Shown: one piece after another, positions 1 to 64,000 of the stretch
Position numbering within the stretch: the first letter of the stretch is position 1
How the letters are laid out: every line of letters begins with the position of its first letter
Assembly: GCA_964580055.1 (NCBI GenBank)
Contig: CAZOJI010000010.1
Coordinates: 4,367 to 68,366, forward strand
DNA: 64,000 nucleotides
Origin: an uncultured Gemmatimonadaceae bacterium
Lineage (GTDB): Bacteria; Gemmatimonadota; Gemmatimonadetes; Gemmatimonadales; GWC2-71-9
Reading direction: 5' to 3'
Notes under the pieces: model-generated
Told to the model about the DNA's origin: nothing
The model's database searches: none
What the model saw: only the letters and a program-made list of their open reading frames with translations
Position numbers and translations under genes: made by a program

Positions 1-919
1 GGCGCTGGGGATGCGTGACAAGGAGCGCGGGTTGCCAATGGAACGAAATACATTGTTCCGCATGGCTTCCAACACGAAGCCACCGGTGGCGACGGCGGTC
101 GCGCAGCTCGTGGAGCAGGGAAAACTAAAGTACACCGATCTGGTCCGCAGCTACATACCCGAGTGGGATAACTATCGGGCAGGGTTCATTTCCGTCGATC
201 ACCTGCTGTCGCACACGGGCGGGCTGCGGTTCGAAAGTCTGTTTCTGGAACCGCTGGAGGAGAAGCCAACTCTGCAGCGTGAGTCAGCGCGGTTCGGCGC
301 GTTGGGCGCAGTCGTGCTTCCGGGAACGAGCTACAGCTACAGCAATCCGGGCTACAACACCCTCGGTGCGCTGGTCGAAATCACCTCGGGTCAGCTTCTA
401 CACGGATATCTCGAGGAGGCGATCTACGAGCCGCTGAGAATGGAGGACAGCTACAACTACGTGGACGGCGATGACGTTGACGGAAAGCTGGACCGCATGG
501 GGCCAGCCTACTACCGGCGTGGCAACGACGGCGACTGGGAGCCGGCCGGAACGCCGGGAGGGCCGGTTGCTTATCCGTTCGCGCGCGCGTCCGGCGGGAT
601 GATCTCCACGACGTGGGATTACGCGATCTTCGCCCAGACGATGCTCAACGGCGGCATCTACAACGGCGAACGGATCTTGCGGGCCGAGACGGTTGAGCTG
701 ATGACAGCCCCGAAGGTGCAGATATCGGAGGGAAGCGCCTACGGTTACGGCTGGCGACTCGTGGACGGTACATTCGGGCACAGCGGGTCGGACGGCACCA
801 ATGCCTGGATCGATCCCGAGCGCGAGATCATCGGCCTCGTGTTCACGCAGACGCCACGTGGCCGCCCGTCCATCGACAGATTCCGTGCGATGGTGAACCT
901 GTCGATCGAGGAGCGGTGA
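1..919 (+). CDS. Serine hydrolase, beta-lactamase/PBP-like (S12, class-C-like); 5' end cut by window edge
   Basis: The frame of ORF 11..919 stays open to position 2. The S-x-x-K nucleophile motif 'SNTK' lies only ~20 residues in, whereas it normally sits ~60-70 residues in. Also has the Y-x-N box 'YSYSNPGY' and 'HSGSDG' in the KTG/HxG position. Confidence 0.8.
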   Translation, partial: ALGMRDKERGLPMERNTLFRMASNTKPPVATAVAQLVEQGKLKYTDLVRSYIPEWDNYRAGFISVDHLLSHTGGLRFESLFLEPLEEKPTLQRESARFGALGAVVLPGTSYSYSNPGYNTLGALVEITSGQLLHGYLEEAIYEPLRMEDSYNYVDGDDVDGKLDRMGPAYYRRGNDGDWEPAGTPGGPVAYPFARASGGMISTTWDYAIFAQTMLNGGIYNGERILRAETVELMTAPKVQISEGSAYGYGWRLVDGTFGHSGSDGTNAWIDPEREIIGLVFTQTPRGRPSIDRFRAMVNLSIEER

Positions 920-1443
920 GGGGCGGGCGTTCGGCTGGCCAGGTGACTCCCGAGCATTCTCGCTGATTACTCGTACCTCAACGTCTGCACCGGCTTTACC
1001 CTGCTCGCGGGAACATGGTTGGCTCATTTGGTCTCTTTGAGACGACTCTGTTACGGCGTCCCACACGGGCGCGCTCAGTCGGTATCTGCCTCAAGAGGTC
1101 GACCGTCAAGCGAGCGTACAGCCTGCTTTTCCCGACCGGCCCGGGGTTCGTTCCCAAGTCCGCCCTCATTTCGTCGAATACGGCGGGCAGCTCATCACCC
1201 CGACTTCGTTTGGACTCCTTGGGCAGCAGTCCGATCGGAAGCGTGTGGTGACGCCGGCCGAGGCTCATGAAAATGTGTCTTTCGCGAGGAGCTTCCGGAT
1301 ACAGGTGGAAGGCACATCATTGAGCTGTAAGTTGTTTCCGAGTGATACGAGAATTTCATGATGAAGGTTGCGTCTGACGGGCGGCGAAAGCATAAAGAGA
1401 TAGCATCTTGATTACGTGAACCATCTGTACTTCAGGAGAATTC

Positions 1444-2145
1444 ATGAATCTGAACGGCGCAGTCGCAATAGTAACCGGAGGAAGCGAAGGAATAGGCAGG
1501 TCCATCGCGGAAGCTCTCGAATCCGAGGGTGGGATCGTCACAATCACCGGCAGACGCGAGGAGCTGCTGCGTGCCGCCGCCGAGGAGATAGGCGTGGAGT
1601 GGATCGCTGGGGACGTTGGTGTAGAAGCGGACGCGAAACGAACCGTCGCGTCGGTGGTCGAGAAGCACGGCCGGCTCGACATCCTGGTGAACAATGCGGG
1701 CTTCGGGCTCTCCAAACCGCTCATCGAGATGGAGTTGAGTGAGCTGGAGGGTGTATACCGCACCAACGTGTTCGGCGCATTCCTGATGGCACGTGAAGCT
1801 GCTCGGCAGTTTGTGAAGCAGAGCAGTGGCGAGCTCATAAACATCTCTTCCACCTCGGGTCTCAAAGGCGGAGGCGGCAGCACGGCCTACAGCTCGTCAA
1901 AGTTCGCGTTGAGGGGCATGACCGAGTGTTGGCGCGACGAGCTGCGGCGCCACGACGTTCGTGTGATGCTCGTCAATCCCAGCGAGGTGCAGACGAGTTT
2001 CTTCTCCAAGTTGGGTCGTGAGAAACAGTTCTCTGAAAAGAAGCTGCGCGGTAAGGAGATTGCCGACGCAATCATCGGCGCGCTCAAGGTGGACAATCGC
2101 GGGTTCGTACCGGAGTTTTCGGTGTTTGCGACGAACCCGTTCTAG
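1444..2145 (+). CDS. Short-chain dehydrogenase/reductase (SDR)
   Basis: ATG preceded by AGGAG. Cofactor motif 'VTGGSEGIG', 'NNAG', and catalytic 'YSSSK' (YxxxK). Confidence 0.9.
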   Translation: MNLNGAVAIVTGGSEGIGRSIAEALESEGGIVTITGRREELLRAAAEEIGVEWIAGDVGVEADAKRTVASVVEKHGRLDILVNNAGFGLSKPLIEMELSELEGVYRTNVFGAFLMAREAARQFVKQSSGELINISSTSGLKGGGGSTAYSSSKFALRGMTECWRDELRRHDVRVMLVNPSEVQTSFFSKLGREKQFSEKKLRGKEIADAIIGALKVDNRGFVPEFSVFATNPF

Positions 2146-2243
2146 AGCCAGGAGCGAAAATCTCCAATCTCGATGTTGCGGACTTCGCTCCGCTCACCGG
2201 CCAAACCGATTCTCACCTTTGTTCTACTGAAGACGCCGCCCCG

Positions 2244-2876
2244 TTGGGAGCGCGTGTTCACAGGGAGGTCGTCGAGCCGTTTCTCGAGCTGAAAGCCGCC
2301 GCGCGGGCCGAAGGGTTCGATCTCGCGATCCTCAGCGGGTTCCGTGACTTCGAGCGGCAGCTTGGGATCTGGAATCGCAAGGCGAGCGGGGCGCAGGCGG
2401 TGTTGGACAGCAATGCGGATCCCCTCGATATCTACAGCCTGAGTGAAGAAGAACTCGTCTTTGCCATTCTCAGATGGTCGGCATTGCCGGGGGCTTCCCG
2501 TCACCATTGGGGAACTGATCTGGACGTCTTCGATGCCGCGGCCAAGCCCGAGGGCTACGCGATAGAGCTTCTCCCCGAGGAGGTGGATTCCGGTGGGATG
2601 TTCGGCCCGCTGCACGATTGGCTGGATCGGCGAATCGCAGCGAAAGCTGCGTTCGGATTCTTCAGGCCGTACGAGCGCGACTTGAACGGCGTGGCTCCCG
2701 AGCGCTGGCATCTGAGTCATGCCCCTGTGGCTGCAAGGTTCGAGCAACTGCATTCAGTCGATGTTTTGAGGGATACGCTTCGCCGTGCGGACCTCGCGCT
2801 CAAGGATGCCGTCCTGCTATCGCTCGACGAGATCTGCGAACGCTTCGTAACGAACATCTGCAGGGTGCCGGAATGA
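2244..2876 (+). CDS. M15 family metallopeptidase (VanY/LdcB-like D-Ala-D-Ala / LD-carboxypeptidase); true start probably upstream
   Basis: 'SGFRDFERQ', 'SRHHWGTDLD' (H-x6-D zinc motif) and 'ERWHL'. The listed start is TTG, but the frame is open from 2055 (see finding). Confidence 0.8.
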   Translation: MGARVHREVVEPFLELKAAARAEGFDLAILSGFRDFERQLGIWNRKASGAQAVLDSNADPLDIYSLSEEELVFAILRWSALPGASRHHWGTDLDVFDAAAKPEGYAIELLPEEVDSGGMFGPLHDWLDRRIAAKAAFGFFRPYERDLNGVAPERWHLSHAPVAARFEQLHSVDVLRDTLRRADLALKDAVLLSLDEICERFVTNICRVPE

Positions 2877-3577
2877 ACCGTAGACCGCGTGAGGAGATCG
2901 GGACCATCCCTTGGAACCCGGCCATCTATGGGCGCTCGAACCTGGGCAACCCTTTGGAGTACTGGCGCCCCAGTGGGGACTGCGATCTCCTCATTCATGC
3001 AGGCATTCACGGTGAAGAGGCGGAGACCACGATCGCGCTCTCCCGCGCCCTGCGGCTCTTGCCGGAGCCGTCCCCACATTGTGCCGTTGTATTGGCGGTT
3101 AATCCCGACGGGTTGATCCGCGGTACCCGCGGCAATGCGGCCGGAGTCGATCTGAATCGGAATTTTCCAACGTCCGACTGGCGGCCGGACCCCGTCCATC
3201 ATCGCTCGACCCTGGAAGATCCCAGGGACGTACGTCTGAGTCCGGGCGCCGGTCCCGGTTCCGAACCGGAGGTCAAGGCGCTCGTCAGACTCATAGATGA
3301 TCTCAATCCCCGGGAGGTTGTTGCATTGCACGCCCCGCTGGCGTGCATCGATGACGCGAACCAGGGCCGCCTGGCTCACTGGTTGGCTGACAAGACGGGG
3401 CTACCTCTGGTGGCGGACGTGGGGTATCCAACGCCGGGTTCTTTCGGCACCTGGGGAGGTGAAAGGGACCTCCCGGTCATAACCTATGAGTTTCCTCTCA
3501 CCACTACCGACGCGCTGGTTCGCGAACACGTGCCGGTGCTCGCGGAGCTGCTCGCAGGCGAGGCTCAATGGTCCTGA
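2873..3577 (+). CDS. mpaA: M14 murein peptide amidase A-like (gamma-D-Glu-Dap amidase)
   Basis: Internal ATG at 2873 forms an ATGA overlap with the M15 stop. 'HAGIHGEE' (HxxE Zn site), 'NPDG', 'VDLNRNFP', 'ALHAP'. About 234 aa, as expected for MpaA. The longer 2618 start overlaps the M15 gene. Confidence 0.8.
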   Translation: MNRRPREEIGTIPWNPAIYGRSNLGNPLEYWRPSGDCDLLIHAGIHGEEAETTIALSRALRLLPEPSPHCAVVLAVNPDGLIRGTRGNAAGVDLNRNFPTSDWRPDPVHHRSTLEDPRDVRLSPGAGPGSEPEVKALVRLIDDLNPREVVALHAPLACIDDANQGRLAHWLADKTGLPLVADVGYPTPGSFGTWGGERDLPVITYEFPLTTTDALVREHVPVLAELLAGEAQWS

Positions 3578-4800
3578 ATTACATCTGGATTGCCTTTTTC
3601 CTGATCTCGCTCGTGTTGGGCCTGGTTAAACTGATCTTTTTCGGTGACACCGAGGTCTTCACCGAGATGGTCAACAGCACCTTCGAAATGGCCGGTGTGA
3701 GTGTCGATATTTGCCTCGGCCTAATCGGGGTGCTGACCTTGTGGTTGGGTCTGATGAAGGTGGGCGAGAAGGGTGGTGCGGTAGCCATACTCGCTTGGGC
3801 CGTCCGACCGTTCTTCAATAAACTGTTTCCCGGCGTGCCGAAGGATCATCCCGTACACGGCTCCATAGTGATGAACTACGCAGCCAATATGCTGGGACTC
3901 GACAACGCAGCAACACCACTCGGCCTCAAGGCGATGCAGGAGCTGCAGGATCTCAATCCCGACAAAGACTCTGCCACCAACGCGCAGATCATGTTCCTGG
4001 TGCTCAATACGTCGGGACTGACGGTGATCCCAATCAGCATAATGGTTTACCGTGCGCAACTGGGAGCAGCCAATCCGTCGGACATCTTTCTCCCAATTCT
4101 CCTGACCACCTTCTTTTCGACACTGGCCGGGTTGATTTCGGTGGCGGTCATCCAGAGGATCGACCTCCTGGACAAGACCGTCATGGCATATCTCGTGGCG
4201 CTCACCGCCGTGGTCTTGGGCATCATCATCTACTTCGCTCAGCTTCCTCAGGAACAGGTCGAGACGATATCCAACGTGGTCGCTAATGTTTTGCTTTTCG
4301 GCGTGATAGCGGGGTTCATATCGCTCGCAATGGTGCGAAGAGTGAACGTCTACGAAGCCTTTATCGACGGGGCCAAGGAAGGGTTCGCCGTCGTTATCAA
4401 GATCATTCCCTACCTCGTCGCAATTCTGGTGGGGATCGGCGTTTTCCGTGCGTCAGGGGCATTGGACATCCTGGTGGGCGGTATCGAGAGGGTGTTCGTC
4501 GCTCTGGGCATCAACACCGATTTCATCGAGGCACTACCCACGGCTCTAATGAAACCGCTCAGTGGAAGTGGGGCCAGGGGGATGATGGTCGACGCCATGC
4601 AAACCCATGGCGCGGATTCTTTTGTGGGGCGTCTCGCTAGCACCTTCCAGGGAGTCACCGACACCACATTCTACGCCATTGCGCTCTACTTCGGATCGGT
4701 GGGAGTGAGGAACACCCGTTACACCGTACAATGCGGCCTGATTGCGGACTTCGTTGCGATAGTCGCGGGCATATTCATCGCGTACCTGTTCTTCGGTTGA
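3568..4800 (+). CDS. Nucleoside-recognition-domain membrane protein (fused SpmA/SpmB-like)
   Basis: 410-aa polytopic membrane protein. N-terminus 'MVLNYIWIAFFLISL...' and 'GLDNAATPLGLKAM' are typical of this family. Overlaps the mpaA-like gene by 10 nt. Confidence 0.7.
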   Translation: MVLNYIWIAFFLISLVLGLVKLIFFGDTEVFTEMVNSTFEMAGVSVDICLGLIGVLTLWLGLMKVGEKGGAVAILAWAVRPFFNKLFPGVPKDHPVHGSIVMNYAANMLGLDNAATPLGLKAMQELQDLNPDKDSATNAQIMFLVLNTSGLTVIPISIMVYRAQLGAANPSDIFLPILLTTFFSTLAGLISVAVIQRIDLLDKTVMAYLVALTAVVLGIIIYFAQLPQEQVETISNVVANVLLFGVIAGFISLAMVRRVNVYEAFIDGAKEGFAVVIKIIPYLVAILVGIGVFRASGALDILVGGIERVFVALGINTDFIEALPTALMKPLSGSGARGMMVDAMQTHGADSFVGRLASTFQGVTDTTFYAIALYFGSVGVRNTRYTVQCGLIADFVAIVAGIFIAYLFFG

Positions 4801-4927
4801 ATCACGCGGCAGGTATCATCTGGACACTCACCGGGCCAACAACCATACTTGAAATGGTTTGGGGAAATCCTCTCGCGAGGTTTGTGACAACCCGCGCGCC
4901 ATTCCGCGCACTTCTTTGGAGAATCTC

Positions 4928-6970
4928 ATGCGCACAGTGATCTCGACATGCGTTCTCGCTCTACTGGCGGCGTCGTCAGTCGCCCAGGACGACCGTTTCA
5001 ACGCCGAGGACGTGTTCCAACTGGAGCGGGCGATCGACCCGCAGATATCGCCCGACGGGAGCAGAACAGTCTACATGCGGGCCGGTTTCGATATCATGAC
5101 CGACCGCACCCGCACCTCGTTGTGGGTGGTGAACACAGACGGCTCGGAGCACCGTCCACTGATCACGGGCCCCAACAACTACTCTTCACCGCGCTGGTCT
5201 CCCGACGGGTCGCGCCTGGCTTACGTTTCCCAGGAGGAGGGACGCTCGCAGATCTTCGTGAGGTGGATGGACACCGGGGAGGAAGCCCGGCTCACGAATC
5301 TGACGGAGTCACCGGGTGGGATATCGTGGTCGCCCGACGGTGAGTGGATTGCCTTCTCTATGTTCGTGCCGCACGATGAAGGAACGCTTTCGGCGGAGAT
5401 GCCGCGAAGGCCGGAGGGAGCAGAGTGGGGGCCGCCGATCAAGGTGATAGATCAACTCAACTACAGGGCCGACGGCGCCGGTTACCTCGACGAAGGGTAC
5501 GACCATCTATTCGTGATTCCCGCAGTAGGAGGGACGCCACGCCAGGTTTCCTCCGGGCCTCACGACCATGGAGGCGCCATCGAGTGGACGCGCGACGGCG
5601 GCTCTCTGATAATCTCGGTCAATAGGAGCGAGAACGTTTCGGAAGAGCCGAGAAACAGTGAAGTTTACCGTCTAACTCTCGAGGACGGCTCCTATACCCA
5701 GTTGACCGATCGGTTTGGTCCGGACGGCAATGTGCGCCTGTCTCCCAACGGCCGCATGATCGCTTATACGGGTTACGATGACACGTTTCAGGGCTACTCG
5801 GTCACGAAGCTATATGTGATGAACAGCGACGGCTCCAACAGCCGGTTGATCTCGGGCGTCTTGGATCGCGACGTAGCCAACCCGCGGTGGAGCGCCGACG
5901 GGCGCGGATTGTTCATCCAATACGACGACCGGGGCAACACCAAGATCGGCTACATGACACTCGACGGCGACGTCGAGGTGCTCGCCGAGAACGTGGGCGG
6001 GCTTTCCTTGGGTCGTCCGTATGGTGGCGGCCAGTATACCGTCGCATCCAACGGTACGTTCGCGTTCACATTGGGCACTCCGTACCATCCTGCCGAGTTG
6101 GCCGTGGGCTCACGGGGGCGAGATGTGCACCAGCTCACGCAACTGAACGACGACTTGCTCGGCCACAAGGAGTTGGGGCAGGTGGAGGAGATCTGGTGGG
6201 AATCGTCTTTCGACGGCCGCCGCATTCAAGGTTGGATCACGAAGCCGCCGGGTTTCAATGCTGCCAACGACTATCCCTTGATACTGGAGATTCACGGTGG
6301 GCCGTTCTCCAACTACGGAGACCGTTTCTCCGCAGAGAACCAGCTCTATGCCTCTGCCGGCTACGTGGTATTGTCCGCGAATCCGCGCGGTTCCACCAGC
6401 TACGGCCAAGAGTTCGGCAACTTGATCCACCACAATTATCCCAGCCAGGATCACGACGATCTCATGTCGGGCGTCGATGCGATGATCGCTCAGGGATATG
6501 TCGATGAAGACAACCTGTTCATTACTGGAGGGAGCGGTGGCGGTGTTCTGAGTTCCTGGGCGGTGGGACACACCGACCGATTCACGGCTGCGGCGGTTCA
6601 GAAGCCTGTGATCAACTGGTATTCGTTCGTGCTCAACGCCGACGGGCTCGATTTCTTCTGGCGCTACTGGTTCCCCGGGAAACCTTGGGATCACCTCGAA
6701 CACTACATGGAGCGCTCGCCGCTCCATTACGCCGGCAATGTGAAGACTCCGACAATGTTGATCACCGGTGAAGTCGATTACCGCACGCCCATGTCGGAGA
6801 CCGAGCAGTTCTACGGCGCTCTCAAGATTCAGGGGGTGGAGACGACCATGGTCCGCATCCCGGACGCGGGCCACGGTATTGCGAACAAACCCAGCAACCT
6901 GATAGCCAAGATCGCCTACATCCTCGGTTGGTTCGACGAGTACCGGACGGGCTCGCGGAACGTATCGTAG
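4928..6970 (+). CDS. S9 prolyl-oligopeptidase-family serine peptidase with N-terminal TolB-like beta-propeller
   Basis: The internal ATG at 4928 gives the signal peptide 'MRTVISTCVLALLAASSVAQ'. Repeated 'SPDGS/WSPDG' propeller motifs, nucleophile 'GGSGGG' (GxSxGG), and C-terminal 'DAGHG'. Confidence 0.9.
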   Translation: MRTVISTCVLALLAASSVAQDDRFNAEDVFQLERAIDPQISPDGSRTVYMRAGFDIMTDRTRTSLWVVNTDGSEHRPLITGPNNYSSPRWSPDGSRLAYVSQEEGRSQIFVRWMDTGEEARLTNLTESPGGISWSPDGEWIAFSMFVPHDEGTLSAEMPRRPEGAEWGPPIKVIDQLNYRADGAGYLDEGYDHLFVIPAVGGTPRQVSSGPHDHGGAIEWTRDGGSLIISVNRSENVSEEPRNSEVYRLTLEDGSYTQLTDRFGPDGNVRLSPNGRMIAYTGYDDTFQGYSVTKLYVMNSDGSNSRLISGVLDRDVANPRWSADGRGLFIQYDDRGNTKIGYMTLDGDVEVLAENVGGLSLGRPYGGGQYTVASNGTFAFTLGTPYHPAELAVGSRGRDVHQLTQLNDDLLGHKELGQVEEIWWESSFDGRRIQGWITKPPGFNAANDYPLILEIHGGPFSNYGDRFSAENQLYASAGYVVLSANPRGSTSYGQEFGNLIHHNYPSQDHDDLMSGVDAMIAQGYVDEDNLFITGGSGGGVLSSWAVGHTDRFTAAAVQKPVINWYSFVLNADGLDFFWRYWFPGKPWDHLEHYMERSPLHYAGNVKTPTMLITGEVDYRTPMSETEQFYGALKIQGVETTMVRIPDAGHGIANKPSNLIAKIAYILGWFDEYRTGSRNVS

Positions 6971-6993
6971 AGCTGGTTTGTGTCTGCATTGAA

Positions 6994-7125
6994 GTGGGCC
7001 GTTTCAGCAGCTTCAACCTGGGACTCATGTTGAACGTCGGGGACGGCATAGACCTCGATGCGGACCGAGCCGAGGCACTTATCAGAAGAGCATGTGAGTT
7101 GGGGTTGGAAGAGGCCTGCAACTGA
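6994..7125 (+). CDS. Possible 43-aa Sel1/Hcp-like single-repeat ORF or gene remnant
   Basis: 'FNLGLMLNVGDGIDLDADRAEALIRRACELGLEEAC' fits the Sel1/Hcp repeat pattern (LG.M...G.G...D...A......AC.LG....C). The stop codon lies in the loop of the 7107..7135 hairpin. GTG start; no clear SD. Confidence 0.2.
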   Translation: MGRFSSFNLGLMLNVGDGIDLDADRAEALIRRACELGLEEACN

Positions 7126-7135
7126 GGCCTCTTCC
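7107..7135. terminator. Perfect 10-bp GC-rich hairpin between convergent genes (candidate bidirectional terminator)
   Basis: GGAAGAGGCC (7107-7116), 9-nt loop, GGCCTCTTCC (7126-7135). Lies between the S9 peptidase (+) and the CDGSH gene (-). No U-tract on either side. Confidence 0.4.
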
Positions 7136-7185
7136 TCAGAAAACTCGCTTCGACGGTTGAGCCCGTCGGGTTCTGAGTCGGATTG

Positions 7186-7425
7186 TCAGAGCGAGGTGTG
7201 TGTTCCGTCGCATAAGGGAGGGGTGTTTGTCTTCTTGCAGCCGCAGAACCCCTTCTTGCCGCTGGAGTCGGCTTTCCAGATCACCGGCTGTGGGTCATCC
7301 TCTGTGTGCACGTTGTCGCAAAAAGGTTGTCTGGTCGACTTGCCGCACGCGCACCATCTGTAGGTTCTACCGGCCTCGACATCTACCAGATAGGGTCCCT
7401 TCTGTGCTATGACTGGTTCGTTCAT
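7186..7425 (-). CDS. CDGSH iron-sulfur domain protein (two CDGSH motifs)
   Basis: 'CACGKSTRQPFCDNVH' and 'CGCKKTNTPPLCDGTH'. Confidence 0.9.
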   Translation of the reverse strand: MNEPVIAQKGPYLVDVEAGRTYRWCACGKSTRQPFCDNVHTEDDPQPVIWKADSSGKKGFCGCKKTNTPPLCDGTHTSL

Positions 7426-7652
7426 TCTGGTTGCCTCGAAGGTTTAGTTGACTCGTGTGGATCCGGATTGGTGTGTTCGGTTTCCTGCCACACCATCATA
7501 ATGGCTGGTTCCCAGTTCAGTCCAGTTGTCCGACAGTACTACCGTTCCCGTTTCTGTACATAGGTGCCGCCACATCTGCGCGCGTCCTTGCGCGTGCGGC
7601 TCACATAAACTTCTTCTTCCCCCACAGGCATTGCCTCTGTAATCTTCAGTTC

Positions 7653-9245
7653 ATGTCCGGACGGATCGGTTCCGAACTGCTCGCTCTCCAAGACGTTCTC
7701 GCGGGACGTTATTCGATAGAACGCGAGTTGGGTCGCGGGGGGATGGGCATCGTTTTCCTCGCTCGCGACGTTGCACTCGACAGATTGGTGGCGATCAAAC
7801 TGCTGCCGCCCACATTCGCGGCCGACCCGGATCATCGAGCGCGTTTCCTAGCAGAAGCGCGTACTGCAGCCGGCTTGTCCCACCCCAACATAGTGCCGAT
7901 TCACTCAGTAGAGGAGCACGGCGACTTCGTGTTCTTCGTGATGGGCTACGTCGACGGAGAGACACTGCGAGAACGCGTGGAACGGGTGGGAGCGATATCC
8001 CCGCGCTACGCCATGAAGGTAATGCAGGAAGTGGCGTGGGCGCTTGCGTATGCGCACCAGCGGGGCGTCGTGCATCGGGACATCAAGCCCGACAACATCA
8101 TGATAGAGGAAGCCACCGACCGCGCCATGGTCACCGACTTCGGCATTGCCCAGGTGGGTAGAACCGGGGAAGAAGAATCATCGGGCGAGATAGTAGGCAC
8201 GGCTCGGTACATGAGTCCGGAGCAGGCATGCGGCGACAAGTTGGACGGCAGGAGCGACCTCTACTCGCTGGCCGCAACCATGTTTTACGCGCTCACGGGC
8301 CGGGCACCGTTCGATGCGCCGACACTCCCGGCGATGCTGGCGCTCCAGGTCTCGAGTCCCGCACCTGCTCTTCAGGAAGCCTGTCCCGAGGCATCGGACA
8401 AACTTGGGGCGATCATTGACCGCTGTTTGGAGAAGGCGCCAGAGAACCGGATGCAGACAGGTGATGAAGTCGCGAAGGAGATTGGCGACGCGAGAGGCCG
8501 CGACCTGAGAGCGCCTCCACTAGTTCGTGGCTTCGTGCGCAACGCCGAAGTTACCACCATGGTGATCTTTGCTCTGGCTATTGGTGGCCAGAGTGCTTCG
8601 GCGGGCGCGCAGGGTTTCAACATTTCTATCGGCGGTCCCGGCATCATCGGTCTCATCCTGATCATACAACTGGTCATGCTCGCTCGCCGGCTGCTTCGTG
8701 AGGGGTATGCGTACGAAGACATCCGTGCCGCCCTACTGGCCGAGGCGGCGGTGCAAGAAGAAGAAGCAGAGATGGCCACGAAGCGGCGTTGGTTGAAGCG
8801 TTTGAATACCATGTGGCACCGTCTCTGGGCCGGGAAGTTCGGACGATGGTTCTTCGGCGTCGCGGGCACCGGCGTCAAGCCTCCGGAACGTTCGGCTCAC
8901 CCGTCGGCGGACGCAACCGAACTGGTGTTGAGTCGGGCGGCCGTGGATCTCTATCGCGAGCTTCCGCCATCGGACAGGTCGCGGCTGAGTGACATGCCGC
9001 AGGTGGTGGACAAGCTCGAAAGCCAGGCCGAAAAGCTTCGTGGCAGAGAGGACAGCGGGGAGCACCTCACCGCGACGGTCGCCGCGCTCGAGAGGTTGCG
9101 TTTGGCATTGATGCGGCTTCAGGCGGGTGAGGGGTCGGTTCAGGATCTCACTCTTCATCTGCAGCACGCAAGGGATATAGGCGACCGGATCGACAGGGAG
9201 CTTGCGGGACGGGGGGAGGTGGAGGCTGCACTGAGAGGCAAATGA
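7653..9245 (+). CDS. Ser/Thr protein kinase (Hanks type) with two TM segments and a coiled-coil C-terminus
   Basis: The internal ATG at 7653 gives 'MSGRIG...RYSIERELGRGGMGIVFLARD'. 'VAIKLL', 'HRDIKPDN', 'DFG', 'YMSPEQ'. The upstream 66 codons of the listed ORF look non-coding. Confidence 0.9.
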   Translation: MSGRIGSELLALQDVLAGRYSIERELGRGGMGIVFLARDVALDRLVAIKLLPPTFAADPDHRARFLAEARTAAGLSHPNIVPIHSVEEHGDFVFFVMGYVDGETLRERVERVGAISPRYAMKVMQEVAWALAYAHQRGVVHRDIKPDNIMIEEATDRAMVTDFGIAQVGRTGEEESSGEIVGTARYMSPEQACGDKLDGRSDLYSLAATMFYALTGRAPFDAPTLPAMLALQVSSPAPALQEACPEASDKLGAIIDRCLEKAPENRMQTGDEVAKEIGDARGRDLRAPPLVRGFVRNAEVTTMVIFALAIGGQSASAGAQGFNISIGGPGIIGLILIIQLVMLARRLLREGYAYEDIRAALLAEAAVQEEEAEMATKRRWLKRLNTMWHRLWAGKFGRWFFGVAGTGVKPPERSAHPSADATELVLSRAAVDLYRELPPSDRSRLSDMPQVVDKLESQAEKLRGREDSGEHLTATVAALERLRLALMRLQAGEGSVQDLTLHLQHARDIGDRIDRELAGRGEVEAALRGK

Positions 9246-9427
9246 TGAAAGACGCAGTTGAGGTGCTTCGATCAGCTCTTGCTGACAGGTGTTCGGTCGA
9301 ACGCGAGTTGGGTGTGGGAGGAATGGCGGTAGTTTGCCTGACGCAAGATCTCAAACACAGCCGTAAGGTGGCGATAAAGGTCTTTCGTCGAAGGCGCGAG
9401 ATACTGGCTGAACTGCAGACTAGGTGA
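9242..9427 (+). pseudogene. Truncated Ser/Thr kinase N-terminal fragment (61 codons)
   Basis: 'RCSVERELGVGGMAVVCLTQDLKHSRKVAIKV' is the G-loop plus VAIK lysine only, and the ORF stops 14 codons later. ATGA overlap with the upstream kinase stop. Confidence 0.6.
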
Positions 9428-9593
9428 AGCGGCGGGCCCCCTTGCCTGCTCACGGTGAGCGGCGTTGGCGAGGGCCCGCGGCATCCTCTAGTACGCCTCA
9501 ATCGAGACAACACAAGCGGCATTCGCCTGTATTCGCATATCCGTCCCGTAGTGATCCAGAGCTCTCCAGTGTACAGTCCTGTTTCCCGTACCG

Positions 9594-12224
9594 TTACGGT
9601 ATCCTGATATGGTCGCCGAAGAAGAGCGCATTCATAAAGAGCCTGTTGGTACCCCGCCAGTAGCCACGGAAGTTGGTGTTGTCGACGAACAACACGACAG
9701 TACCTCCGCCGAGTTGATCAGCGAGGACTGAAGGAGACCCGCTCAGGCGTTCGCGATTCTCCTCGGAGATGTAGCCGCTCAAGTGTGGATCGTCATCGAG
9801 CAATTTGACAACGGTGCTGTACGGGTTCTTGCTGGGAGCGAAGAACATGCTGTGGTCCCTCCACACTGGCAGGTTCCTGCGCACGTACCCGAACCCCAAC
9901 GGATGAGTGATATCTACGTCCGCCTGCCAGATTGACCCACCAATGGCCTGTGCACCCTCGAAGTCGCGGGCGTCGGCGTAGCGACGCCGCGGTGTCTCAC
10001 CTTCTTCATCCTCCGCCTCCTCGTCAGCGGGCCGCCCCATTCCCGGAGCTTCGATGTTGGGGGTGAGTCCATTGCGGGTGGCCCAGGCGGCAGCGGCCCT
10101 CTGTGCGATCAACGTGCCACCGCCTCGGACCCAGTCCTTCAAATCATCGAGTTTGTCACCGGAGAAGAAGCTCAGATCTCCAGACACGAGCACGAGTACA
10201 TCGTAATCGGACCAGGTTACGCGGCGCAGGTCGTTTACGTCCACCTTGGTCACCGGCATGGCTACGCGCTGATCCAACAGGTGCCACAACTGACCTGCTT
10301 CATAAGAGGATATCCCCTCTCCCATCGGTATCAATACACTCGGTACGCGGACGGGTCGGAAGTTGCCGCTTCCCAAGTCGATCCCTTCGACCGATTTGCC
10401 CGTCCTAGCGGCGTGAATCGGCACCCGCACATCGCGTGCGACGTCGCGGACTATCGTGAAGAGCGAGTCGGGACTCACATGCTGCGTGCTCACCGGCAGC
10501 GATATCGAGCCACGTGGGAATGAGACTTCTCCACCCGTGGTGCGCGCTGTAAAGGGACTGAATGCGGCCTCGGCGCGCACTCCCGCCGCCTGTAGCTCCT
10601 GCAAGGCGCGTGGTGCAGCAGAATTGCTCCAGTCGATCAGATAAGCGATCCCGCTCCTTTCGACGGTGAAGGGACCTCCCATAGACGGTACTTCGGCGAG
10701 TCGATCTCCCTGCGGTAGGCCCCTTCCTCGGAGTGGGTAATCGGGCATGCCGTATGCCAGACTGATCGTCCATGTCGACGCGTCGTAGAACACGCTGTCA
10801 GGAAACGTGTCGGTGCGCTCGAAGGCGGAACGCGCAAGCCGATACATAGGTTGTCTGGCCGGCACCACCCAGGCACTGCCGGGTTCGAAGTCTACTTCGT
10901 CGCCCGTGATCATCGTGGCGAGCTCGTAAATCTCCACGTGGTGCCTGAGCAGAAGATCAATGAACTCACGGTTCAAGGTGGGGTTGTCGGGGTATCCGAA
11001 CACCCAGCCTTCGATTTCGTAGTCTTCTCCCTCAGCGATCGCCGAGCGGAAGAAATCGCGCTGGTAACTACGCAGTAGCTCGCGGTTCTCTATGCCGGTG
11101 CGAACGGTAGCCATGGCGGCGCGCAACTGATTACGGATGGTAAAGGCGAACGTGAGCAGTCCGTGATGCGAGCTTTCCTGAACGTGGCCGCGAGAGCTCG
11201 CTTGCTCGAAGAGAACCGCCATGCCTCCCAAGAAGTTCGGGTAGGTGGAGCCATAACCTGGATAGCTGTTGTCGAATACGTCCCCCGAGAAATACAACGA
11301 GCCGATATCGTCCAACACAGCACTCCACCGTTCTGCGAAGATCTCAGTGATATCTCCGTACAACCGCTCAGGAATCAGTGGGTTCCATGCGCCTGGATCC
11401 GTCGGCTCGAAGAAGAACGTGCTGCTGGTTCCCATTTCATGGTGGTCTGTTACGACGTTTGCACGCCACTGGTGGTGAAACTCCACACGCGCTCTGCTCT
11501 CCGGATTCACGAGCGGGAACCAGTCGCGGTTCAGGTCGAACCAATAGTGGTTGGTGCGTCCTCCCGGCCAGACTTCGTTGTGTTCGCGATCGTTTGGGTC
11601 GGCCACGAATGGCTGGGCCCTGTTCATGTTTGCCCAGTGCGTATGTCTGGCTCGGCCATCCGGATTCAACGCCGGCTCGATATGGAAAATGCCCTGCCGC
11701 AGATACCGCTCTACTTCAGGGCCGGTGCCCGCGACCAACCAATAAGCCGTGAGCAAGGCTGCCTCGCCACCCGACGCCTCGTTGCCATGCACGTTGTATC
11801 CAAGGTGTGCGATGAGCGGGAGGTCAGTGTCGGGTGATGCGTCAGGCTCCAAAGAAGCAAGATGGTTATGGCGGATCTGCTCCAGGCGAGCATGGTTCGC
11901 CGGCGAAGTGACCGTGAGTACCGGCATGGGCCGGTGCTCGTACGTCATACCTATCGACTGGTACGTGGCGCGATCAGACAAGCGCGCCAGCTCCTGCATG
12001 TAAGCTACCATCCTATCGTGGCGAGTGTGAAAAGTCCCGATCGGGTAGCCAAGGAATTCCTGAGGTGAGGGAATCCCGGATGAGAAATTGACGCCCGTTG
12101 AGAAGAAGTATTCATTCTGCGCGTCCAACTGCAGCGGCGACAGAGCCTGCAATCCCGCCCAGAAAAGGCCGGCGAGGATTACGTTTGAACCGATCGATTT
12201 GCATGTGGAGGCAAGACGGATCAT
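9594..12224 (-). CDS. Large secreted M14 family zinc carboxypeptidase-like protein
   Basis: Signal peptide ending 'LQLDAQ'. 'HGNEASGGEAALL' (HxxE). 876 aa with a long C-terminal extension. Confidence 0.8.
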   Translation of the reverse strand: MIRLASTCKSIGSNVILAGLFWAGLQALSPLQLDAQNEYFFSTGVNFSSGIPSPQEFLGYPIGTFHTRHDRMVAYMQELARLSDRATYQSIGMTYEHRPMPVLTVTSPANHARLEQIRHNHLASLEPDASPDTDLPLIAHLGYNVHGNEASGGEAALLTAYWLVAGTGPEVERYLRQGIFHIEPALNPDGRARHTHWANMNRAQPFVADPNDREHNEVWPGGRTNHYWFDLNRDWFPLVNPESRARVEFHHQWRANVVTDHHEMGTSSTFFFEPTDPGAWNPLIPERLYGDITEIFAERWSAVLDDIGSLYFSGDVFDNSYPGYGSTYPNFLGGMAVLFEQASSRGHVQESSHHGLLTFAFTIRNQLRAAMATVRTGIENRELLRSYQRDFFRSAIAEGEDYEIEGWVFGYPDNPTLNREFIDLLLRHHVEIYELATMITGDEVDFEPGSAWVVPARQPMYRLARSAFERTDTFPDSVFYDASTWTISLAYGMPDYPLRGRGLPQGDRLAEVPSMGGPFTVERSGIAYLIDWSNSAAPRALQELQAAGVRAEAAFSPFTARTTGGEVSFPRGSISLPVSTQHVSPDSLFTIVRDVARDVRVPIHAARTGKSVEGIDLGSGNFRPVRVPSVLIPMGEGISSYEAGQLWHLLDQRVAMPVTKVDVNDLRRVTWSDYDVLVLVSGDLSFFSGDKLDDLKDWVRGGGTLIAQRAAAAWATRNGLTPNIEAPGMGRPADEEAEDEEGETPRRRYADARDFEGAQAIGGSIWQADVDITHPLGFGYVRRNLPVWRDHSMFFAPSKNPYSTVVKLLDDDPHLSGYISEENRERLSGSPSVLADQLGGGTVVLFVDNTNFRGYWRGTNRLFMNALFFGDHIRIP

Positions 12225-12243
12225 CGTGTGGCACCCTTTCTAT

Positions 12244-13677
12244 TTAGTTGCTGAATGCCTTCAGTACTTCTCTGGTCAGGTCCCAGCGGTTGAATCCCTG
12301 TTGACCCCAGTCCAGCCCTCGGCGTACGATGACGAGGTCGTGCGAGGGAACAACAATCACGTATTGGCCGCGATTGCCGGCAGTCGAATACGCCACACGC
12401 GGAACGTCGGTACGGTCGTCAGGAACGAGCCACCATTGGCCGCCGTAGAAGTTGCCGGTCTCGGCCGTGGATGGAGCGGGTGTGCGAACGAACTCGACCC
12501 ACTTCTCCGAGAGCAATCGTTCCCCGTTCCAGATACCGTTTTGTAGATACAGCATACCGAACCTTGCAAGGTCGCGAGCAGTAGTGTAGACCTGGCTACT
12601 GAGAATGAAATCGCCGAAACGGTCCACCGACAGCAATGTGTTGCGCATGCCGATCCGATCGAGCAGGGCACGCCGGGGGTATTCCAGGTAGGTCCGATCG
12701 TCACCCAGCGCAAGCTTCATTGCGTATACGGCCAGTATCGTATCGTAGTTCTCGTAGTCCCAATACGTGCCCGGCTCGTGAATCAAACCCCGGTTGCGTG
12801 CTCCGTTGACTGAACTCGCACCGGCCCAATACGCGAGACCCGAGCCAGTCGCGTATTCCATGCCTCTGCTGTCCACCGTGTACAATCCGCTCGACATATT
12901 GAGCACGTTGCGAAGCGTGATCGCGTTCCTGGGGTCGTGTTCCGGTATCGGCGATTCGGGCAGCCAGGAAAACCCGAGCGGCTCGTCCAGAGCAAGTCGC
13001 CCTTCGTCCGCGAGCATTCCGATGAGCGTGACCGCTATGCTCTTGGCGGTGGACCATGTGCGTGTTTTGGTGAACATATTCACGCCGGGCGCATAGCGCT
13101 CGTGGATTATCTGATCTCCATGGATTATCAAGAGGCTCAGCGTAACCTGCTCCGGAGTTTCACGGTCGAACGCCCAGTCGGATGCGGCAGCGAGCGCGTC
13201 GGCATCTACTGCCCGCGGAAGCGGTTCTTCAGCCACCACGTCTCCCATGGGCCAGGGGATGGTGGCCGGATCACCTGGAGGTGGCGGTGTCGTGAGGATG
13301 GGGAGGCTCTCGATGTCCTCGAGTGTCTGGTCGGGCGCCATTATCACACACCCCAGTCCGTCGCGGAATGCTGCTCGCATGACGGGAATGCCTCCCGGCG
13401 ATCCTATCGCCACGGCCTTACGCTCCCAGTCGATCTCATAGTCCCCTCCACGCGCCGTGCCAATCGGATTCCGCAGATATGCCAGCTCTTGATCAAATAC
13501 CTGCTCGAGCGTCCGATTGGAGGTGAACAGACCATTGCACATCAATATTGCCTGTACACCATGCTGTATCATGTCCCTGTTGAACTGGAAGTAATCGTAG
13601 TTTTCTTCCTGTTGTGCGCCGGCAGACGTCGCAGTGAGAAGTGCGATGATCACGAGAAGGTTCGGAAGATGCCGCAT
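12244..13677 (-). CDS. Secreted serine hydrolase, beta-lactamase-like (S12)
   Basis: Signal peptide 'LLTATSAGAQQ'. 'TWSTAKS' (SxxK). 19 nt upstream of the M14 gene on the same strand. Confidence 0.8.
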   Translation of the reverse strand: MRHLPNLLVIIALLTATSAGAQQEENYDYFQFNRDMIQHGVQAILMCNGLFTSNRTLEQVFDQELAYLRNPIGTARGGDYEIDWERKAVAIGSPGGIPVMRAAFRDGLGCVIMAPDQTLEDIESLPILTTPPPPGDPATIPWPMGDVVAEEPLPRAVDADALAAASDWAFDRETPEQVTLSLLIIHGDQIIHERYAPGVNMFTKTRTWSTAKSIAVTLIGMLADEGRLALDEPLGFSWLPESPIPEHDPRNAITLRNVLNMSSGLYTVDSRGMEYATGSGLAYWAGASSVNGARNRGLIHEPGTYWDYENYDTILAVYAMKLALGDDRTYLEYPRRALLDRIGMRNTLLSVDRFGDFILSSQVYTTARDLARFGMLYLQNGIWNGERLLSEKWVEFVRTPAPSTAETGNFYGGQWWLVPDDRTDVPRVAYSTAGNRGQYVIVVPSHDLVIVRRGLDWGQQGFNRWDLTREVLKAFSN

Positions 13678-13956
13678 AGCACATTTGCCTCAGTGTTCCG
13701 GTATGGATGGAGAATGCTTGGAATTGTTCTAACATAAAGAGCGGTGCAACGCTGCGACAGCCGCGTCACGCCGGGATTGATATCAAAGGGCGAGTGCCGG
13801 TACCGACACCCTCGGCTTGGGAGCGGACGTGATAGGGCGATGGCATTCATCGCCTGCGCGGAGCCAACGGGGTAGTGGCACCTGGTTCTCGCAATCCAGG
13901 AACGGGACAAGACTGTTTTTCTATTGGCCGATGGGTCGTGACCAAGAGGTATTGAC

Positions 13957-15276
13957 ATGACAACAACTAGCAGGACCGAACAGGAAACAGGCGCTGATCG
14001 CGTCAAGGCGGACTACAAACAACTGTTCTTCCCGTGTGGACCTCCACTCTATGAAGATCCGCTGATTCTCACGGAGGGGCGAGGTGCTCATGTGATCGAT
14101 TCAGAGGGGGACGACTATCTCGATTTCTTCAGCGGAATACTCACCACATCGGTCGGGCACTGCCATCCCGACGTGGTTGAGCGCGTGCGCGCGCAGGTAG
14201 GTGTGCTGGGTCACGTTTCTACACTTTATCTGAATGAGCAGCAGGTGAGCGCGGCACGGCGGCTTCGCGAGATCGCTCCGGGTGAGTTGGAGAAAACATT
14301 CTTCACGAACAGTGGAACCGAGGCCGTCGAGACGGCCGTAATGCTGGCCTGCCTCTACACCGGACGCAGCGAAGTGATCGCACTGCGCCAAGCGTATTCC
14401 GGCCGCAGTTTTCTGGCCACTAATCTGACTGCGCACGGAGGTTGGCGCCCGCTTGGTTCGACCATGCCGGGCATCAAGCACGTCATGTCGCCGGACCGAT
14501 ACAGAAGTCCCTTCGGCGACCTGGACAACGAGGCCTTCGTCGAACTGCTGGCTCGCGATCTCGAAGAAGCAATACAAACAGTGATGAACGGCAGACCGGC
14601 AGCGTTCGTGGCCGAAACCATCCAAGGAGTCGCCGGCTACGTCGTACCGCCTCCAGGGTACTTCCAGAGAATGGTTGAGATCGTTCACGAGTACGGGGGG
14701 CTGTTCATATGCGATGAGGTACAGGCGGGCTTTGGCCGCACAGGCGGGAAATGGTTCGGTATTGAACACTGGGATGTCGAACCCGACATAATGGTGATGG
14801 CCAAGGGCATCGCCAACGGATTCCCGGTGGGCGCGACGATTGCGAAACCGGAGATCGCTGAGGCTTGGACGGCGAAAACGATCTCTACGTTCGGCGCCAA
14901 CCCGGTTTGCATGGCGGCAATGGACGCCACGTTGGACGTGATGGTACGCGAGGACACGCCCGGGCGTTCGGAGTCTCGCGGGCGTCAGCTTCGTGCGGGT
15001 CTCGAAAGACTACACGAGCGGTATGACTGTATTGGCGATGTGCGAGGCATGGGGTTGATGCAAGCACTCGATCTGGTCGAGAATCGTGAGACCAAGGAGC
15101 CGAGCGCTTCTAAGGCTCGCACCATGCTCGAGGCAACGAAACGGGAGCGCCTGCTGGTCGGTCTCGGAGGGTTGCACGGAAACGTGTTGCGTCTCGGGCC
15201 CTCGATGTTGGTGACGGAGGAAGAGGTGCAAGATTGCCTGGATCGGCTCGACCGAGCTTTTCGTTCGGTCTGTTGA
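13957..15276 (+). CDS. Class-III (omega) aminotransferase, PLP-dependent
   Basis: 'FTNSGTEAVE', 'FICDEVQAGFGRTG', 'MAKGIANGFPVGA' (PLP lysine). Confidence 0.9.
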   Translation: MTTTSRTEQETGADRVKADYKQLFFPCGPPLYEDPLILTEGRGAHVIDSEGDDYLDFFSGILTTSVGHCHPDVVERVRAQVGVLGHVSTLYLNEQQVSAARRLREIAPGELEKTFFTNSGTEAVETAVMLACLYTGRSEVIALRQAYSGRSFLATNLTAHGGWRPLGSTMPGIKHVMSPDRYRSPFGDLDNEAFVELLARDLEEAIQTVMNGRPAAFVAETIQGVAGYVVPPPGYFQRMVEIVHEYGGLFICDEVQAGFGRTGGKWFGIEHWDVEPDIMVMAKGIANGFPVGATIAKPEIAEAWTAKTISTFGANPVCMAAMDATLDVMVREDTPGRSESRGRQLRAGLERLHERYDCIGDVRGMGLMQALDLVENRETKEPSASKARTMLEATKRERLLVGLGGLHGNVLRLGPSMLVTEEEVQDCLDRLDRAFRSVC

Positions 15277-15505
15277 GAAAGAGCCCGGACGAGGAAGCCG
15301 GTCGAGCGGGGACGCCTCCGAAGAAGAAGGTGTACTTCACCCAAGCAGTGGCGAGACGTCCATCTACGTTGATCTCCAGATCCCAGATCTGCTCGTCGAG
15401 AATCTCGTCTCGCGGTTGGGCGATCGAGCTGAGCCAGCCCTGCGCGCGCTGTCGATCAGGGACCCCGCGTTAGTCGAGGCGTTTCTGAAGGAGCACGACG
15501 GCAGG

Positions 15506-16045
15506 TTAGCGCCTCCTGCTTCGCCTCACGCCAAGCGGGATGGAAATGCCGGCTACGGTCCTGAATGGACTTACCCTACGGTTGATGTAGGTCCACCTCG
15601 CCTCCGCAAATGGTTTGATCGGGAGCATGAATCTGGGGAGATCGACTCCGAGGAACAGGTTGTAGCCGGTTTCGGTTGTCGGCCCGGAGCTCGTGGGCAG
15701 ACTGTCGTATGCGACTACGAACCCGGCTCCTCCGTAAACGACTGCAGCGAGCCTGATAAGGGCATCCGCGTTGACCTGCCATTGGTTTCGACCTTCCAAC
15801 AGGAAGACGTCTCCGCTTGGCTGTATCTGAATTCCAGGGAGCATTGGGAGCGAAAACCGCAAGAATCCGCCGATGCTCCATACGTCTTCGTCCCAGTCAA
15901 ATCCCCCTCTAGCCCCGATGGAGGGAGGCGGCATCGGGGGACTGGGCCGCCTGGCGAATTGTGCGTCCACTACACCGGGCGAGGATAGCAGCAGTGCAAA
16001 CGCCATAATCACCCCACATTTAACGCTTCTCCTTGGTCCGGTCAT
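15506..16045 (-). CDS. Small outer-membrane beta-barrel-like protein
   Basis: The internal ATG at 16045 gives the signal peptide 'MTGPRRSVKCGVIMAFALLLSSPGVVDAQ', followed by alternating-hydrophobicity beta-strand sequence. Preferred over the opposite-strand ORF 15416..15988. Confidence 0.55.
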   Translation of the reverse strand: MTGPRRSVKCGVIMAFALLLSSPGVVDAQFARRPSPPMPPPSIGARGGFDWDEDVWSIGGFLRFSLPMLPGIQIQPSGDVFLLEGRNQWQVNADALIRLAAVVYGGAGFVVAYDSLPTSSGPTTETGYNLFLGVDLPRFMLPIKPFAEARWTYINRRVSPFRTVAGISIPLGVRRSRRR

Positions 16046-16199
16046 GGTGTTGGCCTCCGTACAGCCTTTTCGATCGTGATTATTTTCGTCGACACTGCCT
16101 GTTCTGAAAACACCGCAGGCATATGCGCGGTTCCGCTGTCGGCACATGTAATGAAGCTGCTTCCGCTGTTCGCACTTCCGCAATCGATTAATATTCCGC

Positions 16200-16526
16200 A
16201 TGCCAAGCCGTAGACGGAAGAGCAAGGCAACGCACAATGAAGCTTTCGCTGATCCTATACTGGACCGGCTTCCTGCTGCAGTGCTGGACCTCCACCATTT
16301 TTCGGCCGCCGAGGCCGAGCAGGCAGTGTGCTCCTTCGTTCAGACGTGGCACCGACGCGCGCCAGGGTCCGTGGTGCATATCGTGACCGGTAAGGGGCGC
16401 AGGTCACCTGGGGCTCCGGCCCTCAAACCGCGGGTTCGGCAGGTATTGGAAAAGCGCATGTCGATTCTGGTCAGAGAATGGACACGGGATGTCGACGACG
16501 GCGGATTCCTGGTGCTTCTCCGGTAA
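16200..16526 (+). CDS. Smr domain protein
   Basis: 'LDLHHFSAAEAEQAV' and 'VHIVTGKGRRS'. Confidence 0.75.
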   Translation: MPSRRRKSKATHNEAFADPILDRLPAAVLDLHHFSAAEAEQAVCSFVQTWHRRAPGSVVHIVTGKGRRSPGAPALKPRVRQVLEKRMSILVREWTRDVDDGGFLVLLR

Positions 16527-16574
16527 TCGGCTGTCCAAGAGGATGAAACTGCTTGTGAGACGGGAGCGTCGAAC

Positions 16575-16997
16575 ATGAAATTCCATCAGCGTGAATTCAG
16601 GTTGCAGGCTCATCCGAGGGGTTTCCATTTGGTGACAGACGTGATCGAGAGAGAGATGCCCGAGATTGGAGAGCTCTCAGTCGGCTTCGCTCAGATCTTC
16701 ATCAAGCATACCTCGGCGAGTCTAACGCTCAACGAGAACGCCGATCCTACGGTACGATCGGATCTCGAGTCTCACTTCAACCGGGCGGTGCCCGAGAACG
16801 CTCCCTACTATCTCCACAATTCCGAGGGCGCCGACGACATGCCGGCACACATCAAGTCATCGTTGCTGGGCAGCTCAGTACTGGTCCCGATCACTTCCGG
16901 CCGCTTGAATCTGGGAACTTGGCAGGGGGTATACCTCTGCGAGCACCGTGACCGCGGGGGGCGTCGCAAGTTGGTGGTGACGGTCGCCGGAGAATAG
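16575..16997 (+). CDS. yjbQ: YjbQ/UPF0047 family (secondary thiamine-phosphate synthase-like)
   Basis: 'HTSASLTLNENADPTVRSDLE', 'DDMPAHIKSSLLGSS', 'GRLNLGTWQGVYLCEHR'. Confidence 0.85.
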   Translation: MKFHQREFRLQAHPRGFHLVTDVIEREMPEIGELSVGFAQIFIKHTSASLTLNENADPTVRSDLESHFNRAVPENAPYYLHNSEGADDMPAHIKSSLLGSSVLVPITSGRLNLGTWQGVYLCEHRDRGGRRKLVVTVAGE

Positions 16998-17049
16998 TCG
17001 GTAATCACCGGCTCCGCTCGAAGCGGTCTCGATCTTCGATTCGCGGGCC

Positions 17050-18186
17050 TCAAGCGCGTTTCAGGTGGACCTCTACGGCCGCAACCAGTTGGTCGATTTC
17101 TCCGATCGTATTGTACAAATGCGGTGAGACCCGGATACGTCCGCGCCGCCTGGAAATGACGAAGTTCTGCGCGGTCAGTCTTTCCAGCAGATCGGCGCCG
17201 TCAGCCTTGGGATGATTGAACGTGAGAATATGATGCCTGGCATCGGGAGCCGGGAAAACATCCGCGCCGAGTTCCTCGAGACCAAATGCGAGGTGGTCGA
17301 CGAGTTCGTGGATATGCTTCGCTATTGTGGGAACTCCCGCCTCCTGCAGTAGCTCCAGGGCGGCATGAAACCCCACTATCAAGGCCCATGGTAAGCTTCC
17401 CTCTTCCAGCTTTGCTGCATCTTTTCGCAACTCGAAGTACGCCCGATCGAAGTTCCATGCCTCCGTCGTGCTCTTCCAACCCACCAGCACAGGCCTCAGC
17501 CGGTCGATCACGTCCTCACTCACGTACAGAGCGCCCAAACCGTGCATTGCCAGCAGCCATTTGTGGCTGTCAGCCGATAGAAAGTGTGCGCCGATCTCCT
17601 TGACGTAAGTCTCGAGTGCTCCAACGGTCTGGATTCCGTCAACGCAGAAGAGGATGTCGCGGTCGCGGCAAAGCGCTCCGATCGCGGTGAGGTCGGTGAC
17701 GGCTCCGGTTGCGTACTGCGCCGAACTCACCGAAACGAGTCGCGTGTCCGGTTTCAGTGTGTTTTGCACAGCTTCAGGGGTCACCGTGCCGTCCGGTGCG
17801 GCGATTGTATCTACCTCAACGCCGCGGTCGTGGAGGTGCTGCCATACGTAAACATTTGACGGGTACTCGATCTCCGTAGCCACCGCCACGCGGTCGCCCG
17901 GTTTCCAGGGAAGGCCTTCTGCTACCAGGGCGAGCCCGTGGGATGTGTTGCGCACGAAGCATATCTCGTGCGGCGATGCCCCTATCAGCCGCGCGAACCT
18001 GGCGCGACAGGCTTCAGCTGTTTCAATCCAACCTTCCTCTTCCAGGATTCCCCGTTTCACGCAGCCCTCGAACCAAGCCGTCATTGCGTCGCGGGCGCGG
18101 GTGGAGGTCGGGGATACCCCTGCGTGATTCAGGTATACGAGGGACTCGGTAACGGGGAATTCGGCTCGGTAGCGTGATAGGCTCAT
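17050..18186 (-). CDS. Class-V aminotransferase fold enzyme (cysteine desulfurase/IscS-SufS-like family)
   Basis: 'YLNHAGVSP' N-terminus and 'SADSHKWL' (PLP lysine). Confidence 0.8.
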   Translation of the reverse strand: MSLSRYRAEFPVTESLVYLNHAGVSPTSTRARDAMTAWFEGCVKRGILEEEGWIETAEACRARFARLIGASPHEICFVRNTSHGLALVAEGLPWKPGDRVAVATEIEYPSNVYVWQHLHDRGVEVDTIAAPDGTVTPEAVQNTLKPDTRLVSVSSAQYATGAVTDLTAIGALCRDRDILFCVDGIQTVGALETYVKEIGAHFLSADSHKWLLAMHGLGALYVSEDVIDRLRPVLVGWKSTTEAWNFDRAYFELRKDAAKLEEGSLPWALIVGFHAALELLQEAGVPTIAKHIHELVDHLAFGLEELGADVFPAPDARHHILTFNHPKADGADLLERLTAQNFVISRRRGRIRVSPHLYNTIGEIDQLVAAVEVHLKRA

Positions 18187-18407
18187 GGTTGCAACGCCGT
18201 GTTGGTGGAGCGGAGTTCAAAATGGATTGCGGGGCCGGCCCAACTGCAATCGGCTGCGAATGTAAGCTGAAGGTATGTGCGCGGCAACGGCTAGCAGGAG
18301 GCGTACGGGCATCGATTCCGCTGGGCGGCGCGTACGGCGAACATGGCACAGCGATGGCGCGTCTACCGCAAACTCGCGGGAGGTGGTAGCTTGACCGGCT
18401 TCGACGT

Positions 18408-19868
18408 TTGCCGTGCGGCGATTCGCTGAGAACACTTCCACCGCCGAGACGGATGGGATCACCGAGGACAAAACGCAAGTCTTACGACCGTTCCATCGTG
18501 GACGGCCCGATCTTTCCTGCCGTGTGGAAGCTCGCCTGGCCAACGATGCTTCAGAACGTCATCGGCGGGCTGCAGGGCATAGTCGACCATGCGATGGTGG
18601 GGCACTACGTTGGCTATACCGGCAACGCCGCGATCGGCGTGTCGTGGCAGATCTTCCTGGTTGTGATCGTCTTCATCAGTTCGGTGTTCACTGGAATGGG
18701 AGTTCTGGTTGCACGGTTTGCCGGCGCGAACGAGCCGGACAAGGTCAATCGGACTGTCTATCAGGCGTTTTTGACCGGGGCGGTCATGATGGTGGGTATC
18801 ATGGCGCCGCTTGGTTACTTCCTGTCGCCAACGCTGCTCGAGTTGGTGAATACGACCCCCGAGGTGCGCGCCGAAGCACTGCCCTATATCAGGATCATGT
18901 TCCTGTTCGGCTTCGGGATGATGGTGTTCTTCTTGTTGGGCGGTGCGCTGCGCTCGGCCGGAGACGCCCGCACGCCGCTCCGTTACGGAATCACGCTAAC
19001 CATCATGAATCTGGTGTTCAATGTGATCTTGATTCGCGGCCTCGGTCCGATACCGGCATTCGGCACCGCAGGCGCCGCAATGGGAACCGTGATTGCCGCG
19101 TGTCTGCTGAGCCTCGTCGCAGCGCAACGCCTGTTCCTTTCAGATAAGTGGGTTGTTCAGTTCCACCGCGGTATGAGCCTGAAACCCGATTTCCCCCTCA
19201 TTCGCGAGCTCTTCAGGTTTGGCATCCCAGCAGGCATTCAGGGGATCGTCATGAATATCGGGGGAGTCGTTCTGCTCGGCTTTGTGGGTTCGCTGAGGCT
19301 GAGCGGACAGGCACAGGCGGCATACGCGGTATGTTATACGCAACTGTTCTCGCTGATCACGTGGACATCGGTTGGACTCATGGGTGCGGCCGCGGCGTTC
19401 AGCGGACAGAATTTGGGTGCGGGCAAACCGGAAAGGGCGGTGCACGGCGTTCGGGTCGCCGCATGGGTTGGCCTGGGGGTGGCTGCGGTTGTGGGTTCGC
19501 TTTTCTTGCTGATTCCGCGGCAGTTGCTGGGCGTCTTTGGAATGGACGATCCGATAGTCGTTGCCTTGGGAGTGGAACTGCTGGCCTTCCTGAGTGTGTC
19601 GGGCATCTTCGTTACTGGCGCACTCGCTTACACTGGAGGGCTTCAAGGCACGGGCGACACGAAGGGCCCCCTCTACATCTCGATCATATCCCAGGTGCTG
19701 ATTCCTCTCAGCATGTGCACGCTGTTTGATACGCTCGGACGACTCGATCCGCGGGAGATCTGGTTGGCGATCGTTCTGGGCCACCTGACACGCTCGCTCT
19801 TGAGCCTGGGTCGCTTCCGGCAGGGCAAGTGGAGGTCGATAGAGGTGGAGATCGGAACCGGACGCTGA
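18408..19868 (+). CDS. MATE family efflux transporter
   Basis: 'WKLAWPTMLQNVIGGLQGIVDHAMVGH', 12-TM-like profile. Start uncertain (TTG 18408 or ATG 18453). Confidence 0.85.
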   Translation: MPCGDSLRTLPPPRRMGSPRTKRKSYDRSIVDGPIFPAVWKLAWPTMLQNVIGGLQGIVDHAMVGHYVGYTGNAAIGVSWQIFLVVIVFISSVFTGMGVLVARFAGANEPDKVNRTVYQAFLTGAVMMVGIMAPLGYFLSPTLLELVNTTPEVRAEALPYIRIMFLFGFGMMVFFLLGGALRSAGDARTPLRYGITLTIMNLVFNVILIRGLGPIPAFGTAGAAMGTVIAACLLSLVAAQRLFLSDKWVVQFHRGMSLKPDFPLIRELFRFGIPAGIQGIVMNIGGVVLLGFVGSLRLSGQAQAAYAVCYTQLFSLITWTSVGLMGAAAAFSGQNLGAGKPERAVHGVRVAAWVGLGVAAVVGSLFLLIPRQLLGVFGMDDPIVVALGVELLAFLSVSGIFVTGALAYTGGLQGTGDTKGPLYISIISQVLIPLSMCTLFDTLGRLDPREIWLAIVLGHLTRSLLSLGRFRQGKWRSIEVEIGTGR

Positions 19869-20215
19869 CGCTTGAAATGGCGTCTCGCATTGGGATGAAG
19901 GTGTCGGGGAAGTGGTTGCGGACCGGGTCCGCGGACGGGAAGCGACACAAGACGCTTGCATCCTCAGCCTCCGATCGGAGAGGACAAAGGCAACTCCGCA
20001 CTAGGTGCAGCAGCCGCGGAGTGTTACTATACATCCTGTTGTGCGAACCGCGAGCAGGCATCTTCTCTCCGTACAGAATGGTTCCCGCTCAGGAAATGGG
20101 TACCGGCGCTTAGGCAATCCGTCGTTTCATTCCTCAGGTTCAGACATGTTGAAACACTGCGACCCCATGGCAATGGTGCCTAGGGGCGGGTGTCTCGTTA
20201 TTTGGAGGAGTTGTT

Positions 20216-21448
20216 TTGAGTAGGATATCATTTGAGTCATTGGGCCTGGCGCCCGAGCTCGTGAAGGCTGTAGAAGAGCAGGGGTACACCGAGCCCACGC
20301 CGATTCAGCAAGAGGCAATCCCGATGGGTTTGGCCGGGAAAGATGTGGTCGGTTCCGCGCAGACGGGCACCGGGAAGACGGCGGCGTTCCTTCTCCCAAT
20401 TCTGCAGCGTCTCGATCCCAGCGAACGTGGTGTGTTTCGCGCGCTGATACTTACGCCGACCAGAGAACTCGCGGAACAAGTGCTGCAAGCGGTTAGGGCG
20501 TATGGGTGCCACACGGGGAAAGAATCCGTTGCGATATACGGTGGTGTGCCGCTGGGACCGCAAACCCGCGCATTGCGACGCGGGATCGATATAGTCGTAG
20601 CAACGCCGGGCCGCCTATTGGACCACATGAGCAGGGGGCATGTAGATAGCTCGAAACTCGAATTCCTGGTGCTCGACGAGGCGGATCGTATGCTGGACAT
20701 GGGCTTTGCCCCGGACGTGATGCAGATAATCGATTCGTTGCCCTCTGAGCGTCAGACCATGTGCTTTTCCGCAACGATCTCGTCGGAGGTGGATCGGCTC
20801 GCGAGGCGTGCGCTCAGGCAACATGCAGAGGTCGAGATAGGCAGGCGCGCAGAGGTCGCGGAAGGAGTGGAGCACATCATAGTCGCGGTCGACAAAGCTG
20901 ATAAACGAAAGGCATTGCTGCGGATGCTTCAAGAGGTTCCCGAAAATGGCCGCACACTCGTGTTTACCCGCACCAAACACGGAGCTGACAAGCTGGCGTT
21001 CTTTCTGAGGCGAGAAGGACTGAACGTATCCGCTCTGCACGGAGACAAGAGCCAGGATGCTCGTGACAAGGCGCTTGCGAGGTTCAAGAATGGTAAAGTG
21101 AGCACTCTCGTCGCCACCGACGTCGCGGCGCGCGGTATTGACGTTACCGACATCCTCATGGTGGTCAACTATGACGTGCCGCATGATCCCGAGATCTACG
21201 TTCATCGCGTAGGAAGGACGGCGCGAGCCGGTGGCCACGGGGTCGGTCTGACACTGATGTCGCCTGACGAATGGATTTTGATGCGAGACGTTGAGAAACT
21301 CATGGGGCGGAGCTTCCGCCGCGATGTTATGCCCGGCATGGAGCCTGACATAATGCCGCTCCAGCCCGAGGAGCGCGCGGAGGCCCTCAAACGGCCTGCT
21401 CGGTCCGTGATGTCCAGGCGCGGCGGCAGGGGTGGTAGAACGAGGTGA
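20216..21448 (+). CDS. DEAD-box ATP-dependent RNA helicase (RhlE-like)
   Basis: TTG start 5 nt after GGAGGAG. 'AQTGTGKT', 'PTRELA', 'DEAD', 'SAT', 'VATDVAARGID', 'HRVGRTARAG'. Confidence 0.95.
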   Translation: MSRISFESLGLAPELVKAVEEQGYTEPTPIQQEAIPMGLAGKDVVGSAQTGTGKTAAFLLPILQRLDPSERGVFRALILTPTRELAEQVLQAVRAYGCHTGKESVAIYGGVPLGPQTRALRRGIDIVVATPGRLLDHMSRGHVDSSKLEFLVLDEADRMLDMGFAPDVMQIIDSLPSERQTMCFSATISSEVDRLARRALRQHAEVEIGRRAEVAEGVEHIIVAVDKADKRKALLRMLQEVPENGRTLVFTRTKHGADKLAFFLRREGLNVSALHGDKSQDARDKALARFKNGKVSTLVATDVAARGIDVTDILMVVNYDVPHDPEIYVHRVGRTARAGGHGVGLTLMSPDEWILMRDVEKLMGRSFRRDVMPGMEPDIMPLQPEERAEALKRPARSVMSRRGGRGGRTR

Positions 21449-21922
21449 CCGGGCGTTGCGTATAGACCCTGCCAGATGCGTCGCCTGTGCCAACTGCGGT
21501 GCCATCTGTCCGATGGGAGCGATTTCGATCGATGTCTCAGTGAACCACGCCAACGTCGACTACGACGAATGCATCGAATGCGGCGCGAACTGATCGAGGC
21601 GGATCTCGGGCTTTCGATAAACGTGAGCACCTCCGTGGAAGGGGCTCGAGAGTTGGCCTCTGCCTGTGAAATACCACGTCACAGCGTCGAATACTCGCTC
21701 GGCTTCGACGACCCGCACGATCGGTTGCCGGAGAGGCCGGTACTGGAACTCTCGACAATGTGTGGGCACGGCATGGTATCTTCGAACTTGCCCAAGAAAA
21801 TGATAGAGATGGCGAAGGAGGGCCCCCGCAGCCCGGATCAAGGCGCGAAGACGATGGCGCGCTTCTGTCCCTGCGGCGTTTTCAATCCGGCTCGGGCCAA
21901 GAGGTTGTTGGAGAAGCGGTAG
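21432..21922 (+). pseudogene. Split/frameshifted Fe-S protein: 4Fe-4S ferredoxin-type N-terminus (frame A, stop 21591-93) plus a Cys-containing C-terminal part in the -1 frame (ORF 21476..21922)
   Basis: Frame A reads '(V)VERGDRALRIDPARCVACANCGAICPMGAISID...DYDECIECGAN*', giving a complete CxxCxxCxxxCP motif and only half of a second one. Frame B continues with '...STMCGHGMVSS...ARFCPCGVFNPARAKRLL'. Confidence 0.4.
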
Positions 21923-21986
21923 AGTCTGCGCGGTGCGCGGACCAGGCTTTCAGCAGCGGATTCTACATGGAGTTTGGAGGAGATCG

Positions 21987-23174
21987 ATGAGCGCACGAAC
22001 GCCCTACAGATCAGGTCGTCATTTCCTGCAGATCCCCGGCCCCTCGAACACTCCGGAGCGCGTGTTGCGAGCGATGGCGAAGCCAACCATCGACCACCGG
22101 GGACCGGAATTCGCTGAATTGACGCTGCGAATCCTGGACAGGATCAAGAGTGTGTTCCAGACGGAACAACCGGTTTTGATGTTTCCGTCATCGGGAACCG
22201 GCGTCTGGGAAGCGGCTCTGGTCAACTCACTCTCGCCCGGCGACCGGATTCTCGCGTTCGAGACGGGCCAGTTCGCTACAGCGTGGCGCAACGTCGCGAC
22301 CCGCTTAGGGCTCTCCGTGGAGTGGGTTGAAGGAGATTGGCGGCACGGAGTTGATCCGGCGGTAGTGGAATCGATACTTGCGGACGACCGCGAGGGCACG
22401 ATCAAGGCGGTCATCGTGGTCCATAACGAGACCTCGTCGGGAATCACCAACGACGTTGCCGGCGTCCGTGCTGCCATCGATGCTGCGGGCCACTCAGCCC
22501 TCCTGATGGCGGACGGGATCTCCTCGATAGGCTCCATAGACTACCGGCACGACGAATGGGGGGTGGACGTATCGATTTGCAGTTCTCAAAAGGGGCTCAT
22601 GCTTCCGCCCGGACTCGCCATGAACGCCGTGAGTCAGAAGGCGCTGCATGCGTCGCAGTCGGCCGGTTTCACGAAGTCATACTGGGACTGGGCGCCGGTG
22701 CTGAGTATGAACGAACGGGGGTTCTTTCCCTATACTCCGCCAACCAATCTGCTATACGGTTTGGATGTCGCACTGGACATGCTGCTTGAAGAAGGTCTGG
22801 AGGCCGTATTCGCCAGACATCACCGCTTGGCGGAGGCGACACGCGAGGCCGTGCGAGCCTGGGGACTCGAATTCTGCTGCTCGAATCCCCAGGAATACTC
22901 GGACACTCTGACCGCTGTATGGATGCCGGACGGTAATGACGCCGACGAGTTGCGCCGGTTGATTCTGGACCGCTTCGATATGTCGCTGGGCACCGGACTC
23001 GGGAAGGTCAAAGGACGAGTGTTCCGCATCGGTCACCTGGGTGATTTCAACGATCTGATGCTCGCAGGTACTCTATCGGGAGTAGAGATGGGGCTCGAGT
23101 TGGCGGGAGTACCGCACAACAAGGGCGGAATAAATGCAGCCCTCGACTACCTGGCGTCTTCCAGCATAGCATAG
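21987..23174 (+). CDS. Class-V aminotransferase of the serine-glyoxylate / alanine-glyoxylate (AGXT/SPT) type
   Basis: ATG 21987 follows GGAGGAG. 'FLQIPGPSNTPERVLRAM' and 'CSSQKGLMLPPGLA' (PLP lysine). Confidence 0.85.
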   Translation: MSARTPYRSGRHFLQIPGPSNTPERVLRAMAKPTIDHRGPEFAELTLRILDRIKSVFQTEQPVLMFPSSGTGVWEAALVNSLSPGDRILAFETGQFATAWRNVATRLGLSVEWVEGDWRHGVDPAVVESILADDREGTIKAVIVVHNETSSGITNDVAGVRAAIDAAGHSALLMADGISSIGSIDYRHDEWGVDVSICSSQKGLMLPPGLAMNAVSQKALHASQSAGFTKSYWDWAPVLSMNERGFFPYTPPTNLLYGLDVALDMLLEEGLEAVFARHHRLAEATREAVRAWGLEFCCSNPQEYSDTLTAVWMPDGNDADELRRLILDRFDMSLGTGLGKVKGRVFRIGHLGDFNDLMLAGTLSGVEMGLELAGVPHNKGGINAALDYLASSSIA

Positions 23175-23198
23175 AGCGGCGTTACTCGGCAACGCGTA

Positions 23199-24566
23199 AT
23201 GGATCCGAACACCGCGGTTACCACCAATGTGATCGTTGCGCTGGCTGGGTTTGCCGTCTGCATCTTCCTGCTGTTGTTCCTCATTGCCAGGTGGAAGTGG
23301 CACGTATTCCTGGCACTCCTGCTTCCCATCCTGGTGTTTGGAGTGATTCCAGGTATTCAGCGGAACAACTTCATCGATGCCTTTGAGCAGGGGTTCGGCA
23401 ACACGCTCGGGAAGATCGGAATAGTGATCGTGCTCGGCTCGATCATTGCCGAGGCGTTGCGGCACACCGGCGCCATACAAGTGATAACACGGTCAATGGT
23501 CAGCCTGGTAGGCACGCATCGTATGCCCTTCGCTCTCACACTCACAGGGTTCGTGCTCGGAGTCGCCATTTTCTCCGACGTTGCGTACGTGATCCTGAAT
23601 CCGCTGGTGCATTCCTCGGCTCACGCGATGGGAGTGAGTATCGGGACTATGTCGATCGGTCTGGTGGGAGCACTGCAACTCACGCATGCCATAGTGCCGC
23701 CCACACCGGGTCCTCTCGCGGCCGCGGCACTGGTTGGCGCCGACATCGGAAAGACGATCATGTTCGGAGCCGTTGCATGCCTCATCGGTTCGGTGGCCGG
23801 ATGGGTGTGGGGACAGTACGTGATAGGACCGCGCTTGCCGACTCCGCCCTCGGATGAATTCAAGAACCAACAGGGACTCGAAACCACGCAATACGAACGA
23901 GTGCCCACGACGCTGAGTTCTTATGCACCCATTGTAGTTCCGGTGGTTTTGATCAGCGCCCAGAGCGTCGCGAGGCTCTGGCTCGCGGAAGATCATGTTC
24001 TCCGGATGGTTCTGGCGTATGTGGGTTGGCCGGTTGTCGCTCTGACCATCGGGCTGTGGCTTGCCTTTCGCAACATCGGACCCGACGTAGACAAGACAAA
24101 GACGGCCAATCAGTGGGTAAGGGACGGACTGAAGACCTCTGCGATGATCCTGGTCGTTACGGGTCTGGGCGGATCGTTGAGCGCAATTCTCAAGGGTACA
24201 CCGGCGGTGGATTTCGTGGCCGAGGTGTTTACCACTCACGGTCTCCCGGCGATTCTGCTTCCCTTCTTGATAGGCGTGATCGGCAATATTCTGACCGGCT
24301 CCACAACGGTGGGAGTGATTACCGCGGGGTCCTTGGTGGCACCGATGTTGGGCTCACTGGGACTGTCGCCTGAAGCGGCCATGCTATCAGGGGCGTCTGG
24401 TTCGGTGATAATTAAGTACGTAAATTCCAGCTACTTCTGGGTATGTACTTCACTCACCAGGCTCGATGTCAAAGAGGCTTTGCTCGGCTTTGGTGGTGTG
24501 ACGTTCGTTGGTGGTACCGCGTCATTTGCCGCGGTTTGGCTAATGTGGGCGGCTGGTTTGGTTTGA
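23199..24566 (+). CDS. GntP family organic-acid permease
   Basis: 455-aa polytopic protein. N-terminal third matches the GntP pattern ('FEQGFGNTLGKIGIVIVLGSIIAEALRHTGA'). Confidence 0.75.
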   Translation: MDPNTAVTTNVIVALAGFAVCIFLLLFLIARWKWHVFLALLLPILVFGVIPGIQRNNFIDAFEQGFGNTLGKIGIVIVLGSIIAEALRHTGAIQVITRSMVSLVGTHRMPFALTLTGFVLGVAIFSDVAYVILNPLVHSSAHAMGVSIGTMSIGLVGALQLTHAIVPPTPGPLAAAALVGADIGKTIMFGAVACLIGSVAGWVWGQYVIGPRLPTPPSDEFKNQQGLETTQYERVPTTLSSYAPIVVPVVLISAQSVARLWLAEDHVLRMVLAYVGWPVVALTIGLWLAFRNIGPDVDKTKTANQWVRDGLKTSAMILVVTGLGGSLSAILKGTPAVDFVAEVFTTHGLPAILLPFLIGVIGNILTGSTTVGVITAGSLVAPMLGSLGLSPEAAMLSGASGSVIIKYVNSSYFWVCTSLTRLDVKEALLGFGGVTFVGGTASFAAVWLMWAAGLV

Positions 24567-24601
24567 GCGCGGTTGCCTTGCCGGTTTCTATGGAGGATTG
24601 A

Positions 24602-27538
24602 TTGTCAAATTCTGAAACAAACGCTTCGCTGGAGGGCGCACTCCGGGACGCTTTGGATGGCGAGGTTCGTTTCGACAAGATCTCCAGGGCCATCTACTCT
24701 ACTGACGGTAGTGTCTATCAGATATTCCCCGCCGGCGTAGTTGTACCAGAGTCTGCCGGGGATGTGATGGCCACGTTGAAGGTGTGCCGGGAGTTCGGTA
24801 TGCCGATCACGCCGCGTGGCGGCGGGACATCGCAGAGCGGACAGGCTGTCGGCGCCGGTGTGCAGATCGATTTCTCCAAGTACATGCACGGGGTTTTGGA
24901 CCTCGATGTCGATGCCAGGACCGTGGTTGTGGAGCCCGGGATAGTCCTGGACGAGCTCAACAATCGTCTGAAGCCCCACGGTCTGCAGCTCCCAATAGAC
25001 GTCTCGACTTCGAGTCGCGCGACCATCGGCGGGATGATCGCGAACAACTCGTCCGGCACGCGATCCATTATCTACGGATGCACGATCGATTACGTTCTCG
25101 AGGCCAAAGTGCTCCTGGCCGACGGGAGTGTGATCACGGTACGTCCCCTGGATTCTGAGGAACTCGACCGCAAATGTGAGCAGAAGGACCTCGAGGGTGT
25201 TTGTTACCAGACCGTCCGCGGCCTTGCCGAGATGCACTCTGAGGAGATCGAACGACGTTATCCCAAGATCAAGAGGCGAGTCGGCGGCTACAACTTGGAT
25301 CATTTCGTTCCCTCAAACGGCAGCTTCGACCTGTGCAAGTTGATGGTAGGTTCTGAAGGCACGCTCGGTATCGTGCTCGACGCGAAGCTTCGGCTCGTCG
25401 AGCTTCCCAAGGCAAAGGTCCTGTGCGTGCCTCAGTTCGAGAGTCTTTCTGAAGCAATGCGGGCGGTGCAGTTCATACTGGAGCATGAGCCGTCGGCGGT
25501 GGAGCTGATGGACAGGAACCTGCTCGAGCAGACGCGTGGCAAGAGGGAGTTCGAACCGCTTCGCGACTTCATCGTGGGCGACCCCGCGGCAATGCACATT
25601 GTCGAGTTCTCGGGGGAGACGAGCGACGACCTTTCCGGCCGAATCGATCGGCTCGAGGCCGATCTCAGGGAGCGAGGTTTGAGCAGTCAGGTACATCGCG
25701 CCATTGAATCGGATGCCCAGGCTCGGATCTGGAAGTTGCGCCAGGCCGGTCTGGGGCTCGCGATGTCGGAGACGGGAGACACCAAGGGCATCGCGTACGT
25801 CGAGGACACCGCTGTCGCACCGGAGAGGCTTCCCGAATACATCGACAGGTTCGACGCTATCGTGAGGGAGAATGGCACTACCGCCAGTTACTATGCCCAT
25901 GCTTCTGTAGGCCTGCTTCATATTCGTCCCGCGATAAACATGAAGACTGTAGAAGGCGTCGCTCAGTTCGAGCGCATTGCCGAGCAGGTTGCGGATCTCG
26001 TGCTCGAATTTGGCGGAGCCCTGTCGGCGGAGCACGGAGACGGTTTGGTGCGCTCGCCATTTCAACGCAAAATGTTCGGGCCGATTGTGTACGACGCGTT
26101 TTGCGAGATCAAACATACCTTTGACGAAGCCGGGCTGCTCAATCCTGGAAAGATCGTTCACGCCGAGCCGATAACCAACAACCTCAAATTCGGTCCGCAG
26201 TACAAGACGAACGAGGTCGAAACCGCGTTCGATTTTTCGGATTTTGGCGGCATATCGCGTGCGGCAGAGCAGTGCGGCGGAGTTGGCGCTTGTCGCAAGA
26301 CGCTTGCGGGTACGATGTGCCCTTCATACATGGCCACACTCGAGGAAGCCGACAGCACTCGAGCGAGAGCAAACGCTCTGCGCCTCGCGATCTCAGGTCA
26401 GTTGGGCCCCCTGGGTTTGACGGATCCCGAACTCTACCCGGTGATGGATTTGTGTCTCGAATGCAAGGCGTGCAAGACCGAATGCCCGACCAGCGTCGAC
26501 ATGGCACGTCTGAAGAGCGAGTTCCTGTACCAGTATCAGCGCGAACATGGCGTGTCTCTCAGGTCGCGTGTTCTCGCGGCCGCCGAACGCGCTGCAGTTT
26601 GGGGGAGCCGCTTTGCGCCGTTGTCGAACTGGAAGCTCAGAAATCCTCTTTCTCGGTGGTTGAGCGAGGTCGCCTTGGGGATCGACCGCAGGCGGGTTCT
26701 TCCCGCGTTCTCGCGCAGGACGTTCCTGGGATGGTGGAAGGCTCACGGCGCAGGGCTGGAGGCGGAGTTGCGGCAGGAGCGGAAGGCATCGGATCAGGAC
26801 AATACATCAAAGCAGGTGGCGGTGTTCGGGGACACATTCACGAACCACTACGAGCCCGAGCACGGAATCGCAGCAGTGCGGCTAGCGGCCAAGTTGGGAC
26901 GGGAAGTAATCGTACCTCCGCGCGTCTGCTGCGGTAGGCCACTGATCTCCAAAGGGTTTCTCGACCAAGCCAGAGAGCAGGCCGCCGCGACAGCGCAGGC
27001 TTTGTTCCCAATCGCGGAGCGGGGAGTGCCGATCATATTCTGCGAGCCAGGATGCTTCTCGGCAGTGCGGGACGACCATCCCCTGTTGCTGCGCGGTGAA
27101 TTGAAGGAGAAAGCGGAAGCCGTGTCTTCCGTGTGTCTCACCGTGGAGGAGTGGGCGGAGGAGACGCTCGCCACGCTGGATGGAGAGGTTGCCTGCGAAA
27201 AGGGTGGGCCGTCCAGGATCCTGTTGCACGGCCACTGTCACCAGAAGGCACTAACGGGCATTGGACCTGCGACGAGACTGCTGTCGCGAATCCCGGGCTG
27301 CGAAGTGACCGACACTGACGCCGGCTGTTGTGGCATGGCGGGATCGTTCGGGTACGAGCGCGAACACTATGAAGTCTCCAAGGCAGTGGGAGAGCGCAAG
27401 CTGTTTCCTGCTATCCGCGAGAGGGAGCGGGGCACAGTGGTTGTTGCACCCGGCTTCTCCTGCCGCCAACAGATCAAGCACTTCACAGGTGTGGATGCGG
27501 TTACGGTAGTGCAGGTGTTAGAGCCGCTGATCAGATGA
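24602..27538 (+). CDS. Fused FAD-linked oxidase + 4Fe-4S + CCG-domain protein (YdiJ / GlcD-GlcF-like 2-hydroxyacid dehydrogenase)
   Basis: TTG start after GGAGG. 'PRGGGTSQSGQAVG' (FAD-binding), 'CGGVGACRKT..MCPS' and 'CLECKACKTECP' Fe-S motifs, and two Cys-rich 'CCGRP' / 'CCGMAGSFGYE' CCG-type segments. 978 aa. Confidence 0.85.
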   Translation: MSNSETNASLEGALRDALDGEVRFDKISRAIYSTDGSVYQIFPAGVVVPESAGDVMATLKVCREFGMPITPRGGGTSQSGQAVGAGVQIDFSKYMHGVLDLDVDARTVVVEPGIVLDELNNRLKPHGLQLPIDVSTSSRATIGGMIANNSSGTRSIIYGCTIDYVLEAKVLLADGSVITVRPLDSEELDRKCEQKDLEGVCYQTVRGLAEMHSEEIERRYPKIKRRVGGYNLDHFVPSNGSFDLCKLMVGSEGTLGIVLDAKLRLVELPKAKVLCVPQFESLSEAMRAVQFILEHEPSAVELMDRNLLEQTRGKREFEPLRDFIVGDPAAMHIVEFSGETSDDLSGRIDRLEADLRERGLSSQVHRAIESDAQARIWKLRQAGLGLAMSETGDTKGIAYVEDTAVAPERLPEYIDRFDAIVRENGTTASYYAHASVGLLHIRPAINMKTVEGVAQFERIAEQVADLVLEFGGALSAEHGDGLVRSPFQRKMFGPIVYDAFCEIKHTFDEAGLLNPGKIVHAEPITNNLKFGPQYKTNEVETAFDFSDFGGISRAAEQCGGVGACRKTLAGTMCPSYMATLEEADSTRARANALRLAISGQLGPLGLTDPELYPVMDLCLECKACKTECPTSVDMARLKSEFLYQYQREHGVSLRSRVLAAAERAAVWGSRFAPLSNWKLRNPLSRWLSEVALGIDRRRVLPAFSRRTFLGWWKAHGAGLEAELRQERKASDQDNTSKQVAVFGDTFTNHYEPEHGIAAVRLAAKLGREVIVPPRVCCGRPLISKGFLDQAREQAAATAQALFPIAERGVPIIFCEPGCFSAVRDDHPLLLRGELKEKAEAVSSVCLTVEEWAEETLATLDGEVACEKGGPSRILLHGHCHQKALTGIGPATRLLSRIPGCEVTDTDAGCCGMAGSFGYEREHYEVSKAVGERKLFPAIRERERGTVVVAPGFSCRQQIKHFTGVDAVTVVQVLEPLIR

Positions 27539-28589
27539 ACACTATCTGCTCGAACACGTTCTGCACGAAGAACAGAGCCACGTAGCAGATGAGGGCTGTT
27601 ATAGCAGGAGTCACTATCCACCCGACGGCGATGTTTCGCAACACGGACCAACGGATCTGCCGAAAACCACTCACACCGCGCACCAGGGCCAGGCCACAGA
27701 CCGCTCCGACCACGGCCTGAGAACTAGATACCGGTACCAACGGGATTGCCGGCAGGCCGACGGAGATCACGAACTCCTGTAGCGCACGCGACGAGAAAAC
27801 GAAGAGTACGATTGCCTGGGCCATTACGACCACCCAGCCTCCTACCGGTCCCACCGTCACGATCTCCTTGCCCACCGTCATCATGACGTTTTGCGAGAAA
27901 AATGCTCCTGCAGCGATCGCGAGGCCGCCCAACAGAAACAGCTGTTGTGGGCCCGTGAGGGTGACAACACCGCCGATGGAAACGTCGTTGAGCGGAGACG
28001 CGGGAACGAATACTCCGACGACATTGGCAATGTTGTTTGCCCCCAGGCTGTAGGCCCCGAACGCACCTGCAGCCAGCAGCCCGAGTCTGGTCCATTGGTC
28101 CAGGTAGAGTATGTGCGGCTTGATCGTCCTTATCGTCCACGTGGTGAGTTGATACAGCACTAACGCGAATATGGCTCCGAGTATTGGGCATGCGACCCAC
28201 GTCGCCACTATCCTGATCAGTGCGGTCCAGTTGGTGTCGGTCGCGCTGAACAGATTCCAGCCCAAGATACCACCTACCACGGCCTGTGTTGTGGAAACCG
28301 GCAGGCGGAGCCTCGTCATGCCGAACACAGTAGCGGCAGCTGCAAGTGCGACGGTGAATGAGCCGCCCAGCGCGTTGACGGCGCCAAGCTGGCCGAGGCC
28401 GCGTGCTGGACCTCCGCCACTGGTAACGGCACCAATTACCACGAACACGCCGCAGACTGTGGCTGCTGTAGTGAACCGCAGCATTCGGCTGGCCACGGCC
28501 GTGCCGAACACGTTGGCCGCATCGTTGGAACCCAACGACCATCCCAGTAGCAGGCCGCTGGTGAGAAAGACAAAGAAGGTTGGACCCAT
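27531..28589 (-). CDS. pit: Inorganic phosphate transporter, PiT family
   Basis: 'GSNDAANVFGTAV' and the second half-repeat 'GANNIANVVG'. 3' end overlaps the convergent oxidase gene by 8 nt. Confidence 0.9.
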   Translation of the reverse strand: MGPTFFVFLTSGLLLGWSLGSNDAANVFGTAVASRMLRFTTAATVCGVFVVIGAVTSGGGPARGLGQLGAVNALGGSFTVALAAAATVFGMTRLRLPVSTTQAVVGGILGWNLFSATDTNWTALIRIVATWVACPILGAIFALVLYQLTTWTIRTIKPHILYLDQWTRLGLLAAGAFGAYSLGANNIANVVGVFVPASPLNDVSIGGVVTLTGPQQLFLLGGLAIAAGAFFSQNVMMTVGKEIVTVGPVGGWVVVMAQAIVLFVFSSRALQEFVISVGLPAIPLVPVSSSQAVVGAVCGLALVRGVSGFRQIRWSVLRNIAVGWIVTPAITALICYVALFFVQNVFEQIVFI

Positions 28590-28608
28590 GTTTGCCCGCT
28601 GTCGGTCC

Positions 28609-29274
28609 CTATACCGAGCGCTTTACGGCGTATATTGCCAATGAGTCGCCCGCATCATCCGCGAGATCGGCCAAGCTGTGCAAGAGCCACACGTGTCCGC
28701 GAATCTGCATCATCTGATCCAGCGTCAATTCGGATCGGAACACATCTTCCAAGAGTTGCAGCGCGGTTCGCTGTGTTTCCTTTTCGTAGAAGTGAATCTT
28801 GTGGATGTGATCGCGTGCGGTCTGAGGATCTCGGAAATAGCTGCGGGCGCCGACAACGACCTGCTCGACACTGTCCGCAGCCAGCGCAACACAATCCTGC
28901 CATTTGTCGCGGAACTGAGGTGGAACCTCGCAGCGCTCTATTCGCATCATGACGAAACTCTGCTCCATGTGATCGAGCAGACTGTCCAGCGAAGTCAGAA
29001 GGGCTAGTACATCACCCGCCGTTTCCGGTAGGAGCATCTCGGAATAAAGCGACTGGCCGATGCTGTCTCGCAGCTTGTCTCCTCGTGTCTCGAAGGCGGA
29101 GACCTGTTCGTATTTCTCCTCTGCTTCGGCGCTCCATCCGCGTTTCACAGCTTCGCTGAGTCCACGTTTGTAGGCTAGAGCGGCATCTGCAACCACGTCC
29201 AGCAACTCGTCGATTTGGGCGCGAAGCCGCCTGGTCTTGCGAAAAGGGGAGATCTTGAGTTCAGACATTAGCAT
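28609..29274 (-). CDS. DUF47/PhoU-like protein usually paired with PiT
   Basis: All-helical 221-aa protein immediately upstream of pit on the same strand. N-terminus 'ISPFRKTRRLRAQIDELLDVV' is typical of the family. Confidence 0.7.
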   Translation of the reverse strand: MLMSELKISPFRKTRRLRAQIDELLDVVADAALAYKRGLSEAVKRGWSAEAEEKYEQVSAFETRGDKLRDSIGQSLYSEMLLPETAGDVLALLTSLDSLLDHMEQSFVMMRIERCEVPPQFRDKWQDCVALAADSVEQVVVGARSYFRDPQTARDHIHKIHFYEKETQRTALQLLEDVFRSELTLDQMMQIRGHVWLLHSLADLADDAGDSLAIYAVKRSV

Positions 29275-29280
29275 TCTCGG

Positions 29281-30951
29281 TCAGCGATAATGATCGACCG
29301 TTTCCTTGACGAGGTTTGCCGCTTCCATCTGCTTGAAGACCGGGTACGTCTGCGGTTCGCTGCCCCACTGGGTAGCCAGATAGCGGTCGAAGTAGTTCCA
29401 CACTACTAGACCGTCATCGCTCTCGGGCTCCAACAAGAATGAAGCGAGGTTGCCCAGTGATTGTGCGGTGCTCACATAGTAGGTGCCTGCCGGGAACTCG
29501 CGCTCCGACGTGCTGTAATCGCCCTCGATGGAGCTGGTGTAGTGTCCCTGATTTGGTCGGCTGGACGGTGTGACGGAACTCACTGAGAAAGAACCCACGT
29601 TGGTGGTGCACGCCTCCATCAGTCTCTCCACGGTGATGCCGTGCTGTAAAAGCTTCTCGATAACCGCCTCATCCTGCGCCGTGATGAAGTAGCCGTGCGG
29701 TAAGGGTACCGTCCGTTCAGGCGTGTATCGCGAGAGGTAAGGAACGTCATGGTATGTTCTTTCCTCCTCTGTAGGTCGTACCCGGGGCCGCCTGCCTCCG
29801 GTTTCGGTTGTCTCCATGACGTATCCCTGAATCGTCAGCGTCTCGTCGATAGCGGCGCGACCGTATTCCACGACGAAACCTTCCGCCGCATCAGGCGCCA
29901 TCCCTCGGGCAATGGTACGCCGGTCCGCGTTTCTCAGCAACTCAACGACTTCGTTCTTGTTCTCGTGAAGGAAATCGAGAAAGGTGAGGAACAGCGAGTA
30001 CGCACCTCGCACCCGCGTCTCGAAGTCGACATATGGATACTGCTCGTTAAGCACGGAGAGCCTGTTTCTCATTCCAACATAGTTGCTCAGGTATCTGGGT
30101 TGAGGGCCGAGCGGGACCCAGCCAGATTGGGGCTCGCGCACGTTGATGAAATCACCATGTGGGATCGAAAGCACTCCGTAGACTTCGCGCATGCGATTCG
30201 TCACGTATGGCAGCACGGCGTTTTCCATGAAACGAATGATCCCGGTGTCGCCGTTGGGATTCAGTCCCCAGGTCCAAGTGACCGGTTCCTGATGATAGGA
30301 GCCATTGTGGGTGTGACTATCCAAGAAGAAGACGGGATCCCATCGCAACAACACGTTCGTCACGAGTCCTTGGACTTCGGGGGTTTCCAGCTTCACGCCG
30401 TCCCTGTTCAAGTCCAGGTTTTGACCGTTGTAGCGGATTCCCACGCCCTGTTCGGGACCGTGCTGGTTACGCCTGTTGGAGGTGCTGATCTTCTCGTTTC
30501 CATCGGGATTGAAGTTGGGAACCAAGAGAATGACCAGTTCGTCCAAATAATCAGCGGTTTGGCCGGCCAGTATGTCTCGCGCCAACATCAAGACAGCTTC
30601 TTTGCCTTCGACTTCTCCTGCATGGATGTTTGCCTGGAAGTAGACGATCGCTCTGTCGTCGTGCGCAAGATCCGCCGGAGATGCAGGGACAGGATCTCCG
30701 ATGACCAGCATTGGAATCCGTCGTCCTTCGGCACTTGTGGCGATGGTCTCGACTCTCACCAGGGAGCTGTTACTCTGTAATTCGCGAATGAAGGAGACCA
30801 CGTCGGCGTGACGTGAGGTGGCTGTGAATTCACTTTCCTCTGCCACTGTCAGGGGCCTCCGTTGTGCCGAAACAGGCACGGAAACCGCAAAGAGCATGGC
30901 AACTGGTGCGACCGGCAACAGAACTCGAAATGGGCCCGAAACGCGTTTCAT
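29281..30951 (-). CDS. Secreted M14 family zinc carboxypeptidase
   Basis: ATG 30951 preceded by GGAG. Signal peptide '...VSVPVSAQ'. 'ANIHAGEVEG' (HxxE), 'NFNPDGNE', 'DLNRD'. Confidence 0.85.
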   Translation of the reverse strand: MKRVSGPFRVLLPVAPVAMLFAVSVPVSAQRRPLTVAEESEFTATSRHADVVSFIRELQSNSSLVRVETIATSAEGRRIPMLVIGDPVPASPADLAHDDRAIVYFQANIHAGEVEGKEAVLMLARDILAGQTADYLDELVILLVPNFNPDGNEKISTSNRRNQHGPEQGVGIRYNGQNLDLNRDGVKLETPEVQGLVTNVLLRWDPVFFLDSHTHNGSYHQEPVTWTWGLNPNGDTGIIRFMENAVLPYVTNRMREVYGVLSIPHGDFINVREPQSGWVPLGPQPRYLSNYVGMRNRLSVLNEQYPYVDFETRVRGAYSLFLTFLDFLHENKNEVVELLRNADRRTIARGMAPDAAEGFVVEYGRAAIDETLTIQGYVMETTETGGRRPRVRPTEEERTYHDVPYLSRYTPERTVPLPHGYFITAQDEAVIEKLLQHGITVERLMEACTTNVGSFSVSSVTPSSRPNQGHYTSSIEGDYSTSEREFPAGTYYVSTAQSLGNLASFLLEPESDDGLVVWNYFDRYLATQWGSEPQTYPVFKQMEAANLVKETVDHYR

Positions 30952-31130
30952 CGCGCTGCTCCTCTCGTGGTTGTACACCCTTTAATTGACTCCGCGACGC
31001 TCCTGCGGGCAATAGTGCAGTGCTGGGACTTGGTTCCGAGTGCGGAAACGAGCTTCGTCGACTTGGCAAAGAGGGGAATGTCATTAGGTTCGGAAGCGGG
31101 CAACAAGGAGACTTTTCGGGAGATAGGTAA

Positions 31131-32477
31131 ATGGGCAAGAAGACAACTGACGTCATTGTGGTTGGTGTTGCACTGTTTGCGATGTTCTTCGGCGCAGGCA
31201 ATCTCATCTTTCCGCCCTACATGGGACTACTTGCTGGGACAACCTGGCATTTCGCGTTGATGGGATTCCTGATCACCGGCATCGGAATGCCGTTGCTCGG
31301 TATTATGGCCGCAGCCAGGGCCGGAGGAACCGTGGAGCATCTCGGCAGTAGAGTGAATCCAGTCTTCGGAAGGATCATGGGCATCGTGGTAATTCTGGCT
31401 ATCGGGCCGCTCCTCGCTATTCCGAGGACATGCGCCACGGCGTACGAGATGGGTATCCGTCCTGCATTCGAGAATTTCCACCCGGGTTTTTTCTCGATCA
31501 TTTTCTTTGTGATTACTCTGTTCTTCGCGCTCAACAGGTCCACGGTGGTGGATAAGATTGGGAAATATCTCACTCCGTTTCTCTTCATCACGCTTGCCTG
31601 GATCATCATCAAAGGAGTAGTGACACCAGTAGGCTCGGTCGTCGATGTAGGCTTTGATAGAGCCTTTGGCAGCGGCTTCAGAGAGGGTTACCAGACGATG
31701 GACACTCTTGCGTCGATCGTGTTCGCGCAGATCGTGATTGCCGCGCTTGTGTTCAAGGGGTACTCCCATGTCGGCGACCAGGTGAAGATGACTTCGTTGG
31801 CGGGCCTGATAGCGGCCACTGGCTTGGGACTGGTGTACGGAGGGCTCATGTACCTCGGGGCCACCGCGGGAACTGAGTACCCGCAGGATGTCGAGCGGAC
31901 CAATCTGCTGATCGGAATCACCCAGATTCTGCTGGGCGGCGGAGGAAAGGTTGCTCTTGGGCTGGCTGTCAGCCTCGCATGTCTCACGACGTCCATCGGT
32001 CTCACGGCGACCGTAGGTGACTATTTCAACACTCTGTCCAAAGGCAAGTTGAATTACACCGCAATCTGTGTTGTTACGGTGCTATTCAGCGGTGTTTTCG
32101 CCACGGTCGGAGTGACGACCATTGTCAATGTGGCCGTCCCTCTTCTGGTTACTACTTATCCGGTTGCGATTTGCTTGATCTTGCTCACACTCATGGGTCG
32201 AATCGTTGCCAACAGGGCCATCTACGCGGGTGCCGTGATCGGAGCGTTGAGCACGAGCATCTTCGAGGCGCTCACTGCGGCGAACTTGCCCATCACGGCC
32301 GTAAACAACGCGATCTTACACATACCGCTTGCCGGTGAAGGATTTGCCTGGATCGTTCCGGCGGTTGTGGGAGCGGTCGTGGGTGGTGTGCTTTCCATGA
32401 CCGGCATCGGTTCGCCGTTGCCGGCGGTTGTTGAGAGTGCGGCTAAGCCGGGCACAGTGCCCGAGGAGGGAGACTAG
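31131..32477 (+). CDS. brnQ: Branched-chain amino acid transport system II carrier (LIVCS)
   Basis: 'FFGAGNLIFPPYMG' and a 12-TM-like profile. Confidence 0.9.
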   Translation: MGKKTTDVIVVGVALFAMFFGAGNLIFPPYMGLLAGTTWHFALMGFLITGIGMPLLGIMAAARAGGTVEHLGSRVNPVFGRIMGIVVILAIGPLLAIPRTCATAYEMGIRPAFENFHPGFFSIIFFVITLFFALNRSTVVDKIGKYLTPFLFITLAWIIIKGVVTPVGSVVDVGFDRAFGSGFREGYQTMDTLASIVFAQIVIAALVFKGYSHVGDQVKMTSLAGLIAATGLGLVYGGLMYLGATAGTEYPQDVERTNLLIGITQILLGGGGKVALGLAVSLACLTTSIGLTATVGDYFNTLSKGKLNYTAICVVTVLFSGVFATVGVTTIVNVAVPLLVTTYPVAICLILLTLMGRIVANRAIYAGAVIGALSTSIFEALTAANLPITAVNNAILHIPLAGEGFAWIVPAVVGAVVGGVLSMTGIGSPLPAVVESAAKPGTVPEEGD

Positions 32478-32559
32478 GAAGACGGCCGGGGCCGCGCGTC
32501 CGTTGTGAGCAATCGCGTGGGCCCGGTGTTCAACGGCTTCTCCAGTGGAGGGTGGTGTG

Positions 32560-33726
32560 TTATTTCCCCCCTCCCGCCGCCTCCCTGAGCAGGTTGCGGG
32601 CGATCACCAAACGCTGGATCTGATTGGTGCCCTCGTAGATCTGCGTGATCTTGGCGTCGCGCATGTATTTCTCGATCGGAAAGTCCTTACAGTAGCCGTA
32701 GCCGCCGAACAACTGGACCGCGTCGGTGGTCACCTTCATGGCGACGTCGGTAGCCATCAATTTGCACATGGCCGACGCCTTGGTGATTTGCTTGTGGCCA
32801 GAGTCGATCACGCGCGCCGCGTAGTACACCAACTGGCGGGCTGCCTCGATCTGCGTGGCCATGTCCGCAAACATCCACTGCACGCCCTGGAACGAGCTAA
32901 CCGCCTGGCCGAACTGCTGGCGTTCGTGAGTGTACTCGATAGCGAGTTCCATCGCGCCTTGAGCCAATCCGACCGCCTGAGCTGCGACACCGGGTCGTGC
33001 CCTGTCGAGAGTCGTCATGCAGTGCTTGAAGCCGTGTCCCTCACGACCGCCGAGCAGTTCGCTTGCCGGTACACGGCAGTCCTCCAGATGTATCTCGACC
33101 ACAGGGCAGCAACGGATGCCCATTTTGTCCTCGTGTTTGCCAACGCGGTAGCCGGGCGTATCCTTGTCCACCAGGAATCCGGATATCCCGCGCGCGCCTC
33201 TATCGGGATTCGTCACCGCAAAAATGGTGTTCAATGAAGCGACCGCTCCACCAGTGTTCCATTTCTTTTCGCCATTCAGCACGTAATCGTCGCCGTCACG
33301 TTCCCCGCGCGTCTTCATCGAAGCTGCATCCGACCCGGCCTCCTTCTCGGAGAGACCGAACGCTATCAGTTTCTCTCCGGCAGCAATGGGTGGAAGGTGC
33401 CGCTCTTTCTGCTCGTCAGTCCCTCCGACGATGATGGGAAAAGACCCGAGTGCGTTGACGGCGAAACTCACGCCCATGCCTCCGCACGCACGGGAAAACT
33501 CTTCCACGATCAGGCACAGATCCAGGACACCACCTCCCAGTCCTCCGTACTCTTCGGGAATCCATGCCCCGGAGAGACCAGCGTCCTTGATGGCCTCCTG
33601 TACTTCCCATGGGTATTCCTGCGCGATGTCGTATTTCGCCGCAACGGGACGCATCACCGTTTCCGCTAGTTCCCGAGCACGGTTCCTGAGATCTACCTGT
33701 TGTTTCGTGAAGAGTTCTTCTATCAT
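32560..33726 (-). CDS. Acyl-CoA dehydrogenase
   Basis: 'FGLSEKEAGSDAASMKT', 'GGYGY', 'IYEGTNQIQRLVIAR'. Confidence 0.9.
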   Translation of the reverse strand: MIEELFTKQQVDLRNRARELAETVMRPVAAKYDIAQEYPWEVQEAIKDAGLSGAWIPEEYGGLGGGVLDLCLIVEEFSRACGGMGVSFAVNALGSFPIIVGGTDEQKERHLPPIAAGEKLIAFGLSEKEAGSDAASMKTRGERDGDDYVLNGEKKWNTGGAVASLNTIFAVTNPDRGARGISGFLVDKDTPGYRVGKHEDKMGIRCCPVVEIHLEDCRVPASELLGGREGHGFKHCMTTLDRARPGVAAQAVGLAQGAMELAIEYTHERQQFGQAVSSFQGVQWMFADMATQIEAARQLVYYAARVIDSGHKQITKASAMCKLMATDVAMKVTTDAVQLFGGYGYCKDFPIEKYMRDAKITQIYEGTNQIQRLVIARNLLREAAGGGK

Positions 33727-33854
33727 GACGAGTCACTTCCTTGTCGTGCCGGTTTCCATGTTTTTGCGGTCGGGAAGAATATTAACCGGTCTTCCGGCTG
33801 CATGCCGCTTCTGTCGCCGTAGCCTACTCCTGAGCCAATGGCTAGGTTCAGTCC

Positions 33855-34595
33855 GTGCTGACACTATTTGCGGTCCTGGTTGCCGGTGTTTTTGCCGGAT
33901 TTCTGAACGTCATGGCTGGAGGCGGTTCGCTCATCACTCTGCCTCTACTGATATTCCTGGGCCTGCCGGTCGCAGCTGCCAACGGAACCAACCGTGTCGC
34001 CATACTCGTGCAGAACGTCGCAGCTGTTGGAGGCTTTCAGCGCCAAGGATACGCCGATTTCCGCGCCGGGCTCGCCTATGGGGCGGCAACGATTCCGGGA
34101 GCAATTGCGGGAGCCTTCTTCGCCGTTCGAGTCAGTGAGGGATTGTTTCGCGCGATCCTGGCGGGTGTGCTCGCGGTTGCCGTAGTCGGATTGTTGGTGC
34201 CGCGGTCCAGCAGGCAGGTGTCTGCTCCAGTTGAGAGGAAATCCCGCGTGCTAGCATTCTTGGGATTTCTGGGTATCGGATTTTACGGCGGATTTATCCA
34301 GGCTGGCGTAGGCTTTCTGCTGATGCTGGTATTGCATAGCCTTCTTGGTCTGGACCTGGTTCGCACCAATATGCACAAGGTGTTGATCGTAATGATATTC
34401 AGCGTTCCGGCCCTAGCTATTTTTGTTGGAACCGGGAATGTGGCGTGGGCCACGGCAATCGCTTTGGCAGCCGGCAATGCAGCGGGTGGTATCGCGGCCA
34501 CACGGGTTTCGGTCAAAGGCGGCGAACGGCCGATCCGGATAGTCCTGGGTGTTGCGTTGCTCATGATGGCGGGGAGATTGGTGTGGGGGATGTGA
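33855..34595 (+). CDS. TauE/SafE (TSUP) family anion permease
   Basis: GTG start. 'GFLNVMAGGGSLITLPLLIFLGLP'. 8-TM-like duplicated profile. Confidence 0.8.
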   Translation: MLTLFAVLVAGVFAGFLNVMAGGGSLITLPLLIFLGLPVAAANGTNRVAILVQNVAAVGGFQRQGYADFRAGLAYGAATIPGAIAGAFFAVRVSEGLFRAILAGVLAVAVVGLLVPRSSRQVSAPVERKSRVLAFLGFLGIGFYGGFIQAGVGFLLMLVLHSLLGLDLVRTNMHKVLIVMIFSVPALAIFVGTGNVAWATAIALAAGNAAGGIAATRVSVKGGERPIRIVLGVALLMMAGRLVWGM

Positions 34596-35995
34596 GTTGG
34601 GACTTGGAAGCTGGAAGTTGTGTTCGTTTCGGGGTGCTGCTTGTGGCTAGATCTGCTTCAATGCTGGTGCTGTTCGTTCTGGTTCTAGGCAATCAATACA
34701 TCTGCGTTGCCCAGGAGCCGCCCACGGCTGAGGAGCTACTCAACGACCTGGCGTGTGGGTCGTGTCATGAAGGCATCGACGTTGAGAGTGACATACTCGA
34801 CAAAGCCGCTGATCTGAGTCAGGCAGGGCTCAGATACAGCCCCGACTATGTTTTCAGCTACGTTCAGTACCCTGTGACAATCCGTGAGTATCTCGGCTAC
34901 TCGCGGATGCCGATACTCCATCTCGATGAACGCGAGAGCCTGGCGTTGGCGCTCTATCTGCAGACGTTGTTGCCGCAGGGAGCCGAGCCTCCGGTCTATC
35001 CGCTCCAGGAGTCGTTTGCATCAGCCAGAAATGCCCATCCCGAAATCACTCCTCAAACCGGCGAAAGCGTCTTCGAGTCGCTCGGCTGTATCGTGTGCCA
35101 TCAGCAGTCGTTTTCCGTCACTTGGGACACCAAGATCGGACCGGACCTGAGCTTCGAAGCGGAGAGAATCACGCCGGAATGGCTGGACGATTTCTTGCCC
35201 GCTCCGACGCCGCTGCGACCGTTCGGATACTTCCCGGGGGCGGGTAGTCGACATCCCGATTACCAGCTCACCGAGGACGAAGTGGAGGTTCTACGTGAAT
35301 ACCTGCTGAGGCAACACGGCGATCTCGATACGGCGGCTGCGTACGTCGGACCCGATTTGTTCCTGCAGTTCTCGGCCAACAAAGCGGAGACTCTGTTGCG
35401 CGAAAAACAACCCTGCCTGGGTTGTCATCTTCTCGGCGACGACGGTGGACGCATAGGCCCCGATCTGTCGGCGCTCAATTCCCGCGTGCAGCCCGAATAC
35501 GTGTCTCAGGTGATAACCGATCCGGTCGGCATACTCGGTGAGACCATAATGCCCAAGGTGCTGATGCCGGACACAACCCTGAAGCTGTTCATGAATTATC
35601 TGGTTTGGCAGGAGATTCCACGAGCGGAATCGTCCTATCTCTCCCACATTGACAACCCGCCGCATTTCTTTCAGGAGCTGGATGAGCCTCGGAGTCTGTT
35701 CGTGAAGCACTGTGCCGCATGTCATGGCATCGAGGGCCAGGCTGACGGATACAACGTTCCATTTCTCCCCACCGTTCCCACGACTCACGCGGACTCTTCG
35801 TATATGTCGGACCGGCCGGACGACACGTTGTTCGATGGGATCCACTCCGGAGGGTATATCCTGAACAAGAGCCACAGGATGCCTCCATGGGGAGAGACTC
35901 TCGATCGCGATCAGATCTGGGGTTTGGTCGGTTACATCAGAGAACTCTGCAACTGTCAGGGGCCAGCCTGGTCTCGTGACGGCCGCAGAAGATAG
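34592..35995 (+). CDS. Periplasmic cytochrome c with four tandem class-I domains
   Basis: CGSCH, CIVCH, CLGCH and CAACH, each followed by GPDL(S) and/or an MP methionine. Start uncertain: GTG 34592 (GTGA overlap with TauE stop), GTG 34634 or ATG 34661. Signal peptide '...LVLGNQYICVAQ'. Confidence 0.85.
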   Translation: MSWDLEAGSCVRFGVLLVARSASMLVLFVLVLGNQYICVAQEPPTAEELLNDLACGSCHEGIDVESDILDKAADLSQAGLRYSPDYVFSYVQYPVTIREYLGYSRMPILHLDERESLALALYLQTLLPQGAEPPVYPLQESFASARNAHPEITPQTGESVFESLGCIVCHQQSFSVTWDTKIGPDLSFEAERITPEWLDDFLPAPTPLRPFGYFPGAGSRHPDYQLTEDEVEVLREYLLRQHGDLDTAAAYVGPDLFLQFSANKAETLLREKQPCLGCHLLGDDGGRIGPDLSALNSRVQPEYVSQVITDPVGILGETIMPKVLMPDTTLKLFMNYLVWQEIPRAESSYLSHIDNPPHFFQELDEPRSLFVKHCAACHGIEGQADGYNVPFLPTVPTTHADSSYMSDRPDDTLFDGIHSGGYILNKSHRMPPWGETLDRDQIWGLVGYIRELCNCQGPAWSRDGRRR

Positions 35996-36373
35996 TCACT
36001 TCACGATCAGCTTTCCTCTCTCCCACATGTGGTAGTCGCTGCACCAGACCGCACAGAGAAACAGGTATTCTCCGGTAGCCTCGGGAGTGAAGGTCACTTT
36101 CTCGGTCTCACCTGGTTTGAGAGGACCGGTATCGATGTCGAGCGCCGGCACGTAGAAGCTGTGTGTAGCGACGTCGACGTTTCTTACCTCGATTGTCACT
36201 GGACGTCCGCGCTCGACCACAATCTCCCGAGGAGACCAATTGCCTCGTTCCGGCGCTCGAGCCCGGAGCAGTATTCTGTCCGTGCCGTCAGCGTCTTTTG
36301 CGCACGCAGAGGCGGAGAGAGTCGCCGCAAGCCCGCACGAGATGAGTGTTCTGCGCAGTGTGATACCTCGCAA
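35996..36373 (-). CDS. Small cupredoxin-fold lipoprotein with a CuA-like Cys-x3-Cys-x3-His-Met site
   Basis: TTG 36373 lies 8 nt after GAGGGA. Lipobox 'LSASAC'. 'THSFY...GEYLFLCAVWCSDYHMWERGKLIV'. Only the last 125 codons of the listed 383-aa ORF are used, because the rest overlaps the upstream gene. Confidence 0.7.
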   Translation of the reverse strand: MRGITLRRTLISCGLAATLSASACAKDADGTDRILLRARAPERGNWSPREIVVERGRPVTIEVRNVDVATHSFYVPALDIDTGPLKPGETEKVTFTPEATGEYLFLCAVWCSDYHMWERGKLIVK

Positions 36374-36378
36374 AGTGC

Positions 36379-38271
36379 CTATCCCTCGAAGAGCCAGAGG
36401 AAAGAGATGCTCAATCCCACCAGAAACAAAAACATCGGAATCCAGCCTCGTTTGGCGGCAGGGCCGGCGCCGAACAACCTCTCCGCAAACCGGTAACCGT
36501 ATTCTACCGAAAAGGCCAGCCCAACGAACAGCAGCAGCATCTGAAGATATGGAATCGCGCCCGTCCAGAACGGGTGAAATCCCAGATCGGCTGTGCCAAA
36601 CAGGTTCCAACCGAGCGACAACGGGTCCGATAGCACAGTGGGCACGTAGCTGCCGTTGACGAATAGCAGAGCCACGCTGAATGCAGCCCAGCGCGCGATT
36701 CCAAGAGGTATGAGACAGTACGAAAACTCCACGAAGACCTCTTTCAATGGAACGTCTCTCACGCCACTGGCCAACTTGGAGAGCCAGGAAGCTCCCAGGA
36801 ACAACGCGGGCACGAGCGCGAAAGCCATCAGGGTGTACGCAGCAACGAACAGCCAGTACCCCGGAAGAGTCTCTACCCGTACCATGTCCCGGAGCCAACC
36901 GTACGGCCCCTGCATGACCAGGAAGAACACCACCAGGATTCCTATCATTGTGAGACCCTTGAAGGCTTCGTCGGTGCTGCGCCGGTTGTACACTTCGTCC
37001 GTGCGCTTCCGTTCCGTCAAGAAGTCGGCTCCAAACGGCCTCAGGTTGAATGCCATGTTGTCGTAAGGACAGGTCTTGAAACACTCCAGACACAAGCCAC
37101 AATAGGTGTTCCTGTTCATGTCGTAGGGGTGCTCCAACCAGGGGCATCCATACCCGTTCTCATTGCCCAAGTAGCACGTCTTGGGTCTGTGAGCCTTACA
37201 GACATCGGGGTCTTTCGCTCTGACCTCTACTGCGGAGAAGTTGGAGTAGAGGCCCTGGAAACCGCTGACAGGGCATATGTAGAGGCAGAAAGTGCGTTTC
37301 TCAAAGACGAGGGCTACGGCAATTGCCGTGAGGATCACCACTACTAGCAGCGCAAAGGTGGCTATCGGGATCACTGTGAAGAAGCCGAAAAACAACGTGG
37401 TAACGAAGAACACCAACGTCAGAGGCCAGAGGTTTCTGAATTTTTTGGGCCATTTCTTGTTCAAACCCCAGGACTTCTGTCGACCGACGCCAATTAGTTT
37501 GCCTCTTTGTATCCAGTCGCCGATCAACGGAAACGGGCACATCATGCACCAGAACCTGCCCGCGATGGGTACGAAGATCGTCATCAAGAGAACCCACCAC
37601 AGTACCCATGTGATCATGACTCCGAAGTTCAGGTTCCCGGGCGACAATCCTCCGATCAGCGCCGAGACCAGTATGACAACGAAGATTACGAGGTTGACGA
37701 GAATCAGACCGGTGGGAAACCAACGACTCTTGAAGAGCTCTCTCACGGGCCGATACTTCGTCAACTCGAGACGCCAATCCAGGGGAACGATGCCGAAGAG
37801 GGCATCTTTTGCTCCCTTGCGCTTTCTGGTGGCCACGAGGAAGGAGCCGAGAGCGACCAACCCCACCAGGCCCAAGCCGGCGTAGAACCTGCGATTCGGC
37901 AGGACCCTGAGGTATCCGTATTCGTATGGGTGCATCCAGCCACAAGTCACTGAGCAGCGGAACGAGAATCGTCCCGGTTTGTCGGCGACAAAACCTATTA
38001 TCCTGGTTTCACCGGGATCCACCGAAGCCTCGATACCGTAGTCGAACAGATAGAAGCCGTGTGTGACGTCATCGCTGATCAACTTCAGCACAACGGTCTC
38101 GCCGCGTCTAACCGTTATCACGCCGGGATCATACCCGAATCTCTTGACGTGAACTTCGACCGTTCTCTGGTTTCCAACGAGTTCCCCCGAGTAACGCTCG
38201 GTATCACTGCAAGCGGTGAGAACGCAGGCGACTGCAAGGACGGCGATTACGGGGGGAAACCTCTGCATCAT
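36379..38271 (-). CDS. Cupredoxin-domain::NapH/NosR/CcoG-type (COG0348-like) membrane polyferredoxin fusion
   Basis: Lipobox 'VLTAC'. Cupredoxin part 'THGFY...FRCSVTCGWMHPYEYGYLRV'. Many TM segments with 'GRFWCMMCPF' and 'FCLYICPVSG'. Ferredoxin motif 'CGLCLECFKTCP' plus 'CKAHRPKTC...GCP'. Confidence 0.75.
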   Translation of the reverse strand: MMQRFPPVIAVLAVACVLTACSDTERYSGELVGNQRTVEVHVKRFGYDPGVITVRRGETVVLKLISDDVTHGFYLFDYGIEASVDPGETRIIGFVADKPGRFSFRCSVTCGWMHPYEYGYLRVLPNRRFYAGLGLVGLVALGSFLVATRKRKGAKDALFGIVPLDWRLELTKYRPVRELFKSRWFPTGLILVNLVIFVVILVSALIGGLSPGNLNFGVMITWVLWWVLLMTIFVPIAGRFWCMMCPFPLIGDWIQRGKLIGVGRQKSWGLNKKWPKKFRNLWPLTLVFFVTTLFFGFFTVIPIATFALLVVVILTAIAVALVFEKRTFCLYICPVSGFQGLYSNFSAVEVRAKDPDVCKAHRPKTCYLGNENGYGCPWLEHPYDMNRNTYCGLCLECFKTCPYDNMAFNLRPFGADFLTERKRTDEVYNRRSTDEAFKGLTMIGILVVFFLVMQGPYGWLRDMVRVETLPGYWLFVAAYTLMAFALVPALFLGASWLSKLASGVRDVPLKEVFVEFSYCLIPLGIARWAAFSVALLFVNGSYVPTVLSDPLSLGWNLFGTADLGFHPFWTGAIPYLQMLLLFVGLAFSVEYGYRFAERLFGAGPAAKRGWIPMFLFLVGLSISFLWLFEG

Positions 38272-38274
38272 CCG

Positions 38275-39030
38275 CTAGCTGTTCTCGAACACTAGATCCG
38301 TCACTATGGATATGGACTTGCGCGCGAGAGCCTCGATCTTCGAGCCGTCCCAAACTGCCAGTGAAACGATCAGATCCGATTCTGGCAGCAGGGGGAGCGC
38401 ATCTTTCTGTTGGCTTTCCAAGGCGCGCTTCAACACGATGAACCAGCGCCCATCCCTATGGTCTCCTCTTCCGACCACGGTCTGTTCCTCCAGGGGAGTC
38501 TGCGTGCCCGGGCCGGTGGTCAAGAGCTCCAATACAGCCATTGTGGCGTCACCGCCGTCGAGCTTTGACTCGGCGTCCAGGTCGGCCACCCAATGCCAGA
38601 TGTTACCGGTCGCACCGTGCCCCATCATCTGGGCTGTCCCGGGTGAGGTCGAGGGCCCGAAAAAGATCGCGCAAGCATCCCGGTTCAGTGGTCCCTCGCG
38701 ATCTTCCGTCTCGTCGTCGAACTCTATGAGAAACGCGATCTCCCGATCGTTGTAGACACCCCGCACCCGGATATCGCGTTCCTCCGTTCCGTAAGGAACT
38801 CTCGCATTCTGCGGCCACAGATGAACTGTCATGGGCTGAATGCCGGCCCAGAACTCAGCGGAGTTGTCGAGCGGTATTTCCGTGTCGGTATACTCTATGG
38901 TGACCGGTGGTTCGTCCGTGACGCCAACGAGCTGATCCCTTGTCAGAACTCTCATCAGCAGGAAAAAAACCACTCCGAACAGCAGCAGCGGAATCGAAAA
39001 GCCAAGGGCGACTTTGACGGAACCCTTCAT
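38275..39030 (-). CDS. Membrane-anchored EB_dh/DOMON-type haem-b binding domain protein (ethylbenzene-dehydrogenase gamma-subunit-like)
   Basis: N-terminal TM 'ALGFSIPLLLFGVVFFLLM'. 'DACAIFFGP...AQMMGHGATGNIWHWVADLD...IVSLAVWDGSKIEALARKSIS' fits my recollection of this family's pattern. 3-nt spacer to the next gene. Confidence 0.65.
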   Translation of the reverse strand: MKGSVKVALGFSIPLLLFGVVFFLLMRVLTRDQLVGVTDEPPVTIEYTDTEIPLDNSAEFWAGIQPMTVHLWPQNARVPYGTEERDIRVRGVYNDREIAFLIEFDDETEDREGPLNRDACAIFFGPSTSPGTAQMMGHGATGNIWHWVADLDAESKLDGGDATMAVLELLTTGPGTQTPLEEQTVVGRGDHRDGRWFIVLKRALESQQKDALPLLPESDLIVSLAVWDGSKIEALARKSISIVTDLVFENS

Positions 39031-39049
39031 CCAGTATCCTCGGAACAGA

Positions 39050-39089
39050 CTAGAGTGTTTTTGAGTCGACGCTCAACTGTACACTCTAG
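39050..39089 (-). promoter_or_regulatory. Nested inverted repeat (9-bp outer and 5-bp inner arms) between the leader uORF and the EB_dh gene start
   Basis: CTAGAGTGT (39050-58) pairs with ACACTCTAG (39081-89). Inner arms are TTGAG (39061-65) and CTCAA (39072-76). Confidence 0.45.
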
Positions 39090-39112
39090 CCGGCGCAGCG
39101 GGAACCCTTCAT
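39086..39112 (-). promoter_or_regulatory. 8-codon leader uORF (MKGSRCAG*) with a strong SD, duplicating the first 4 codons of the EB_dh gene
   Basis: GGAGGAG lies 5 nt upstream of ATG 39112. The 15-nt direct repeat GGAACCCTTCATCCA (39019-33 and 39101-15) spans both start codons. The stop TAG lies inside the hairpin arm. Confidence 0.4.
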
Positions 39113-39208
39113 CCACTCCTCCGCTGACCTCCATACCTATTATGTTCTCTAGAGCAGAGGGATTCTAACCGCATCGCCTGATGGCTTTATTGTCAGGATC
39201 AAGGATGG

Positions 39209-41701
39209 ATGGGACGTAAGAAGAGACGCAAGGACAAGGGCAAGGCCAAATCACAGGGCCAGAAGACTCCGCATAGTGCTGCTGAGCGAAAGGCTCCCTC
39301 GAAACCCAAGCCGGCGGTTCCTCGTACACCGGCCGACAGCAAGCCCGCAACCGCCGGCCAGGTCGGTAAGACCGAGCAGCCACCGAAGAAGACGAGGGCC
39401 CGCAGCACCCTTAGAGTCGTCCCTGTTGTTGGAGCGATTCTTTTCGTGGTTGTGGTGCCGGTTTACTGGTTCACTTTCTTGCGTGAGAGCGGATATCCCG
39501 GTCCGAGTTTGGACGCCATGGCCTCCGAGGAGTTAGTGTACGAGGACTTCGCCGGAGCGACAACCTGCGAAGAATGCCACGAAGCTCAGTATTCGGTATG
39601 GCTGAACTCGACTCACGGTAGAGCCGGCGGCAACCCTTCAGAGGACCTGATAATAGCGAGATTCGACGGCAACCCCATTCGCTTTGCCGATGCCGTAGTG
39701 ACGCCTACTGTCGATGCCGATAGCAGTTACATCTTCATTGTTGATCAGGAAGGGTTCGAACCTGAGACGCTTGCGGTGTCCGGTGTGATTGGTGGGGGGC
39801 ACATGGTTGGGGGAGGCACTCAAGGTTTTGTGTCGGAATATCCCGATGGCACCGTGCGATTCCTTCCATTCGATTTCATTCGCCGCGAAGATCTTTGGTT
39901 CTGCAATACCAACACGCGCAGCGATCGTGGCTGGATCCCGATTACGATGGACGTGTCGATCACGGAATGCGCCGACTGGCCACCCGTGAGAGTACTAGGT
40001 ACCGACGATACGTACGCCAACTGTCAGGAATGCCATGCCGCTCTGGTTGATCTCGCGTTCGACAGCTCGGCGAGCGAATACTCCACCCGAATCACGACTC
40101 TCGCGATCGATTGCGAATCATGCCACGGGCCGATGTCAGATCATGTGGAAAGGTCGCAGCCGGAGACAATCGCTGCGGACACAGATATTGCCGTGGAACC
40201 TCTGGCCACCTACTCCAAGGACAGTTCATTGAACGTCTGTTTCCGGTGCCACGCCCTGAAGGACGTGATGCGTCAGGGCTATCTGCCTGGCAAACCGCTA
40301 GCGGACTACTACTCGGTAGGTCTTACCATGCTCGGTGGCGGCCCGTTTTATCCTGATGGCCGGGTACGTACGTTTGCGTATCAAGGCAATCACCGCTACA
40401 GCGATTGCTACTTGAATGGATCGATGACATGCGTGGATTGCCACGATCCCCATTCGCAGGAATACCGAGACATCTGGGGCCGCGAGTTGAGCGACCGCTT
40501 CGCGGACGAACAGTGCACGGATTGCCACTCCAGCAAAGCGGAAGATCCGGAAGCACATACGTTCCACGAGCCCGGTACCGAAGGGGGCAAGTGTGTCGAC
40601 TGTCACATGCCGTACCTGCAACACCCGGAGTTGGGATACCACCTCCGGTTTGCGCGTTCGGACCATACGATTCCGATTCCTCGTCCCGGAGTCGACGATC
40701 GTATGGGGATCGTCAATGCGTGTGCGCAGGCGCAATGCCACGCGGACAGCTCTGTCGCGGCTCTCGAGAGGGTGACCCGAGAGTGGTATGGCGATTTGAA
40801 GCCTCACAAACCGATCGTGGCTTCTCTCGTTCAGCGAGACGAACTGGACAAACGCACCGCCGCTGCAGTGCTAAGAGACTCCTCCAGTTTCCCTGCTGCA
40901 CAAATCGAGGCGCTGGGGGTGTTCGTCACGCGGTTCTTACGGCCGGATATGGCCAGAATAGATCCCGATGTGAGTCGGACGTTGTGGCAGTTGGCGGACA
41001 GCCCCGATCTCGACGTGAAAGCCACCGCACTCGCTGCTCTCCAGCTCGTGCAAGGGCAGATCGACTCTACCCGTCAGTTGCTGGCTGAGGCGCTCAGAGA
41101 GGCCGAGGACGCAGGCGTTCCCATCCGGTCGCGCTGGGCGACGGCGTTAGGGACATTTGGAGATCACTATTTCGAACTGGGCGATTGGGGGCCGGCGATA
41201 CGAACGTATCGCAAGGCGCTGGAGATCTCACCGGACCGTCCGGCCATTCTGATGAATATGGGCCTAGCCCAGGCCTACGCGCAAAGGCATGACAGTGCCG
41301 TGGTTTGCCTCAGGAGGTCCATCGAGATCGACAGGCGTCAACCTCTGGCCTGGGTGAATCTCGGATTCTCGCTCGAGAGCCTCGGCGATACGGCAGCCGC
41401 CGAGCGTGCCTACCGAACCGCTCTGAGCATCAGCGAGCACGAGGCCGTCGGGCATTTCAACCTGGCCAACATCTTGTTCAGGCGTGGTGATTTAGGTCCG
41501 GCGATCGAGCATTACGAGCGTGCCATCTCGCTCCAGCCCACCCTGGGGCAGGCACATCTGAACCTGGTCCGTGCACTCGTTGCAGAGGACGAACTCCAGG
41601 ATGCGCTGGCGGCGGCGCGCCTATGGCTACGTTACTTCCCGAACGACCAGCGCCCTCGTCAACTGATACTGGAGTTGGACCCGTCACTCAGACGCAGGTG
41701 A
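39209..41701 (+). CDS. Membrane-anchored multihaem c-type cytochrome (7 CxxCH + 1 CxxxxCH) with C-terminal TPR repeats
   Basis: CEECH, CQECH, CESCH, CFRCH, CVDCH, CTDCH, CVDCH and CAQAQCH. Lys/Pro-rich ~65-aa N-terminal tail followed by the TM segment 'VVPVVGAILFVVVVPVYWF'. At least 5 TPR-like repeats from ~aa 640. Confidence 0.85.
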   Translation: MGRKKRRKDKGKAKSQGQKTPHSAAERKAPSKPKPAVPRTPADSKPATAGQVGKTEQPPKKTRARSTLRVVPVVGAILFVVVVPVYWFTFLRESGYPGPSLDAMASEELVYEDFAGATTCEECHEAQYSVWLNSTHGRAGGNPSEDLIIARFDGNPIRFADAVVTPTVDADSSYIFIVDQEGFEPETLAVSGVIGGGHMVGGGTQGFVSEYPDGTVRFLPFDFIRREDLWFCNTNTRSDRGWIPITMDVSITECADWPPVRVLGTDDTYANCQECHAALVDLAFDSSASEYSTRITTLAIDCESCHGPMSDHVERSQPETIAADTDIAVEPLATYSKDSSLNVCFRCHALKDVMRQGYLPGKPLADYYSVGLTMLGGGPFYPDGRVRTFAYQGNHRYSDCYLNGSMTCVDCHDPHSQEYRDIWGRELSDRFADEQCTDCHSSKAEDPEAHTFHEPGTEGGKCVDCHMPYLQHPELGYHLRFARSDHTIPIPRPGVDDRMGIVNACAQAQCHADSSVAALERVTREWYGDLKPHKPIVASLVQRDELDKRTAAAVLRDSSSFPAAQIEALGVFVTRFLRPDMARIDPDVSRTLWQLADSPDLDVKATALAALQLVQGQIDSTRQLLAEALREAEDAGVPIRSRWATALGTFGDHYFELGDWGPAIRTYRKALEISPDRPAILMNMGLAQAYAQRHDSAVVCLRRSIEIDRRQPLAWVNLGFSLESLGDTAAAERAYRTALSISEHEAVGHFNLANILFRRGDLGPAIEHYERAISLQPTLGQAHLNLVRALVAEDELQDALAAARLWLRYFPNDQRPRQLILELDPSLRRR

Positions 41702-41711
41702 GTGCGCGGTC

Positions 41712-42098
41712 CTATCTGTCTTTGAGAGCTTGCCACCGCTCCAGCACTCGCTGCAACTCGATCTCAAGTTCACCAATCGACTCCACGAGTTGAGATGTCA
41801 GCCCGATGTCGGTCGACTTCGAGACTCCGCCTTTCACGCAACTGATCTAGAAGACGTTGGTATGCTCGGGCACACCGGCTGCGGCCTTGCCTCGCCCTTC
41901 CCGTAATGGGCCGATCATGCGCCAGCGCATCCTCTGGAAAAGGTCTGCGTCGTACTGCTGTGCACCGGCGGGCGAAGTCTCGAATGCAAAGCGAACATGA
42001 ACAGGACAAACGTCAATGAATGTCGGAAAGACATGAATCCTTCCTGTCGGGATGTAAGAACGAGAAACGCAGCTTGTTGGCGCTCTGCTATCCCCCAA
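41712..42098 (-). pseudogene. Decayed N-terminal fragment of a sortilin/BNR (Asp-box) repeat glycosidase-like protein with an in-frame TAG
   Basis: 'QQYDADLFQRMRWRMIGPLREGRGKAAAGVPEHTNVF*ISCVKGGVSKSTDIGLTS' parallels the conserved N-terminus '...WR.IGP.RGGR..AVAGVP....VFY.G...GGVWKSTDGG.TW'. The frame ends 44 codons after the TAG. Confidence 0.45.
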
Positions 42099-43257
42099 CC
42101 ACCATCATGATTTCGACCAGGTAGTCGGGGCCCATCAGGTCCGCGCCAACGAAGGTTCGTGATGCGGCAGGTCCGACAACCTCGTCGAGGATCTGTCCTA
42201 CCGGCTCCGCATGCGCGATTTGCGGCAGGTATACGTACATTGCGGTGACGTGGCTCAAACCTGTACCGGCGGCGGTGAGTGTTGCCTCCAGGTTGTTCAG
42301 AACTTGCCTGGTTTGTGCGTCGATGTCTCCGACAGCTACTCCATCAGGGCTGGATCCTACCGCACCAGCCGTGAATACCCTGTCACCGACCGCAATCGCG
42401 GGCGAGAATGGGCTGCTCGGTGGCGAAGCTCCCTCCGCAATGACCACAGCGCGATCAGGTGCGCGTCCGGCCACACACTGGATCTCGACCTTGAACAGCT
42501 CGTTCACCAGTTCGGCACCTACCGTAGCCCGCGCCGGAGGGGCTTCCGTCATGAATTCCCTGTACGCGGCGTTCATGTCGCCGAACTCGGCTGGGTCGGC
42601 CATGAACACTTTGCAGGCCGACAGGTCGGAGTAGTCCATCTCCACCTCGCTCAGGACTGCGCCGATGTTGCCCCAAACCCGTCTCGTCTGTGTGGCGATA
42701 TCTCCTGTTACAGGTTGATATGTTTCCGGGTCTCGGCTCGTCGCTCCCGCGATGAACAGAGTGCTGCCGGCCATGATCCCCCAACTGTACGGCAGTTCGG
42801 GCGATTTGAGTTCCGTGGGCACTATCACCTCGCGAGTGACGCCGGGCTTGGCGACTACCATCGATACCTGAACCAGTGCTGCCGGATCAGGGAGGTCAAC
42901 CGCAACGGTGGCGCGTGTCGGAGGATCGGTAGGGAAATATGTGCCGTAGGCTTCGTTCATTTCGGCGAAATGCGTGACGTCCGAGAGATAAACGTTAACG
43001 CTCACGACCCGGGAGAAGTCCAGCTCGTTCGCATCTAGCAACCGTCTGATGTTTTCCATGGCCTGGCGGAACTGGTCCGTAACACCTTCGGCAAAGGCTC
43101 CGCTAGATGGATCGGCGCCCATGGTACCCGGTACGAACAGAAACTCGCTGTCTGTCGGCGCAGCAGTTTCCTCGGCCGGTGGCGTGCCGCAAGATGCCAA
43201 CGGCAAAAGGAAAAGGATGGTGAGAATCGAGAGGCTGGATCGAATTCGAGCGCGCAT
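42088..43257 (-). CDS. Lipoprotein composed of three tandem RidA/YjgF/TdcF-like domains
   Basis: ATG 43257 lies 4 nt after GGAGA. Lipobox 'LPLASCG'. There are three repeats of the RidA pattern (one '...ATQTRRVWGNIGAVL...ARATVGAELVNELFKVEIQCVA', plus two more). Confidence 0.75.
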   Translation of the reverse strand: MRARIRSSLSILTILFLLPLASCGTPPAEETAAPTDSEFLFVPGTMGADPSSGAFAEGVTDQFRQAMENIRRLLDANELDFSRVVSVNVYLSDVTHFAEMNEAYGTYFPTDPPTRATVAVDLPDPAALVQVSMVVAKPGVTREVIVPTELKSPELPYSWGIMAGSTLFIAGATSRDPETYQPVTGDIATQTRRVWGNIGAVLSEVEMDYSDLSACKVFMADPAEFGDMNAAYREFMTEAPPARATVGAELVNELFKVEIQCVAGRAPDRAVVIAEGASPPSSPFSPAIAVGDRVFTAGAVGSSPDGVAVGDIDAQTRQVLNNLEATLTAAGTGLSHVTAMYVYLPQIAHAEPVGQILDEVVGPAASRTFVGADLMGPDYLVEIMMVVGG

Positions 43258-43405
43258 GTTGTCTCCGGTTCGGCAGAAAAGGTTCTTTGGCTTAGCCATT
43301 ATGCACCCGGGAACGTCTCGGCGCGAGAGGGGGGGGGAGGTGATCACGTTAAATTGCCTTGACGGGGTAGGGCCGAAACTGATGGTTGCCGCCTGACGTT
43401 CGGAC

Positions 43406-43603
43406 GTGCCGGATGATTTCAGGATGCTCGTGCCGATCATGCTGGATTTTGGATCGGAAGGCAGCGCATGGGTGCGTATCGACGTCACCGGCCCGGAGAC
43501 GGAGATGGTGTTACCGATACTGCCAATGAGGCCGGACCGGATAGTGTTCAATCCTTTTGAGTCAGTTCTCGCTGACACGAAGACGGAGCGTTGGCGCGAC
43601 TAG
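43406..43603 (+). pseudogene. Possible C-terminal remnant of a peptidase-type beta-sandwich domain (65 codons)
   Basis: 'VPIMLDFGSEGSAWVRIDVTGPETEMVLPILPMRPDRIVFNPFESVLA' resembles the C-terminal '...v.v.g....f.....P..v.lDP..w.L' ending of M1-type aminopeptidase-like proteins. A stop lies 9 nt upstream of the GTG and there is no SD. Confidence 0.2.
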
Positions 43604-44742
43604 CGGATTACCAGCATCCCCACGCTTCCGCCGAAATCGTCTTCCTCTGCGCGGAGCCCTTTGGGGGCTATCCAGGAGTCGCCGTTGAGCCGTACGTTGA
43701 CCCGGTGCACGCCTGAGGATATTCGAACAGTCAATTCCCAGACGCCTCGGCCTGTTTCCTGGAGCGCAATCGGTTGCCAGTCGGTGAAGTCCGCTGTCAA
43801 TTCAACTGACCGTGCTCCCGGCGCTTGCACACGAATGACGTGAAGGTCGTCGAGTGATGTCTGAACGCTCATCCTCGCCTCACCCATTCCTGGTTCTTCG
43901 GGTCTTTCCAGCTCCCGGAACAATGCCCTGAGCGGCGATGGCGTTGGCAGCAAGGGAGAACTGAAGGCTTCGATGCGCAGGCTGACGGTTACGTAATTCG
44001 CGGAGATGACTCCGCGCACCGGGTCGGATGGGTAACGGCCCCCGGAAACGAGAACAGAGATCCGCCGCCAGAGTGGTACTTGAGCGTGCAGCTCCCCGTA
44101 TAATCCCTCTCCACCGCCTTCGCTCCAGCCGCGCAGACCAATCGAGCCGTCGACTTCCAAGGATTCGTCTCGCCAGCGAGCGGAACCGACGATGTCCAGG
44201 TACTCCGTATTAGCGGCCCAGGTGCGCGTGGCAATCGCGCCCATCGCAACACCTTCGTGCACGGTCCAAACGCCAGCTTCGATCTGGCTTGGCGTCGCCA
44301 CAGCGGAGCCTTGATACGACTGGCCTGTTGCTCCTCCGAGCCAAACACCGTTCGATACGCCTGCTACATGCAGGCGGGCTCTGCCGAGCAGGTGACCGTA
44401 CCCCGGATTGTCCTCGTATACGTTTATGCCCGCGGACCCGGATATTTCGCCTTGTATCCCGTTGTGAAGGCGTGCCCGCCAGGCCCCCGCGGCTAGCCCC
44501 TGCACGACGCGCCGTCCGCTCTCGAACACGACATAGTTGCCGCTCGCGCCGAGTGAGCTGTTGGGTGCGTCATAACGGAGTGTCGGGCTGACGGAGAACG
44601 CTCCCGAGCCAAGAAACCCTTCGTAGTCGACCCAAGATCCGCCGACGTCCACTGTACCGCTGGTCTGGGCTCCGAGCGCGGAGATGCCGCTCAGGATCCA
44701 AGCCGTCGTCACCGCGGCGACAGACGGGCTGAGTCGCGTCAC
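43600..44742 (-). CDS. Secreted beta-rich protein with a C-terminal glycogen-binding (CBM48/AMPK-beta-like, E-set) domain
   Basis: Signal peptide '...GISALGAQT'. The Gly/Ser/aromatic-rich N-terminal 270 aa look like beta strands. C-terminus 'VELTADFTDWQPIAL...GVWELTV...GVHRVNVRLNGDSW'. Confidence 0.6.
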   Translation of the reverse strand: MTRLSPSVAAVTTAWILSGISALGAQTSGTVDVGGSWVDYEGFLGSGAFSVSPTLRYDAPNSSLGASGNYVVFESGRRVVQGLAAGAWRARLHNGIQGEISGSAGINVYEDNPGYGHLLGRARLHVAGVSNGVWLGGATGQSYQGSAVATPSQIEAGVWTVHEGVAMGAIATRTWAANTEYLDIVGSARWRDESLEVDGSIGLRGWSEGGGEGLYGELHAQVPLWRRISVLVSGGRYPSDPVRGVISANYVTVSLRIEAFSSPLLPTPSPLRALFRELERPEEPGMGEARMSVQTSLDDLHVIRVQAPGARSVELTADFTDWQPIALQETGRGVWELTVRISSGVHRVNVRLNGDSWIAPKGLRAEEDDFGGSVGMLVIR

Positions 44743-44756
44743 AGGCTAGGTGGAGT

Positions 44757-45413
44757 TCACGGTTTTCGCGGGCGGCGTCGCTCAGATCCCGCTCCAGGAG
44801 CGAAGTCCGCCCTGCCTTCCACTGCGGAATTCAACCTTACACCCAGGGCAGACACCGGAGAAGCTCCCAGTGAGATGTCACGCTCGACGTTGCGTCGGAA
44901 TGCTATGTACTCGACATCCTCGGCTCCTCCGGCGAGCGCAATTACGGCAGCGGCTGCCGTATCGGCCGGCACCCCTACCGCTACGAGGTCCGCGAGGACC
45001 GCCGCGGCGATCGTCAGCGATTGATTGACACGCAGCATCCGCAAAGCTTCGAGATCATCGGCGTCGGCTCCAGCCCTGAGTGCGCTGGCCCCGGCAACGA
45101 TTTCAGGACCGGAAGAGGCGGGGCCCAGGGCCTCGCGGGCTTCTAGGAGCTCGTCATCAAGCCTGCGCACTGCGGCAAGTATCAGGCCGGCACTCGCGCC
45201 TTTGGTAGCCCCTTCGAGCGCACGATCGACCAGCGGTTCGGTTGGGATTCCGCGAGCCTTCGCCGAATCCAGCAGGATCTCGATCTCGGCTCTGATCTCC
45301 TCGGGCACCCGGCCCTGGAGGCGAGGCTCCTGGGAGTAGACCGGGGAAGTGACCGTAAGGGCCGCTGCCGCCATTGCCAGTGCCAAGAACGAGTGGGTCA
45401 ATCTGTATCTCAT
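44757..45413 (-). CDS. Secreted Ala-rich helical hypothetical protein
   Basis: Signal peptide 'FLALAMAAAALTVTSPVYSQ'. ATGA overlap with the upstream anti-sigma-like gene. No family recognised. Confidence 0.5.
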   Translation of the reverse strand: MRYRLTHSFLALAMAAAALTVTSPVYSQEPRLQGRVPEEIRAEIEILLDSAKARGIPTEPLVDRALEGATKGASAGLILAAVRRLDDELLEAREALGPASSGPEIVAGASALRAGADADDLEALRMLRVNQSLTIAAAVLADLVAVGVPADTAAAAVIALAGGAEDVEYIAFRRNVERDISLGASPVSALGVRLNSAVEGRADFAPGAGSERRRPRKP

Positions 45414-45976
45414 GTATCACCAATAGTAACAACCGATCCCGGTCGTCCAAACTCGTCGTCCTGCGCAGGTGGAGCCGATGGATCGCGCAGCCAGGTCTCG
45501 CCATCCACCAAGAACGCGTAGCGGTAACGTCCTTCTACGAGTGCAACAGTCACCGACCAGACACGGCTGTCGTCCACCAGCTCCATCGGGGTGGCCGAAG
45601 GATTCCAGTCGTTGAAATCTCCGACCAACGACACTGCTTCGGCGGACGGTGCAATGATCACAAACTGTACGGCGGGCCGCTCAGCTTCTGCCAGGTGCAT
45701 TTGACTCACTTCTTCCGGCACAGTGCCTCCCCGTCCCCACACGACCAAGGCGGCTATTCCCGCCGCCACAGCCAGGCCGCCCAGCGGGCTGACATTCACG
45801 GTACGTCCGCGCCAGAGCCAGTCAAATACGCCCCGGAGCCTCCGTGCCCAACCTCTTGGTGCGGAGGCGGACTCGATGGACGCCATCACGCGCGCGTCCA
45901 GCGCCGGATCTAAACGCACCGGTTCCTTGAGCAACCCGATCGCACTTTCGAGTTTGTCCGTGCCCTCAGTCACCAT
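45410..45976 (-). CDS. Single-pass anti-sigma-like protein with a C-terminal glycogen-binding (CBM48-like) domain
   Basis: Overlaps the ECF sigma gene by 11 nt. TM segment 'LGGLAVAAGIAALVVW'. 'VSLVGDFNDWNPSATPMEL...VWSVTVALVEGRYRYAFLVDGETWLRDP'. Confidence 0.65.
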   Translation of the reverse strand: MVTEGTDKLESAIGLLKEPVRLDPALDARVMASIESASAPRGWARRLRGVFDWLWRGRTVNVSPLGGLAVAAGIAALVVWGRGGTVPEEVSQMHLAEAERPAVQFVIIAPSAEAVSLVGDFNDWNPSATPMELVDDSRVWSVTVALVEGRYRYAFLVDGETWLRDPSAPPAQDDEFGRPGSVVTIGDT

Positions 45977-46538
45977 CGACCTCCGTCAGCAACTGGCGCA
46001 GTTCATCGCGTGCTCTGGCGACTCTCATCTTCAATGCCGAGAGCCCGGCGCCGGTCAGTTCCATCATCTCTTCGTAACTCAGCTCCTCCACATATTTCAG
46101 CAGGAATGCCTCTCTGTATGTATCCGACAACTGAGCAATCGCCCAGTTTATTTCCTCTCTCAGGGCGTCCCTGGATTCCGTGTGTGCCACCGATGCCCTG
46201 GCAATTGCGGGTTCGTTCTGTTGGACCCTTTCCTGGCGCCTGGCCCGCTGACCGCCGATGGTCCGACAGCGATTGACCAGGATGCCGAACACCCATGCGC
46301 CAAAGCGATCAGGGTCGGTGCACCTCGCGAGCGAACGGTATCCTCGTACGAAGGTTTCCTGTAATGCATCCTCCGCGTCGGCACTGTTGCCGAGCATTCG
46401 CACCGCGTAGCGTCCGAGACGGTCGCGGTAGCGGGCCACGAGTCCCGCATACGACTCTCTGTCGCCGTCCAGCACGCGCCCGACGAGCTCTGCATCGCTC
46501 TCCCCCTTCACGGCCTCAATACCCATCGTAGACGACAA
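45966..46538 (-). CDS. ECF-type RNA polymerase sigma-70 factor
   Basis: 'LVGRVLDGDRESYAGLVARYRDRL' (region 2) and 'SYEEMMELTGAGLSALKMRVARAR' (region 4 HTH). Start is TTG 46538 or ATG 46526. Confidence 0.9.
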   Translation of the reverse strand: MSSTMGIEAVKGESDAELVGRVLDGDRESYAGLVARYRDRLGRYAVRMLGNSADAEDALQETFVRGYRSLARCTDPDRFGAWVFGILVNRCRTIGGQRARRQERVQQNEPAIARASVAHTESRDALREEINWAIAQLSDTYREAFLLKYVEELSYEEMMELTGAGLSALKMRVARARDELRQLLTEVDGD

Positions 46539-46553
46539 TGGTCACTCGGTCCC

Positions 46554-46577
46554 GAAACAGGGGACGTGGTGTGACGT
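46554..46577 (+). promoter_or_regulatory. Weak ECF-type promoter candidate (GAAAC-N16-CGT) facing the DUF4382-like gene, followed by a 7-bp inverted repeat (46579-46600)
   Basis: GAAAC 46554-58, 16-nt spacer, CGT 46575-77. Then TTGATAC (46579-85), 8-nt spacer, GTATCAA (46594-600). Lies 68 nt upstream of GTG 46645. Confidence 0.25.
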
Positions 46578-46644
46578 GTTGATACATGGTCGGGTATCAA
46601 CGGGTGACTCAGATGAACCCTGATCAACAAACAAAGGAGCATGG

Positions 46645-47556
46645 GTGAAGCGGCTAGTGCCGTGCTTGATGTTGTCGTGCTCGTTGCTCGGCTTCGCAAA
46701 CGGGTGTTATCAAGATGCTCTTTCGGAGCCCGGTTTGCGAAGGGTCCGGACACGAGTGTTCTTGACTGACGCACCGTTTCCCTTTGGCAGTGTCGGTTCC
46801 GTGGAAGTCTACGTGCTCGAAATCGCTGCGTCCACGGTGCCCGACAGTTCAAGTGACACGCGGGTGTGGAGCGTGCTGGGTGCACCCATGGCCCGATTCG
46901 ACTTGATGCAGTTGCAACAGAGTAAGCTGGCGCTGTTGAGCGAGACAGAAATCTCGACCGGCCGTCTTCACGCTGTGCGGGTCACCATCGACTGCGACTC
47001 ATCGATGGTGAGATACGAGGATGGTGAGACGGCGAATGTAAGATGGCCGCACGGCGGCAGCGTCACGGTACTGGCCCAGGTAGAGGCACCGATATCAATT
47101 GCGGAAACCGGCGCGTCACTCGTGATCGACTTCGACGTGGGTCAGAGCTTCACCGCGACGCGTGGAGATCCATTGCACGACTTCGTTTTCACTCCGGTGA
47201 TCAGGGCGGTCGAAGCGGGCGGCACGGGGTCGCTCAGTGGGACAATTCGCGGGGACAGCGGGGGCGACGGTGCGCCGGATCCGTTGCATAACGCCTTGGC
47301 GTCGTTGTTCCGTGGCGATCCGTCAGCTTCACCCGACACCTGGTCGAAGGTCGCCCTCGGCCATACGGACTCAGGCGGGTACTACAAGCTCGGGTTCCTC
47401 CTTCCAGGGACCTACTTACTCCGCTTGGAAACTCCCAGCCACGAGCTTTTCGGAGGCTTGTTGGTCCACGAAGTCGAAATCGTTGCCGGCGAGGATTTCA
47501 CGTTCTCGGTGACACTTCCGGCGACTTCGGCCTCGTGGATTCCCTCATGGAGGTAG
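46645..47556 (+). CDS. DUF4382-like lipoprotein with a carboxypeptidase-regulatory-like C-terminal domain
   Basis: GTG lies 5 nt after AAGGAG. Lipobox 'GFANGC'. 'VFLTDAP...FDLMQLQQSKLALL...GRLHAVRVTID...LVIDFDVGQSF'. C-terminus 'GTYLLRLE'. Confidence 0.6.
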   Translation: MKRLVPCLMLSCSLLGFANGCYQDALSEPGLRRVRTRVFLTDAPFPFGSVGSVEVYVLEIAASTVPDSSSDTRVWSVLGAPMARFDLMQLQQSKLALLSETEISTGRLHAVRVTIDCDSSMVRYEDGETANVRWPHGGSVTVLAQVEAPISIAETGASLVIDFDVGQSFTATRGDPLHDFVFTPVIRAVEAGGTGSLSGTIRGDSGGDGAPDPLHNALASLFRGDPSASPDTWSKVALGHTDSGGYYKLGFLLPGTYLLRLETPSHELFGGLLVHEVEIVAGEDFTFSVTLPATSASWIPSWR

Positions 47557-47558
47557 TC

Positions 47559-49052
47559 ATGAAGCAACGGTTTGCTCTTTCTGTCCGGACTGTGATGATT
47601 CTCGGTGTTCTCTCGGCAAGTTTCCACGGGATCGATGCGCAGTTGATCTCTCTCAAGACGGTGCCAGTGGCAACGGGCGACCAGTTCCTGCTGTTTCCGT
47701 CCCACAACCTCGGAATGGGGTCAGTGGGAATCGCCGTTGACGATTCGATCGCCGATCCCTTCACGAATCCCGCCAAGGGGACACGCATTCGGGAATCTCA
47801 CGTCTTCACGTCACCCACCTACTACCACGTGAGTCAGGAAGCGGGGAGTGCAGGAGCGCTTCCCGTGGGCCTCGCAATCAAATCGGCGCATTTGTTTGGC
47901 GGAGGCATGGTATCCCTCCAGCAGGTCAAGCAAGGAGAGTGGTTTCGAAGATGGTGGGGAGTAACTGATGTGTTGCCGCCAGATGCGTTGAGATCTCAGT
48001 CAGCCACGAATAAGTACGGATTCTTGACTCTGGGAGCCGTGTTGCCCGGTGACGTGGCGGTTGGAGGAAGTGCTCTGCTGGCCGATTTCAACGCCATAGA
48101 CGGCGTCGAGCATCTCTACGCGAACAGTGCCGCGATCGAGCAGAGGGGCGATCTGAAGGACGTGCGGTTCGGTGCACTGAAGACATTCGAAGACGGCCGC
48201 ACATTCGAAGCTGTAGGTTTGTATCGGCGTTTTCACATGCAGCACGACGTCACATACGTGGATTGGCTGCCTATCGACACCCTCGATTGGGAGTGGGAAT
48301 ATGAAGTCAGGACCGAGGAGAACCTCGATGTGACCGACACATGGGGTATCCACTTCGGTTACGTACAGCCGGTAGGTACCGAGGGATGGCGCATAGGAGG
48401 CATCCTCACCGCCAATTGGAAGTCGCATCCTAAGATCCCCAACTACGAGATCATGAATATCCCGAGAGATCCGGGCAACAGTGCGGCGTTCGATCTGGGA
48501 TTTGGGATAGCAAAGGTCGCGGGCCCCACGACATTTGGAATCGATATCGTATACGAGCCGGGCAGCAGCGACACATGGGCCGAAGCGGAAGAGCGGCTCG
48601 AGACGGTCAGCGGCGATACGATCCGCGTGGGTGAGAAGACCATCGAGAATGAGTTCAGCTTTTCAAACGCCTTCGTCAACGTGGGAGTGACACGACGAGT
48701 AGGGCCCGCAGCGTTCCAGTTCGGCCTGGGCTTGAGGGCGTACGACTACCACCTCGATCAGTGGGACCACGTGGAGGAAGACACGCGCAGGGACGACGAG
48801 CAGTGGATGGAATGGGTGCCAAGCTGGGGCGCAAGAGTAGAGTTGAAGGATCTCGAGTTGCGTTATGCCGGGCGAGTCACGACCGGCACTGGCCGCCCCG
48901 GAGTCGGTTGGGGCGACGGTCGGCGAGCACCTGTGGGATTGGCGGCTGACGCCGGGGGGAACGACATACTGCTTGCTCCCAGTGGCCCGCTGACGCTTCA
49001 GGATGTCACCGTGATGACGCACCAGTTTTCGATCTCGGTACCGGTCCGCTAG
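47559..49052 (+). CDS. Secreted hypothetical protein, probably an outer-membrane beta-barrel
   Basis: ATG 47559 follows GGAGG. Signal peptide '...SASFHGIDAQ'. Beta-strand-like composition throughout. No family recognised. Confidence 0.5.
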   Translation: MKQRFALSVRTVMILGVLSASFHGIDAQLISLKTVPVATGDQFLLFPSHNLGMGSVGIAVDDSIADPFTNPAKGTRIRESHVFTSPTYYHVSQEAGSAGALPVGLAIKSAHLFGGGMVSLQQVKQGEWFRRWWGVTDVLPPDALRSQSATNKYGFLTLGAVLPGDVAVGGSALLADFNAIDGVEHLYANSAAIEQRGDLKDVRFGALKTFEDGRTFEAVGLYRRFHMQHDVTYVDWLPIDTLDWEWEYEVRTEENLDVTDTWGIHFGYVQPVGTEGWRIGGILTANWKSHPKIPNYEIMNIPRDPGNSAAFDLGFGIAKVAGPTTFGIDIVYEPGSSDTWAEAEERLETVSGDTIRVGEKTIENEFSFSNAFVNVGVTRRVGPAAFQFGLGLRAYDYHLDQWDHVEEDTRRDDEQWMEWVPSWGARVELKDLELRYAGRVTTGTGRPGVGWGDGRRAPVGLAADAGGNDILLAPSGPLTLQDVTVMTHQFSISVPVR

Positions 49053-49081
49053 CGAGGATACATTGGGAGCGAAGGGGCGCT

Positions 49082-52000
49082 TCAGTCTGATGAAGCATTC
49101 CCGCAGCACCAGCCTACCGGGGCAAAGCCGCAGTAGCGGCATTCCAGCGGGTCTTCAGCCGCGGTATTTGCCTCTCCCTCGATGCGCCGTGCGATGCTGG
49201 ATACAGACTGCGCTGCGCGGCGCCGCAGCCGGTCGTCCACCGGCTGGGAAACCTGAACCTGTGCCCGCGAAAACTGAAAGGCGAACCGGCCGGCCCGCAT
49301 TCCGGCGATTCCCTCCACAGCGGTTATGTAGACGTCTTGTTGCGGTTCGTAGAGTTCGGCCTTGCGGCGCGCGACTTCTTCATTGCACTGCGGTGTCTTC
49401 ACATCCAACAGCGCGAGTCTGTTCGCTTCCACAGCCGCGAGGTCGATGCTGCCCTCGTAGTACTCGTCCTCGGCGGCAAGATACAGAAAAGCCAACTCCC
49501 TGCGAGAATCGGGCAGGTCGGCGATCGTCCGATAGCCGGGCTCGTTCGCTACCCGCTCGATCTCCTCTCGCAGATGCATCCGATAACGCTCCCCGCGCCG
49601 TGTACCGCTTCTCGGAGCGTCCTGGTCGCGCCTTTGGATCGCATCATCTAGTAACAGTTCCAGGTCGGATTCTTCTCGGAGTCGCTCCAGCACATCGTGC
49701 ACTATCAAACCCCGTGTCAGTGCGTCGATCAGAGACCCACGACGTCTCTCGGGGACGGTCGGCTCACGGATTCCAAGCGTGTATTTGAACCAATGACGAC
49801 GCGGACATGCCGAGAAGGTCAGATACTCCGTGGCGGAATGCCTCGTTGCACTGGCCGATACTGATACTGGGTCGACTATGGGAGGCAGGGTGTCCAACGC
49901 ACGGGGTGGTGGAGGTTCCAGAACGCTGGCGGCTGTTGCAGAGGGGGGAGCATCGACAACTCGCACAATACCATCTAACCGTTCGCCGGCCGCGTTCTCG
50001 TAGTGAAAGCGTCTGCCGTCAGTAGCAGCGACGTTCTTCAATCCCTGCAGGAGGAAATCGGCTGCTTGAGAGGATCCCTGCTTTCCAACCCGGGCAGCAG
50101 AGATGCCGCACAGAATCAACCGTTCGATTGCTCTGGTAGCAGCCACATACCAGAGCCGTTTTTCTTCTGCCATGCTCTCGAAGGCGAGTCGTGCTTGCAG
50201 CGATTCGTAGTTTTCAGGTTGACTGTCGGCCGCGGGATCTCGCAACGCGATCGTTTTGCTCCCGACGATCATCCTGCCGGAGTTCCTGGTATTCAGTGCC
50301 AAGCCCAGCCCACCCCAAAAGACGATCCTCCATTCCAGGCCTTTGGCACTGTGTACGGTGCTGATAGTCACGGCATCTCCACGAGGAGTGATGGGCTCGC
50401 CGTCGTCTCTGTTCGCTTCTCTGCAACGGTGGATATGTGCAACGAACTCACTGGTGCTGAGGCGCGAGGCCTTGCGGGATTGCCTCAGCAATCTCATTAC
50501 GTTGCGGAACGCCTCGTCCTCATCGTGTCCCAGAATTCGTAGGTGTGCCATGTAGCCAGTGTCATAAAGAAGGTCCTCCAGCAGTTCATGCACCGGCTTT
50601 CTGTCACGCATGGCGGCGTAGTGAGACAGCATTGCAGTGCCGGCTGCCATGCGCTCAGCTTCCGCCTCTGCCAGTGATTCCGGCATGAGTGAGCCATACT
50701 GATCGGATGAAGGGCGAACCATTTCCCACAGGCAACCGTCCGCGCTGGAGCGCAGCTGCAGTAGAGTCTCATCTGAAATGCCGACGAACGGGCTCCTGAG
50801 ATAACCCACCAGTGCCCGATCGTCAGATGGGTCGCACAGGGTCTCCAACGCCAGCAAGAGATCCAGTATCTCTCTTTTCTCGTAGAAGCCCGAGCTTCTG
50901 AGGGAAAATGCTGGCACTCCTACAGCTTCGAGAGCATCTCTGTAGTCTGGTGCCATGGACCAGTTTCTGAGCAGCACAGCCATCTCGCCCCACTCATAAC
51001 CCTCTTGGCTCAGCTCTACCGCTCTCTTGGCAACAGCTGTTACCTCCAGTCTCCGACGGTCCGAGCTACTGAGGTCTTTGCCCTTTTCGTTGGCCGGCAG
51101 CATGATCACTTCCACCGGCGGCCCCACGTCTTGCTCACTGGTGCCGGTGGATAGTGCCTCGAACGGCACTTCGAAATCCTGCAGCCCTCCTGGTTGGGTC
51201 GGAGTGTCGAATGCCCTGCCGATGGTTGAGTCCACGATGCCGAGTATCTGTTTGGAGCAGCGGTAGCTGTTGGTCGTGGAACGTACGAGCCCCCACCCTT
51301 TCTGCTCGAAATCTGTTCTTACTTCGTGCCAAACCCTCACGTCGGCGCGCCGGAAGCGGTAGATACTCTGCTTGGCGTCGCCAACCAGCATCAGGCGCGT
51401 TGTGTCCGAGCGACCCGACGCCGGGTCTCCGAGTAGATAAGCGATTTCCTTCTGCACGGGATCGACATCTTGGAACTCATCGATTATCAGAGTTTTGATG
51501 CGACGTCTCAGGGCGGATCGTATCTGATGATGTTCGGCGAGCAAATCTCGCGCTTGGACTATGACCCGATCGAAATCGATCAACTCCGAACTGGCAAGCT
51601 CCTCGTCTAGGGCGGCAGCGGCGAGCAACGCGACATCTAGTATCGCGCGCTCCGGGGTAGGCAGATTCTCGTTCGCGGCGATGCGACGCAGACGATCGGT
51701 ATTGCGCAACAGATCTTCCACCATTTCGCGAATCTGTCTCGCTGAGAAGCGTGACAGCACGGTTGCCAAACCTGGTACGCCCTTGCCTTCCAAAACCCTC
51801 AAGATCGTGTCGCGGGTCACCTGCGAACGGATCGATTCGAGAACCGGCTCGTCGACGACCTCGTCGCGGGGATTGGCTCCCGCTTGCAGTGCGAATTCAC
51901 GCAGCAAGTCTAGGCAGAATGAGTGAATTGTCCCTATCCGAGCCAGTTCTATCTCGTAAGCCTCGGCGGTACGGCTCATCGACAGCAGGGCCCGTCTCAG

Positions 52001-52267
52001 CTTTCGTTTGAGGTCGGCGGCCGCGGCATTCGTGAATGTGATTGCGCCGATGTCCTTGATGCCGCACTGCATTCTGCCAACGGTCTTTTCTGGGGCTCCC
52101 TCGGGCGGTTCCAGGTCGACGCCGAGCAAGAATAGAATCCGGCCCACGACGGTGCGCGTCTTCCCGGTTCCGGCGCCCGCCGAGACCAGGATATGCCGGT
52201 CGACCGCGACCACTGCATCCCACTGCTGGCGCGAGAATTGCCAATCCGTCGCATTCGGTGCGGTCAT
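49082..52267 (-). CDS. addA: AddA-like UvrD-family helicase / RecB-type nuclease subunit
   Basis: ATG 52267 forms an ATGA overlap with the addB stop. 'SAGAGTGKT' (Walker A). Nuclease motifs 'LLDVKT' and 'YEPQQDVYITAV'. C-terminal 'CRYCGFAPVGWC'. Confidence 0.8.
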   Translation of the reverse strand: MTAPNATDWQFSRQQWDAVVAVDRHILVSAGAGTGKTRTVVGRILFLLGVDLEPPEGAPEKTVGRMQCGIKDIGAITFTNAAAADLKRKLRRALLSMSRTAEAYEIELARIGTIHSFCLDLLREFALQAGANPRDEVVDEPVLESIRSQVTRDTILRVLEGKGVPGLATVLSRFSARQIREMVEDLLRNTDRLRRIAANENLPTPERAILDVALLAAAALDEELASSELIDFDRVIVQARDLLAEHHQIRSALRRRIKTLIIDEFQDVDPVQKEIAYLLGDPASGRSDTTRLMLVGDAKQSIYRFRRADVRVWHEVRTDFEQKGWGLVRSTTNSYRCSKQILGIVDSTIGRAFDTPTQPGGLQDFEVPFEALSTGTSEQDVGPPVEVIMLPANEKGKDLSSSDRRRLEVTAVAKRAVELSQEGYEWGEMAVLLRNWSMAPDYRDALEAVGVPAFSLRSSGFYEKREILDLLLALETLCDPSDDRALVGYLRSPFVGISDETLLQLRSSADGCLWEMVRPSSDQYGSLMPESLAEAEAERMAAGTAMLSHYAAMRDRKPVHELLEDLLYDTGYMAHLRILGHDEDEAFRNVMRLLRQSRKASRLSTSEFVAHIHRCREANRDDGEPITPRGDAVTISTVHSAKGLEWRIVFWGGLGLALNTRNSGRMIVGSKTIALRDPAADSQPENYESLQARLAFESMAEEKRLWYVAATRAIERLILCGISAARVGKQGSSQAADFLLQGLKNVAATDGRRFHYENAAGERLDGIVRVVDAPPSATAASVLEPPPPRALDTLPPIVDPVSVSASATRHSATEYLTFSACPRRHWFKYTLGIREPTVPERRRGSLIDALTRGLIVHDVLERLREESDLELLLDDAIQRRDQDAPRSGTRRGERYRMHLREEIERVANEPGYRTIADLPDSRRELAFLYLAAEDEYYEGSIDLAAVEANRLALLDVKTPQCNEEVARRKAELYEPQQDVYITAVEGIAGMRAGRFAFQFSRAQVQVSQPVDDRLRRRAAQSVSSIARRIEGEANTAAEDPLECRYCGFAPVGWCCGNASSD

Positions 52268-55200
52268 GTTCCAGCCTCTCTCACATGCGGCGGCACTCTG
52301 CACACGTCATAAGCGGGGCAATATGCTGGGCAGCCGCAGCTTGGGGCCGGTCGGACAGGGAACCTTCCCTTTCTGACACTGGAGACGTGTTTGCATACCA
52401 TGTTTAGCGCATTATCCATCTTCGCCATGTCATTTTCGTTTCGAACCAGATCGCCTGTCTTCTTGTCCACACCATACAGCTGCAGGCAGTGAGCGCGAGC
52501 TTTGCCGGGCGACGCGCCGGGTTTGGTCTCACCCAAGGGGCGGTATTCAACGCGGGAGACTTCGGCGTGGTCGGTTAGCTGAGTCAGAGCGTGAGCATAC
52601 AGGGGAACCTGGAGTACCACGCCTTCATCCCAGGCTACACTCCTGCCTTCACCCGGTACGCCACGAATGCTCGATTTGTAGTCGATAGCGGCGACAAATC
52701 GTGAAGCATCCTCGATTCGTGCGTCCACGCCTCGATCGACACGATCGATGATGCCGCGGTATCTGAAAACCACACCATGCCTCTCCAAAACGACGTCGCC
52801 GTCCTCGCCGAATCTCAACTCGTGGTAATCAGCTCCCGTTCGGAGGATAGCGGCATCGCTCTTCCTCACGTCCTCCATTCTGTCATGGTGTTCCACCTCC
52901 CATGCCAAATATCTCAGCAGATCGCGTTTGAGCTCAGACCTCTTGAACGGCCGTAGTGTCGGGTGTCCCAGCCATGTGAGCTGCTCCATGTCGTCGAACG
53001 CGGTGTCCAAAACATCATTCATCAGCGACTCAGCCCATTCGAGATCCGACGACCGGAGAAAGACGGGTCTTCCCCTTTCGTCACCGGCTCGGTCGTAAAA
53101 CCGCGCCAATGCGTCATGCAGCAAAGAGCCACGAACGGTGGCTTCCATCTCTTCGTCGGGTTCTTCGAGTTTCTGGAGTCGTAGCAGCCTGATGGAGAAG
53201 TATGCCCACGGGCATTTTGCGTAAGTCTCGATCTGGGAAGGGCTCCATAGTTTGTTGTCGTCAAACCGCTCGGAAAGGTGTGATAGGAGACCTCGGTCGA
53301 TGATGATTCCGGAGAACGGCGATTCGACACCGCGTACTCTGTCGTACTCGATCTGCGCGCCGTGAAAGGCCTGGTCTCTCGCCGCGGCTGTGGGGGCGAG
53401 CGGAGTATCTGGAGTGATTGCAGCGTACTCGTCAACCGGGACAGTTGTTGCGTCGGCGACCTCGATTAGCGCCTCAATGAAGGAGGATCTGATTGTTTCT
53501 GCGCCGCGGAGGTTGATTTTCGGGTAGCTGATCGTGAGCTGTCCGGCTCCTCCGACTACTGAGCGAAACAGCTCGCGTTCCCGGAGGTCCCAGTCAGCTC
53601 TGGTATCGAGGTGAATTCCGGCGTTGCGGAGGCGACTCCTTTCATCGTCATCCAGGATCGGGGACCGCGACGCTGGGTGAGGGAAGGATCCGGCCTCCAT
53701 GCCAACGAGGAACACGTAGTCGAATCCACGGTGGCTTGCCGCCAACGCCTCCATTACCTGGACTCCGCGAGGAGATTCAGTCCAGACTCCGATCTGCCCG
53801 TCCAACAGATCTCGAAATCGCTTCGAGAACTCGCTCACCGAAATGGCGGTATTCCTGACAGGATCCGTTACGCCGGCATCTCCCCAACGGGCAACCGCGG
53901 ATTTCCACTCACTAATAAGGCCGTTGAGCGCGTGCCAGCCGGCCAGATCTCGCTTCACAGACGCGTACTCGCCCTCCGGTGCATCATAAATCTTCGCTTC
54001 GAAATCGAACGGGTCCCGCTGCATGAAGTCCTCGAGCCATGCTACCCAATCGTACAGAGTCTGGCGGCGATCCAGGTCGCCGGCGTGGCCGCGGAATGCG
54101 TCGAACTCCTCTAGGGTCTTGGCCGCGCACGCACTTGTCGGGCGGCGCACCGAGCCCGAACCGACTTTATCTTCGGATTCAAGCGGGCCGTCGGGTTGCC
54201 GGCTGAGTTCGTATATGGCGGCTCTCCACGCAGACAACCCCCTTATCGCTCTCCTGAAACCGAGGAAATCAAAAACGTCTGAGTCGAACAGCGGGCCGAA
54301 GAACGGCGACCTTGCCAGGTCGACCAGTCTCTGCCGAGTCCAACCGTCGGAAGCGGCGGCCAGAAGGCTCGCGACGGCCTTGATCACCGGGATCTCGCTG
54401 CAGGATGTTCTGAGCCGTGCAGTCGCCGGAACGCCGAAGACCTTCAAAGCTCGGACGGCCAGATCCACGTGAGGGCGGCCGCTCCGGGCCACAATCGATA
54501 CGCGGTGCGGGGGCGTTCCAGCGTCTACCAGGCGCCGCACCCTTTTCGCGACCTCGCCCATCTCCCTCTCGGTGTTGGGTGCCTCGATGATCGAAAAGCT
54601 ACCACGCGGCCGGGAGTTACCGTTTGGCTCTTTTGTTCCGAAGATCGACCTCGCCCAGACGTTGTCTCGTTTCTCCAGGTAAGTGACGGCGGCTGGGGGC
54701 AGATCGTGCAGCTCGGAACTGGTATACTGGTGCGTAACGTAGATGCGCACACGATCGGTCGCGGATGAATCGACCAGAGACGTCAACAGCCTTCTCCACC
54801 CACCACGCAGATCTGACAGGCCGTACAGGCGAATTTCCCTGCGCCCGCCCAGTCGCTCTGACAGTGCCTCGGGATCCTTCGCTACCAGCCGTGCAATTGA
54901 AGCCAACTCGTCGCGGCCGTCCCGCACTCCCTCTCTGTCCAACGCCTCCAAATAGTCTGCGTAGATGCTCGCGAGCTCCGATTGCTTGCGTTTGGGAAAC
55001 GACCCTTGGACTCCAGCCGCCGCCGCAGCGGTGGCTGTCTTGAATTCCTCTGCGGTCGTGCCCTCCGATATCAACTCGCCAATAAACCGGTCGAGACTTT
55101 CGAGATAGTAGTCGAGTCTGCGCAGGCGTCCGAAGACTTCCCCCCCGACACCGCGGACGATGCTGCCCAGGAGTGCCAACCGTTCAACGTCTCCTAGGGG

Positions 55201-55575
55201 CGCCGCCGCCGGTTGACCCAGCCATAGAGGCAACTCATGAAAGATGCAAAGTGGCGGGTAGAACCATCCCTTGCATCCTTTCCGAGCGGCCAATCGAATG
55301 ACGTCGTCGCGCAATGCTCCCTGGCGCAGGGCCAGTAGGTATTGCGGTGTAGGGAATGGGTCGTCGGGTGTCGCGCTGAGTGGCTGGAGGAAACCGTCGG
55401 CGGCAGCTCCCAAGAGCAGCTTCACGTCGGCTGATACCATCAACTCGAGTTTTGGGGCAGTCACCAAGCCATCTCCAGCGATTCGGGAAACGGGCTGCCT
55501 CTTGTACGCGCAGCGGTCGACGGGGTTTTCCTGCTGTGATTGTCTAAATTCTATCCAACCCTCTGCGGTCTTCAA
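52264..55575 (-). CDS. addB: AddB-like PD-(D/E)XK nuclease subunit with an Fe-S ('iron staple') cysteines
   Basis: 'IDYKS', 'LQVPLYAHAL', 'YAKCPWAYF' and C-terminal 'CGCPAYCPAYDVC'. No intact Walker A seen. Start uncertain (55575 or ATG 55440). Confidence 0.75.
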   Translation of the reverse strand: MKTAEGWIEFRQSQQENPVDRCAYKRQPVSRIAGDGLVTAPKLELMVSADVKLLLGAAADGFLQPLSATPDDPFPTPQYLLALRQGALRDDVIRLAARKGCKGWFYPPLCIFHELPLWLGQPAAAPLGDVERLALLGSIVRGVGGEVFGRLRRLDYYLESLDRFIGELISEGTTAEEFKTATAAAAAGVQGSFPKRKQSELASIYADYLEALDREGVRDGRDELASIARLVAKDPEALSERLGGRREIRLYGLSDLRGGWRRLLTSLVDSSATDRVRIYVTHQYTSSELHDLPPAAVTYLEKRDNVWARSIFGTKEPNGNSRPRGSFSIIEAPNTEREMGEVAKRVRRLVDAGTPPHRVSIVARSGRPHVDLAVRALKVFGVPATARLRTSCSEIPVIKAVASLLAAASDGWTRQRLVDLARSPFFGPLFDSDVFDFLGFRRAIRGLSAWRAAIYELSRQPDGPLESEDKVGSGSVRRPTSACAAKTLEEFDAFRGHAGDLDRRQTLYDWVAWLEDFMQRDPFDFEAKIYDAPEGEYASVKRDLAGWHALNGLISEWKSAVARWGDAGVTDPVRNTAISVSEFSKRFRDLLDGQIGVWTESPRGVQVMEALAASHRGFDYVFLVGMEAGSFPHPASRSPILDDDERSRLRNAGIHLDTRADWDLRERELFRSVVGGAGQLTISYPKINLRGAETIRSSFIEALIEVADATTVPVDEYAAITPDTPLAPTAAARDQAFHGAQIEYDRVRGVESPFSGIIIDRGLLSHLSERFDDNKLWSPSQIETYAKCPWAYFSIRLLRLQKLEEPDEEMEATVRGSLLHDALARFYDRAGDERGRPVFLRSSDLEWAESLMNDVLDTAFDDMEQLTWLGHPTLRPFKRSELKRDLLRYLAWEVEHHDRMEDVRKSDAAILRTGADYHELRFGEDGDVVLERHGVVFRYRGIIDRVDRGVDARIEDASRFVAAIDYKSSIRGVPGEGRSVAWDEGVVLQVPLYAHALTQLTDHAEVSRVEYRPLGETKPGASPGKARAHCLQLYGVDKKTGDLVRNENDMAKMDNALNMVCKHVSSVRKGRFPVRPAPSCGCPAYCPAYDVCRVPPHVREAGT

Positions 55576-55638
55576 CAGCCTCGCTATCGAAGCACTGTCC
55601 GCGGCTCAATGATCCAAGGGCGCGAAAAGACTCCGGTT

Positions 55639-57327
55639 TTAGAAGCCCCGCGCGTACCTTCCCCATAGTTCGTTGCCCAGCTCCCACCACTTGGTCATTG
55701 TCGCGTGGGCGAAGTCATTGGTGTATTTGGTCAGGTAGTGTCTGAACTCATCGTATTGGCCGTTGTTGTAGTACTCCATGGCGATGTCTTCTATCGAAGG
55801 GAGTTCCATGAAGGCTCTGTCCTCGAACTCCATCGACGCGTCCTCGATCAGACTGCGCATCTCACCCCATTTTATCATCGCCAAACGATTGGTTCGCCTG
55901 AACCACCACACCGCAGCATCCTCGCGGTACCGATGCTGCCCGCATATCTGGAAACTGTTGGGAAGAGACAGCGTGCCGGCGAACACCGGAATGCGCGGGC
56001 TTTGGCCCGGATTGTCGAACGAGAACCACGCGACAGTTCCGAGTTCGGGCGGGAGCCAGTCTCGGTTCTGGATGATCTGAGAGTAGGAGCATCTGGCAAT
56101 GGCGATGGTCCGCTGTGGCTCGACCGTGCCTGGCTTCAAGGTGTTGAGGAGGTTCGCCATTTCCCCCCTCACGGTCCAGTTGTTCACCATCGGACTCTTG
56201 ACCACACCTTCTTGCTCTCCCGAATCCTCCTGGCCTCGGCCGCGTTGGGGCTCGACCAGGAGGTTCTTGGTCATGTCGTACTCGGTGCCTTCGTAGGTCT
56301 CGCGGTAGTACCGCATCACTTCCCTCACGGAGATCTTCCGGTCAGGCTTCACGGAGAACGGAAGCTCCTCGGCATCTCTGAGGAGATTCAATGACGGTGC
56401 CATCGTGCTGAGAATGAAGAACTCCCTTATGGAGAACGGCGCTCTGCCACTGTAGGCCTTCCAGAACTTGAATGGCTCTCCGCTCGACGGGTCCCACCAT
56501 CCCATCTCTTCCGCCAGAGAATACACGTTTTCAGATGCCATGTAATGGTCCGGATCGTCCAGATCCAGCTCGCCGATCCTTGGAATGTTGGCAGAAACGC
56601 CGACGTGGTCGTCCGGAATTCGCACGGCTGCCCAAACAGCTCCCAATTCGAACGGGCCGGCCCCTTGGATCTCGAAGTGCCAGACTTCCTTGGCATCAGC
56701 GAACGTGAGGCATTCGCCCCAATCTCCGTAACCGTATTCCGCGACCAACTCACCGATCAAGCGAATCGCGTCGCGCGCATTCGTCGTACGTTCCAGCGCG
56801 ATCGCCTGAAGGTTTTCGATCAGGAAGAGTCCTTCCGGGTTTCGGAGTTCATTCCTCCCTCCAATCGTCGTCTCCCCGATCGAAAGGCCCTTCTCGTTCA
56901 TCGCAGGATAGGCCACGTTGAAATAGGCGAAGGTGGAATCAGCCTGCGGTATCTCACCCTTGAGCCGCAGCCCCCTCATATCCCAGGGTGTTTCATTGTG
57001 CAGCTTGCCCCAGTAGATCGGTCTCGTGGAACTGGCGCCATGGTGTTCCGCAGGCTCGATGTTGAGCCAGGTCCGGTAGTTGCCGTCACACGTGTGAGAT
57101 GTGATTACTGAGCCATCGGTGCTGGCCTCTTTGCCGACCATGATGCTTGTGCATCCTCCGGTAGAGCCGTCGTTGCATGTTATGCACGTGTCCTGCGCCA
57201 CGGGTACTGGCACGGTGACGGCTGCGTCGGGTACCTGTGCTGTCGCAGACGCCCATCCTGTGACCAGCGAAAAGATGACCAGCAGCGCTAGTTCGACCGC
57301 GGTTCTGCAGAGGTGTCTCTCTTTCAC
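55639..57327 (-). CDS. C69 family dipeptidase (secreted)
   Basis: Signal peptide, then 'GGCTSIMVGKEASTDGSVITSHTCD', which is the N-terminal nucleophile Cys context typical of C69. Confidence 0.8.
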   Translation of the reverse strand: MKERHLCRTAVELALLVIFSLVTGWASATAQVPDAAVTVPVPVAQDTCITCNDGSTGGCTSIMVGKEASTDGSVITSHTCDGNYRTWLNIEPAEHHGASSTRPIYWGKLHNETPWDMRGLRLKGEIPQADSTFAYFNVAYPAMNEKGLSIGETTIGGRNELRNPEGLFLIENLQAIALERTTNARDAIRLIGELVAEYGYGDWGECLTFADAKEVWHFEIQGAGPFELGAVWAAVRIPDDHVGVSANIPRIGELDLDDPDHYMASENVYSLAEEMGWWDPSSGEPFKFWKAYSGRAPFSIREFFILSTMAPSLNLLRDAEELPFSVKPDRKISVREVMRYYRETYEGTEYDMTKNLLVEPQRGRGQEDSGEQEGVVKSPMVNNWTVRGEMANLLNTLKPGTVEPQRTIAIARCSYSQIIQNRDWLPPELGTVAWFSFDNPGQSPRIPVFAGTLSLPNSFQICGQHRYREDAAVWWFRRTNRLAMIKWGEMRSLIEDASMEFEDRAFMELPSIEDIAMEYYNNGQYDEFRHYLTKYTNDFAHATMTKWWELGNELWGRYARGF

Positions 57328-57391
57328 CTGACTACTCCTTATTGAGGCTGCTTCGTTGAGTGATCACCGACGGCGATGCACGCCCGGCGTT

Positions 57392-58564
57392 CTATTCGAT
57401 CACTACTCGTCGACTGCCTGCGTTCGACGGATCGTGCAAATAATGGCCGATGCCGTTCGCGATTATGTCTGCATATCTCGGGACGTTCAGGCAGGAGAGT
57501 GGTTTGTCGGGATTGAGATCGGTCCAGCTCTCCATCGTTTGAAGCACGGCTGATGTATGCCGGCCGACGCGCACCTCTATCGGCCATCCGTTCTCGTCGA
57601 TCTTCTCGTACAATAATCCGTGCTCGCCGGCCTTGACTACGAACTCGTCTTTGCCGGTCAGCAATTGCTCACGGGTGGTTCGTCCCCTGGTGGCATCCAG
57701 GAAAGGTTCAGGTGCTTCGAACAGCAATGACACGGCATCGGAGTAGTCGCCGACTTCACGATGGGAAAGCCCCCGGAGCGATTTGGGGGAGTACTCCATA
57801 CCCATTCCGAAACCCTCCATGTCGGATAGCATCATGGATACGAAGGCGGCGAGATCTTCGCCGCGATCGTGGGCGACGATGGTGCTGATCACCGGATACT
57901 GCAGTTCTGCTTCGTGCAAATCAATGAAGATGTCGACTTGCTCCCGTCTGATCAGTTCCATGAACGCGTAACAAGTGCGCTCTGTCAGTGTACCATTGGG
58001 ACGTCCGGGCCAACAGCGGTTCAGGTTCCGGATGTCCACCCACGCGAGGCTCTGCTTGCTCGGGTAGTGGATGTAGACTTCCGGGTCGGGCCACTGATCG
58101 AGAGGATTGGACCATCGGTCTCCCAAGCGAAACCTGCGTTCCCCCCAATCCGTCGGTATGCTGAAATCCGGAGGATACGCCCCGCCCAATCTGGTCGCGG
58201 TGCTGGCGCTGCGGTTGGAACTGAGCACCAGGATCAATCTGCCGCGCTCCATGACCGCGTTTTCCGCGAACAACCATGCGGCCAGACGGCCCGCCGGCTC
58301 CTCTGGATGTGAGCCTCCCATGGCGAAGATGGTGCCACCCTCTTCTTCTCCATCGAAAATGTATACGTTGCAGTCGTTTACCGTACCACGGACGCCGTGG
58401 TAGTAGTCGCTCAGCCGTTTGACCTCGGTGACTCCTTCGCTGAGAACGACCGGTTCTTCGAGGTGCCTGCTACGATAGAAGCTCGTGCCCGAGGAGACGA
58501 GCCACGCCAGTCCCACGGAGCAAATCGCGAGCTTTCGGAGCTTAGCGTGTGAATCGGCCGTCAT
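57392..58564 (-). CDS. Succinylglutamate desuccinylase/aspartoacylase-like (M14-related) zinc hydrolase
   Basis: 'GGSHPEEPAG' (HxxE) and 'IFIDLHEA' (distal His/Glu). N-terminal anchor or signal 'LAICSVGLAWLVSSG'. GGGGAG SD overlaps the stop of the small ORF upstream. Confidence 0.6.
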   Translation of the reverse strand: MTADSHAKLRKLAICSVGLAWLVSSGTSFYRSRHLEEPVVLSEGVTEVKRLSDYYHGVRGTVNDCNVYIFDGEEEGGTIFAMGGSHPEEPAGRLAAWLFAENAVMERGRLILVLSSNRSASTATRLGGAYPPDFSIPTDWGERRFRLGDRWSNPLDQWPDPEVYIHYPSKQSLAWVDIRNLNRCWPGRPNGTLTERTCYAFMELIRREQVDIFIDLHEAELQYPVISTIVAHDRGEDLAAFVSMMLSDMEGFGMGMEYSPKSLRGLSHREVGDYSDAVSLLFEAPEPFLDATRGRTTREQLLTGKDEFVVKAGEHGLLYEKIDENGWPIEVRVGRHTSAVLQTMESWTDLNPDKPLSCLNVPRYADIIANGIGHYLHDPSNAGSRRVVIE

Positions 58565-58576
58565 CTCAAATCTCCC

Positions 58577-58741
58577 CTATTTCAATCTGAGTAGACGCAG
58601 GAGGAACGGTAGCAGCACGACGGCGTACTGGACTTCTTTCTCCCAGCTCTTGGTGCGGATCAAGTTGCGAATCATGATAAATACTATGAACGCCACGAGG
58701 ACATAATAGATGGCTGCGACTATTCCACCGAGCAGTATCAT
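58577..58741 (-). CDS. Unlisted 54-aa two-TM membrane protein (MILLGGIVAAIYYVLVAFIVFIMIRNLIRTKSWEKEVQYAVVLLPFLLRLLRLK)
   Basis: Below the 60-aa ORF-track cutoff. AGGAGG lies 6 nt upstream of ATG 58741 and overlaps the stop of the permease gene. Its own stop lies in the SD of the next gene. Confidence 0.6.
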   Translation of the reverse strand: MILLGGIVAAIYYVLVAFIVFIMIRNLIRTKSWEKEVQYAVVLLPFLLRLLRLK

Positions 58742-58751
58742 TGCGAGCCTC

Positions 58752-60044
58752 CTAGAGACCGGTCAGGAAGCTGAGTTTTTTCGAATAGACGACCATCAGT
58801 GTTCCAACAACCATGATGATGATCGCCGGTACTATGCAGGCCTTCAGAAACCTGCCATAGCTTTCCTTGCAACCGAGCACGCTAACGGTCAGGCGACCGA
58901 TGATCGCGGTTGGCGGCAGTCCATCGCCCAGCGGCCAGATGACCGTCATGCCGGCCAGGGCCACGATGGGATCCAACCCCATGTTCTCGAACAGCAGTAC
59001 GAGTGGCACGCCTATCACGGGCCCCGATCCGTACATTAGTATGGCATCGGATACGGGCATCAGCCAGAACAGGCTGGCGAACACAACGAAGGCTGGCAAC
59101 GTCACGGCGGTGACGGCAAGCAGCCCTCGCACCCCGGTCAGCGTCATTATTTGCACCAATATGCCAACGCTGGTCAATGTCGCTATCAAGGGCAGTAGCT
59201 GGTCTATCGTGTCCTCTGAGATTCTCAAAATGTTCAGTTTTACGGGCGACAGGACGAACGACGTCGCTGCCGCGAACAGGAACATAAGTGGCAGTCCCAG
59301 AATCGGTGTGGAGTGTGGCCACAGCCTCCCGACGAGGATCAGCGCTCCAAAGACGACAAACGGCAGAAAAACCTTGAGCCAGTTCATCTGCGCCGGGGGC
59401 TCGGGGAGCTCTTCGAGCGCCTTCTCGATGTCCGGCTCGCTTCCCTTCCAACCGACAATGAAGATCGTGAGCAGTGAAATCAGGACACAAGGTATCAGCA
59501 GCGGCCAGAAGAAACCCACATAGGGCATGTTTACGCCCGCCGCGGTCATCATTGCCCATAGATTTACGGGAGGCGCGGCCGCTGCCATGCCGGCTATGAT
59601 GAACACGATGACCGCCGTCTTGAGCTTGGGGATACCCATGTAGTAGAGGACAACCGCTACCATGCCGCCGGTGATCAAGACGGTGACGCTACCAGCGCCA
59701 GTCAACGCTCCCGGGAGCATCAGTAGCACTGTCAGCAGGACGAGGAGCAACGCCCTATTTCTATAAAACCGCTTCAGAATGCCTCTTACAGAGAAGGCAA
59801 CGGCTCCCGACTCCTTCATGATATTCATGAAGAACGTTGCAGTGACGAATATCAGGTTGATGTCGAGGTAGGTTATGGCGCCTTCGGCGTAATGACGAGC
59901 CGGGAATCCGAAGCCACCCGCCAGCCCGCCGGCCATGGCGGCCGAGAGCATCGCCAGTTCGGTGGACAGTTTGAGCCCTTTGACTATGACGTAGACTACC
60001 ACCATCACGCCGAGCACTATCCCGGCCGAGGCGAACATGCTCAC
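58752..60044 (-). CDS. DctM-like (TRAP large-subunit family) permease without DctQ/DctP partners
   Basis: 430-aa polytopic protein. 'FFMNIMKESGA...LPGALTGAGSVTVLITGGMVAVVLYYMGIP...AGMAAAAPPVN' parallels the DctM pattern 'FF.l.g..m..sG...F.aiSGSs.At.a..G.i..P.M...G....a.g.lG.iiPPS'. Confidence 0.55.
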   Translation of the reverse strand: MSMFASAGIVLGVMVVVYVIVKGLKLSTELAMLSAAMAGGLAGGFGFPARHYAEGAITYLDINLIFVTATFFMNIMKESGAVAFSVRGILKRFYRNRALLLVLLTVLLMLPGALTGAGSVTVLITGGMVAVVLYYMGIPKLKTAVIVFIIAGMAAAAPPVNLWAMMTAAGVNMPYVGFFWPLLIPCVLISLLTIFIVGWKGSEPDIEKALEELPEPPAQMNWLKVFLPFVVFGALILVGRLWPHSTPILGLPLMFLFAAATSFVLSPVKLNILRISEDTIDQLLPLIATLTSVGILVQIMTLTGVRGLLAVTAVTLPAFVVFASLFWLMPVSDAILMYGSGPVIGVPLVLLFENMGLDPIVALAGMTVIWPLGDGLPPTAIIGRLTVSVLGCKESYGRFLKACIVPAIIIMVVGTLMVVYSKKLSFLTGL

Positions 60045-60056
60045 AACTGTGTGCTC

Positions 60057-60662
60057 CTATGCGCCGAAGATCTCGGGCAACACATTGCTCAGATCGGTGA
60101 GTTTTTCGAACAGGACGATTGGAATACCGGCTTCATTGGCGATCGCGCTGAACCTGCCGTCCTCGTTGCCCTCCTCCATCACGAGCAGCATGTCGGCGAA
60201 GGGACAGACGGCATCGATGGATAGTTCATCGGTGTTGTCGCCTTGTGCGGCTCCTTGTGCACGCCTTTCCATCCCTTCGATATGCGCCCCTATGATCGTC
60301 ATACCAAGGCTTCGTGCTTGTGCGATCAGCCTTTCCGCCCGAGCCAGCTCATCCTCGATGGATATGCCGGCGGCGCCCATGCCCTTACCGCTAGCACCCG
60401 TTACGATGATGATTGACTTGAACGGTCCCGCCTCTTCATGCCCAGCAGCAAGATCCTCGACGGTGGACAGGCTCTTGAATACGAAATCGTAGCCGAGCCT
60501 GTTCATGAATACTCTGAAGTAGACTGGACCGGGACTCTGACCGATCGAGGTAACCAAAACCGGCAGGTCGGCAGTCTCCTGCGCGTGAATCGGCGTTTTG
60601 ACAACTGCACAGAGGGAGACTGCCAGTGCTGCACCGAGCACCACCATACGTACACGTCTCAT
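60057..60662 (-). CDS. Secreted ~200-aa hypothetical protein (possible binding partner of the adjacent permease)
   Basis: ATG 60662 lies 6 nt after GGAG. Signal peptide 'VVLGAALAVSLCAVVKTPIHAQ'. Rossmann-like alternation ('LPVLVTSIGQSPG', 'IIIVTGASGKGMG'). 12 nt upstream of the permease. No family confidently recognised. Confidence 0.5.
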   Translation of the reverse strand: MRRVRMVVLGAALAVSLCAVVKTPIHAQETADLPVLVTSIGQSPGPVYFRVFMNRLGYDFVFKSLSTVEDLAAGHEEAGPFKSIIIVTGASGKGMGAAGISIEDELARAERLIAQARSLGMTIIGAHIEGMERRAQGAAQGDNTDELSIDAVCPFADMLLVMEEGNEDGRFSAIANEAGIPIVLFEKLTDLSNVLPEIFGA

Positions 60663-60825
60663 GTGGCTCTCCTGCGATCGAGAAACCAGGATTGGGAAGG
60701 ACGCGGGTATGATATCCGATGTTTGACTGCCGATCAACCGGCGCAGGTTCCGGCGGTCCCCAAAGTCGCGGCGCCGGCGAGTACCGTGCCGGGCGAGCGC
60801 ACACTGCGCGAGCTACAGCGACCTG

Positions 60826-61971
60826 CTAGATCGATTCACCGGGTGCTCGCGGACTCCGGCGTGCTGCCGACCTCGAGTACCGGGTAACCAGGACCCCTAC
60901 TGCTAGCAGGAAAGGAATACCGATAAGCCAGACGCTGAAATGGCCGTCGGACCCGCTGTAGTGCAGCGGCATTTCGCCGGGTTCCTTCAACGGTATCGGG
61001 TCCCAGGTGATCCCGTATTCGAGTGTGAGGCCTCTGATGAAGAGCAGATGGATGACCGGAACATCTCGTGCAGCCATTTCGTGGAGCACTCCGCGCTGTT
61101 GGACGGGAGGCAGTGCTACTTCGACGTTGAGGCCTGGATCGAGATCTAGTGCCAGCGGGCTGGGGCCGAGGTTCGCGTGGCTTCCGCCCGCGTTGATGAA
61201 GGCGGTGACGGGGTTTTTTGGGGGAGTGGCTCCGTATTCTGCCATGCGTAGGGCGACATTCCTGCGCAAGTCGGGTTCGTAGATGAACTGGATGCCGCTC
61301 GCAGCGATCCGACCGAGGAGCTGTTCCCTCAGATGCGGATCGAACCCGCCGCCGACGTCACCTCTGCCCCCCAACGAGACGCCGGCCGGCGGTGTTGCTA
61401 CCACGCCTTCTCGCAGCAGCAAGGTGTAGATGTCGAGGAGGTTGAACTGCGGATTGGTTGCTCCGTACGAGGACGCTCCCAGCGAGATCAATGCCACTGC
61501 GTGCAGGTCCATTGCCTGAGCCGCAGCCAAGGTCGCTATCAGCAGCGCGGGGAACGACGCGGAGCTTCCGACAGCTATCGTATCACCCGGAGCGACGCCG
61601 ATCCGGTCAAGCATGTGGACGATGATGCTCGCCATCGCGGGGTCGGCAGTGGTTCTCTTCGCGTCGAGATGGCCGAGCGTTGTCATCAACTCAGAGTATT
61701 CGGGGCCGATCAGGCAGGTGCGGTTGGGGTCGATTGTCTCATCGATTTCGATGCCTGTCGAGTCGCAGAATGCACGGGTGGTCTCGGTTGCCCCCTGCAT
61801 GATTACGGCCGCATCAAGCATCTCTTCGCTGTAGCGCAGAGCCCCGGTTGGAGAGACCAGGCGCAATGAGAACAAAGCGAGCAGGCTCACGATCCCCGCT
61901 GCGACGATCGGAAATGGCGAACCCGACCCAACCGCGGAGCGTCGGGAGAGCGTAAACGGCGAACACCTCAT
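60826..61971 (-). CDS. Putative 'poly-gamma-glutamate system protein' (family found beside pgsB/pgsC in some non-Bacillus genomes)
   Basis: ATG 61971 forms an ATGA overlap with the pgsC stop. N- and C-terminal TM anchors flank a ~300-aa exposed domain. The family call is from memory of the synteny and needs an HMM check. Confidence 0.5.
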   Translation of the reverse strand: MRCSPFTLSRRSAVGSGSPFPIVAAGIVSLLALFSLRLVSPTGALRYSEEMLDAAVIMQGATETTRAFCDSTGIEIDETIDPNRTCLIGPEYSELMTTLGHLDAKRTTADPAMASIIVHMLDRIGVAPGDTIAVGSSASFPALLIATLAAAQAMDLHAVALISLGASSYGATNPQFNLLDIYTLLLREGVVATPPAGVSLGGRGDVGGGFDPHLREQLLGRIAASGIQFIYEPDLRRNVALRMAEYGATPPKNPVTAFINAGGSHANLGPSPLALDLDPGLNVEVALPPVQQRGVLHEMAARDVPVIHLLFIRGLTLEYGITWDPIPLKEPGEMPLHYSGSDGHFSVWLIGIPFLLAVGVLVTRYSRSAARRSPRAPGESI

Positions 61972-62399
61972 AACCCGAGAAGTCGTCCGATAAAATGCAA
62001 GGTCACTGTGACTGTGACGAGTGATGCCAGCGTGAGAGTGACTCCCTGGCGGTCGCAGTGATTGGCAATGAGCCCCGGTATGACCCAACCGAGTACCCTG
62101 AACTCGAGAGACAGCGGGAAGAGTGACGGGAATACGCGCAGCCAGAGCAGTGCCCAAACGCCTCCGGTCAATATCAGGAACACGAACCGTCTTTTCCCAA
62201 AGAGGATCAAATAGCGCGAAGTCATCTTGTAAACAAGCAGCGTGAGCATGGCTGCGATGAGCGTTCCAGCTATCCGAGCCGGTTCACTCATGAACAATAC
62301 CAGGTAGCTGGGGACAATGATCCCACCGGGATATAAGCCTGTGATCCCTGTATAGAGCAGGGACAGCAGCAATCCCGCGAACGCAATCTCATACCCCAT
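61968..62399 (-). CDS. pgsC: Poly-gamma-glutamate biosynthesis membrane protein PgsC/CapC
   Basis: The internal ATG at 62399 gives a 143-aa 4-TM protein. 'GGIIVPSYLVLF', 'LFGKRRF', 'GWVIPGLIANHCDRQG' parallel B. subtilis PgsC ('GLVVPGYLAL', 'LYGRRKF', 'GIIVPGLIANTIQKQG'). Confidence 0.85.
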   Translation of the reverse strand: MGYEIAFAGLLLSLLYTGITGLYPGGIIVPSYLVLFMSEPARIAGTLIAAMLTLLVYKMTSRYLILFGKRRFVFLILTGGVWALLWLRVFPSLFPLSLEFRVLGWVIPGLIANHCDRQGVTLTLASLVTVTVTLHFIGRLLGL

Positions 62400-63564
62400 A
62401 CACGACTCCTGCAGCGTCCCAGTGTTGCGTGAGCCTTTGTCCCAAACCAACGAAGTTGCCGAAGCCGAACACTACCGTGTTGTCTTCGACTTCAGTCACT
62501 ATGGATGCCGTTATGCGCTCGGCCGACCTCCGGCCGACGAACTGCGCCGACTCCAGACTCCGTGCCGCTGCCATGGCGTGACCACCGGCCACGTACACCC
62601 TGCGAAATCGTCCCGGCCGGCCGCTTCGGATAGCGTCGATCCACTGTCTGGTCCTATCGCCACGGTCGGGGCGCAGGCAGAGCAAGCCCACGAACTCCTG
62701 TGAGGTTGCTTTGAAAGCACTTGCTACCCGTTGAAACACTCGCTCGGTAGACACTGGATCGTTCGCTGCGAAGGCGTCAACGAAGTAAACCGTTTTTCCC
62801 GATTCGCCGCTCCGTATCTCCCGTACCGAGAATGCCCCCGGGTATCCCGCAGTGGAAGCCAACTCGGCTTCGATGACCTCGTCGCTCATGCCGAGCTCGA
62901 TGGCGACCGCACAGACGAGGTCGAGGTTGTCGGCAAACTCGCTTGCGGCCAAATCGGGGTTCCGGCTCAGTATAGATGCAGAGCGGTTCTCATCGACCAA
63001 AACCATTCTTCCCCCAGCGTTGAGCACCGCTTGCTCGAATGGCCTGGGCCGGCAGTTCCGCGTCAAGAAAACCGTGGCTCCCCGAACGACGTCGAGGCTC
63101 AAGGTGGCCGCGACATCGTCTTCCGTTTCACCCTGGGCATCGGTGTGATCGGGCCATGTGTTGGTGACCGCTACGACGTCGGGTTTGAGTAGTTGCCGCG
63201 CTTCAGCTATGTGGTTTTCGGCGTGGATGCTCATGACTTCCGCGACCAGGCAATCCACCTCTAGTGAGGCTGCTAGCTCGAGCAGGCCCTTCTGCTCCAA
63301 TACAGAAGCCTGTCCCCGTCGCCGGATTTCTGTTTGCGAGCCGTCCGGCCAGAGGAGAGTCGGCTGTGACCCCGTCGTCTTGGCGAGGACTCTTCGCCCA
63401 TCCGACCTTAGAACAGAGGCCAGCAATCGCGCAGTGGTAGATTTACCTCTGGTTCCAGTTACTATGACTGTCTGTGGAATTTGCTTGCGCCAACGGTCGA
63501 CCGATTTGCGCTCGTGGATCAGGTAGAGCACGAACGCCGTCACGGACAAGATCAGCACGGTCAT
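62389..63564 (-). CDS. pgsB: Poly-gamma-glutamate synthase PgsB/CapB (Mur-ligase-like amide ligase)
   Basis: ATG 63564 follows AAGGGAG. N-terminal TM segment, then 'VIVTGTRGKSTTARL' (P-loop), 'AKTTGS', 'AEVMSIHAENH', 'VTNTWPDHTD'. Confidence 0.85.
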   Translation of the reverse strand: MTVLILSVTAFVLYLIHERKSVDRWRKQIPQTVIVTGTRGKSTTARLLASVLRSDGRRVLAKTTGSQPTLLWPDGSQTEIRRRGQASVLEQKGLLELAASLEVDCLVAEVMSIHAENHIAEARQLLKPDVVAVTNTWPDHTDAQGETEDDVAATLSLDVVRGATVFLTRNCRPRPFEQAVLNAGGRMVLVDENRSASILSRNPDLAASEFADNLDLVCAVAIELGMSDEVIEAELASTAGYPGAFSVREIRSGESGKTVYFVDAFAANDPVSTERVFQRVASAFKATSQEFVGLLCLRPDRGDRTRQWIDAIRSGRPGRFRRVYVAGGHAMAAARSLESAQFVGRRSAERITASIVTEVEDNTVVFGFGNFVGLGQRLTQHWDAAGVVYGV

Positions 63565-63692
63565 TGGACTCCCTTTGCATGATTCGTCTGTCGAATCGGC
63601 CGGCGACCGAAGTTGGCTGCCGGAGTAAAACATATTGGTGTGAGAATAATAGGACAGAGAATGAGCATTGGTGACCTTTATGGTCGTTTCAT

Positions 63693-64000
63693 ATGACAGC
63701 CTCTAACGCGACCGGTTACACGCGAGGGGTGCAGACCCTCTTGGGAGACCCCAAGAAGGCGATCATCAAGCTCTCAATACCGATGGTTGTCGCGGTGGCT
63801 GCGCACACCTTCTACAACCTCACGGATGCCGTTTGGGTGTCAGGATTGGGGCCGGAGTCTCTTGCTGCTGTGGGTTTCATCTTCCCTTTCTTGTTTTTCG
63901 CAATGGCGATAGCAAGTGGGGTGGGTATCGGTGGTGGGGCTGCAATATCCAGGAAGATCGGTGCTAGAGACAAAACCGGCGCCGACAGCATTGCGGTCCA
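63693..64000 (+). CDS. MATE family transporter, 3' end cut by window edge
   Basis: 'LLGDPKKAIIKLSIPMVVAVAAHTFYNLTDAVWVSGLGPESLAAVG...ISRKIGARD'. Confidence 0.8.
   Translation, partial: MTASNATGYTRGVQTLLGDPKKAIIKLSIPMVVAVAAHTFYNLTDAVWVSGLGPESLAAVGFIFPFLFFAMAIASGVGIGGGAAISRKIGARDKTGADSIAV

Follow-up and report, generated by a model that had tools for sequence, protein, structure and literature searches.

To our knowledge, polyglutamate biology has been built almost entirely on Bacillus. The cap operon of B. anthracis (capBCADE) includes a degrading enzyme, capD, whose product is an Ntn hydrolase of the GGT type, and GGT is a known type of polyglutamate-degrading and polyglutamate-anchoring enzyme. 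In B. subtilis a degrading enzyme is likewise encoded with the synthase genes (pgdS beside pgsBCAE), and PgsE, a membrane peptide of ~55 aa, stimulates synthesis (PMC3815933). A three-gene locus of the pgsB/pgsC type is also found in a Gram-negative bacterium, Francisella tularensis, where capBCA is needed for virulence and capB and capC were found to play no part in capsule production (PMC4688374). Francisella capA is annotated as a 'poly-gamma-glutamate system protein' (PMC5362203), which places it in the TIGR04332 family by annotation only. No attached hydrolase/permease module has been reported for capBCA, which sets it apart from the locus described here.

Our locus consists of eight minus-strand genes within a 64-kb stretch of DNA that was analysed as a whole (the window). 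As in B. subtilis and B. anthracis, the genes for a PgsB-like ligase and a PgsC-like subunit overlap, a third membrane-anchored protein has a predicted extracytoplasmic domain, and putative polymer-cleaving enzymes (PgdS and CapD in the Bacillus systems) are encoded in or beside the operon. Unlike the Bacillus systems, the locus yielded neither a PgsA of the metallophosphatase-like PGA_cap type nor a recognisable PgsE, its third subunit being a TIGR04332 protein with two TM helices; its candidate cleaving enzymes are an AstE/AspA-type zinc hydrolase and a C69 peptidase rather than NlpC/P60 or GGT enzymes; it adds a permease, a mini-peptide and a DUF6305 protein; and its hosts belong mainly to diderm, uncultured phyla. 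A preceding sequence-only reading had considered an operon of this composition uncharacterised, and we found no published description of such an operon or module in the literature searched. The overlaps, spacers and strand given in that reading were rechecked base by base at every junction, and all are correct. We propose, with moderate confidence, that the locus couples a gamma-glutamyl polymer synthase to extracytoplasmic hydrolysis and re-uptake of glutamate.

The pgsB-like amide ligase gene (62389..63564) encodes 391 aa from an SD-preceded ATG, with a possible longer start at 63633. Its product aligns with model positions 2-378 of 380 in TIGR04012 at 220.6 bits (cut-off 222.7), and has a Pfam Mur_ligase_M domain, the Mur-ligase P-loop GTRGKST and an N-terminal hydrophobic anchor. 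The Mur-ligase-type ATP site and the 11-nt overlap of the gene with pgsC are both as expected for PgsB. The pgsC/capC membrane subunit (61968..62399; 143 aa) exceeds the cut-offs of both TIGR04011 (112 bits against 96.5) and Pfam CapC (PF14102; 113 bits against 27). The HMMs therefore uphold the earlier identification of PgsC outright and leave that of PgsB 2 bits below cut-off. An ATGA overlap joins pgsC to the third gene (60826..61971; 381 aa), whose product had been ascribed to the 'poly-gamma-glutamate system protein' family; it does belong there, scoring 291 bits with TIGR04332 against a cut-off of 100, and it neighbours pgsBC in related loci as well. Upstream, the divergent intergenic region between MatE (plus strand) and pgsB (63565..63692, minus strand) holds a CCAATG...GTCCTAT(C/T)(T/A)TTC block conserved in five related loci, and is probably the promoter of the synthase genes.

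The earlier suggestion that the 381-aa protein may replace PgsA agrees with its position and predicted topology, with no likeness of sequence or fold detected. In the AF2 model (pLDDT 83), TM helices at residues 20-39 and 341-370 flank an alpha/beta domain that would be periplasmic. The protein had no match among PDB sequences or in Foldseek, and HMM, PDB-sequence and Foldseek comparisons detected no PgsA-like sequence or fold. Within the scanned DNA the absence of PgsA was borne out: a scan of the ~45 larger ORFs of the window gave no hit for PgsA (PGA_cap) or GGT, and neither of these, nor any further family, recurs as a neighbour across 168 related loci. We envisage PgsB (as cytoplasmic ATP-dependent amide ligase), PgsC (as its membrane partner) and the TIGR04332 protein forming a membrane synthase, in which the two TM helices of the latter would hold its alpha/beta domain outside the cytoplasm, in the place of Bacillus PgsA. 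This synthase would make a gamma-glutamyl polymer and pass it outward.

The same three proteins might instead add short gamma-glutamyl chains to some other acceptor, or make a small envelope-bound product, with the hydrolases maturing or sizing that product and the permease handling a precursor or by-product. We regard this as unlikely, although Francisella capBCA, the only studied locus whose capA bears the TIGR04332 family name, has not been linked to a polyglutamate capsule, PgsB is divergent (below its equivalog cut-off and 30-53% identical among relatives), the TIGR04332 protein has no detectable PgsA similarity, and diderm hosts would appear to have no obvious outer-membrane route for a long polyanion. 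PgsC and the architecture of PgsB nevertheless fit polyglutamate synthases well, GGT and carboxypeptidase-type partners suit the breakdown of a polymer or oligomer, and no acceptor-related candidate gene recurs in the neighbourhoods examined.

The genes downstream of the synthase were compared in 175 related loci; synteny was determinable in 71 species genomes and adjacency to TIGR04332 in 67 metagenome loci. Seven or more bacterial lineages, which are known almost exclusively from metagenomes, share the cluster. It occurs in no fewer than 182 species-level genomes, drawn from Gemmatimonadota, Bacteroidota, Acidobacteriota, KSB1, Ignavibacteria and other groups. All hosts are uncultured, and those of the more distant versions have a lower or higher G+C content. 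Eighty species-level genomes and 80 metagenome contigs repeat these genes and their order within different genomic surroundings, and the arrangement is far beyond chance. Wherever the contig allows, the genes for DUF6305, permease, 54-aa peptide and hydrolase form an invariant, contiguous four-gene module. This module immediately follows pgsBC-TIGR04332 in 55 of the 71 species genomes (24/24 in Gemmatimonadota) and adjoins TIGR04332 in 60 of 67 metagenome loci.

Module and synthase genes are combined in at least four orders, and their co-location holds down to ~30% identity. Loci L094, L102, L144, L149 and L156 carry a paralogous module inserted between pgsC and TIGR04332; L169 and L175 have the order module-C69-pgsB-pgsC-TIGR04332-hydrolase; and L172 reads GGT-DUF6305-permease-mini-hydrolase-hydrolase2-pgsB-pgsC-TIGR04332. 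In relatives, TIGR04332 is also joined to a hydrolase paralogue, either as a gene fusion or by translational coupling. One such fusion, P0372, scores 267 bits with TIGR04332 and 34.6 bits with AstE_AspA_cat, and its two domains are joined by a TM-short basic loop-TM linker, which would place both on the same, outer side. P0425 fuses the hydrolase to DUF6305 (61 bits); each of these two fusions comes from a single contig. GGT is the immediate upstream neighbour of the module in the loci L170, L172 and L173, distant versions in which it replaces C69, and this suggests that C69 peptidases may be able to substitute for GGT/CapD. A gene-neighbourhood comparison had been named as a check; in it the link between the synthase and its downstream genes holds over several gene orders, fusions and GGT variants.

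The first module gene (60057..60662) encodes a secreted DUF6305 protein of 201 aa with a signal peptide (PF19823, 148 bits against a cut-off of 25). Its alignments contain the invariant motifs TS(C)GQSPGP, VTGASxKGMGAAG, H127, RR133-134 and GDNxDExSID. The AF2 model (pLDDT 84) is a single alpha/beta domain with generic flavodoxin/SGNH-like Foldseek matches only (TM ~0.36). A two-lobed binding protein of the DctP/TctC type was considered for this role and rejected, the model being single-domain and lacking any binding-protein match. In one relative DUF6305 is fused to the hydrolase, so that it may be a partner of this enzyme and not of the permease. After a 12-nt spacer comes a polytopic permease (58752..60044; 430 aa, ~10 hydrophobic segments at the threshold used), and after a further 10 nt containing TAGGAGG a 54-aa membrane peptide with two hydrophobic segments (58577..58741), whose C-terminal end reads ...VLxPFLLRLxRLK. 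Of 80 loci examined, 78 have a conserved 54-aa ORF at this position, and so do the divergent paralogous modules. It had no family match in HMM scans, PgsE being too short and variable for a firm negative by this route.

The permease is 67-83% identical across phyla. It matched no Pfam or NCBIfam family even at E=10 and no PDB sequence, and its profile retrieved no solved TRAP structure at E<=1. A relative from L170 with 27% identity passes Pfam DctM (PF06808) at 60 bits, and the relation of the window permease to DctM is therefore distant and transitive; relatives more broadly match the small-anion carrier families DctM, CitMHS and NhaC. The label 'DctM-like' thus fits by way of the L170 relative and does not fit the window protein itself, which represents a distinct, very conserved family of distant DctM kin. 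As in the tripartite TRAP (DctPQM) and TTT (TctCBA) transporters, the genes for a large DctM-related secondary carrier, a small membrane protein and a secreted one stand together and are always co-inherited. Unlike in those transporters, the window permease fails the DctM model, the small subunit has ~54 aa and two segments against the four helices of DctQ, DUF6305 is a single alpha/beta domain rather than two-lobed, and there is an obligatory fourth component, the membrane-anchored hydrolase. Neither DctQ (its place being taken by the ~54-aa peptide) nor a two-lobed DctP is encoded at the locus. The secreted protein and the mini-peptide had been proposed as substitutes for DctP and DctQ; they are constant companions of the permease, but the model of the secreted protein shows no binding-protein fold.

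It is conceivable, though very unlikely in our view, that permease, 54-aa peptide and DUF6305 serve synthesis or export rather than uptake, doing the PgsA/PgsE job of translocation or complex assembly. The locus lacks PgsA and PgsE, its genes are inherited together, and PgsE, which stimulates synthesis, is similar to the mini-peptide in being a membrane peptide of ~55 aa (PMC3815933). Set against this, the mini-peptide stays with permease and hydrolase even where a module lacks neighbouring pgs genes, the relatives of the permease match families of small-anion carriers and not of polymer exporters, and TIGR04332 is the better stand-in for PgsA by position and topology.

Twelve nucleotides after the 54-aa ORF (spacer with GGGGAG) begins the gene of a membrane-anchored zinc hydrolase (57392..58564; 390 aa), probably a divergent member of the AstE/AspA (M14-like) superfamily. 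It scores 24.0 bits with AstE_AspA_cat (PF24827; cut-off 25), a cut-off passed by its relatives P0369, P0424 and P0372 at 34-44 bits, and its family comprises 627 clusters at 50% identity. The family profile retrieved AstE/AspA structures only, at E ~5e-5 and over part of the catalytic domain. H86-x-x-E89, NLNR..PGR and D215-L-H217-E218 are invariant in a 20-sequence alignment, and the zinc ligands H86, E89 and H217 and the NLNR..PGR motif align with those of DoeB and Mlr6093. The zinc-site hydrolase with AstE/AspA affinity that the sequence-only reading had recognised is thereby supported. The HxxE...H zinc site is shared with AstE/AspA deacylases (DoeB, succinylglutamate desuccinylase, aspartoacylase), as is the NLNR motif, and with other M14-fold gamma-glutamyl hydrolases such as phage PghP. 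The window protein differs from the deacylases in its N-terminal membrane anchor, a conserved insertion of ~45 residues and its partial catalytic-domain similarity. A sequence link to PghP was dropped, as a Pfam scan at E<=10 returned AstE_AspA_cat alone and no PF05908 match. AstE/AspA enzymes typically deacylate N-acyl amino acids, and M14-fold enzymes act on acidic amino-acid amides, some of them on gamma-glutamyl bonds. The last gene, 64 nt further on (spacer with AAGGAG), encodes a secreted C69 (Ntn cysteine) peptidase of 562 aa with a signal peptide (55639..57327). Its PF03577 domain (193 bits) begins, as is usual for C69, with the conserved Cys, here in the CTSIMVG motif at residue 59, and it scores 178 bits with NF033678, under that model's cut-off of 250. 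C69 is present in 52 of 71 determinable species loci, varying in position and copy number; the family is known for alpha-dipeptidase activity.

The supposed single operon of synthase and module is weakened by a promoter-like element that is conserved within the 163-nt gap between TIGR04332 and DUF6305. This sigma-70-like candidate from a consensus scan (60709..60737, minus strand; TTGATC-17-TATCAT) stands at the head of ~75 nt of conserved sequence that reach to the DUF6305 start codon. Five related loci show no variation in either hexamer or in the leader after them, and the gap further upstream cannot be aligned; the number of sigma-70-like sites found by the scan in the region is not above chance. 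The module may therefore be transcribed separately. In 16 of 71 species genomes it has no same-strand pgs genes within 4 kb upstream and therefore can work alone, some of these copies lying beside other peptidases and hybrid sensor kinases. The module could accordingly be a general scavenger of environmental acidic peptides or N-acyl amino acids that feeds glutamate to the cell, the synthase included. We judge this to be quite unlikely. Its own promoter-like element, the stand-alone Acidobacteriota modules beside S8 and M28 peptidases and HTCS-type sensor kinases, the abundance of secreted peptidases in the window and related loci, and the known deacylase and dipeptidase activities of AstE/AspA and C69 enzymes all agree with scavenging; the insertion of the module within the pgs gene string in some lineages, the fusion or translational coupling of TIGR04332 to a hydrolase paralogue, and a co-location with pgs genes that persists to ~30% identity do not.

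For the coupled synthesis and re-uptake that we favour, the identities of the genes, their co-inheritance and the fusions are established, and we infer a topology, a substrate, a direction of transport and the polymer itself. DUF6305, the secondary permease, its ~54-aa partner and the outward-facing anchored zinc hydrolase would act as a self-contained module, joined by at least one secreted Ntn hydrolase, which is C69 in the window and GGT in distant versions. Together these would cut the gamma-glutamyl polymer or its fragments outside the cytoplasm, and the permease would import the released glutamate or short gamma-glutamyl peptides. With synthase and module combined, polyglutamate would be produced, trimmed and taken back by one and the same cell. 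In weighing such recycling, we counted for it the retained zinc triad and AstE/AspA carboxylate-binding NLNR of the hydrolase and the GGT genes that immediately precede the module in L170, L172 and L173. Counted against it were the C69 alpha-dipeptidase family, the 2 bits by which PgsB misses the equivalog cut-off, the hydrolase's want of PghP similarity, the modules without upstream pgs genes (16/71), the promoter-like element between the parts, the single-contig origin of both fusions and the Francisella capB and capC genes, which were found not to take part in capsule production (PMC4688374).

A more speculative proposal, possible but doubtful, is that the module represents a new kind of multi-part secondary transporter, in which a DctM-related carrier has a ~54-aa subunit with two segments in place of DctQ and a membrane-tethered zinc hydrolase plus DUF6305 in place of the binding protein, so that substrate would be captured by hydrolysis at the mouth of the carrier. 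Diderms with PgsBC-TIGR04332 might then keep a self-made, rapidly reclaimable periplasmic or surface gamma-glutamyl polyanion as a reserve of glutamate and charge. The cluster points to a second, widespread polyglutamate system with TIGR04332 as third subunit and with hard-wired hydrolases and permease. Four families (TIGR04332, DUF6305, permease plus mini-peptide, and the divergent AstE/AspA-type hydrolase) gain a testable context in gamma-glutamyl metabolism. The cluster is also a potential source of new enzymes for the synthesis and cleavage of an industrially used polymer, and the system may bear on polyanion storage or shielding in sediment and soil bacteria.

The eight consecutive minus-strand genes that span 55639-63564 encode, in order, PgsB, PgsC, a 381-aa protein, a 201-aa secreted protein, a 430-aa permease, a 54-aa ORF, a 390-aa hydrolase and a C69 peptidase. 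All of the junctions described in the sequence-only reading agreed with the sequence: pgsB runs 11 nt into pgsC, an ATGA is common to pgsC and the 381-aa gene, and a 163-nt gap precedes the gene for the secreted protein. Beyond this gap, spacers of 12 nt, 10 nt (with AGGAGG), 12 nt (with GGGGAG) and 64 nt lead in turn to the permease, the 54-aa ORF, the hydrolase and the C69 peptidase. Because the MatE gene directly 5' of pgsB is divergently transcribed, the gene string begins at pgsB. An AddAB-like helicase-nuclease pair (1073 and 1103 aa, PD-(D/E)XK domains in both; 49082-55575, minus strand) lies directly downstream of the C69 gene, an adjacency that is not kept in other genomes.

Curated HMMs bore out the earlier assignments of PgsC (112 bits, cut-off 96.5) and of the 381-aa protein as the 'poly-gamma-glutamate system protein' TIGR04332 (291 bits, cut-off 100). 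PgsB scored 220.6 bits against a cut-off of 222.7, with a full-length match that included the Mur-ligase P-loop. In about 40 further ORFs of the window, Pfam detected no PgsA/CapA (PGA_cap), in line with the earlier claim, and no GGT or glutamate racemase. The suggestion that TIGR04332 may replace PgsA was weakened: the two agree in position and topology, with no similarity between them detected. In its confident predicted model (pLDDT 83), an alpha/beta domain is flanked by transmembrane helices (20-39 and 341-370). Foldseek found nothing similar in the PDB (best TM about 0.2), a profile gave no credible match to PDB sequences, and a PGA_cap signal was absent; at most, therefore, TIGR04332 takes the place of PgsA by its position and topology.

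The remaining proteins were characterized in the same way. The secreted protein belongs to DUF6305 (148 bits), and its predicted model (pLDDT 84) forms one three-layer alpha/beta domain for which all Foldseek matches were generic (GDSL/SGNH-like, SIS and CheY-like folds). The DUF6305 profile had no credible match among PDB sequences, and comparison showed the family to be unrelated to TIGR04332. The numerous invariant polar residues of DUF6305 would fit either catalysis or the binding of a ligand. Neither Pfam nor NCBIfam matched the permease, even at a threshold of E=10, and its profile retrieved no solved structure from PDB sequences. Against the window's own GntP permease, the profile was not significant, although a hairpin-like GxxTGxxxV motif aligned nonetheless. 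Its homologues are named inconsistently in the sources (CitMHS, TRAP large subunit, 'C4-dicarboxylate ABC transporter'), and a few have a weak DcuC match. The hydrolase scored 24.0 bits against AstE_AspA_cat (cut-off 25). In an alignment of 20 members, H86-x-x-E89, NLNR..PGR..G.LTE and D215-L-H217-E218 were invariant, as were several His, Arg and Glu residues. The structures matched by its profile were exclusively AstE/AspA proteins (Mlr6093, DoeB and others), over the NLNR-to-DLH segment; the HxxE segment matched AstE/AspA structures weakly. A hydrophobic anchor is present at its N-terminus. The C69 peptidase (193 bits) carries a signal peptide, and its domain starts with the Cys that is conserved in the family.

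Relatives were sought in one genome per species, and the best 80 of the 182 found were examined. These 80 were metagenome-assembled and single-cell genomes labelled Gemmatimonadota, KSB1, Acidobacteriota, Bacteroidota, Ignavibacteriaceae and Deferribacteres. Wherever the contig permitted, the DUF6305, permease, small-ORF and hydrolase genes were contiguous in one order on one strand; these four are referred to as the module, and PgsB, PgsC and TIGR04332 as the synthase. A peptide of ~50-57 aa occupied the small-ORF position in 78 of the 80 loci, with the pattern ..YY.L.A......LI.NLIK...W.KE.LY..VL.PFLLRLFRLK, and on this comparison of sequences the small ORF is a real gene. At three permease homologues on long contigs, the same eight genes occurred in different surroundings, and when all flanking ORFs were clustered, no further conserved gene emerged as a ninth member. 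Identity to the window's proteins across phyla was lower for PgsC (48-80%), TIGR04332 (40-62%) and PgsB (30-53%) than for the permease (67-83%) and hydrolase (61-86%). The latter values (L009-L088) are unusually high and above the expectation for vertical descent, suggesting either very strong constraint or horizontal spread of the cassette.

Same-strand pgs genes lay immediately upstream of the module in 55 of the 71 species genomes that could be judged (Gemmatimonadota 24/24, Bacteroidota 16/19, Acidobacteriota 5/15) and were absent within 4 kb upstream in the other 16. Among metagenome loci, in a search that started from TIGR04332, the module adjoined that gene in 60 of 67 informative cases. 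Five loci (L094, L102, L144, L149 and L156) carry a paralogous module between pgsC and TIGR04332, preceded by a C69 gene; it also includes the mini-peptide, and its identity to the window's module is 32-37% for DUF6305, 46-51% for the permease and 45-47% for the hydrolase. In a further locus, L096, TIGR04332 is flanked by a module on both sides. The link between module and synthase is thus independent of any single gene order. The 54-aa peptide was also considered as a PgsE analogue and set aside as unlikely, because it is kept with the permease in loci without pgs genes.

Other genes recur beside these loci. Directly upstream of pgsB, seven loci from Bacteroidales encode a protein of 204 aa whose transglutaminase-like match is weak (e.g. 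L058:5720-6334, plus strand) and which may be a lineage-specific extra operon member. Five loci carry an alanine racemase family gene, confirmed by Pfam, just 3' of the module (e.g. L146:5586-6833, minus strand); this gene could be a source of D-amino acids. In Acidobacteriota, hybrid two-component sensors (Reg_prop/Y_Y_Y, HisKA, receiver) come after stand-alone modules (noted at L028:6155-9805 and L051:6683-10765); sensors of this type govern uptake loci in Bacteroidota that are induced by their substrate. Such modules, beside other peptidases and hybrid sensor kinases, can act without an adjacent synthase and keep alive a reading of the module as a scavenging unit.

An exhaustive search with the hydrolase returned 627 clusters (50% identity), of which 129 reached E<=1e-30. 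Among the 150 best proteins, three had an additional domain from the gene cluster. P0372 consists of TIGR04332 (267 bits), a transmembrane segment, a short basic loop, a second transmembrane segment and the hydrolase (AstE_AspA_cat, 34.6 bits); this linker suggests that the hydrolase domain faces outward. In P0425, the hydrolase is followed by DUF6305 (61 bits). The third, P0464, has the appearance of a hydrolase::C69 fusion but seems to be a gene call with a frame shift, and was counted as evidence of adjacency alone. P0372 and P0425 each come from a single contig and could be sequencing artefacts; the adjacencies behind them are independently present in L175 (TIGR04332/hydrolase) and L173 (hydrolase/DUF6305). 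The order in L169 is permease-mini-hydrolase-C69-C69-pgsB-pgsC-[TIGR04332::hydrolase], where mini denotes the small membrane peptide, and L175 has the same order unfused, with TIGR04332 and hydrolase overlapping by 11 nt. GGT is the classic polyglutamate-degrading enzyme, and it heads three other loci: L170 (GGT-permease-mini-[hydrolase::DUF6305]-second AstE/AspA hydrolase; GGT confirmed, 305 bits), L173 (GGT-permease-mini-hydrolase-DUF6305) and L172 (GGT, GGT, DUF6305, permease, mini, hydrolase, second hydrolase, pgsB, pgsC, TIGR04332). The second AstE/AspA hydrolase in L170 (5381-6370) and L172 (8538-9437), right after the long one, is shorter (299-329 aa), and that of L170 has a lipoprotein-like signal. 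The earlier description of the permease as DctM-like failed for the window protein itself and held for its L170 relative (27% identity, E 2e-30), which matches DctM over its full length with 60 bits.

No terminator-like site was found in any intergenic gap of the cluster, and scan totals were not above chance; a search of 55400-64000 against Rfam matched neither a riboswitch nor any other RNA. Within the 163-nt gap lies TTGATC-17-TATCAT (60737-60709, minus strand), a match not above chance by itself. In five related loci this element is invariant in both of its hexamers, as is the ~45-nt leader that runs down to AGGAG; the remainder of the gap is unalignable. A ~75-nt block 5' of DUF6305 (60663-60740, minus strand), which includes the element, is almost invariant in related Gemmatimonadota loci (equivalents in L005, L012, L089 and L092), bears a GATATC palindrome over the -10 region and may be a promoter with an operator. 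From the conserved hexamer element, the module probably has its own promoter, which fits its stand-alone existence and leaves the comparative link with the synthase unweakened. A second conserved block lies upstream of pgsB.

Elsewhere in the window lies another hydrolase-membrane protein pair, whose genes share 10 nt: an M14/AstE_AspA-like hydrolase of 319 aa (2618-3577, plus strand) and a membrane protein of 410 aa (3568-4800, plus strand) that contains a 'Gate' (nucleoside recognition) domain. Peptidase-type genes are unusually many (11-919, 4859-6970, 9594-12224, 12244-13677 and 29281-30978); they encode two more M14 carboxypeptidases, of 876 and 565 aa, as well as an S9 prolyl oligopeptidase and a pair of beta-lactamase-fold proteins, and this richness suggests a peptide-degrading lifestyle. 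A redox protein cluster at 34445-41701 may be a respiratory complex. Besides a cytochrome c protein and an EB_dh haem-domain protein, it encodes an 830-aa multihaem-plus-TPR protein and a pair of cupredoxin-domain proteins, whose ORFs overlap at 36379-37147 and of which one also has a 4Fe-4S domain. A 496-aa protein at 42088-43578 (minus strand) has an uncommon architecture of three tandem RidA/L-PSP domains.

The TIGR04332 family is named but unstudied, and a literature search by family name found nothing. Literature searches likewise found no paper on DUF6305, no structural paper on PgsBCAE, and none that connects these phyla, or a module of this kind, with pgs genes. The synthase core is of a known kind; the fixed tie to a four-gene hydrolase-permease module, the alternation of C69 and GGT, and the fusions are new. 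Known polyglutamate operons also include a depolymerase, CapD or PgdS (PMC3815933). In Francisella, capB and capC of the capBCA locus are reported to have no part in capsule production (PMC4688374), and by this comparison the product may be something other than free polyglutamate. The most economical reading is a synthase coupled to a breakdown and uptake unit: PgsB, PgsC and TIGR04332 would make a gamma-glutamyl polymer, and outside the cytoplasm the zinc hydrolase, DUF6305, an Ntn hydrolase (C69 or GGT) and the DctM-related permease with its mini-subunit would degrade that polymer and take up the products.
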